31,167 nucleotides of DNA, taken from a virus (taxonomy: Duplodnaviria > Caudoviricetes). Under the pieces are notes generated by a model that saw only the letters and a program-made list of their open reading frames with translations, did not search any database and had not been told where the DNA came from. Positions 1-31,167 of the stretch are shown piece after piece. The position numbers were made by a program, and so were the translations under genes. The stretch lies in the IMG/VR virus record IMGVR_UViG_3300040985_000793, positions 1 to 31,167 of that record. One strand, 5' to 3'. The stretch's first letter is position 1. Every line of letters begins with the position of its first letter.

Positions 1-1
1 C

Positions 2-35
2 GTCTCGTGGGCTCGGAGATGTGTATAAGAGACAG
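2..35 (+). other. Illumina Nextera transposase read-2 adapter (library artefact)
   Basis: Exact GTCTCGTGGGCTCGGAGATGTGTATAAGAGACAG at the contig start, including the Tn5 mosaic end AGATGTGTATAAGAGACAG. Confidence 0.98.
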
Positions 36-92
36 GTATATAATCCGTACATTATTGAGAAAGATTATAACTTTTTTGAAAAGGAAACGAAA

Positions 93-311
93 ATGGAAAA
101 ATTACTTAAGAATGAAAATGGAATTATTGAGACAGTTGATACATCGAGTGATGATAGTAAAGTTTATAATGTCAGAATATGCACAGAAGTTGATAGAAGC
201 GTTGATACTGACATAAAAATTGCGTGTGTCGATTTAAGGCAAGCTGAAAAACTCGCAAATTTATTGAGATCAACCGTGAGTATTGGTGAGCATGGAGTTT
301 TATTTATATAA
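93..311 (+). CDS. hypothetical phage protein (MEKLLKNENG...)
   Basis: ORF 21..311 starts inside the adapter; the ATG at 93 follows an AAGGA Shine-Dalgarno-like sequence. Confidence 0.65.
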   Translation: MEKLLKNENGIIETVDTSSDDSKVYNVRICTEVDRSVDTDIKIACVDLRQAEKLANLLRSTVSIGEHGVLFI

Positions 312-443
312 CTATATGATGCACGAATGGAAGAAGGTCGGATTTTTTAAGATGGTATGGTGGGCTGCAAAAGGAACAAATGCAAGGATAGAAATATAGA
401 TTTTTAACTTATTTGGCCGCACAAGCGGCGTGAGGGATCATAA

Positions 444-629
444 ATGAAAACATGCAGCAGTTGTCAGATGCCAAGTTTTACCGCCAAGTATAGATTGGAA
501 ATGGGCGAGGTTTTATGTGGGCATTGCTACCGGAATGAGATCATGCAGAAAGAGATTGACGATGCCGATGGGGTGTCCTCAGATAATTACATTAACCAGC
601 AACTTAATGATAGGAGCGCAGTGGAATGA
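444..629 (+). CDS. small Zn-finger hypothetical protein
   Basis: CxxC...CxxC (CSSC, CGHC); GAGGG upstream; ATGA overlap with the next gene. Confidence 0.65.
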   Translation: MKTCSSCQMPSFTAKYRLEMGEVLCGHCYRNEIMQKEIDDADGVSSDNYINQQLNDRSAVE

Positions 630-883
630 AAAAGTTTGTGACAGCAAAACAATTAGAAACGCAAGTTAAAGAAAAGACTCACCGGATATGGGTATTGTTT
701 GGGTTCACCGTGTTGTTGGGGCTATTGATCGCAGGTTTATGTGTCTATATATATAAGCAGGACAAAGCGTGGAAGGTGCGCCATCAGACGCAGCACAGCA
801 AGGTTATTGTCAATGGGTTCACCGCAACAGAATTGGCTGGCGTTACGAATATGAGGCCATTGTATTTAGTCAGTAGTAAATAA
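626..883 (+). CDS. single-pass membrane hypothetical protein
   Basis: Hydrophobic stretch IWVLFGFTVLLGLLIAGLCVYIY; translationally coupled to the upstream ORF. Confidence 0.65.
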   Translation: MKKFVTAKQLETQVKEKTHRIWVLFGFTVLLGLLIAGLCVYIYKQDKAWKVRHQTQHSKVIVNGFTATELAGVTNMRPLYLVSSK

Positions 884-892
884 GTTTTATAT

Positions 893-921
893 ATGACATA
901 TACGTATAATATATATATACT
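893..921 (+). promoter_or_regulatory. putative sigma70-type promoter upstream of ssb
   Basis: ATGACA (893-898), 17 nt spacer, TATACT (916-921) in an AT-rich intergenic region; TATAAT also at 905-910. Confidence 0.4.
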
Positions 922-951
922 TATATTTTTAACTTTAACAGGCGGGGAAAA

Positions 952-1347
952 ATGGCGAAACTGAACAAAGTATTCTTAATGGGCAACCTGACACGTGATG
1001 TGGAATTAAGGTACGTACCGTCAGGCGCAGCGGTGGCATCGTTTGGCATTGCTATCAATCGCAAGTGGAAAAGCGCAGATGGCGAAGTAAAAGAGGAAGT
1101 TATATTTGTTGAGGTGTCGATGTTTGGCACACGTGCAGAGGTAATTGCACAATATTTTGCAAAAGGCAATCCGATATTCATAGAAGGTCGTTTAAAATTC
1201 CAGCAATGGGAGGACAAAGACGGTGGCAAACGGAACGCCTTGAAAGTTGTGGCAGAGAATTTTGAGTTTATTGGTGGACAGGGTGGACAGTCCAGCCAGT
1301 CCGGATCGGGTGACAACGACATCAACGAAGAAGAAATCCCATTTTAG
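952..1347 (+). CDS. ssb: single-stranded DNA-binding protein
   Basis: LNKVFLMGNLTRDVELRY OB-fold start, IEGRL motif, Gly-rich linker, acidic C-terminal EEEIPF tail. Confidence 0.97.
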   Translation: MAKLNKVFLMGNLTRDVELRYVPSGAAVASFGIAINRKWKSADGEVKEEVIFVEVSMFGTRAEVIAQYFAKGNPIFIEGRLKFQQWEDKDGGKRNALKVVAENFEFIGGQGGQSSQSGSGDNDINEEEIPF

Positions 1348-1355
1348 ATATGATT

Positions 1356-1477
1356 TAAGTCGGATGTAGAATGGTTGTCTGCTAAAAAACAAACCACTCA
1401 TTGTCGGTTCGAGTCCGAGTTGCAAACAGGTGTAGTGAAGGGTGGTTACAGCAAGGCTCAAATCCTTGCCCGACTTA
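1356..1477 (+). ncRNA. tRNA-like structured element (degenerate or expanded tRNA)
   Basis: TAAGTCGG (1356-63) pairs perfectly with CCGACTTA (1470-77), directly preceded by T-arm-like GCAAGG-CTCAAAT-CCTTGC (1451-69); second T-loop hairpin TCGG-TTCGAGT-CCGA (1404-18); no clear anticodon arm. Confidence 0.45.
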
Positions 1478-1510
1478 TACTTTTTAAACCCTTTGTGGAA
1501 AGGAAAAATA

Positions 1511-2017
1511 ATGAAACTGTATGAATTAGATATTGAATTACATAAACTTGACGAGGCTTTTAAACAGTATGCGGAAGATAATGCAGGAGATATGACAGAT
1601 TTTCCTTTTGATGATTACCGTGAACTGTTAAAAGAGAAGCGTGCAGACAAACTGCTTGGTCTTGGTGCATGGTGGAAGTCAATACAGGCAGAGTCGAAAG
1701 CGTTCAAGGATGAAATGGAAGTGATGCGTGAAAAGAAAGCAAGGCTTGACCGGAAAGCAGTCAATGTTGAGACTTTTCTACTTAAATTTCTGGAACAAGG
1801 TGAAAAGATACATAACACTAGGGTGGAATTGTCTTGGCGCAAGTCTCAAACGCTGGAAGAAGATAAAAATTTCGACATCAATGAACTTGGTGAAGGGTAC
1901 AAGAACGAGAAAACTATTGTGTCAATAGATAAAGCATTAATCAAAAAGGCTATAAAGATAGGCATAAGGTTTGAAGGGCTTGCACTGGTTGACCATGAAA
2001 GATTGCAAATAAAATGA
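1511..2017 (+). CDS. Siphovirus Gp157 family protein
   Basis: MKLYEL start after GGAAAGGA RBS, coiled coil, SWRKS and IDKALIKKAIK...G..L motifs typical of Gp157. Confidence 0.8.
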   Translation: MKLYELDIELHKLDEAFKQYAEDNAGDMTDFPFDDYRELLKEKRADKLLGLGAWWKSIQAESKAFKDEMEVMREKKARLDRKAVNVETFLLKFLEQGEKIHNTRVELSWRKSQTLEEDKNFDINELGEGYKNEKTIVSIDKALIKKAIKIGIRFEGLALVDHERLQIK

Positions 2018-2172
2018 AACCAGATTTTAAGCAGCAGTATATTAACTATTTGCTCAGTCAGGGGCTTGATCGCACAGAAGCGGTCAGGCTCTTTGACAAA
2101 GGCACAGGCCGAGGTGATTACGGATACAGTGCGGTTTTTTATGCACGGGAAGAAATGGAGTGTGATAAATGA
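2014..2172 (+). CDS. hypothetical protein, 52 aa (MKPDFKQQYINYLLSQG...)
   Basis: Not in the ORF track; read manually; ATGA overlaps at both ends fill the gap exactly. Confidence 0.6.
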   Translation: MKPDFKQQYINYLLSQGLDRTEAVRLFDKGTGRGDYGYSAVFYAREEMECDK

Positions 2173-2480
2173 ATGATATAAAAGATTTGACTGATTTTAG
2201 GGATAGGTTGAACGTGAGGATTTCAAAATTAGCACGACTTAAATGTGAGGTACAGGATAAAATGGCTGGCATATTAAGCCCTCTTGTCGTTGGCGATGTC
2301 ATTGAAAATAAGGAAGGTAAGGAAAGATATATTGTTACTAAAATATCTTATCAGTATTCAAGATATGTTGTATGGGGAAAGAAAATACTGAAAAGCGGTA
2401 ACACTGGCAAGTTAGAACGTGACTTGTATTTTTATTATTATAATAAAGACTCGTATAATATCATCAAAAAGGAAAATTAA
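2169..2480 (+). CDS. hypothetical phage protein
   Basis: GGAG RBS, ATGA overlap, 103 aa. Confidence 0.65.
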   Translation: MNDIKDLTDFRDRLNVRISKLARLKCEVQDKMAGILSPLVVGDVIENKEGKERYIVTKISYQYSRYVVWGKKILKSGNTGKLERDLYFYYYNKDSYNIIKKEN

Positions 2481-2485
2481 TAATT

Positions 2486-2788
2486 ATGAAAAAAACAATT
2501 GATGAAAAGTTTTTCGAGTACCATAAAGCAAACCCGAATATATATGAATTATTTATCATATTCACACGGGAAGCGAAGCGTTCTGGTCGGAAGCATTACA
2601 GCATCTGGGCGATTGCAAACCGGATACGCTGGCACATTAATATTGAGGTTCATTCAAAGGATTGTTTCAAGATAAGCAATAATCATTTGAGCAGGTACGC
2701 CAGATTATTAATGAAATTGAATCCGGAGTTCAAAGGGTTCTTTAGAATAAAAAATCTCAAAGAATTTTCAGTATTGGATTACGAATGA
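2486..2788 (+). CDS. conserved hypothetical phage protein (basic, possibly DNA-binding)
   Basis: YHKANP..Y, GRKHYS, RIRWH and FKISNN...YAR motifs resemble a widespread phage family; AAGGA RBS. Confidence 0.7.
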   Translation: MKKTIDEKFFEYHKANPNIYELFIIFTREAKRSGRKHYSIWAIANRIRWHINIEVHSKDCFKISNNHLSRYARLLMKLNPEFKGFFRIKNLKEFSVLDYE

Positions 2789-3588
2789 AGAAAAAAAGAA
2801 ATATAGTGTGGTTTAGTTGTGGTGCGGCCTCAGCAGTTGCCGCAAAGTTAGCAGTGGATAAGTACCCAGATTGTGAGGTTCTTTATTGTGATACATTAGC
2901 GTATGAGCATAAAGACAACATCCGGTTTTTAAAGGATGTGGAAAAGTGGATAAAAAAAGAAATTAGAGTGTTGAAATCAAAGAAATATGATGATATTTAT
3001 GACGTTTTTGATCGTACTGGCTGGTTAGTTGGAGTAGCTGGCGCAAGATGTACTATTGAATTAAAAAAGAATGTTAGAAAAGATTATCAGGTTGATGGTG
3101 ACAACCATTTGTTCGGGCTGACAGCAGATGAAGAATCAAGAATACGAAGATTTGAAACCCAAAACTCTGAATTGTTAATTGAATGGATTTTGCAAGAAAG
3201 TAAAATCTCAAAAAAAGACTGTTACCGGATATTACAGCAAGCAGGTATCGACCTTCCTAAGATGTATTTACTCGGTTATAACAATAATAATTGTATCGGA
3301 TGTGTCAAAGGGCAGGCAGGGTATTGGAATAAAATCAGAATAGACTTTCCTGATGTGTTTGACAAGATGGCAAGACAAGAAAGAAAAATGGGAGTTGCGA
3401 TAAATAAGAGTTACGCAGGTGACGGCAAAAGAAAAAGAGTGTTTTTAGATGAACTTGATCCATTTGCAGGTAAGGATGTTCCTGAACCTGATATTGAATG
3501 CGGTGTTATGTGTGTAAATGACCCAGCAAACCGCATAGAGGCACAAGCGCAAATAAGCATGCAGATGGAGTTCTTTAAAAAGGATTGA
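2785..3588 (+). CDS. phosphoadenosine phosphosulfate (PAPS) reductase-like / PP-loop protein
   Basis: N-terminal WFSCGAAS PP-loop variant, ARCTIELKK, GYNNNNCIGCVKG and C-terminal ECGVMC Cys motifs. Confidence 0.85.
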   Translation: MKKKRNIVWFSCGAASAVAAKLAVDKYPDCEVLYCDTLAYEHKDNIRFLKDVEKWIKKEIRVLKSKKYDDIYDVFDRTGWLVGVAGARCTIELKKNVRKDYQVDGDNHLFGLTADEESRIRRFETQNSELLIEWILQESKISKKDCYRILQQAGIDLPKMYLLGYNNNNCIGCVKGQAGYWNKIRIDFPDVFDKMARQERKMGVAINKSYAGDGKRKRVFLDELDPFAGKDVPEPDIECGVMCVNDPANRIEAQAQISMQMEFFKKD

Positions 3589-3610
3589 CGATTAGTTTGG
3601 AGGATTACGA

Positions 3611-3841
3611 ATGAAGAAACTCAGCAAACCAGATAACTGCCACGACTCCGCAACGTGCATATATAGCGCACAGGATTGTGTCATTTGCGTGTACAAGGAT
3701 CGGGCAGAGCAGAGCGATGATAACCGCCATAGGTTACTGGCAAACCGTCAGGCGGTCAACAGGACTATATTCAAGCGTAATACAGTGGGCATCAAGAAGA
3801 AAAGTTTACGGGGAACATACGGCAAGAATAAGCCGAAGTGA
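3611..3841 (+). CDS. hypothetical Cys-rich/basic protein
   Basis: GGAGG RBS; four Cys in the N-terminal half. Confidence 0.6.
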   Translation: MKKLSKPDNCHDSATCIYSAQDCVICVYKDRAEQSDDNRHRLLANRQAVNRTIFKRNTVGIKKKSLRGTYGKNKPK

Positions 3842-3860
3842 TATTATCTTTTTATTTTAA

Positions 3861-3891
3861 TTGACTTTTACTTATGATAGGTCATTATAAA
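3861..3891 (+). promoter_or_regulatory. putative promoter for the replication operon
   Basis: TTGACT at 3861-66 followed by CATTATAAA (3883-91) in an AT-rich gap, just before the ATG at 3896. Confidence 0.4.
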
Positions 3892-3895
3892 CAAC

Positions 3896-4039
3896 ATGAA
3901 TAAAGAAATTGTTAAAATGGTTCGATGTACTTGTGGAAAATGTGACCATGTTTGGGTGTCCAGAATTGAAAATCCAAAGATGTGTCCTGCTTGCAAGTGC
4001 CGAAAATGGGAGAATTATGGCAAGAATAAGGTATCTTAA
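3896..4039 (+). CDS. small Zn-ribbon protein, 47 aa (MNKEIVKMVRCTCGKCDHVWVSRIENPKMCPACKCRKW...)
   Basis: Read manually; CxxC-HxW...P..CPxC...W zinc-ribbon pattern; missing from the ORF track. Confidence 0.7.
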   Translation: MNKEIVKMVRCTCGKCDHVWVSRIENPKMCPACKCRKWENYGKNKVS

Positions 4040-4658
4040 ACCGGAGTTTTTCTTTGATGATGACCTTGCAGAGTTGGATTTTGGGTCAAGATTATTCTTT
4101 CAAGGGTTGTGGTGTTATGCGGATCGTGAAGGGAGGCTTGAAGATAAGCCAAAAGTTCTCAAGGCCCAGATAATGCCGTATGATAGCATCAGTCCTGATA
4201 AGATACTTGATAAATTAGAGGGTAAATTCATTATCAGGTACGAGGTTGATGGGCGTAAGTATATACAAATCAACAACTTCATCAAACATCAGAAACCACA
4301 TCACACGGAGAAGGAAAGTTTAATACCTGAGCATAACGGTGTATTAACGGTTAAACAACCGTCTAAGAACACCCTCAAAGAGAAAGAGAAAGAGAAAGAT
4401 AAAGAGAAAGATAAAGAGAAGTGTTTAGAATTTGTATTCTTACTTAAATCTGAACATGATAAACTTTTAAATCAATATGGTGTTGAACGACTCAAGGTAA
4501 TGATTGAGAACTTAAACAATTATCTTGGTAGTACAGGCAAGAGATATAAAAGCCATTATCATACTCTATTGGCATGGGAGCGTAAAAACGGAACAGGCGT
4601 TGAACAAAAGCAGCCACGTATTAAATTTAATCCGGAAGTCCCATTTGACGAAATATAG
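4017..4658 (+). CDS. phage replication initiator / replisome organiser
   Basis: True start MARIRYLKPEFF (GGGAG RBS); RLFFQGLWCYADREGRL and F.KHQKP N-domain, KEKEKDK linker, C-terminal YKSHYHTLLAW helical domain. Confidence 0.85.
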   Translation: MARIRYLKPEFFFDDDLAELDFGSRLFFQGLWCYADREGRLEDKPKVLKAQIMPYDSISPDKILDKLEGKFIIRYEVDGRKYIQINNFIKHQKPHHTEKESLIPEHNGVLTVKQPSKNTLKEKEKEKDKEKDKEKCLEFVFLLKSEHDKLLNQYGVERLKVMIENLNNYLGSTGKRYKSHYHTLLAWERKNGTGVEQKQPRIKFNPEVPFDEI

Positions 4659-4666
4659 GAGAAAAC

Positions 4667-5167
4667 ATGAATCAAGCTGAATTTTCAAATCTATTTGCAA
4701 TATTGTGTGCCAATTACCGGAAGGATAAGGCAAAGGTTCAAGATGCGTATGACCTGTTCTATACTCGGTTTGGTAAGGAAGATTATAACACGTTGAACAG
4801 GGCCATTAACTGTGTATGTGATTCTTCAAAGTATTTTCCCACAATAAGCGATATTTACAAAGAACTACGGTCAATCAAGCCAGTTAAAAATAACGGTGGA
4901 TTGCCGGACTTTGAACATTGCAAGCCATGTGGAGGCAAGGGCCGTGTGGCGTTGATACTTGGGGTGGAACGGTGTCAAAGGTCGGGCAGGAAGAAAATAA
5001 GGCACAGGCGGTTGTGGGCTATAGAGGAACGAGCGTTCCAATTTGAAGAAGAAAATATAACCCGTCAAGAGGTATCTGCGTTCTGTAAATGCGAAAAGGG
5101 TCAATATTTGTATCAGGCTTGTGGCAGCGATGGGATTACATTATCAGAAACGGAGTTTGCGCAATGA
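4667..5167 (+). CDS. putative helicase loader/inhibitor (SPP1 G39P-like N-domain) with C-terminal Zn finger
   Basis: Directly follows the initiator; SKYFPTISDI motif; CKPCGGKG...CKCEKG. Confidence 0.6.
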   Translation: MNQAEFSNLFAILCANYRKDKAKVQDAYDLFYTRFGKEDYNTLNRAINCVCDSSKYFPTISDIYKELRSIKPVKNNGGLPDFEHCKPCGGKGRVALILGVERCQRSGRKKIRHRRLWAIEERAFQFEEENITRQEVSAFCKCEKGQYLYQACGSDGITLSETEFAQ

Positions 5168-5496
5168 AACAGATTAAAATTAGTGGGTGTCATGAGTGTG
5201 ATAAGAAAGATACTTTTAGGGTATTACACTGTGCCTATAAAGGGGTTTTGTTACAAATAGATAAGCAGGTATTTGAGAAAACCATCCATCCTGACTGTCC
5301 TTTGGATGATATGGATGAACAGGGTGGTTGGATAAGTGTTGATGAACGGCTGCCTGAAGAATGGCAAAGAGTTTTATTCGTAGTGAAACTTACGTTTAGC
5401 TGTTTTATTGTCATAAGAAACTACCATTCTGTCACAATGAATGAATCACTAACCCACTGGCAACCGCTACCGGACAAACCGAAGGAGGGCTTTTAG
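5164..5496 (+). CDS. DUF551-domain phage protein
   Basis: WISVDERLPE...THWQPLPDKP motif; N-terminal CxxC...CPL; ATGA-coupled start at 5164. Confidence 0.8.
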   Translation: MKQIKISGCHECDKKDTFRVLHCAYKGVLLQIDKQVFEKTIHPDCPLDDMDEQGGWISVDERLPEEWQRVLFVVKLTFSCFIVIRNYHSVTMNESLTHWQPLPDKPKEGF

Positions 5497-5553
5497 CAAT
5501 ATGACCTACTACAAAATATCATTCAGAGTGTTTAAGAAAATGGAGGAAGTGAA

Positions 5554-5826
5554 ATGAGTGATGCACCTGAGAGGATATGGATGGAAGAAAGAGTCGGCTC
5601 TAATGGTATTTCTTGCCTTGATTATAAAAACGATGATGATTCTCCTGAATACATACTCAAAGAGACTGCGGATAAAGATATGGAGAAAATCTTACAGCCG
5701 ATTAGGGATGCGATGAAGGGACAAAGTGAAAATGTATATGCGGTCTTGTGTAATAACCCACCCATAGACACCAGAGATTTATTCAATGCCTGTCAGGAAT
5801 CTCTTGCACTTGCGGATAAGAAATAA
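5554..5826 (+). CDS. hypothetical phage protein
   Basis: GGAGG RBS; MSDAPERIW start typical of small phage proteins. Confidence 0.7.
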   Translation: MSDAPERIWMEERVGSNGISCLDYKNDDDSPEYILKETADKDMEKILQPIRDAMKGQSENVYAVLCNNPPIDTRDLFNACQESLALADKK

Positions 5827-5835
5827 GTGCCATCC

Positions 5836-5903
5836 ATTCAAGGCGTATATGCGAGCAATCGCTTGATTCGAGAAAGGGAGTCGATGGGGTATGTGCCTTG
5901 AGT
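5836..5903 (+). ncRNA. candidate structured RNA (three-way junction)
   Basis: 14-bp closing stem ATTCAAGGCGTATA/TATGTGCCTTGAGT (with G-U pairs) enclosing GCGA-GCAA-TCGC and TTGATTC-GAGAAAGG-GAGTCGA hairpins; intergenic. Confidence 0.45.
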
Positions 5904-5945
5904 TGATAGTATTTATGTGCCTTAATTAGAAAAGGAAGGAGAAAA

Positions 5946-6326
5946 TTGAGCGAATCAAGTGAACAGAAAAAAGTAATAGAGTGGTTTAAAATACAATACC
6001 CACAATTCAAGAAGCGTATATTTGCAATTCCAAACGGTGCGTATTTGTCAGGCGATAACCGCCGCAGGGCCATGCAGATGTCAAAACTGAAAGCGGAAGG
6101 GTTAGCGGCAGGTGTATCTGACTTATTTATTGCAGTTGCCAAGTGCAAACATGGGCATGGGTTATTCTTGGAAATGAAGGACACAGGAAAGACACTGGCT
6201 GATGTGTCTGGTAAGCAAAAGGATTTTATCAAAGAAATGATGGTTGCAGGGTATGCAGCAGAGTGGGCAGCAGGATTTGACGAAGCAAGGGCTATAATTA
6301 ACGCTTATTTGAAGGGGAAAGAATGA
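5946..6326 (+). CDS. VRR-NUC domain nuclease (Holliday-junction-resolvase-like)
   Basis: SESSEQ, FAIPNG, LKAEG..AGVSDL, LFLEMK and Q..F PD-(D/E)xK motifs; TTG start after AAGGAAGGAG. Confidence 0.9.
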   Translation: MSESSEQKKVIEWFKIQYPQFKKRIFAIPNGAYLSGDNRRRAMQMSKLKAEGLAAGVSDLFIAVAKCKHGHGLFLEMKDTGKTLADVSGKQKDFIKEMMVAGYAAEWAAGFDEARAIINAYLKGKE

Positions 6327-6547
6327 ACACTTATATCTGGACAAAAACAATTGAAGTTGATACAGAAGAAGTATATAACGCAGCGGCAGCGCAATCAAAG
6401 AGTGTTCTCAGATATTTATATGACAGCATTATTCCGGTATCCGCATATAAAAAAAATGTGGCAATTGAGGAAAATGAAGATATTAACAAGTTTGTAATCA
6501 GATACAATGATTCTCAGTACAGACCGAGGTATTACAATGGGAATTAA
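6323..6547 (+). CDS. hypothetical protein
   Basis: ATGA overlap with VRR-NUC; 74 aa. Confidence 0.55.
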   Translation: MNTYIWTKTIEVDTEEVYNAAAAQSKSVLRYLYDSIIPVSAYKKNVAIEENEDINKFVIRYNDSQYRPRYYNGN

Positions 6548-7760
6548 ACCAATAATAAAAGCATTGATTGTTGCGCTGGCTGTGGTCTTGCCATTGTATT
6601 TTGATACCACGATGACAAGGCCATTTGATACACCGAAGTTCTTTGCATTGATGATCGGGGCTGCTTGTCTGTTCGTATGTGTGATGTTTGACGGTAAATT
6701 ACTAGAACACAAATCACCTTTGTCATATCCAATTATTGCATTGTGGGTTGTTACCGGATTTGCAACATGGTTCTCAGTGCATCCCATGACCAGTTTAATT
6801 GGTGGCTCTAAGCGGTTTGACGGGTTTGTATCTGTGTCGGCTTACGTGTTTATTTTCTTTGTGGTTATCAATTACGTCAACATCCGGATGATTGGCATTA
6901 TATTCGAGGCACTTATCTGGACAGCGTTCTTGGCTTGTGTTTACGGGGTATGTCAATATATTGGACTTGAGGCGTTTGAATGGATCAGATGGGATGATAG
7001 AGTTTTTAGCACGTTTGGTCATCCTGCGTTCTTGTCAGCATTCTTGGCAATGGTGTTGCCTTTGGCTATACACAAGGCACTGACCAGCCATAGGGCTTAT
7101 GCGTTATTTGTGCCACTGTTCATTGCCGTGATATTTTTCACAAAAACAAGAGCAACTTTTGTTGGGATGGTAATATCAATGGCCGTGTTGGCTTGGGTCA
7201 TGCGGAAAAGAATCTTGACAAATTGGCGCACATCTGCTATATGCGCAGTTGTGATAGTAGTCATTTTTGCTTTCTTCTCAAAACCTTTAATAGTCAGGAT
7301 CATAAATGAAGTAGATTTAACAGAACAACAATCAGGTACGGCAGGGCCAAGAATCATTATGGCACGTGTAGGAATGTCCGTTGTCAGAGATCATCCTTTC
7401 TTGGGGGTCGGCCCAGATACATTGGGGTTCGTGTATATGGAACACTTGCATAAACTGTATCCGAATGGCATAAACGGGTGCGCCAGTTACAATCAGAGCA
7501 GGATACACAACGATTTTATTGATATGGCCGTGTCAAGGGGTATCATTGGCCTTTGCGTGTATGTGTGGCTGATTGTGACGTTCTTACGCATGGTATGGAA
7601 GCAGGGCAATATTGCATTGACTTGTGTTTGTGTCGGCTTGTTATCGTACATCGTGCAGAATCAATTCTCATTTGGGCATATATCGTTTATTATTTTATTC
7701 TGGGTTTATATGGGCATGGCAGTCGTGTTGTGCAGGGAAAAGGAAAGAGGAAAGAAATGA
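6537..7760 (+). CDS. O-antigen ligase-like polytopic membrane glycosyltransferase (WaaL/Wzy_C/PglL superfamily)
   Basis: About 11-12 hydrophobic segments; RVFSTFGHPAFL, TKTRAT, R......G.....HPFLGVG and HNDFIDMAVSRGIIGL motifs of the Wzy_C domain; GAGG RBS before ATG 6537. Confidence 0.88.
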   Translation: MGIKPIIKALIVALAVVLPLYFDTTMTRPFDTPKFFALMIGAACLFVCVMFDGKLLEHKSPLSYPIIALWVVTGFATWFSVHPMTSLIGGSKRFDGFVSVSAYVFIFFVVINYVNIRMIGIIFEALIWTAFLACVYGVCQYIGLEAFEWIRWDDRVFSTFGHPAFLSAFLAMVLPLAIHKALTSHRAYALFVPLFIAVIFFTKTRATFVGMVISMAVLAWVMRKRILTNWRTSAICAVVIVVIFAFFSKPLIVRIINEVDLTEQQSGTAGPRIIMARVGMSVVRDHPFLGVGPDTLGFVYMEHLHKLYPNGINGCASYNQSRIHNDFIDMAVSRGIIGLCVYVWLIVTFLRMVWKQGNIALTCVCVGLLSYIVQNQFSFGHISFIILFWVYMGMAVVLCREKERGKK

Positions 7761-8032
7761 GACATATTAAATTATTAGGATTAAAAGCTAAGGACAAAGT
7801 TACAGGTTTTGGGGGAGTAATAACAACACTGAGTTTTGACTTGTATGGTTGCGTTCAAGTTGTGATCACTCCAAAGGCAATTACAAGCACAGGCAAGATG
7901 GAACATGGTCAATGGGTTGATATTACAAGGCTTGAATTGAAAAGCAAAAAGCCTGTGATGGAAATTCCTAACTTTGAAAAGGGATACATTGCAGATGGTA
8001 AAAAAGGTTGTGCGGAAAAACCAGCACTGTAA
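7757..8032 (+). CDS. conserved hypothetical phage protein
   Basis: LGLKAKDKVTGF.G.....FDLYGC.Q...P...W.D..RL motif; ATGA-coupled start at 7757. Confidence 0.75.
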   Translation: MRHIKLLGLKAKDKVTGFGGVITTLSFDLYGCVQVVITPKAITSTGKMEHGQWVDITRLELKSKKPVMEIPNFEKGYIADGKKGCAEKPAL

Positions 8033-8044
8033 GAACTTAATAAA

Positions 8045-8326
8045 ATGGCAAAAGGCGAATTAAAAAACAGGATAAATAACATACTTGAGAAGTTGGTATA
8101 TTTTGCGCTGATCGGGTTGGCAGTATTTGTATTTAAAATAAATGCAAAGGTCAACACTATTGACGGCAATGCAAAGAAAATAGAGGCTCTTGAGCAGCGA
8201 CATACACAAGACAAGAACATACTGCACCAGAAAATATCAAAGGAAACCGATAAAATAACCGAATTACAACAGGCGGTGTCATCATGCAAAACCGCTATAA
8301 CCTTTTTGACAAAGGAACATCCATGA
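8045..8326 (+). CDS. N-anchored membrane coiled-coil protein (i-spanin-like candidate)
   Basis: One N-terminal TM (LVYFALIGLAVFVF) followed by a coiled coil with a Cys near the C-terminus. Confidence 0.5.
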   Translation: MAKGELKNRINNILEKLVYFALIGLAVFVFKINAKVNTIDGNAKKIEALEQRHTQDKNILHQKISKETDKITELQQAVSSCKTAITFLTKEHP

Positions 8327-8544
8327 AGAAACTCTTATTAGGTATGGGATTAATTGCAATCGTTTCAATGTCCGGTTGTTTGCCAGTGATTGTGGCAGGG
8401 GTAGGCGCAGTCGGTACTGTTGCAGCAGGGCGGTATAAGTACAAAGGGGATATTAAAAAGGCCGAGGCAATGATTGAGTTTAGGGATACCGTAGTCGATG
8501 AACTGGACAATATTAACAAACGTATTGACGAGGAAGGGTTTTGA
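8323..8544 (+). CDS. lipoprotein (o-spanin-like or exclusion-type candidate)
   Basis: MKKLLLGMGLIAIVSMSG-C lipoprotein signal, then a Gly/Ala/Val-rich segment; AAGGA RBS, ATGA overlap. Confidence 0.65.
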   Translation: MKKLLLGMGLIAIVSMSGCLPVIVAGVGAVGTVAAGRYKYKGDIKKAEAMIEFRDTVVDELDNINKRIDEEGF

Positions 8545-8586
8545 GAGTTTATAGAATTATAAAAAAAGGTTTAAAATGGTTGTATT

Positions 8587-8615
8587 TTGACAGTAAAAAA
8601 GAGGTTGTATGTTAT
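8587..8615 (+). promoter_or_regulatory. putative promoter upstream of the methylase/packaging operon
   Basis: Perfect TTGACA at 8587-92 with weak -10 candidates (TATGTT/TGTTAT) in a 140-bp AT-rich gap. Confidence 0.4.
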
Positions 8616-8684
8616 GTAAATTGTTTTAATCTTGCGAAAAATTGGTATTTATCACAATAAATATGATAAAACGGGGAACTGTAA

Positions 8685-8798
8685 ATGGGTGATGTGCCAC
8701 CATTGCACATGGTTATAATCGGGCTGTTCTCAGTGGGTGGCTCGTTGTTAATAAGCTGGATATTATTCGGGAAGGATGAAGAAAAGTGGAAAGACTGA
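8685..8798 (+). CDS. small membrane peptide, 37 aa (MGDVPPLHMVIIGLFSVGGSLLISWILFGKDEEKWKD)
   Basis: Read manually; GGGGA RBS; one TM helix; overlaps the methylase start. Confidence 0.5.
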   Translation: MGDVPPLHMVIIGLFSVGGSLLISWILFGKDEEKWKD

Positions 8799-10006
8799 AA
8801 TGGCATACAGAAACGAGAACGATTGAACAGCTTGTGCCGTATGACAAGAATCCAAGAAGGTTGTCTGATAAGCAATATGAAGATTTAAAAGCCTCATTGA
8901 CGAAGTTCAGCCTTGCAGAAATACCCGTTATTGATGCTGACGGGGTTATCATCGCTGGACACATGCGTTTGAAGGTACTGGCCGAAATAGAAACGCCTCA
9001 TTTCGAGGTTGATGTTCGTGTTCCAAACCGGAAACTTACTGAGAAAGAGTTCCAAGAATATAACATCAGATCGAATAAAAACACAGGCGAGTTCGATTTC
9101 GATATTCTTGCAAATGAGTTTGACGTTGATGACCTGCTGGATTGGGGATTCGAGGCAGAGGAATTGCTTGGGTTTGAGGATGAAGAAACACCGACAGGCG
9201 ATGACGATGCAACACCAGACCCGCCAGCCGTTCCAAGAAGCCAATTGGGGGATTTATACGAGCTTGGCAATCATCGTGTGTTGTGTGGGGATAGTACCGA
9301 TAAAGAGATTGTCGCGGTGCTGATGGATGGGGACAAGGCGAATATGGTGTTTACTGACCCGCCTTATGGGGTTGATTATTCAAATGCGGAAAGACCAAAC
9401 CCGTCAAAGATTGATCTTGGAAAGATTAAAAATGATAATATTGATTTGTCCGAGTTCTTGCCATGTATATTTGGGAATTTATATTCATTTTCTGTTGAAG
9501 ATTGCGCTTTCTATATTTGGCATGCTGATAAAACAGCACATATTTTTTATAAAAGCGTTGAAGAATCAGGGATTGAATTTAATCAAATGTTGATATGGAA
9601 AAAGCCAATGTTGCTTGGTCGGGGAAAATATCAATACGCACATGAGCCGTGTATATTTGGAATAAAAGGAAGCCCGTTTCATACAAACGACAGAACGAAA
9701 ACAACCGTGTGGGATTTTGGGGGATACGACAAGTCAGGTAATGTCCATCCAACCCAAAAACCAGTATTCATTCCAGAGGAAGCAATAAATAATTCATGCA
9801 AAAAAGACTCAACTCACAAGCGAGGTGGCATTGTCCTTGACCTATTCCTCGGCTCAGGCTCAACCTTAATCGCTTGCGAAAAGACAAAGCGCAGGTGTTA
9901 CGGCATGGAATTAGACCCTCAATATGTTGATGTAATTGTGCAGAGGTATGTGGAGTATACAGGAAATAATAAGATTAAATTGAATGGAGGATCAATCGAA
10001 TGGTGA
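8786..10006 (+). CDS. ParB/Srx N-terminal domain fused to an N6-adenine/N4-cytosine DNA methyltransferase
   Basis: NPR...IIAGHMRL ParB domain; HRVLCGDST, FTDPPY, HPTQKP and VLDLFLGSGSTLIACEK motifs; typical position upstream of terminase. Confidence 0.95.
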   Translation: MERLKWHTETRTIEQLVPYDKNPRRLSDKQYEDLKASLTKFSLAEIPVIDADGVIIAGHMRLKVLAEIETPHFEVDVRVPNRKLTEKEFQEYNIRSNKNTGEFDFDILANEFDVDDLLDWGFEAEELLGFEDEETPTGDDDATPDPPAVPRSQLGDLYELGNHRVLCGDSTDKEIVAVLMDGDKANMVFTDPPYGVDYSNAERPNPSKIDLGKIKNDNIDLSEFLPCIFGNLYSFSVEDCAFYIWHADKTAHIFYKSVEESGIEFNQMLIWKKPMLLGRGKYQYAHEPCIFGIKGSPFHTNDRTKTTVWDFGGYDKSGNVHPTQKPVFIPEEAINNSCKKDSTHKRGGIVLDLFLGSGSTLIACEKTKRRCYGMELDPQYVDVIVQRYVEYTGNNKIKLNGGSIEW

Positions 10007-10167
10007 TTGACTCAATACTTCAACCGAAGGTGTTTAACTATATAATCATGGGGTTGTATTGTGTGAATTCATTCTGGTGGTTGTATCATGGCAAGTATGC
10101 AGATTGTTGTTATTGGCTATCAGCATTGGCAATTACAAGCACTGTTACATTCGGTTATAATAGATAA
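10000..10167 (+). CDS. small membrane protein, 55 aa (MVIDSILQPKVFNYIIMGLY...)
   Basis: Read manually; GGAGG RBS; two hydrophobic segments. Confidence 0.55.
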   Translation: MVIDSILQPKVFNYIIMGLYCVNSFWWLYHGKYADCCYWLSALAITSTVTFGYNR

Positions 10168-10191
10168 AAACAACTTAAATAACTTAATAAA

Positions 10192-10551
10192 ATGGCCGTT
10201 ACAATAAAACAAATCAAACAGGCGTTGAAATCAAGTTTTAATAAGCCAGTATATGCGGCTGAAAAACTTGGCATTACATATAATGCGTTATATGATAGAG
10301 TTCAGAAATCAAAGGACTTGCAGCGATACCGTGAGGAATTAGATGAACGTAATCTGGACTTCACCGAGATAGCATTGATGAAGGGAATCAAGAAGGGTGA
10401 TTCTCAGCTTATAAAATATCATTTGAATACAAAAGGCAGAAAGAGGGGATACGGTGAAAAGACAGAGGTTGAATTGTCCGGAGAGGTCAAAGGCAATTCA
10501 CCACAGTATCACGTAAACTTCACATCAAATCCCAAGAACGATGGTGACTAA
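10192..10551 (+). CDS. terS: terminase small subunit (putative)
   Basis: HTH-like AAEKLGITYNALY, KGRKRGYGEK.EVELSG motif; directly upstream of and overlapping terL. Confidence 0.8.
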   Translation: MAVTIKQIKQALKSSFNKPVYAAEKLGITYNALYDRVQKSKDLQRYREELDERNLDFTEIALMKGIKKGDSQLIKYHLNTKGRKRGYGEKTEVELSGEVKGNSPQYHVNFTSNPKNDGD

Positions 10552-11746
10552 GACAGTTGACTTTTACATGCCTGATAAGGCGGTTGAAATTATCGGGTCA
10601 GATAAGCGTGAGAAGGTTCTTGAGGGTGGTCGGGGTTCAGGTAAGTCATATAGTTTTGCTGATGCGCTGGTTGTTCGTGCTGCACGTGAAGAACTCCGGA
10701 TACTATGCACAAGGGAAACACAGAAGTCTATCAAGGATTCAGTGCATAAACTACTGTCTGACAGAATAAGCGCACTTGGCCTTGATGGTTATTTTGATAT
10801 AAAAAAAGATACAATACGATCAAGCACGGGTTCAGAGTTTATATTTAAGGGCCTGCGCCATAATATCACTGAGATAAAGTCAACAGAGGGCATTGATATA
10901 TGCTGGGTTGAGGAAGCTGAGAAGGTCACGGCTGATTCATGGGATGTATTAATCCCCACTATAAGGAAAGAAGGTTCTGAAATATGGGTGTCATTCAATC
11001 AGGAGTCAAAAGATTCGGCAACACGGTCAAGATTTATTGAGAATCCGTCACCGTTTTGTATATCGGCTCACATGACGTACCGAGACAACAAGTATTTTCC
11101 TGATGTGTTACGGCAGGAAATGGAATATGACAGAGTAAACGATCCGGAAAAATACGAGTGGGTTTGGGAAGGTGGCCTTAAAAAGTACCATGATGCAGTT
11201 ATTTTTACAAAGGTCTTTGAGGAAGAATTTGAAACGCCAGAGGGAGTGGACATATTATTTGGTTGTGATTTGGGTTTTGCCAATGATCCTCTTGCCCTTG
11301 TGCGTGGTTTTATTATCAATCGTGATTTGTTCATTGATTACGAGTTTTATGCAGTTGGTGTTGAGAACACTGAACTTCATGCAGCGTTCAATACAATTCC
11401 TAATATTCGGGAAGGTAGGATAAGGGCAGACTGTTCAAGACCGGAAACGATTAGCTATCTACGAGGCAACGGCGGCAGGAACGGTGATATTGAGGGGTTT
11501 GATGTTATCGGTGAAGGTAAGCTGAAAATTGAAGAAGGTATTCAATATCTAAAAGGGTTTGAGCGTATTGTTATACATCCGAGGTGTAAAGGAACGCTTG
11601 ATGATTTTAAAAATTATAGATGGAAGCAGGATAGATTGACAAAGGAAATTTTACCAGTGCCAGTGGATAAGTCAAACCATTCTCCGGATGCTGTCCGGTA
11701 TATGTTGAGGCCACTGATTAGCGTGAAAAAATGGGGGGCTGGGTAA
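10541..11746 (+). CDS. terL: terminase large subunit, PBSX/SPP1-like family
   Basis: Walker A GGRGSGKS, Walker B ICWVEEA, nuclease GCDLGFANDP and NHSPDAVRY. Confidence 0.97.
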   Translation: MVTKTVDFYMPDKAVEIIGSDKREKVLEGGRGSGKSYSFADALVVRAAREELRILCTRETQKSIKDSVHKLLSDRISALGLDGYFDIKKDTIRSSTGSEFIFKGLRHNITEIKSTEGIDICWVEEAEKVTADSWDVLIPTIRKEGSEIWVSFNQESKDSATRSRFIENPSPFCISAHMTYRDNKYFPDVLRQEMEYDRVNDPEKYEWVWEGGLKKYHDAVIFTKVFEEEFETPEGVDILFGCDLGFANDPLALVRGFIINRDLFIDYEFYAVGVENTELHAAFNTIPNIREGRIRADCSRPETISYLRGNGGRNGDIEGFDVIGEGKLKIEEGIQYLKGFERIVIHPRCKGTLDDFKNYRWKQDRLTKEILPVPVDKSNHSPDAVRYMLRPLISVKKWGAG

Positions 11747-11922
11747 TGCCTAAAAAAAAGATGTGCAGACAGCGTGGAAAGCAACAAATACACTTATTCC
11801 ATAACGAGAAGCCATTCGATTGGCAGCAATGTTATTGCAAACGGTTTAGATATGCAGAACTGAAACAGATTGCAACGGATAATTTGATAAAAGAAAAGGG
11901 CGAGAGCATTGAAAGCGTGTAA
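11746..11922 (+). CDS. hypothetical protein
   Basis: TAATG overlap with the terL stop; C/H...CYC pattern. Confidence 0.5.
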   Translation: MPKKKMCRQRGKQQIHLFHNEKPFDWQQCYCKRFRYAELKQIATDNLIKEKGESIESV

Positions 11923-12106
11923 CGGGTATACATCTGTCAAATTGTATGAGGGGCAACCATTCGCATTTGCATGTGATCTGTCAGAAACTTATATAAATGA
12001 TCAAGATTGGAACACGATGATTGACATTAGTTGTCAATGTGGAAAGAGGCACAAATTACATCGAGACATATTGACACTTAGAACGGGGGAATATCTTGGG
12101 AGTTAA
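11909..12106 (+). CDS. hypothetical Cys-containing protein
   Basis: TTG start; CQCGKRH; fills the gap before portal. Confidence 0.45.
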   Translation: MKACNGYTSVKLYEGQPFAFACDLSETYINDQDWNTMIDISCQCGKRHKLHRDILTLRTGEYLGS

Positions 12107-13328
12107 GAACTTTCTGAAAAAAGCAATGAATACGCTGGTGCAGGGTAACGCACAGCATCCGGAGGCCAGTTGGTATGCGCTTGACTTGCCACGCACGAAC
12201 TTTGATTATGCAAGCGAAGTGGGAACGGGGCTGAAATCTAATGTTATCATGTCACCGATTAACTGGATTATGCGGACATTTCCCGAAGCAGAGTTGATAT
12301 TAAAAAGAAAACTCAAAGACGGTGGCACTGATCAGTTGTTCGAACATGCCTTTCTGGACATAATGGAAACGCCGAATGAGGCTTATGGCTACGAGGAACT
12401 GATTGCAGCCGTGACGTTATCACACAACATTGCTGGTAATGCGTATATACTCAAGGTTCGTAACGGTGTTGGAATGGTCATTGCGTTGTGGTACTTACCT
12501 CACTGGATGGTGCAGCCTTGTGGCACAGAGGGCAGCACCTCGGTCTATATCAGCCATTATGTATATAATCCTAATGGGATTCAATACCGAATTAATATCG
12601 AGGACATCATTCATATCCGTAATGGTATTGATCCGGAAAACACACGTGTGGGGCTTAGTCCATTGGCCTCGGTAATCCGTGAAGTGTTCACCGATGATGA
12701 AGCAAGTAATTATTCAGCCACTATGCTTAGAAATATGGGTGTTGTAGGTGCGGTTATATCACCGAAGGAAAATGTAAATCTTGGCCCGAAGGAAATAATT
12801 GAGATAAAAGAAAAATTCAAGAAATCATTCACGGGTGATAATAGAGGCGATCCGCTTGTTATGACAGGGCCAACGCAGATTGACACGCTTGACCTTGACC
12901 CGTCAAAGATGGGGCTTGCTGAGACAAGGAACATATCAGAGGAACGTGTCACGGCTTGTCTGGGTATCCCTGCGGCAGTTGTAGGTTTTGGCACGGGCTT
13001 ACAGTCCACAAAAGTGGGTGCAACAATGTCTGCCATGATTAAGCTGGCATGGACTGGAAACATAATCCCAACACAGAGAAAAGTAGCAAAAGCGTTACAG
13101 CGTCAATTGCTTGTAGATTTTGAGCTTGACAAAACACTGCTGGTCTGCTATGACAATTCAAATGTGGCAGCAATGCAGGAGGATAAAGACGCACGTGTTA
13201 AGCGTTTGAGCGATGGTGTCACAAAGGGATGGGCGAAGGTTTCAGACGCAAGAGCAGCGGAGGGGCTGGCCGTTGAAGATTCTGACAAGGTTTATTTGAG
13301 GCCGTTGAGTATTGTTGAGGCTGAATAG
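12096..13328 (+). CDS. portal protein (HK97-like family)
   Basis: GNAYI, IIHIR...GLSPL, GIPAAVVG motifs; position after terminase. Confidence 0.93.
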   Translation: MGVKNFLKKAMNTLVQGNAQHPEASWYALDLPRTNFDYASEVGTGLKSNVIMSPINWIMRTFPEAELILKRKLKDGGTDQLFEHAFLDIMETPNEAYGYEELIAAVTLSHNIAGNAYILKVRNGVGMVIALWYLPHWMVQPCGTEGSTSVYISHYVYNPNGIQYRINIEDIIHIRNGIDPENTRVGLSPLASVIREVFTDDEASNYSATMLRNMGVVGAVISPKENVNLGPKEIIEIKEKFKKSFTGDNRGDPLVMTGPTQIDTLDLDPSKMGLAETRNISEERVTACLGIPAAVVGFGTGLQSTKVGATMSAMIKLAWTGNIIPTQRKVAKALQRQLLVDFELDKTLLVCYDNSNVAAMQEDKDARVKRLSDGVTKGWAKVSDARAAEGLAVEDSDKVYLRPLSIVEAE

Positions 13329-13330
13329 AC

Positions 13331-14143
13331 ATGGCGATTACTTTAACAGAAGAAATTGCAATCAGGTCTGCGCCTAAAAAGAGGCCATCACGCAAGCAGG
13401 TTAAGTTTGCAAGGCAGCTTGATACCGATATTTTAAAATATTCAAAGCAGTTTGCACGGGATTTGGTTGAGGTTCTTGATGATTTTGGCAGAGAGTTGGA
13501 ACGTGCGACACTTGAGGTAATAGATACAGAGAAGAATATTGGCGAGGATTCAGTTCACGCTGGTCTGATCGTTGAGGAACTTGATATTGCTGGGTTTGAA
13601 GTCAGTATGGCTCAAGTATACGAAAAGAATTATAAACGCATTATGAGGGCAACCGAGGCAAGATCAAAAGCAACGCTTGACCTTTCAATATCAATAGTAG
13701 ATGATACAGAGGCCCAGATACTTTCAAGCATTACAGATCGCATCGGGTTAATGGACATTGAGAAAACTACCAAGCGTAAAATCTTTGAGCAGCTTGGTGA
13801 AGGTCGGCTTGACGGTGAAAGTGTTCCACAGTTGGCCCGTAGAATACGAGAGTTTGTGCCATCCGGTAGATTTAAAAAAGCATCAACAAGGGCAAAGTTA
13901 ATAGCACGAACCGAGGCAACACACGCACAAAAGATGTCTGCGGCAGCCTCATACAGTGCAAATGGCGTTCAAGAAGTAATGATAATGGATAACCGACTTG
14001 GTGAAGCGGATATGGAAACCGATCCGGAATGCATTTTGCTAGTTGGTAAAGTGGTCAGCATTGAAGAAGGTGTTGCTTTAATGGATGAAGAACATCCAAA
14101 CGGAACGAGGCGCATGGTAGCAATGCCACCGCCAGTGGAATAA
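13331..14143 (+). CDS. head morphogenesis protein (MuF/SPP1 gp7-like)
   Basis: RAKLIARTE and HPNGTR (variant of HPNCRC) motifs; follows portal. Confidence 0.85.
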   Translation: MAITLTEEIAIRSAPKKRPSRKQVKFARQLDTDILKYSKQFARDLVEVLDDFGRELERATLEVIDTEKNIGEDSVHAGLIVEELDIAGFEVSMAQVYEKNYKRIMRATEARSKATLDLSISIVDDTEAQILSSITDRIGLMDIEKTTKRKIFEQLGEGRLDGESVPQLARRIREFVPSGRFKKASTRAKLIARTEATHAQKMSAAASYSANGVQEVMIMDNRLGEADMETDPECILLVGKVVSIEEGVALMDEEHPNGTRRMVAMPPPVE

Positions 14144-14149
14144 ATACAC

Positions 14150-14347
14150 ATGAAAGAACACAAAGATTGGATACAAATTGGAATTGCTTGTTATGTTGCA
14201 GGGATAATTGCATATCTTGTCGTTACAAAGACGGGAACGGCAGAGGGAATGATTAAACCGGACATTGTATATACATTTTTTACAGGTGTATTTGCAACCA
14301 AGATTGTTGATTTCGCTTACAAAGCAATCACTAAAAACAAACCATGA
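14150..14347 (+). CDS. small two-TM membrane protein (holin-like)
   Basis: Two hydrophobic helices and a basic C-terminus; 65 aa. Confidence 0.5.
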   Translation: MKEHKDWIQIGIACYVAGIIAYLVVTKTGTAEGMIKPDIVYTFFTGVFATKIVDFAYKAITKNKP

Positions 14348-14469
14348 ATATAATTTTTCCTATATTTGCATTCATTGCAGTATGTGTATGCGGTGTGATA
14401 CATGCGCATAATGCTATAAAAGAACACGAAAATAATATGGATTATATTAATAAAATTAATCGGGGGTAG
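14344..14469 (+). CDS. small membrane peptide, 41 aa (MNIIFPIFAFIAVCVCGVIHAH...)
   Basis: Read manually; ATGA overlap with the upstream ORF; ends just before the protease. Confidence 0.4.
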   Translation: MNIIFPIFAFIAVCVCGVIHAHNAIKEHENNMDYINKINRG

Positions 14470-14473
14470 TTAT

Positions 14474-15232
14474 ATGGATGTCAAATCGTTTAACGTGAAA
14501 CTGGAAACAGATGTAAAGGCATTGTCAAAGGGCGAGGGCCGTGCGGTAATTGCTGAATTTAACAAGGTGGATCATGATGGCGATGTGACTCTTGCAGGGG
14601 CTTTTGGGAAGCAGCATGTAAATATACTACCTGCACATGATAGGTCTGCGCCACGATTAGGCAAGGCCATATTGACTGAGGCTGGTGAGAGGGCTATTGC
14701 AGAGTTTAAATTTAACCTTGATGCTGATGCAAAGACCGCCAAAGAATGGCATTCAGCACTCAAGTTTGACATGGAGAATGGTGAACCATTACAAGAATGG
14801 TCTTATGGATTCAAGATAATAGATTCATCATTCGGTGAGTTTGAAGGAAAACAGGTCAGGTTTTTGAAGCAGCTTGACGTTATTGAAATTAGTCCGGTGC
14901 TACGAGGTGCAGGAACAAGCACAGGGACACTGGCAATTAAAAGCAAAGGCATGACATACACAGACCAGATGAAACAGGCCACCGCATCCCTTGATGATGT
15001 AAAGGCTTTTATTGAGCGTTCTCAGTCCCTTGCCGACTTGAAAGCGAAAGACGGAAACTCTTTATCAGAAGAACAACTAAAAACATTGGTTATGTTCTCA
15101 ACTTCTCTTGATGAAGTTGCAGCAAAATACATGGATTTGGTAAGTCAGCTGACGAAGGGTGCAACGGATGTTGATGAAGTGCATGAATTATTGGCACGAT
15201 GTCAACGTACTGAAATTAGAACACGGGTATAA
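14474..15232 (+). CDS. HK97-type prohead maturation protease
   Basis: DHDGDV...GAF, catalytic H (PAHD), WSYGF and EISPVLRGA motifs; helical C-terminal extension. Confidence 0.92.
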   Translation: MDVKSFNVKLETDVKALSKGEGRAVIAEFNKVDHDGDVTLAGAFGKQHVNILPAHDRSAPRLGKAILTEAGERAIAEFKFNLDADAKTAKEWHSALKFDMENGEPLQEWSYGFKIIDSSFGEFEGKQVRFLKQLDVIEISPVLRGAGTSTGTLAIKSKGMTYTDQMKQATASLDDVKAFIERSQSLADLKAKDGNSLSEEQLKTLVMFSTSLDEVAAKYMDLVSQLTKGATDVDEVHELLARCQRTEIRTRV

Positions 15233-15264
15233 AACCTATATTATTAATCTATAAGGGGAGCGTA

Positions 15265-16542
15265 ATGAAAGAACTATTAGAAGCGCAAGCAAAACTTGCA
15301 GCAAAACAGAAGAATATGAAGGGTATCTGGGATGAAGCTGGTGCAGATACAGATTTATCACTTGTTAAATCAAACGGTTTTCCTGAGTTGGGTGATACAA
15401 AATCCAGAGTCAAGAGAATCAGCGAACTTGATGCAGAAGTCAATGACCTGTTTGACGATGTAAAGGCATTACAGGAAGTGGCAGCATCAAAGAAATCCAC
15501 AGCAGACCGTGAAAAAATGCTCAATAGTGCAGTTGCGTCTGTTGTTCATCCACAGGGTAATGATGGTGCTGCGGTTGCTAAGGCTGGTCAGGTTATCGTT
15601 CCTAAATCATTGGGTGCGCAGTTTATCGAATCAAAGGCGTATCAAAACAGGTTTGGCAAAGAAGAAGCCATCATCGGCCTTGAAACTAATCCGGAAAATG
15701 TAAAGACAATATTCAGCACAACTGCTGGTTGGAGTCCTGAGTCAACACGCACAGGAAGATTAGTATTGGATGCACAGAGGCAGCCAGTTGTTACTGATCT
15801 TTTGAGAACGTCAAACACTAATCAGAATGCAGTTGTATACATGGAAGAAACAACTTTTACCAATGCTGCGGCAGAGGCAACAGAAGGTGCGGCAGCAGCA
15901 GAAGCGGCCCTTGTTTATACTGAACAATCCGTGTCAGTTGTAAAGATTGCCGTGTTTATTCCTGTTACAGAAGAAATGCTTGAAGATGAAATGAGAATTG
16001 CATCTTTAATTGATGGCCGTTTGAGGTTCATGATGGCACAGAGATTGAGCTTGCAGATTCTTACAGGTGACGGTGTTGCGCCTAATCTTGAAGGTATATT
16101 GAATAAATCCGGTATTCTAACACAGGCGAAAGGTGCTGACGAAATTGAAGCGGCTATCTATAAAGCCATGACACAGGTGAGGGTAACTGGTCAGGAAATA
16201 CCAGATGCATACGTTACGCATCCTAATGACTGGCAGCAGATCAGGTTGAGGACTACATCAGACGGTATATATATCTGGGGTTCTCCGAGTGAAACAGGTA
16301 CGCCAAGAATATGGGGTTTGCCAGTTATACAGGAGCAGGCACAGACAGAAAATACAGGTCTTGTTGGTTCATTCGCAAACCCTGCAAATGTTGAGCTTGT
16401 GCATCGTTCTGGTGTTGCAGTCAAGATGTCAGACAGCCATGATGATTACTTTACAAAAGGTAAAATGGCAATCAAAGCAACACAGAGAGTGGCAATGCCA
16501 ATTGGCAAGATAACTGCTTTCTGCACAGTAACAGGCATATAA
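15265..16542 (+). CDS. major capsid protein, HK97 fold
   Basis: N-terminal coiled-coil delta domain; KIAVFIPVTEEMLED, ILTGDG..PNLEGILN, HPNDW and IWGLPV motifs. Confidence 0.96.
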   Translation: MKELLEAQAKLAAKQKNMKGIWDEAGADTDLSLVKSNGFPELGDTKSRVKRISELDAEVNDLFDDVKALQEVAASKKSTADREKMLNSAVASVVHPQGNDGAAVAKAGQVIVPKSLGAQFIESKAYQNRFGKEEAIIGLETNPENVKTIFSTTAGWSPESTRTGRLVLDAQRQPVVTDLLRTSNTNQNAVVYMEETTFTNAAAEATEGAAAAEAALVYTEQSVSVVKIAVFIPVTEEMLEDEMRIASLIDGRLRFMMAQRLSLQILTGDGVAPNLEGILNKSGILTQAKGADEIEAAIYKAMTQVRVTGQEIPDAYVTHPNDWQQIRLRTTSDGIYIWGSPSETGTPRIWGLPVIQEQAQTENTGLVGSFANPANVELVHRSGVAVKMSDSHDDYFTKGKMAIKATQRVAMPIGKITAFCTVTGI

Positions 16543-16572
16543 GCAATATTAATATTGTTTAGATAATTCTAT

Positions 16573-16612
16573 TTGTTCCCGTTCCGAGAGGTTCGGGAAC
16601 AACTTTTCTTCT
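16573..16612 (+). terminator. rho-independent terminator/attenuator after the capsid gene
   Basis: TTGTTCCCG...CGGGAACAA inverted repeat (16573-16602) followed by CTTTTCTTCTT. Confidence 0.7.
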
Positions 16613-16635
16613 TCATTCAATCGGGAGGTGTTCAG

Positions 16636-17592
16636 ATGTTAAGATTTTTCAAACGTAATGCAGGGCCAGTGATAGCATTGTTCCTTGTATTAGTAATGTG
16701 TGCAGGGGCGTATGCTGGGCGCAGACAGATATGGAGGGCGGTCAAGATTGGATATGCTGCAACGTCAGCAGGTTCAATTCTGTCAGCCGTTACTGATACT
16801 GGATCGACTCAAACAATCACGACAGGCATCAATAAGCTGGTAAGGCATAGCAGGATTACAGCAACCGCAGGAGGTACAGCAGGAGATATTGCAGCAGCTT
16901 CCGTTCAGTTGATTGGTACTGATCCAAATGGAACTGCTATTTCAGAAACATTGCCAGCGTTCACAGTCAATACTACTGGAAGTGTAACATCTGTAAAAGT
17001 CTACAAGACAGTGACAAGCGTTCATATACCTGCACATGATGGCACTGGTGCAACTACAAGCATTGAGCAGGCTGGTGGGCCAAATGCAGGGACAACAGAA
17101 ACTGTTATTGCAGCGGTGACAGATACAGGCGCACAGCAGACAGTGACAACGGGAACTTCTATCAATCATTTGGATGTGCCGAGAAACATAACAGCATCAG
17201 CACACGGTACAGCAGGAGATATTGCAGCAGTGTCAGTTATTGTTGCAGGTACTAATGTCGAAGATAAAGCTATTTCAGAGACATTGTCAGCGTTCACGGT
17301 GAACACGCAAGGTGTTGTTACTGGTGCAAAGGTATTTAAGACAGTGACAAGTGTAACAATGCCTGCACATGATGGCACTGGTGCAACCACTTCCATTGGG
17401 ACAGGTGACGTTCTTGGAATTGGGTACAGGTTGAAGCGTAACACAACTAGAAATGCTTATCTTGCTGAAACGGTAGAAGGTACATCGCCTACTATTACAA
17501 TTGATGCGGATGACATTGAGAGCAATGGCGCAGATTTGAACAGTGCGCTTGATAGCACGCAGGTGATTCTTGAATTTATGGAAACACCTTAA
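16636..17592 (+). CDS. Thr/Ala/Gly-rich decoration-like protein with signal peptide and internal duplication
   Basis: GGGAGG RBS before ATG 16636; MLRFFKRNAGPVIALFLVLVMCAGAYA signal; two ~111-aa repeats (GTAGDIAA...ISETL.AFTVNT.G.VT..KV.KTVTSV..PAHDGTGATTSI). Confidence 0.8.
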   Translation: MLRFFKRNAGPVIALFLVLVMCAGAYAGRRQIWRAVKIGYAATSAGSILSAVTDTGSTQTITTGINKLVRHSRITATAGGTAGDIAAASVQLIGTDPNGTAISETLPAFTVNTTGSVTSVKVYKTVTSVHIPAHDGTGATTSIEQAGGPNAGTTETVIAAVTDTGAQQTVTTGTSINHLDVPRNITASAHGTAGDIAAVSVIVAGTNVEDKAISETLSAFTVNTQGVVTGAKVFKTVTSVTMPAHDGTGATTSIGTGDVLGIGYRLKRNTTRNAYLAETVEGTSPTITIDADDIESNGADLNSALDSTQVILEFMETP

Positions 17593-17605
17593 TTGATTTA
17601 TTTCT

Positions 17606-17646
17606 TGTGGCTCAGATGGTTCAATCCATCTGGGTCATGGGTTTTT
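17606..17646 (+). terminator. stem-loop, possible terminator
   Basis: GGCTCAGATGG-TTCAAT-CCATCTGGGTC hairpin with G-U pairs, followed by GTTTTT. Confidence 0.55.
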
Positions 17647-17659
17647 AATGGGAGAAAGA

Positions 17660-19648
17660 ATGTTTAAAAGACTAATATTGGGAGTTTTATTTGTCACACT
17701 GGTTTCTGTTTCTGTCAGTGCGGCATTGCTTGATCCTGTTACGAACTTTGCAAAGGGAACAGTAAATACTACATACGATTCAACCGCAACGAGTATTGTA
17801 TTATCATCTGGTGATGGTGCAAACTTTCCGTCAACATTTTCATACAATGTTATCTGGTGGAATGCGACTGATTATCCTGACCCGTCAGACGATCCGAACA
17901 AGGAAATTGTGAGAGTGTCCGGTAGAACTTCCGACACGCTGACTGTTACAAGGGCGCAGGAAGGAACGACAGCATCAACAAAAAACACTTCTGGAAAGAC
18001 TTATTTAATGGTTCTAGGTATCACGAAGAAAGTCATTGATGATATTGACTTATTCTTTGTGGGTACAAATAGCACTCAAACAATAACGAATAAGACAATT
18101 GACACGGCGAACAACACCATCACTGTTGTCGAGGCAGACATTAGTGACCTTACACATACGACAGGCACACCAGAGGGAACTGCGATACTATCAACCGGAG
18201 AAGTGGGAGGCACAAAGTTTTTAAGGGAGGATGGTGATAATACTTGTAGCTGGCAACTTCCTTCTGTGAATAGTGCTACACTGGCCCTTGATAACCTTGC
18301 CGCAGTTGCGGTGAACACTGCAATTATTTCAGATACAGATATTACAGATGACTTTGGCACAGGTGATATACGTTGGAAAGATGTGTATGCGCAGGGCATA
18401 AGGGCAGGATTAACCGCCTTTGATACTACAACTATTAGTGCAAGGGATGTTGATGGCGCAGCATGGACTGATTTTATTACGGTAACGAGTTCGAACACTC
18501 CAACATGCGTGATTGCCAGTGATGTAACGGCAACAACACAAACAGCAGCAGATAATTCAACGAAGATTGCAACAACGGCTTATGCTGATGCAGCGGCTGG
18601 CGGTGGTGGTGCAAATACGGCATTGAGTAACCTTGCAGCGGTGCAGATCAATTTGAGTTTAACGTCAGATACAGATATTACAGATGATCTTGGAACGGGC
18701 GATATTAGATGGAAAGACTTATACGCAAGTGGTGCAAAGTCAGGTTTAACTGCTGCTGATACGTTGATTTTGAGTGCAAGGGATGTTGATGGCGCAGCAT
18801 GGACTGATTTCATTACACTTACGTCAAATAATACACCAACATGCGTGATTGCCAGTGCGGTTACTGGTACAACGCAATCTGCCTCTGATAATTCAACGAA
18901 GCTGGCAACAACGGCTTATGCGGATGCTGTATCTCCTACAAGTATTGACACTGGAACTGTTGACTATTCAAGCAGGAGTATAACGGTTGATACTGGTGGA
19001 ACGCTTGACATTAACCTTGGCACTGCTGCTGGTGACGATTTCACTGTTGATACAAATACCTTTGTTGTGAATGGTACTAATGGCTATGTTGGGTTAGGTA
19101 CTAATTCTCCAAATCATCAATTTTCAAATAATGGTGGTTCGTTTGCAAATCTTGATGCAGCTACGGGATTTTACTGGACAGGAGGGGCCGCTTCAAAATA
19201 TGCGGCTGGTTATAGAACTGGTTCTGATCCGGGCTGGGCAATGGGGATTAAGATTGGTATAACCGATCCAGATGATACAGACTTCTACATTCATTTCTTA
19301 GACGATCAAGGCAATGTTGAAGGTAGTATTTCTGGTAAATCAGGCGGTGGTGGTGTGCAGTTAAATGATGCGTCTGATGAAAGATTAAAAGAAAATATTG
19401 TTGATACTTCAAAGGGCCTAGCAACGATAAATGCAATAAAGGTGCGTGACTATAACAAGAAAGGATTACAAACAACGGTAACAGGCTTTATTGCTCAGGA
19501 GTTAAAAGAAGTTGTTCCAAATGCGGTGCATGTTCCTTCTGATCCAAGTAAAATGATGTCTGTTGCAACAAGTGAATTAATACCTATTCTTATTAAGGCT
19601 GTCCAAGAGTTGGATGCGAAGATAAAAATATTAGAAGCAAAACCATAG
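17660..19648 (+). CDS. fibre protein with N-terminal signal peptide and C-terminal peptidase S74 intramolecular chaperone
   Basis: MFKRLILGVLFVTLVSVSVSA signal; EIVRV....DTLTVTRAQEGT domain; DNSTKIATTAY fibre motifs; VGLGTNSP; SDERLKENI...GFIAQE...V...LIPILIKAVQEL S74 domain. Confidence 0.88.
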   Translation: MFKRLILGVLFVTLVSVSVSAALLDPVTNFAKGTVNTTYDSTATSIVLSSGDGANFPSTFSYNVIWWNATDYPDPSDDPNKEIVRVSGRTSDTLTVTRAQEGTTASTKNTSGKTYLMVLGITKKVIDDIDLFFVGTNSTQTITNKTIDTANNTITVVEADISDLTHTTGTPEGTAILSTGEVGGTKFLREDGDNTCSWQLPSVNSATLALDNLAAVAVNTAIISDTDITDDFGTGDIRWKDVYAQGIRAGLTAFDTTTISARDVDGAAWTDFITVTSSNTPTCVIASDVTATTQTAADNSTKIATTAYADAAAGGGGANTALSNLAAVQINLSLTSDTDITDDLGTGDIRWKDLYASGAKSGLTAADTLILSARDVDGAAWTDFITLTSNNTPTCVIASAVTGTTQSASDNSTKLATTAYADAVSPTSIDTGTVDYSSRSITVDTGGTLDINLGTAAGDDFTVDTNTFVVNGTNGYVGLGTNSPNHQFSNNGGSFANLDAATGFYWTGGAASKYAAGYRTGSDPGWAMGIKIGITDPDDTDFYIHFLDDQGNVEGSISGKSGGGGVQLNDASDERLKENIVDTSKGLATINAIKVRDYNKKGLQTTVTGFIAQELKEVVPNAVHVPSDPSKMMSVATSELIPILIKAVQELDAKIKILEAKP

Positions 19649-19696
19649 ATGTTATTAATGATCCGGATTGATCTTAAATAAAAAAGGAAAAATATC

Positions 19697-20557
19697 ATGA
19701 ATAGAATATTGTTTTTAGCGTTGATTGTGTTTGTAGGATTTGGAGGGGTTGCGGATGCTGCATTGTCAAACAGGGGAACGGTTGAGCTAGAGGTTTCACG
19801 TGGTAATGTATCCGGAATGTCATCCGTCAATAAGTTTGCCGAAAATATTGAAATTGATTCTGGTGTAACTGCTGACGTATGGGATGGCGGTCACACATTG
19901 GCAAGTGGTGGCGTGTCTCTTTTGTGGGTTGCGCCGACACAGGCAAGGATTCACCAGTTAGTATCAAGCAGCACAGATGACGATGGTTCTCCGGCAGGCA
20001 TCGGCGCATTGACTGTAAAGGTGTGGTATTTACCTGATTGGGATACGGTAGAAACATCAACAACGGTCACGATGGATGGGACAACAAATGTTGCATTACC
20101 TGCATGTGTGATTATAAACAGAATGGAGGTTATGACAAAAGGCGCATCAGGGCCAAATGTTGGAATTATAAAAGCCACCGCTGACACAGACGGAACAATT
20201 TCAAGCCAAATACGTGCAGGTCAAGGACAGACACAGCAATCTGTCTTTGGTTTTGCATCAACACAGACATTGTATCTGTGCAATATGTATTCGTATGCGA
20301 ATAAAGCTGGCGGTGCGTCAGGTTTGGTTGACATGACTCTTTTGTATAATGGCGAACCAGATACAGAACTTACAAAATTTGTAACAAAGTTTACAATGGG
20401 TATGCAAACGGTTGGCCTTTCCGGTAGCAATCATGGGTGGTGTTTGCCAAGATCGTTTGACGGCCCTGCAATAATAAAAATCGGGTGTGTGTCAGGTACA
20501 AATGACATGGATATTTCTGCTGGTTTCAGTGGTTATTTGTTAAATGACACATGGTAA
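19697..20557 (+). CDS. beta-rich structural/decoration-like protein with signal peptide
   Basis: MNRILFLALIVFVGFGGVADA signal; AAGGA RBS; VNKF..N...VWDGG and SSSTDD...G.GA.TV motifs resembling phage structural proteins. Confidence 0.75.
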   Translation: MNRILFLALIVFVGFGGVADAALSNRGTVELEVSRGNVSGMSSVNKFAENIEIDSGVTADVWDGGHTLASGGVSLLWVAPTQARIHQLVSSSTDDDGSPAGIGALTVKVWYLPDWDTVETSTTVTMDGTTNVALPACVIINRMEVMTKGASGPNVGIIKATADTDGTISSQIRAGQGQTQQSVFGFASTQTLYLCNMYSYANKAGGASGLVDMTLLYNGEPDTELTKFVTKFTMGMQTVGLSGSNHGWCLPRSFDGPAIIKIGCVSGTNDMDISAGFSGYLLNDTW

Positions 20558-20606
20558 ATTCACAAATCTAATTAACTTAATATTTTAATATGTGGAGGAT
20601 TTAAAA

Positions 20607-20903
20607 ATGGTAGCAAAAGAAAGATTGTGGCTTACATCAGACAGGAAAAGAGTGGTAGAAGAAGGGCATAAAGACGCACGTGTTTTGTTGGTAGCGGTTG
20701 GCCGCACAGTGCCAGTGGCATTTAGGGGCATGGTTGATAATGGGCATGTGATTAAAGGTGCGAAGGAACAAAGCCCTGCCGAACCGGAAACAAATATTGA
20801 GCGATTAGAGAGGGAAGCAAAGGAAGCAAAAGACTTAGAGAACAAAGAAGCAAAGAAAGTCTCTAATAAAGGCGGTGTTCAAGTAAATAGAAAAGGAAAA
20901 TAA
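20607..20903 (+). CDS. small capsid-region protein
   Basis: GGAGG RBS before ATG 20607; ERLWLT.D...VVEEG..DAR.L motif and charged tail typical of the gene between capsid and head-tail adaptor. Confidence 0.7.
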   Translation: MVAKERLWLTSDRKRVVEEGHKDARVLLVAVGRTVPVAFRGMVDNGHVIKGAKEQSPAEPETNIERLEREAKEAKDLENKEAKKVSNKGGVQVNRKGK

Positions 20904-20905
20904 TA

Positions 20906-21418
20906 ATGGCACTGTTGACACTTGCTAAGGTTCGAGAAAACATTGAAACGGGTCTGGGTGATGATGCATTGCAACGGGTCATGGATTCGGTTGAGGATGA
21001 TATTGATCAGCGACATGGCGCAGTCGCATCTGAGGTCGATGACTTGATTGGTGGTAAGTCTGACATCTGGACATCAAGGCCCATATTAACAATCACTACC
21101 ATTGTTGAAACGGTTGACACGACTGATACAACTCTTGCGACTGATGACTGGACAAGGAGGCACGACACGCAGCTATCACGTAACGATGACGGTACGAACT
21201 CACGAAAGAGGTGGGGTGATAGGGTCAAGATTACTTATGTACCAGTAGACACCACGAACAGGCGCATTATGGTATATCTCAAGATGATCCTGCTTGAATT
21301 GGTTTACAGTGGTTATGGTAGTTCAAAAGAAGGTGACTTTAATTCATCTGCATTGGATTATGACACTGAACGTGAGAAATTGCTTTCCAGTCTCAGCAGA
21401 AATGGGCATTTTATATGA
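20906..21418 (+). CDS. head-tail connector/adaptor (HK97 gp6-like)
   Basis: MALLTLAKVR...DDALQ start, VKITY; synteny. Confidence 0.7.
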   Translation: MALLTLAKVRENIETGLGDDALQRVMDSVEDDIDQRHGAVASEVDDLIGGKSDIWTSRPILTITTIVETVDTTDTTLATDDWTRRHDTQLSRNDDGTNSRKRWGDRVKITYVPVDTTNRRIMVYLKMILLELVYSGYGSSKEGDFNSSALDYDTEREKLLSSLSRNGHFI

Positions 21419-21759
21419 GTTTCAGAAACAGGATGATTCATAGGGCAACGGTGCAGGTCAATACACCGACAGGTACAGATTCTCATGGACATCCGACAAA
21501 GCCTGTATGGACACTGGCTCAAATTTCACCATGCTGGGTTTATAACAGTAAGGATGCATTTATCAATGATACGGAAAAGACAACGGTAATCAGGGGGTTG
21601 AAGATTGCCTTTGATTTGTCTGCGAATATAACTGAGGCGCATCGTGTCTCGTTGGTTACGGATAAGAATACAGTGACTCTATACTCCGGTAATTATCTGG
21701 TACGTAATAAGGTACGAAAATATACACATTATGAAGCTAATCTTGTGGTTGCGGAATAA
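21415..21759 (+). CDS. head closure / head-tail joining protein
   Basis: TDSHGHP (D..G.P) motif, beta-rich, 114 aa; synteny. Confidence 0.7.
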   Translation: MSFRNRMIHRATVQVNTPTGTDSHGHPTKPVWTLAQISPCWVYNSKDAFINDTEKTTVIRGLKIAFDLSANITEAHRVSLVTDKNTVTLYSGNYLVRNKVRKYTHYEANLVVAE

Positions 21760-22136
21760 TGGGAAAATTTATAAATACGCTAATTACCGAAGATGATCTT
21801 ATCAAGAGGAAAGACAGGAAGCGGTTCAGGATACATGAAAGGCCGTTTGTGTATGTTACAAATGCTGGATTGAGAGTGATTGTTCATGTGGGGTTTAGGA
21901 CTGATTTTGCATCTGTCCCGAAGCCGTTCAGAGTTTTTGTTTCAACCGTTGGATTGCATAACGGTGCTGATGTTATACATGATTATCTGATTGATTATAA
22001 AATAGTGTCACGCAAACAGGCAGACAGGATATTTCTTGAGGCTCTTAAAGACCTCGGTGTTGGCTGGTATAAGCGAAGAAAAATGTATATGGGTGTAAGA
22101 AGCTATTCAATGACATTTGGTAAGTTAAAAAAATGA
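21759..22136 (+). CDS. DUF1353 family protein
   Basis: GFRTDFASVP...HDYL....RKQADRIFLEAL...GV...R..MY.GVR motif. Confidence 0.88.
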   Translation: MGKFINTLITEDDLIKRKDRKRFRIHERPFVYVTNAGLRVIVHVGFRTDFASVPKPFRVFVSTVGLHNGADVIHDYLIDYKIVSRKQADRIFLEALKDLGVGWYKRRKMYMGVRSYSMTFGKLKK

Positions 22137-22471
22137 CAGTTAAATGGAATGGTGATAAATTAATAAGGAAAAAGAACGCAGCAATTGTAAACGGATTGAA
22201 TTTTATTGCCAAAGAATCAAAGATATGGGCGTTGGGGCATCATCCTAATTGGCAGAATAGAACATTACTGGCCGAGGGCAGCATTGACGTTAAAGAATTT
22301 GCAACGCTGAAAAGTCACAAAGTTTTATGGGGAAGTGTTTGGACAAATCAGGGTGCAAATTATGTGTGGTATTTGGAATTCAATCATCCACCATTTTTGA
22401 GAGCAGCAGGTGACAAAACTTATAAGGGCTTACCAGCGGCAATAAAACGATATATGAAAGTGAAAAAATAA
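22133..22471 (+). CDS. neck/tail completion protein (HK97 gp10-like)
   Basis: VKWNGD start, RT..L/A..SI, NY..YLEF..PFLRAA motifs. Confidence 0.75.
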   Translation: MTVKWNGDKLIRKKNAAIVNGLNFIAKESKIWALGHHPNWQNRTLLAEGSIDVKEFATLKSHKVLWGSVWTNQGANYVWYLEFNHPPFLRAAGDKTYKGLPAAIKRYMKVKK

Positions 22472-22472
22472 T

Positions 22473-22895
22473 ATGGCACTTGCACAAGACCCGATTGCAG
22501 CATTGATTGATTACTTACAGGCAAACGGAACAATATCATCATTGTTGTCAACACGTGTTTACGGTCTAAAATTACCGGAAGCGGATGCAGCAAGTATGCC
22601 ACGCCAGTGCATAGTCATTAACGGGGCTGGTGGTATCGGTGAGGCATCATTTATTGAAACATTTAAAATGCGCTTAGACTTTTTCTGTTATGGAGAGACA
22701 TCATTCGAAGCGTGGGAGACTTATTTGACATTGCATACCGTGTTGAAGCAGATGGACAGAAACGTTATTAATTCAACATTGCTATTAAGTGCGATACACA
22801 GCGCAGGGCCATTCCCTGCAACCGATCAAAAAACGGAGTGGCCTGTCGTGGTAGATACTTGGGTTCTGGAATTTCACACAACATTGTGTGTTTAA
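22473..22895 (+). CDS. tail terminator protein (DUF3168/gp17-like)
   Basis: L..YL.A...ISSLLSTRVY...LP...P.IVI; synteny before the tail tube. Confidence 0.75.
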   Translation: MALAQDPIAALIDYLQANGTISSLLSTRVYGLKLPEADAASMPRQCIVINGAGGIGEASFIETFKMRLDFFCYGETSFEAWETYLTLHTVLKQMDRNVINSTLLLSAIHSAGPFPATDQKTEWPVVVDTWVLEFHTTLCV

Positions 22896-22925
22896 TATTA
22901 TATTTTACAAGGGAGGGTTTTAAAA

Positions 22926-23552
22926 ATGAGTACATCAATTGAGATAGTTAATGGCCCATTCGATGTGTGGGCTGCGGCACTTGACACAGCATACTCTGAT
23001 ATATCTGTTGATGCAATTGTTGCAGCAGGGTGGGCAAAGATTGGCTCTAGTGGTGCAAGGCATTATGACGAAGAAGGTGTCATGTTAAAGTTGCCACAGG
23101 AAATGGAAAAAGTGTCCGGACTTGGTGGCACAGAAATATTGAAGATACTGAGAACCCTTGAAGAATTATTCATTGAGTTTACTCTATTCGACTTGAGTTC
23201 TGCGGAAATGGTAAAGGGTTTAAACCTTGCAACATCAACAACCGATACTGCTTCCGGTTCGGGTGTCGGTGGTAATCAGAGTTTCAGCTTGTTGAGGGGA
23301 CTGTCTGTTGACGGGTTGGCAATGACAATCAGAGGAAACAACAAATCATCTGATCTTGTCACTGAGAACATCCAGATTGAAATACCTCACATGGTACAGG
23401 TTGCGAGTCCGGAGCTTGTATTTTCAAAGGGAGACAAGGCAGGGTTGAAGTTTGAACTTCAAGCAATCGCTGATTATACTTATACAGGTGGCGGTTCTGC
23501 TGGCGATTTCCCTTATGGCCGTATGTTAATCGGTGATGCAGTAGCATCATAA
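22926..23552 (+). CDS. major tail tube protein
   Basis: GGGAGG RBS; GP..VW.A...W..IG...EGV siphoviral tube motifs; 208 aa; synteny. Confidence 0.8.
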   Translation: MSTSIEIVNGPFDVWAAALDTAYSDISVDAIVAAGWAKIGSSGARHYDEEGVMLKLPQEMEKVSGLGGTEILKILRTLEELFIEFTLFDLSSAEMVKGLNLATSTTDTASGSGVGGNQSFSLLRGLSVDGLAMTIRGNNKSSDLVTENIQIEIPHMVQVASPELVFSKGDKAGLKFELQAIADYTYTGGGSAGDFPYGRMLIGDAVAS

Positions 23553-23556
23553 CAAA

Positions 23557-23712
23557 ATGAATATTGAGAGACTTAAAAAAACAATAGAAGTGTTGCACGA
23601 ATCAGCGAAGCGACACAAACAGTCATCTTCAATGCACCGCAAGCAAGGAAAGGCTTGCATGGTAGAAGCGGCTGAATTACAGAATCTTCTTTCCACGAAA
23701 AGGCGAAGTTAA
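23557..23712 (+). CDS. hypothetical protein, 51 aa (MNIERLKKTIEVLHESAKRHK...)
   Basis: Read manually; fills the gap between tail tube and chaperone exactly. Confidence 0.5.
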   Translation: MNIERLKKTIEVLHESAKRHKQSSSMHRKQGKACMVEAAELQNLLSTKRRS

Positions 23713-23715
23713 ATC

Positions 23716-24099
23716 ATGGCCAATAATAAAGCAAAAGAGGTATTACTTGACCTGTCAACAGATAAGGTTAAGGCCCGAATTCTCATTGATGACGTATCGT
23801 ATGACCTCATTGACATTAATGAGTTGAGTATTATGGAACGTGAACCAATGACAAAGGCATCGCAGAAGTTGGCAAAGATGTCTGATATTAGTACACCAGC
23901 AAAAGAACGTGAATATAATAAGGTAATTACCAGCATATTGTCAGTCATCATAATGGGCGATTGCGGCAAGGTCTTAAAAAAGCTGTCCATTGGTAAAAAG
24001 GTTGATATATTCACGGCTTACGCAGATGCATCTGACCTGATAAAAAAAAAGGTGAAACCGTTGACGAAGGGCAAGAGGGCGAAGAAGAAACAGAGATAG
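23716..24099 (+). CDS. tail assembly chaperone (lambda gpG-like)
   Basis: Between tube and tape measure; carries a slippery A-run near its 3' end. Confidence 0.75.
   Translation: MANNKAKEVLLDLSTDKVKARILIDDVSYDLIDINELSIMEREPMTKASQKLAKMSDISTPAKEREYNKVITSILSVIIMGDCGKVLKKLSIGKKVDIFTAYADASDLIKKKVKPLTKGKRAKKKQR
24042..24051 (+). other. programmed -1 ribosomal frameshift site (A AAA AAG)
   Basis: In-frame ATA AAA AAA AAG; the -1 frame is open without stops (GETVDEGQEGEEETEIDWGEHIPR) into ORF 24123..24467. Confidence 0.8.
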
Positions 24100-24467
24100 A
24101 TTGGGGTGAGCATATACCACGCTTGCAAAGGTTCTATGGAGGCAGTATTGATTGGCTTAATATTCCTTTTGCATTGCTTAATTCCTATTGTACAATGATG
24201 GCAATTATAGAGTCAGAAGAAACATTGACCCAGATTAATGCCTTGCAGTTTAGCGGTGGGAATATGGAGGAAAAGGCAGCAAGTAGTTATATAAACAGAA
24301 TCAATGACCGTGCATTTAAACGCAGTAACCGGAAAGAAAAAGTCATATCAAGCAGTATGAGAAATGCAGTTGTATCATCGGCAGGCATTAGTGTCATGAA
24401 TATGAATGATGCGGGCCTTGATCCAAAATACAAAAAAACACTGTTCCCTTTTACGCCACCAAAATAA
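24051..24467 (+). CDS. tail assembly chaperone frameshift extension (gpT-like portion of gpGT)
   Basis: Continuous -1 frame from the slippery site; the TTG start at 24123 has no convincing RBS. Confidence 0.75.
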   Translation, partial: GETVDEGQEGEEETEIDWGEHIPRLQRFYGGSIDWLNIPFALLNSYCTMMAIIESEETLTQINALQFSGGNMEEKAASSYINRINDRAFKRSNRKEKVISSSMRNAVVSSAGISVMNMNDAGLDPKYKKTLFPFTPPK

Positions 24468-24488
24468 TAACCGTATAGAGGAAAACCA

Positions 24489-25898
24489 ATGGCCGAAAAT
24501 TTAGGCGATGCAATACTTGAGTTAAAAACCGATTCAAAGCCGTTTGACAAGGGTATTAAAAAGGCAAAAAAAGGAACAGAGAAACTTGAAAGGAAACTCA
24601 AGACTGCTGGTAAGGCTGCTATTGCTTTAAAGACAAAGATTATAGCAATAGGTGCAGCGGTGATTGCTGGTGTCGGTATCTCAAAGGCTATTTTCAAGGT
24701 TACAGACTTGGGTGACAAAATGGCGAAGATGTCACAAAAGACAGGCATTGCCATTGAAACATTATCGTCATTAAATCTAGTGGCTGAATTAGGTGGAACA
24801 AGTATTGATTCACTCTCTAAAGGTGTCCAGAAACTTTCCAAGAACATGTTTGATATTAGCGTTGGCTCAGGTGCAGAAGCAAAAAAGGCTTTTGAAGATT
24901 TAGGTATTGCGGCGCAGGAAAGTGATGGCAGTTTGAAAGATTCACTTGACGTTGTTCTTGAAATATCTGACAAGTTTAAAGATATGGACAATGGCGCAAG
25001 AAAAACGGCATTGGCTATGAGTATATTTGGCAGGGCTGGCGTTGAATTAATCCCTACGCTAAATCAAGGATCAGAGGCAATAGAGACTCAAATACAACTT
25101 GCAAAAGATTTGGGATTACAATGGAGTCAGGAAACAGGTAAACAGGCCGAGGAATTTACTGATGCAGTTACTATATTAAGTAAATCTTTTTTCGGATTAT
25201 GGCAATTATTAGTTATAAAATTGACACCAGCACTGACTTGGTTGGCGCAGCAATTGTCAGGATTGGTAAGGTTTGCATCTGCTTTTGGTACGTCAACTGG
25301 TACAATTCAGAAGGGAATAAAGCAAACGGTTGTTGTCTCTAATCAACTTTCAAATGCGTTGTCTCGGATAGCAACAAAAAGATTTGATGAATTAGAAAAA
25401 GCCTCAAAGAGATTTGCTGGTACATTTACCGATAGCCTTGTTGATATGGTAACAAAGTCGGAAGTTACATTTACCCAAATATTACAAGGATTCTTGATAA
25501 TGCTTGCAAAGATGGCAGCAAGGGCAGCGGCATCAAATATTGTTAGCGGTTTATTTAGTGCGGCCGCATCTAATCCAGCAGGGTTGGCAGGTCGTGCAGT
25601 TGGTAGTCTTTCAAGCGTTGGCAAGGTCTTAGGGTTTGAAAAGGGTGGCATTGTTGGAGGCCCAACGGGTGCGCCTGTTCCTGCAATCGTTCATGGTGGT
25701 GAGGAAGTCATTCCGAATGGAGGCAGCAGGGGCGGTGATATTACTCAAAATATTAATCTGAGCCTCGGTGTGACTGAAACAGTTCGTGCTGAGTTGTCGA
25801 GTATGATGCCAGCTATCAGGCAAGCAGCAGTTGAGGCCGTGCAAGTTGCAGGGCGCAGAGGTGGAGGAATGTCATTAGCAATGGGGTCAAGAGCATGA
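24489..25898 (+). CDS. tail tape measure protein (short, 469 aa)
   Basis: LGDAILELKTD start, Ala/Gly-rich helical body, A..IFGRAG.ELIP.L, C-terminal FEKGG.V.G...AIVHGGEEVIP. Confidence 0.92.
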   Translation: MAENLGDAILELKTDSKPFDKGIKKAKKGTEKLERKLKTAGKAAIALKTKIIAIGAAVIAGVGISKAIFKVTDLGDKMAKMSQKTGIAIETLSSLNLVAELGGTSIDSLSKGVQKLSKNMFDISVGSGAEAKKAFEDLGIAAQESDGSLKDSLDVVLEISDKFKDMDNGARKTALAMSIFGRAGVELIPTLNQGSEAIETQIQLAKDLGLQWSQETGKQAEEFTDAVTILSKSFFGLWQLLVIKLTPALTWLAQQLSGLVRFASAFGTSTGTIQKGIKQTVVVSNQLSNALSRIATKRFDELEKASKRFAGTFTDSLVDMVTKSEVTFTQILQGFLIMLAKMAARAAASNIVSGLFSAAASNPAGLAGRAVGSLSSVGKVLGFEKGGIVGGPTGAPVPAIVHGGEEVIPNGGSRGGDITQNINLSLGVTETVRAELSSMMPAIRQAAVEAVQVAGRRGGGMSLAMGSRA

Positions 25899-26191
25899 CC
25901 AGAGAACATCGGAGGTGCTGTGATGGTGAGATTAAAGGCATAAGGACATTAATTGAAAAAAACACTGAAACAAATATCCGAATGGCATTGGATATTCAAA
26001 AACTCACATCTTTACAGTCTTCATATATTGAACAGATAAAAGACACGAAAGAATTGACGAATAAACACATTAAAAAAATAGCAATAATTGAGTTAAAACA
26101 ATCTATAATCACTTATGTAAGTGGAGGCGCATTGTTGGCGGTATTTGCTGCATCATCAAGGTATATATTCTCACATTTAAAGGGGCATTGA
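25895..26191 (+). CDS. coiled-coil protein with C-terminal TM (holin/XhlA-like candidate)
   Basis: Coiled coil followed by IITYVSGGALLAVFAASSRYIF; ATGA overlap with the TMP stop. Confidence 0.5.
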   Translation: MTREHRRCCDGEIKGIRTLIEKNTETNIRMALDIQKLTSLQSSYIEQIKDTKELTNKHIKKIAIIELKQSIITYVSGGALLAVFAASSRYIFSHLKGH

Positions 26192-26192
26192 C

Positions 26193-26885
26193 ATGGTTTA
26201 TGGTGGTTATGGATACGGCACAACGCCATACGGTGGCAGGACTGGTGGCAAGAGGGTATTGTCAAACGTGTTTTCTCTACCGAACACAACAACGCAGATG
26301 AAGTCGGTGCGGTTTGGAAGGTCTGAAAATACAGAAGTGTTTGAAAGTCCTATCTCCGGAAGTGTTCAGACTGCCGAATTAACCGGAGGCAAGTGGATGG
26401 CTACGTTTAGCCTTGTAACATTAACACGGGCAGAGGCTCAGGCATGGATTGCGTTCTTGATAAAATTACGGGGTATGTCAGGGCGTTTCTATGCACATGA
26501 CCCGTCAAACGTGTCAGCACTTGGGAGTTTGACTGGTAGTGCGCCAGTTGTCAATGGAGGAAGTCAGACAGGAGACTCATTGCTGGTGTCAGGATTTGCG
26601 CTATCAACAACAGGCGTTTTGCTTGCAGGGGATGCTATTTCATTTGACACTGCCACATGGAGGGAAAGGCATATTGTGACAACTGATGTTGATTCTGACA
26701 GTTCCGGCAATGCTACAATTCCACTTGCGTTCCCGATCCGTGAAAGTCCAATCCAAAGCGATCCAATTGTGACCACACGTGCATCTTGTATTATGAGGCT
26801 TGCAGATAATGACCAAGCGTTCTGGGATGTTCAACAGGCATTGAGGTTTGGTATACAGTTTACAGGTGTGGAGGTTTTTAAATAA
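26193..26885 (+). CDS. distal tail protein (Dit-like)
   Basis: FESPISGSVQT....G.W.A......R.EA..W.AFL..LRG..G.F..HDP; ends F..VE; follows TMP. Confidence 0.8.
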   Translation: MVYGGYGYGTTPYGGRTGGKRVLSNVFSLPNTTTQMKSVRFGRSENTEVFESPISGSVQTAELTGGKWMATFSLVTLTRAEAQAWIAFLIKLRGMSGRFYAHDPSNVSALGSLTGSAPVVNGGSQTGDSLLVSGFALSTTGVLLAGDAISFDTATWRERHIVTTDVDSDSSGNATIPLAFPIRESPIQSDPIVTTRASCIMRLADNDQAFWDVQQALRFGIQFTGVEVFK

Positions 26886-27448
26886 TGACAAGGGATGTTG
26901 ATGCAGCACAAGTAACATTATCAAAGGAAGATGTATACAGGCCATTTGTATTAGTGGAAATGCAATTTGACTCCGGTACGGTTTACGTGTGTTCTCTTGA
27001 TAGAAATATTACATTCAGTGGCAATTCTTATCTGGGTGTGGGTAATTTTGGCAAGATAGGCATGACCAAAGAGACTGCACAAGCAGAAGCATCTGGGGTA
27101 AGTATGGAATTATCAGGTATTCCGAACACGTATATCAATGCGGCAAAGGATGAAGAATATCACGGCAGAACGGTTATAGTCCGTCAGGGTTTTCTTGATT
27201 CAAATTTTGCACTGTCTGGTATCGGTGATCCTGCTATTTTATTTCAAGGCATCATAGATCAGATGATGATAACGGTGGGCAACACTTCAACCGTTGTATT
27301 AACTGCGGAAGATGATTGGATACGATGGGAAGAACCAATCAAATCATTATACACAAACGAGGAACAGCAACATCTGTATGCAGGGGATTTGGGTCTTGAG
27401 TTTGTTAATCAGGTAGTTGATAAGCAATTAATTTGGGGTAGACAATGA
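26885..27448 (+). CDS. tail hub/minor tail protein (gpL-like)
   Basis: YLGVG.FG.I....E, LSGIP, YTNEEQQ..Y.GD.GLEFV....DK...WG motifs. Confidence 0.8.
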   Translation: MTRDVDAAQVTLSKEDVYRPFVLVEMQFDSGTVYVCSLDRNITFSGNSYLGVGNFGKIGMTKETAQAEASGVSMELSGIPNTYINAAKDEEYHGRTVIVRQGFLDSNFALSGIGDPAILFQGIIDQMMITVGNTSTVVLTAEDDWIRWEEPIKSLYTNEEQQHLYAGDLGLEFVNQVVDKQLIWGRQ

Positions 27449-27855
27449 GATATGAGCAATGGCCTGAGTTACTAGATCAATACGTTATTGATAATCAGAG
27501 AAAACCTTATAAATATGGCACAGCAGATTGTGTTACATTTATGGCTGGATTGGTGGCATTGATAACGGGCAAGGATGTCTTGAAGGGCAAACGATACAGC
27601 GGAGAAAAGAGCGCATTGAAACTATTAAAGAAACACGGTGGTCTTTATAATCTGGTTGATATTCAGTTTGAGAAAGTTGGATTTAAAAAGATTGACGTTA
27701 TGAGGGCAAGGCGTGGTGATGTTGTCGGGTTTAAGACAGAGGCGCACGGTGAGACAGTCGGCGTTTGTGTCGGTAATATGTTTGTGAGTCAAGGTTCTGA
27801 TGGGTTGGTGTTTCTACCAATGAGAAAATCCGAACTTGCGTGGGAGGTTAAATAG
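27445..27855 (+). CDS. NlpC/P60-like tail tip protein (gpK-like, DUF6950-like)
   Basis: W...L.......P..YG..DC..F, A.RGDVV, G.C.G motifs. Confidence 0.8.
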   Translation: MRYEQWPELLDQYVIDNQRKPYKYGTADCVTFMAGLVALITGKDVLKGKRYSGEKSALKLLKKHGGLYNLVDIQFEKVGFKKIDVMRARRGDVVGFKTEAHGETVGVCVGNMFVSQGSDGLVFLPMRKSELAWEVK

Positions 27856-30753
27856 ATGGGCAAAGCAGTTGCGGCAGTTGCGGTTGTTGTGGGTGCGGCA
27901 GCAATTGTTGTTGCCACAGGTGGCATTGGTGGTGCAGCGTTGTTCCAATTTGGTGCTGCAATGGCTCTTGGCGGTGCAAGCCAACTCTTAGCACCAAAGC
28001 CACAGAAACCAGAATTTTCGAGTTTAGGGGGTGCAGAGGGTGGCGGTTCATTAATCCAACAACAGCGTCAGCGGTTGCAGACGGTGCGCAGTTCGGTGGC
28101 GGCCAGACAAATAATATATGGGGAAACAGTTGTTTCTGGTGTCTTGGTCGCTGCTTTTTCTTCCGGTGCAGATAATGAATATATTCATCTTGTCTTGGCC
28201 TTAGCTGGGCATGAGGTTGATGAAATCAAAACAGTGTGGTTTGACGATACTGTTTCAACAGATAGTAGATATACAGGACTTTCTAGATTAAATACACACA
28301 CAGGAACGGCAACACAAGCTGCGGACACTGACCTTGTTAGTGACATAACAGAGTGGACAACGGCACACCAATTGAAGGGAATTGCCTATTTGTACGCAAG
28401 GCTCAAATGGGATGTTGACGTATGGCTCAGAGGCATTCCAAATATCAAGGTATTAGTTAAAGGAAAAAAGATATATGACCCACGTGACGGGCTGACAGAC
28501 TGGACAGATAATCCTATTATTTGTCAGCGTGATTTTCTTCTCAATGAGTTCAATGCGGCATCAGGCTCAGTGGATGACACCGTTATCGCTGCACAGGCCA
28601 ACGTGTGTGACGAAGATGTCTCTTTGCGTGTCTCAAGTAGCATAACGTCCTTTGCGGATGCTGGTGGCGGTCAGGTAACGGTAGAGAGTGTTAATCATGG
28701 CCTTTCAAGTGGCGCATCCGTAGAGCATACAGGAACGACAAACTATAATGGATCGTTTTTGGCTACCAATATAACTGTCGATACATACGAAATTACAGCT
28801 ACATGGGTGTCTGATGATGCTACCGGAACATGGACAAAGGGCATTACAGCGGTTGCGGATGCTGGTGGTGGCGAAGTGACAGTTACAGTGGTAGCGCACA
28901 GGTTGGCAAATGGCAGTACGGTCACGCAAGCAGGAACTACCGATTACAATGGCGATTATTTAATTTCCGATGTTACTGCTGACACGTACAAGATTACAGC
29001 CACATGGGTGTCAAGTCAAACAGGAACAATATCGGCTGCAAATCAAGACAGGTATGTTTGCAATGGTCAATTATTGCGTAACGATGTACCAATTAACATG
29101 ATGGAACGTCTCAAGAGTTCTTGCGCTGGTACTAATGTCAGACAGCAGGGTGTGTATAAATTGTATGCAGGGGCTTATGTCGTGCCGACAGTCACACTGA
29201 CTGCGGATGATTTACGGGGTGATGTGCAAATCCAAACAAAAGACAGTAGGAAGGATTTATACAATGGAGTAAAAGGCGAGTTCATAAACGCAGCAGATAA
29301 TTATTTGACAACAAATTTTCCACCGTTGACAAATTCATCATTTGAAACGGATGATGGTGGTGTTCAAATAATCAAATCAATTGAGTTACCATTCACAGAT
29401 AATGGTATCAGGGCGCAGAGACTGGCAAAGATTGTTCAGTTGAGATCACGGCAGGGGGTCAAGGTTGTTTTTCCGGCAAAGATGACAGCGTTTGAAATAG
29501 CTGCATGGGATACGGTCAATCTTACACTTGCAAAACTTGGCTGGACAAACAAGACTTTTCGGGTTCTGTCATGGTCGATGGCTGCAAAGGGTGGGATTGA
29601 TTTAGAATTACAGGAAGAATCCAGTACAGACTGGGCATGGTTGTCATCTGATGAATTGGCGATCCCTGATCCGGTGGCGATGACTATTCCCGATCCATAT
29701 ACGGTGACAGCACCAGCGAGTTTGACATTGACATCTGGTGCAACTGAGTTGATTGATAAGGCTGATGGAACGCAAGTCAGCAGGATCAAGGCTGCATGGA
29801 CTACGAGTACAGATCAGTTCGTTTTGGTTGGTGGATTCTTTGAGGTTGAGTTCAAGAAAAACGCTGATTCAGTGTGGTTGAGTGGCCCGATTGTAGACGG
29901 CTTACTTGCGCAGGGACATATCTCAGACGTTGATGACGGTGTTGCGTATGATGTAAGAGTCAGGGCGGTTAATTCACTTGGCAGACGTTCAGCATGGTCA
30001 ACGTCAAGCAATCATACAGTTGTGGGTAAGGCTGGCGCACCGAGTACGCCAACGGGGTTATCAGCAACGGCACGAAAACTCACAATAGAATTATCATGGA
30101 CTGATAATACGGACAGTGATCTTGCAGGGTATGACGTACAACGGGCAGACGATTCAGGATTTAGCACAAATCTGGTAACACTGAGCGATGTATTCAAGGG
30201 GACATATTACATTGATGATCTCGGCACTAAAGGTACATTGAGATACTACCGCATCAGGGCCGTTAATAGGTCAGGCAATGCGAGTTCATACACATCTGGT
30301 GTAAGTGCAACCACTGACGGCGTGGACACTGAGCAGGTTGTCGATAACGCAGTCACTGTAAGTGGGTCAGCGAGGACAGCAGGCTCAGTGACATATAGTA
30401 CAAGTATCACGACATTACAAGAGGTGACGATTACTACTGACGGCAATACACCTGTTGCAATTTGGGGATCATTTCAAACATGGACAACAGTGGCTTCAAG
30501 GTCTTCAATATATGATATTATACACGTTGGCACAGGTACTACAATCACATCATCCGGAATAGTACACAAGCAGTCAACAGGTGGTGATGTTAGGACTGAT
30601 GGGGGAACGATAATGGAAGCAAATATTGCCATGATTGGATTATATACACCAACTTCATCCGGTAGCCATACATTTAGAATGAGGGCAACACATAATGGCG
30701 CTGGTGGCATTTCTGATAATAGAAACTTAGTCGTAATGGAGCTTAAAAAATAA
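27856..30753 (+). CDS. central tail fibre / host-specificity protein J-like with FN3 domains
   Basis: IIYGET.VSG, GHEVD.I, L.GIAY, VKGKK.YDPR, W.DNP...D hub motifs; ELPFT....AQRLAKI; FN3 motifs YDVRVRAVN and YYRIRAVNRSGN. Confidence 0.92.
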   Translation: MGKAVAAVAVVVGAAAIVVATGGIGGAALFQFGAAMALGGASQLLAPKPQKPEFSSLGGAEGGGSLIQQQRQRLQTVRSSVAARQIIYGETVVSGVLVAAFSSGADNEYIHLVLALAGHEVDEIKTVWFDDTVSTDSRYTGLSRLNTHTGTATQAADTDLVSDITEWTTAHQLKGIAYLYARLKWDVDVWLRGIPNIKVLVKGKKIYDPRDGLTDWTDNPIICQRDFLLNEFNAASGSVDDTVIAAQANVCDEDVSLRVSSSITSFADAGGGQVTVESVNHGLSSGASVEHTGTTNYNGSFLATNITVDTYEITATWVSDDATGTWTKGITAVADAGGGEVTVTVVAHRLANGSTVTQAGTTDYNGDYLISDVTADTYKITATWVSSQTGTISAANQDRYVCNGQLLRNDVPINMMERLKSSCAGTNVRQQGVYKLYAGAYVVPTVTLTADDLRGDVQIQTKDSRKDLYNGVKGEFINAADNYLTTNFPPLTNSSFETDDGGVQIIKSIELPFTDNGIRAQRLAKIVQLRSRQGVKVVFPAKMTAFEIAAWDTVNLTLAKLGWTNKTFRVLSWSMAAKGGIDLELQEESSTDWAWLSSDELAIPDPVAMTIPDPYTVTAPASLTLTSGATELIDKADGTQVSRIKAAWTTSTDQFVLVGGFFEVEFKKNADSVWLSGPIVDGLLAQGHISDVDDGVAYDVRVRAVNSLGRRSAWSTSSNHTVVGKAGAPSTPTGLSATARKLTIELSWTDNTDSDLAGYDVQRADDSGFSTNLVTLSDVFKGTYYIDDLGTKGTLRYYRIRAVNRSGNASSYTSGVSATTDGVDTEQVVDNAVTVSGSARTAGSVTYSTSITTLQEVTITTDGNTPVAIWGSFQTWTTVASRSSIYDIIHVGTGTTITSSGIVHKQSTGGDVRTDGGTIMEANIAMIGLYTPTSSGSHTFRMRATHNGAGGISDNRNLVVMELKK

Positions 30754-31079
30754 TGGCAAAGACAGGCGTTAATTATAATAAAATAACGGGTGAGATAGGC
30801 AGGGTGGTTATTGTGTCGAAGGATAGTGACTTGACACTTAATAAACAACACGGAATGACCTTGATGGAGGTGGCCGCCGATCATCCGTGCGTAGGTCTGC
30901 CGGATGAATACGAAGTCAAAGAATACGAAGTCAAAGAAGGCAAAGTCAAAGAAGGCAAAGTCAAAGAAGGCAAAGTCAAAGAAGGCAAAGTCAAAGAAGG
31001 CAAAGTCAAAAAGAAAACCGCAGCACGTATCAAAAAAGAGAAGAAAGAAAAGGCCGACAAAAAGAACATTATAATCTAA
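30753..31079 (+). CDS. hypothetical protein with Lys/Glu tandem repeat (possible tail-tip accessory)
   Basis: TAATG overlap with the J stop; YNKITGEI motif; (E[Y/G][E/K]VK)x7. Confidence 0.65.
   Translation: MAKTGVNYNKITGEIGRVVIVSKDSDLTLNKQHGMTLMEVAADHPCVGLPDEYEVKEYEVKEGKVKEGKVKEGKVKEGKVKEGKVKKKTAARIKKEKKEKADKKNIII
30906..31010 (+). repeat. 15-bp tandem repeat, 7 copies
   Basis: 2 x GAATACGAAGTCAAA then 5 x GAAGGCAAAGTCAAA. Confidence 0.95.
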
Positions 31080-31095
31080 AAGAATCACCTCACTT

Positions 31096-31130
31096 GGTCA
31101 GGTAGTCGTGTCCACAGCGATTACTTGACC
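31096..31130. terminator. stem-loop at the end of the late operon
   Basis: GGTCAGGTAGTCG pairs with CGATTACTTGACC (2 G-U); followed by TCACTTCCTT. Confidence 0.45.
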
Positions 31131-31167
31131 TCACTTCCTTGTCGTAACTACATACGCCGTATACACA

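Follow-up and report, generated by a model that had tools for sequence, protein, structure and literature searches.

Sec-type leaders on three consecutive genes of a probable anammox phage suggest virion appendages that are exported before they join the particle

The window, i.e., the whole 31,167-nucleotide stretch of phage DNA analysed here, carries an HK97-type siphophage gene set that includes portal, S78 protease, PF05065 capsid, tape measure, distal tail, and central fibre genes. Between the gene for the HK97-type major capsid protein (15265..16542, + strand; PF05065 E 1e-34; phrog_10) and the adaptor region (from 20906 onward), three genes lie on the same strand within the late operon, namely, gene A (16636..17592, 318 aa), gene B (17660..19648, 662 aa), and gene C (19697..20557, 286 aa). 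All three begin with tripartite, Sec-type leaders, in agreement with the location and leader structure given in a preliminary description of this DNA. A terminator-like hairpin between A and B (17604..17641, + strand; a 16-bp stem with a T run 3′ of it) is a possible, weak indication of a step-down in expression, as terminator-like sites occur at chance level (4 vs 3.0 in shuffles).

Leaders were called with a self-made rule and inspection by eye, the cut-offs having been set after these genes were known. The n-regions of A, B, and C are basic (+3, +2, and +1, respectively), each protein has an uncharged 11-residue stretch (mean Kyte-Doolittle values of 3.41, 3.09, and 3.25), and small residues occupy the −3/−1 sites. 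Cleavage is predicted after residue 21 in B and C (leaders at 17660-17722 and 19697-19759) and, in A, after residue 25 by our rule or 27 according to the preliminary description (leader at about 16636-16716). The net charge of the mature N-terminus is 0 in B and C and +4 in the first 18 mature residues of A. Inspection of the translations by eye revealed neither a twin-arginine motif nor a lipobox in the three proteins, and no second membrane anchor was found in them. Each chosen ATG is preceded by a Shine-Dalgarno-like element, which for B means a start at 17660 rather than at the first ATG (17648). Across 23 late genes, the rule was passed only by A, B, C, and a tail-tip protein (27856), the last of which we take to be a false positive with an Ala/Gly-rich N-terminus; the portal, capsid, neck, tube, and distal tail proteins have no leader. 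The preliminary description had argued that three such leaders in a row are unlikely to be due to chance.

Gene B encodes a probable trimeric side tail fibre. Its C-terminal S74 chaperone domain (about 19373-19531) matches PF13884 (Peptidase_S74; E 3e-12) with a score above the family cut-off, tail-fibre PHROGs are matched as well, and the leader is followed by an N-terminal virion-anchor domain (about 17723-18058) and a shaft with a repeated segment. The N-terminal domain matches the solved tail fibre PDB 8JOV (18 chains; E 3e-6), which we take to be a putative tail fibre of Ralstonia phage GP4. B therefore resembles S74 (CIMCD) chaperone tail fibres in both its C-terminal domain and its homologous N-terminal anchor but differs from them in that it carries an export leader and in that its gene lies among the head genes, about 6.5 kb away from the predicted dock. 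The placement of all three products in the head-decoration slot thus held for gene position, whereas B, being an S74 tail-type protein, is probably a side tail fibre and not a head decoration.

The predicted dock is a Tyr/Gly motif formed by residues 1-18 (26193-26246, + strand) of the leaderless distal tail protein (26193..26885, + strand; phrog_1302 E 1e-37). Genes with this motif lie directly 3′ of genes with a B-type N-terminal domain in 13 of 67 loci. A complex model of the B trimer with the motif, built on self-made alignments and hence outside the calibration of the tool, scored 0.79, compared with 0.03 for the best of three controls; the pass mark was reached by 116/157 solved pairs vs 2/215 mismatched pairs. 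The runs shared at least 81% of contacts, with a partner pLDDT of at least 59, and the pass may reflect 8JOV-like structures that the model had memorized. B retains the invariant residues of the anchor, which make up the modeled interface. On the basis of this model, we predict that the distal tail protein is bound by the B trimer through its residues 1-18.

Gene A is predicted to encode, behind its leader, a tandem jelly-roll (AF2 pLDDT 96), and gene C a jelly-roll with an inserted domain (phrog_8198 E 5e-14; AF2 pLDDT 92). The structural matches of A are generic jelly-rolls, all with Z<8, and its likeness to cement or decoration proteins lies in the fold (Z 5.8 to 3J4U, a generic match) and in the gene slot after the capsid gene; among 42 loci with a detected capsid gene, 39 have the A-family gene immediately 3′ of it. 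C matches viral, TNF-like, and cement jelly-rolls (Z 8-10), again generically; its matches to the cement and decoration proteins of KHP40 (7DOU), Pam1 (7EEL), and BPP-1 (3J4U) and to the HFTV1 turret (8QPG) are at Z 7.6-8.5, and the gene position of its family varies. A and C are likely capsid decorations, C probably as an accessory virion protein. To our knowledge, known cement proteins are made in the cytoplasm. Neither A nor C had a Pfam or NCBIfam family or a PDB sequence match; their Atlas matches were unnamed viral clusters only, for which the cluster look-up gave no name. Among annotated phages, A had one weak match, and C matched two records of one phage.

Most relatives of these proteins lack a leader (115/120 for B, 93/120 for C, and 67/104 rows for A), leaders being present in 27/120 relatives of C and 37/104 rows of A. 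After removal of 21 residues from B, the conserved NFA motif falls at index 7, within the index 5-9 from Met1 at which it occurs in 108/120 relatives, so that cleavage would regenerate the usual leaderless N-terminus; in C, cleavage places its motif at 24, the family mode being 25-29. Leaders conserved in cytoplasmically assembled homologues, which the preliminary description had counted against export, were therefore not what we found. DNA comparison of three leaderless loci revealed a Shine-Dalgarno element directly 5′ of the leaderless Met. As judged from these comparisons, the leaders are add-ons to the A, B, and C families. In quick IQ-TREE and FastTree runs, the leader on A switched state at least 12 times over the 104-row tree; strong branches force 9 of these switches, and one common clade of leader-bearing A was rejected (AU p 2e-61). 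The leader sequence diverges across relatives while its composition is kept. Some other A leaders are atypical, in that 11 rows are labeled non-basic and a group of high GC content has Arg or Asp at the −3 position.

Leaders also tend to occur together. They were found on 14 of the 71 neighbours of leader-bearing C genes vs 5/364 for other C genes, or, counted by locus, in 9/11 vs 5/53 (Fisher p 3e-6, which is optimistic because the loci are partly related); these neighbours often occupy the post-capsid slot, in phages that are unrelated. Clustering around leader-bearing A was weak (2/9 vs 2/79 loci; p 0.05), and in two related phages (L036 and L038) both A and a divergent C bear a leader. This pattern indicates that leaders are a genome-level trait. 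A disulfide rationale for export was rejected on the basis of the absence of Cys enrichment in the leader-bearing forms of A (p 0.12) and C (p 0.78); the Cys of the A leader is not conserved.

Taking these observations together, we consider it moderately probable that A, B, and C are exported by Sec and then attached to the particle at or after lysis. The leaders would direct the three proteins to the host Sec pathway and so to the periplasm, the probable site of their cleavage and folding; at lysis or later, the B fibre and the likely decorations A and C would be added to a particle built in the cytoplasm. We infer that the proteins are exported and cleaved, that A and C bind the capsid, and when attachment takes place. 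Candidate benefits are that sticky, surface-binding parts would be kept out of the assembly compartment and that virion parts would gain access to periplasmic glycosylation.

The phage comes from a marine setting. Its SSB gene (952..1347, + strand), used as a host marker only, has top matches of 66-70% identity from hydrazine-synthase-positive genomes in a search set without other PVC phyla, and the host is probably a Scalindua-like anammox bacterium. Marine anammox bacteria are key players in ocean nitrogen loss, and no phage isolate of anammox bacteria appeared among the 20 of 77 literature titles on anammox phages that were listed; our finding points to a phage of this group. Among 132 anammox-class genomes, there was no clear spacer-like match to positions 1-20000 of the window, gene A was absent, and the gene C family occurred once, as a leaderless copy. 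A syntenic prophage of an anammox-class genome lacks A, B, and C altogether, and thus the cassette is dispensable in this phage family. Fragments of the capsid gene, A, B, and C were found in two RNA libraries, on low-depth contigs that may be DNA.

That optional character would also suit exported proteins that act on an infected cell or a lysogen, or outside it, in receptor masking or as decoys or adhesins, and never join the particle, a role that the preliminary description had offered beside late attachment. One study (PMC10367356) proposes that phage proteins with signal peptides modify the host surface, and a Wzy_C gene of this phage, described below, suggests envelope remodelling. However, B retains the anchor residues of the predicted interface and the leaderless distal tail protein retains the docking motif, A, B, and C have no lipobox or second membrane anchor, and the genes sit in the late operon with promoter-like sites at chance level (12 vs 10.7 in shuffles). 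We therefore favour late attachment and regard a purely host-surface role as rather unlikely.

Similarly improbable, in our assessment, is that the leaders serve as membrane anchors, uncleaved or cut by another protease, which would fix the proteins, and with them the head or tail, at the inner membrane while the protein bodies stay cytoplasmic. A fits this reading best, with a charge of +3 before and +4 after the hydrophobic stretch and with relatives that have a neutral or acidic n-region or a non-canonical −3 residue. A strongly basic mature N-terminus hampers Sec export in E. coli, for which the net +4 of A would be unfavourable. Prohead proteases are suggested in PMC10367356 to cut capsid proteins at ends that resemble signal peptides. 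However, the basic strand in the mature part of A also occurs in leaderless relatives and so looks structural, and B and C combine basic n-regions with neutral mature ends and canonical −3/−1 sites. Very unlikely is export into the anammoxosome or membrane vesicles, whereby particles would encounter the exported proteins within a compartment or exit membrane-wrapped without lysis. The probable anammox host and a planctomycete phage for which non-lytic, possibly vesicle-linked release is reported (PMC10945688) agree with such a route, but the leader trait extends to unrelated phages and a Cellulophaga phage, and holin-like and lipoprotein genes were recognized by eye at 8045-8544. Least likely of all, internal starts (TTG at codon 23 in B and C, ATG at codon 21 in A) would yield cytoplasmic forms that lack the leader and decorate the particle, the leader form being minor or incidental, but by eye no Shine-Dalgarno element accompanies these or other alternative starts within the first 45 codons, and the leaders keep their composition while diverging in sequence.

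In the accepted view, tailed-phage particles are completed in the cytoplasm. Phage proteins that use host export include the filamentous phage coat proteins pIII and pVIII and the Sec or SAR endolysins, but these are membrane-assembled inovirus parts or lysis enzymes, whereas A to C would be soluble appendages on a tailed particle that is built in the cytoplasm. Our literature search, largely confined to the main text of freely available papers, revealed no account of tailed-phage virion parts that are exported by Sec. The closest likeness that we found is in Cellulophaga phage phi18:3 (GenBank KC821620), in which three consecutive proteins, gp085 to gp087, have classic Sec-type leaders and are annotated as structural by MS/MS detection; the literature search found no discussion of those leaders. 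Unlike the phage described here, phi18:3 has a Bacteroidota host, and it belongs to a different phage family. If the favoured route of export and late attachment is true, mounting of exported fibres or decorations at lysis would be a final step of assembly that has not been described before and that is apparently widespread among uncultured phages; annotation pipelines would then wrongly label such genes as host-surface morons. The idea is directly testable with the B fibre domain, which has alleles with and without export and for which a short docking peptide is predicted on a tail protein of the cytoplasm.

A membrane enzyme of the Wzy_C family (O-antigen ligase/O-oligosaccharyltransferase) is encoded at 6507..7760 (+ strand; PF04932 E 3.5e-19). 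It shares 40-42% identity with genes from Scalindua-probe-positive genomes and so is apparently host-derived, lacks the TPR tail of the host copy, and also occurs in a related phage (G287). The host orthologue lies near prepilin genes in 2/2 genomes, and no pilin gene adjoins the phage copy. In its Wzy_C domain and its length of about 420 aa the phage protein resembles TfpO, TfpM, and PglL (PMC9829042, PMC11841053), from which it differs in being phage-borne and in having no adjoining pilin. The domain includes His334 and is common to WaaL ligases, hence it is not diagnostic, and the enzyme might glycosylate exported proteins. As a general requirement for leaders, Wzy_C was not supported, having been found in only one of five records with leader-bearing C, namely, the close relative G287; a viral-contig scan with Wzy_C gave no match. 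We offer as a doubtful but conceivable extension a two-compartment anammox phage whose exported fibre and decorations are O-glycosylated by the captured (or host) Wzy_C and mounted at lysis, with leaders as a module that was gained and lost many times and switches appendages into this route. Leader-bearing C showed no difference in Ser/Thr or G-S/T content. In leader-bearing A, Ser/Thr content was 23.8 vs 20.3% and G-S/T dipeptides numbered 3.8 vs 3.2 per 100 (p 0.025), values from related rows that give only a hint of glycosylation.

A single viral contig of 31,167 bases carries an HK97-type siphophage, in which terminase, portal, S78 protease, capsid, neck, tape measure, distal tail, and central fiber genes were identified with Pfam and PHROGs. 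Genes A (16636 to 17592), B (17660 to 19648), and C (19697 to 20557) come after the capsid gene (15265 to 16542), and their products each begin with a basic n-region and a hydrophobic stretch (KD 3.41, 3.09, and 3.25, respectively), with a small-residue cleavage site closing the leader. Shine-Dalgarno-like elements precede the three starts, and none was seen by eye at their internal alternative starts. A home-made leader rule, whose cutoffs were set after A, B, and C had been seen, was passed by 4 of the 23 late genes, namely, these three and a tail-tip protein taken as a false positive. The proposal in the preliminary description that three consecutive leaders are real rather than due to chance was borne out.

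All three products are members of known protein kinds. B is a fiber with a C-terminal S74 chaperone, and its N-domain is homologous to the solved tail fiber 8JOV (E value of 3e-6). The model of A (pLDDT 96) has a small base that bears two jelly-rolls, and its fold matches are generic only (Z < 8). A capsid gene was detected in 42 of 108 family A loci, and in 39 of these the A gene comes directly after it; A is therefore likely a head decoration. For C, the model (pLDDT 92) shows a jelly-roll that contains an insertion and is similar to viral, TNF-like, and cement domains (Z of 8 to 10).

Sequence comparison indicates that the leaders are add-ons to these proteins. Among the best 120 of 335 matches to the B N-domain, only the five closest carry a leader, one being a truncated copy identical to gene B; a conserved motif lies 5 to 9 residues from Met1 in 108 of the 120, and removing 21 residues from B places it at position 7. 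Leaders are present in 27 of the best 120 matches (of 338) to C. The family A alignment had 104 rows, consisting of the window protein plus 103 matches taken from the 120 listed (of 1,570); the record of the window itself, near-duplicates, and rows of odd length were excluded. Labeled by hand, 37 of these rows bear a leader; in the tree, the leader state switches at least 12 times, 9 of them forced by strong branches, and a single leader clade was rejected. Gene callers underlie some leaderless calls, and a genuine leaderless start was found in three loci compared by DNA. Prophages of Bacillota, Actinomycetota, Chloroflexota, and others also carry A genes without a leader. One family A clade (P0060, P0076, P0079, P0097, P0101, P0104, P0106, and P0113) has hydrophobic leaders without a basic n-region, which may be reverse membrane anchors. 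Several high-GC phages (L001, L030 to L034, L039, L041, and L052) carry a leader on A only, which has Arg or Asp at position −3 from the junction; close relatives have no such leader.

The leaders are also a trait of certain phage genomes. Across 64 distinct C loci (of 79), leaders were found on 14 of 71 genes neighboring leader-bearing C versus 5 of 364 neighboring leaderless C; 9 of 11 versus 5 of 53 loci had such a neighbor (P = 3e-6, which is optimistic because the loci are partly related). The same test was weak for A (2 of 9 versus 2 of 79 loci; P = 0.05), and B offered one leader-bearing locus only. In the related phages L036 and L038 (capsid 53 to 55% identical), both A and a divergent C bear leaders, and three apparently unrelated phages (L123, L132, and L147) have leader-bearing genes just after a capsid gene judged probable by eye. 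In 14 of 67 B-type loci (L239, L245, L251, L252, L254, L255, L260, L264, L265, L268, L270, L271, L276, and L309), a short leaderless anchor gene is directly followed by one for a leader-bearing, mostly large protein, an arrangement that may pair an anchor in the cytoplasm with an exported partner.

On balance, we favor as the likeliest reading that A, B, and C would be exported via Sec and that the exported parts would be attached at or after lysis. Like A, B, and C, gp085 to gp087 of Cellulophaga phage phi18:3 begin with classic leaders, and they are annotated there as structural proteins detected by MS. For A, the leader could possibly be a membrane anchor with the body facing the cytoplasm, given the +4 mature N terminus and the atypical leaders of some A relatives. 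An export route for virion parts of tailed phages was not found described in the literature searched; excerpts of three papers mention phage signal-peptide proteins without a tie to virion appendages (PMC10367356, PMC5723332, and PMC4615864), and an excerpt of another reports non-lytic phage release in a planctomycete (PMC10945688). As far as the literature was searched, Sec export with late attachment would be an undescribed variant.

The distal tail protein (26193 to 26885) has no leader and starts with a Tyr/Phe-Gly motif (26193 to 26246) shared with otherwise unrelated virion proteins at 19 loci in alignment A4. A gene starting with this motif directly follows the B-type N-domain gene in 13 of 67 distinct loci; anywhere in the locus, such a gene was found in 19 of 67 (some spurious), with background counts of 10 of 79 and 5 of 108 loci. 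The motif seems to be a portable dock for the B-type fiber anchor. A complex model of three B N-domains with residues 1 to 32 of the distal tail protein scored 0.79, versus 0.03 for the best control; 116 of 157 solved pairs reached the score mark, as did 2 of 215 mismatched ones, figures only roughly valid for this job. Runs shared at least 81% of contacts (partner pLDDT of at least 59), and the modeled interface comprises residues 6 to 11 of mature B and invariant family positions. The score may be memory of a similar solved complex; even so, it says that a virion anchor is kept in B, which is the main argument against a role purely at the host surface.

As reasons for export, disulfides were unsupported, and glycosylation is a lead only. 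In Kuenenia, the S-layer carries O-glycans at probable G-T/S sites (PMC5088730, excerpt), and such dipeptides number 4.8 per 100 residues in mature A versus 0.7 in the capsid protein. The phage carries a gene for an enzyme (6507 to 7760) with the Wzy_C domain, which is present in all O-linking transferases; these act in the periplasm (PMC9829042, excerpt). Its host orthologue in Scalindua-like genomes is TPR-tailed, shares about 40% identity with it, and has prepilin genes nearby in both genomes read. A related phage keeps the phage gene (G287:C1:781-2046; 30% identity). The putative enzyme may modify host pili, in superinfection exclusion, or exported phage proteins. Against the glycosylation rationale count four unrelated leader-bearing phage records in which no Wzy_C gene was found, the G-S/T richness of leaderless A, and the lack of enrichment in C. 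Since pilin glycosylation is a known antiphage defense (PMC11841053, excerpt), superinfection exclusion would be a simpler role for the gene.

The five best matches of the phage SSB (952 to 1347), used as a host marker, among 151 Planctomycetota genomes are 66 to 70% identical. Each of the five genomes encodes a hydrazine synthase alpha domain, and an anammox 16S probe site is present in four. No SSB match at an E value of ≤1e-38 occurred in two other phyla, for which 93 and 201 genomes were searched. Of 132 anammox-class genomes, 23 contain a match to the Wzy_C gene (best, 40 to 42%); an exact Scalindua probe site is present in four tested matching genomes, three among the four best. An integrated prophage (G163:C12:1268-20050; L211 and L212) in a genome with a hydrazine synthase domain is syntenic with the window (capsid 54%). 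Together, these matches make a Scalindua-like host probable. That prophage lacks the A-B-C cassette, and the only gene in its post-capsid slot encodes 88 amino acids, has no leader, and has a start similar to that of family A members lacking a leader. No clear spacer-like match to positions 1 to 20000 was found in the 132 anammox-class genomes. Within the replication-initiator gene, 44 bases (4377 to 4420) match several of this class at 84 to 90%, twice in G222, and may be a low-complexity Lys/Glu tract.

Identical pieces of the contig occur in seawater metagenomes. Positions 1 to 40 look like a Nextera adapter remnant, which makes the left end an assembly edge. No endolysin was recognized among the 30 window proteins scanned (Pfam and PHROGs); a holin-like gene followed by a small lipoprotein-like gene was seen by eye at 8045 to 8544. 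The product of a small gene after the tail tip (30753 to 31079) contains KEGKV-type repeats in tandem, and its C terminus is very basic.
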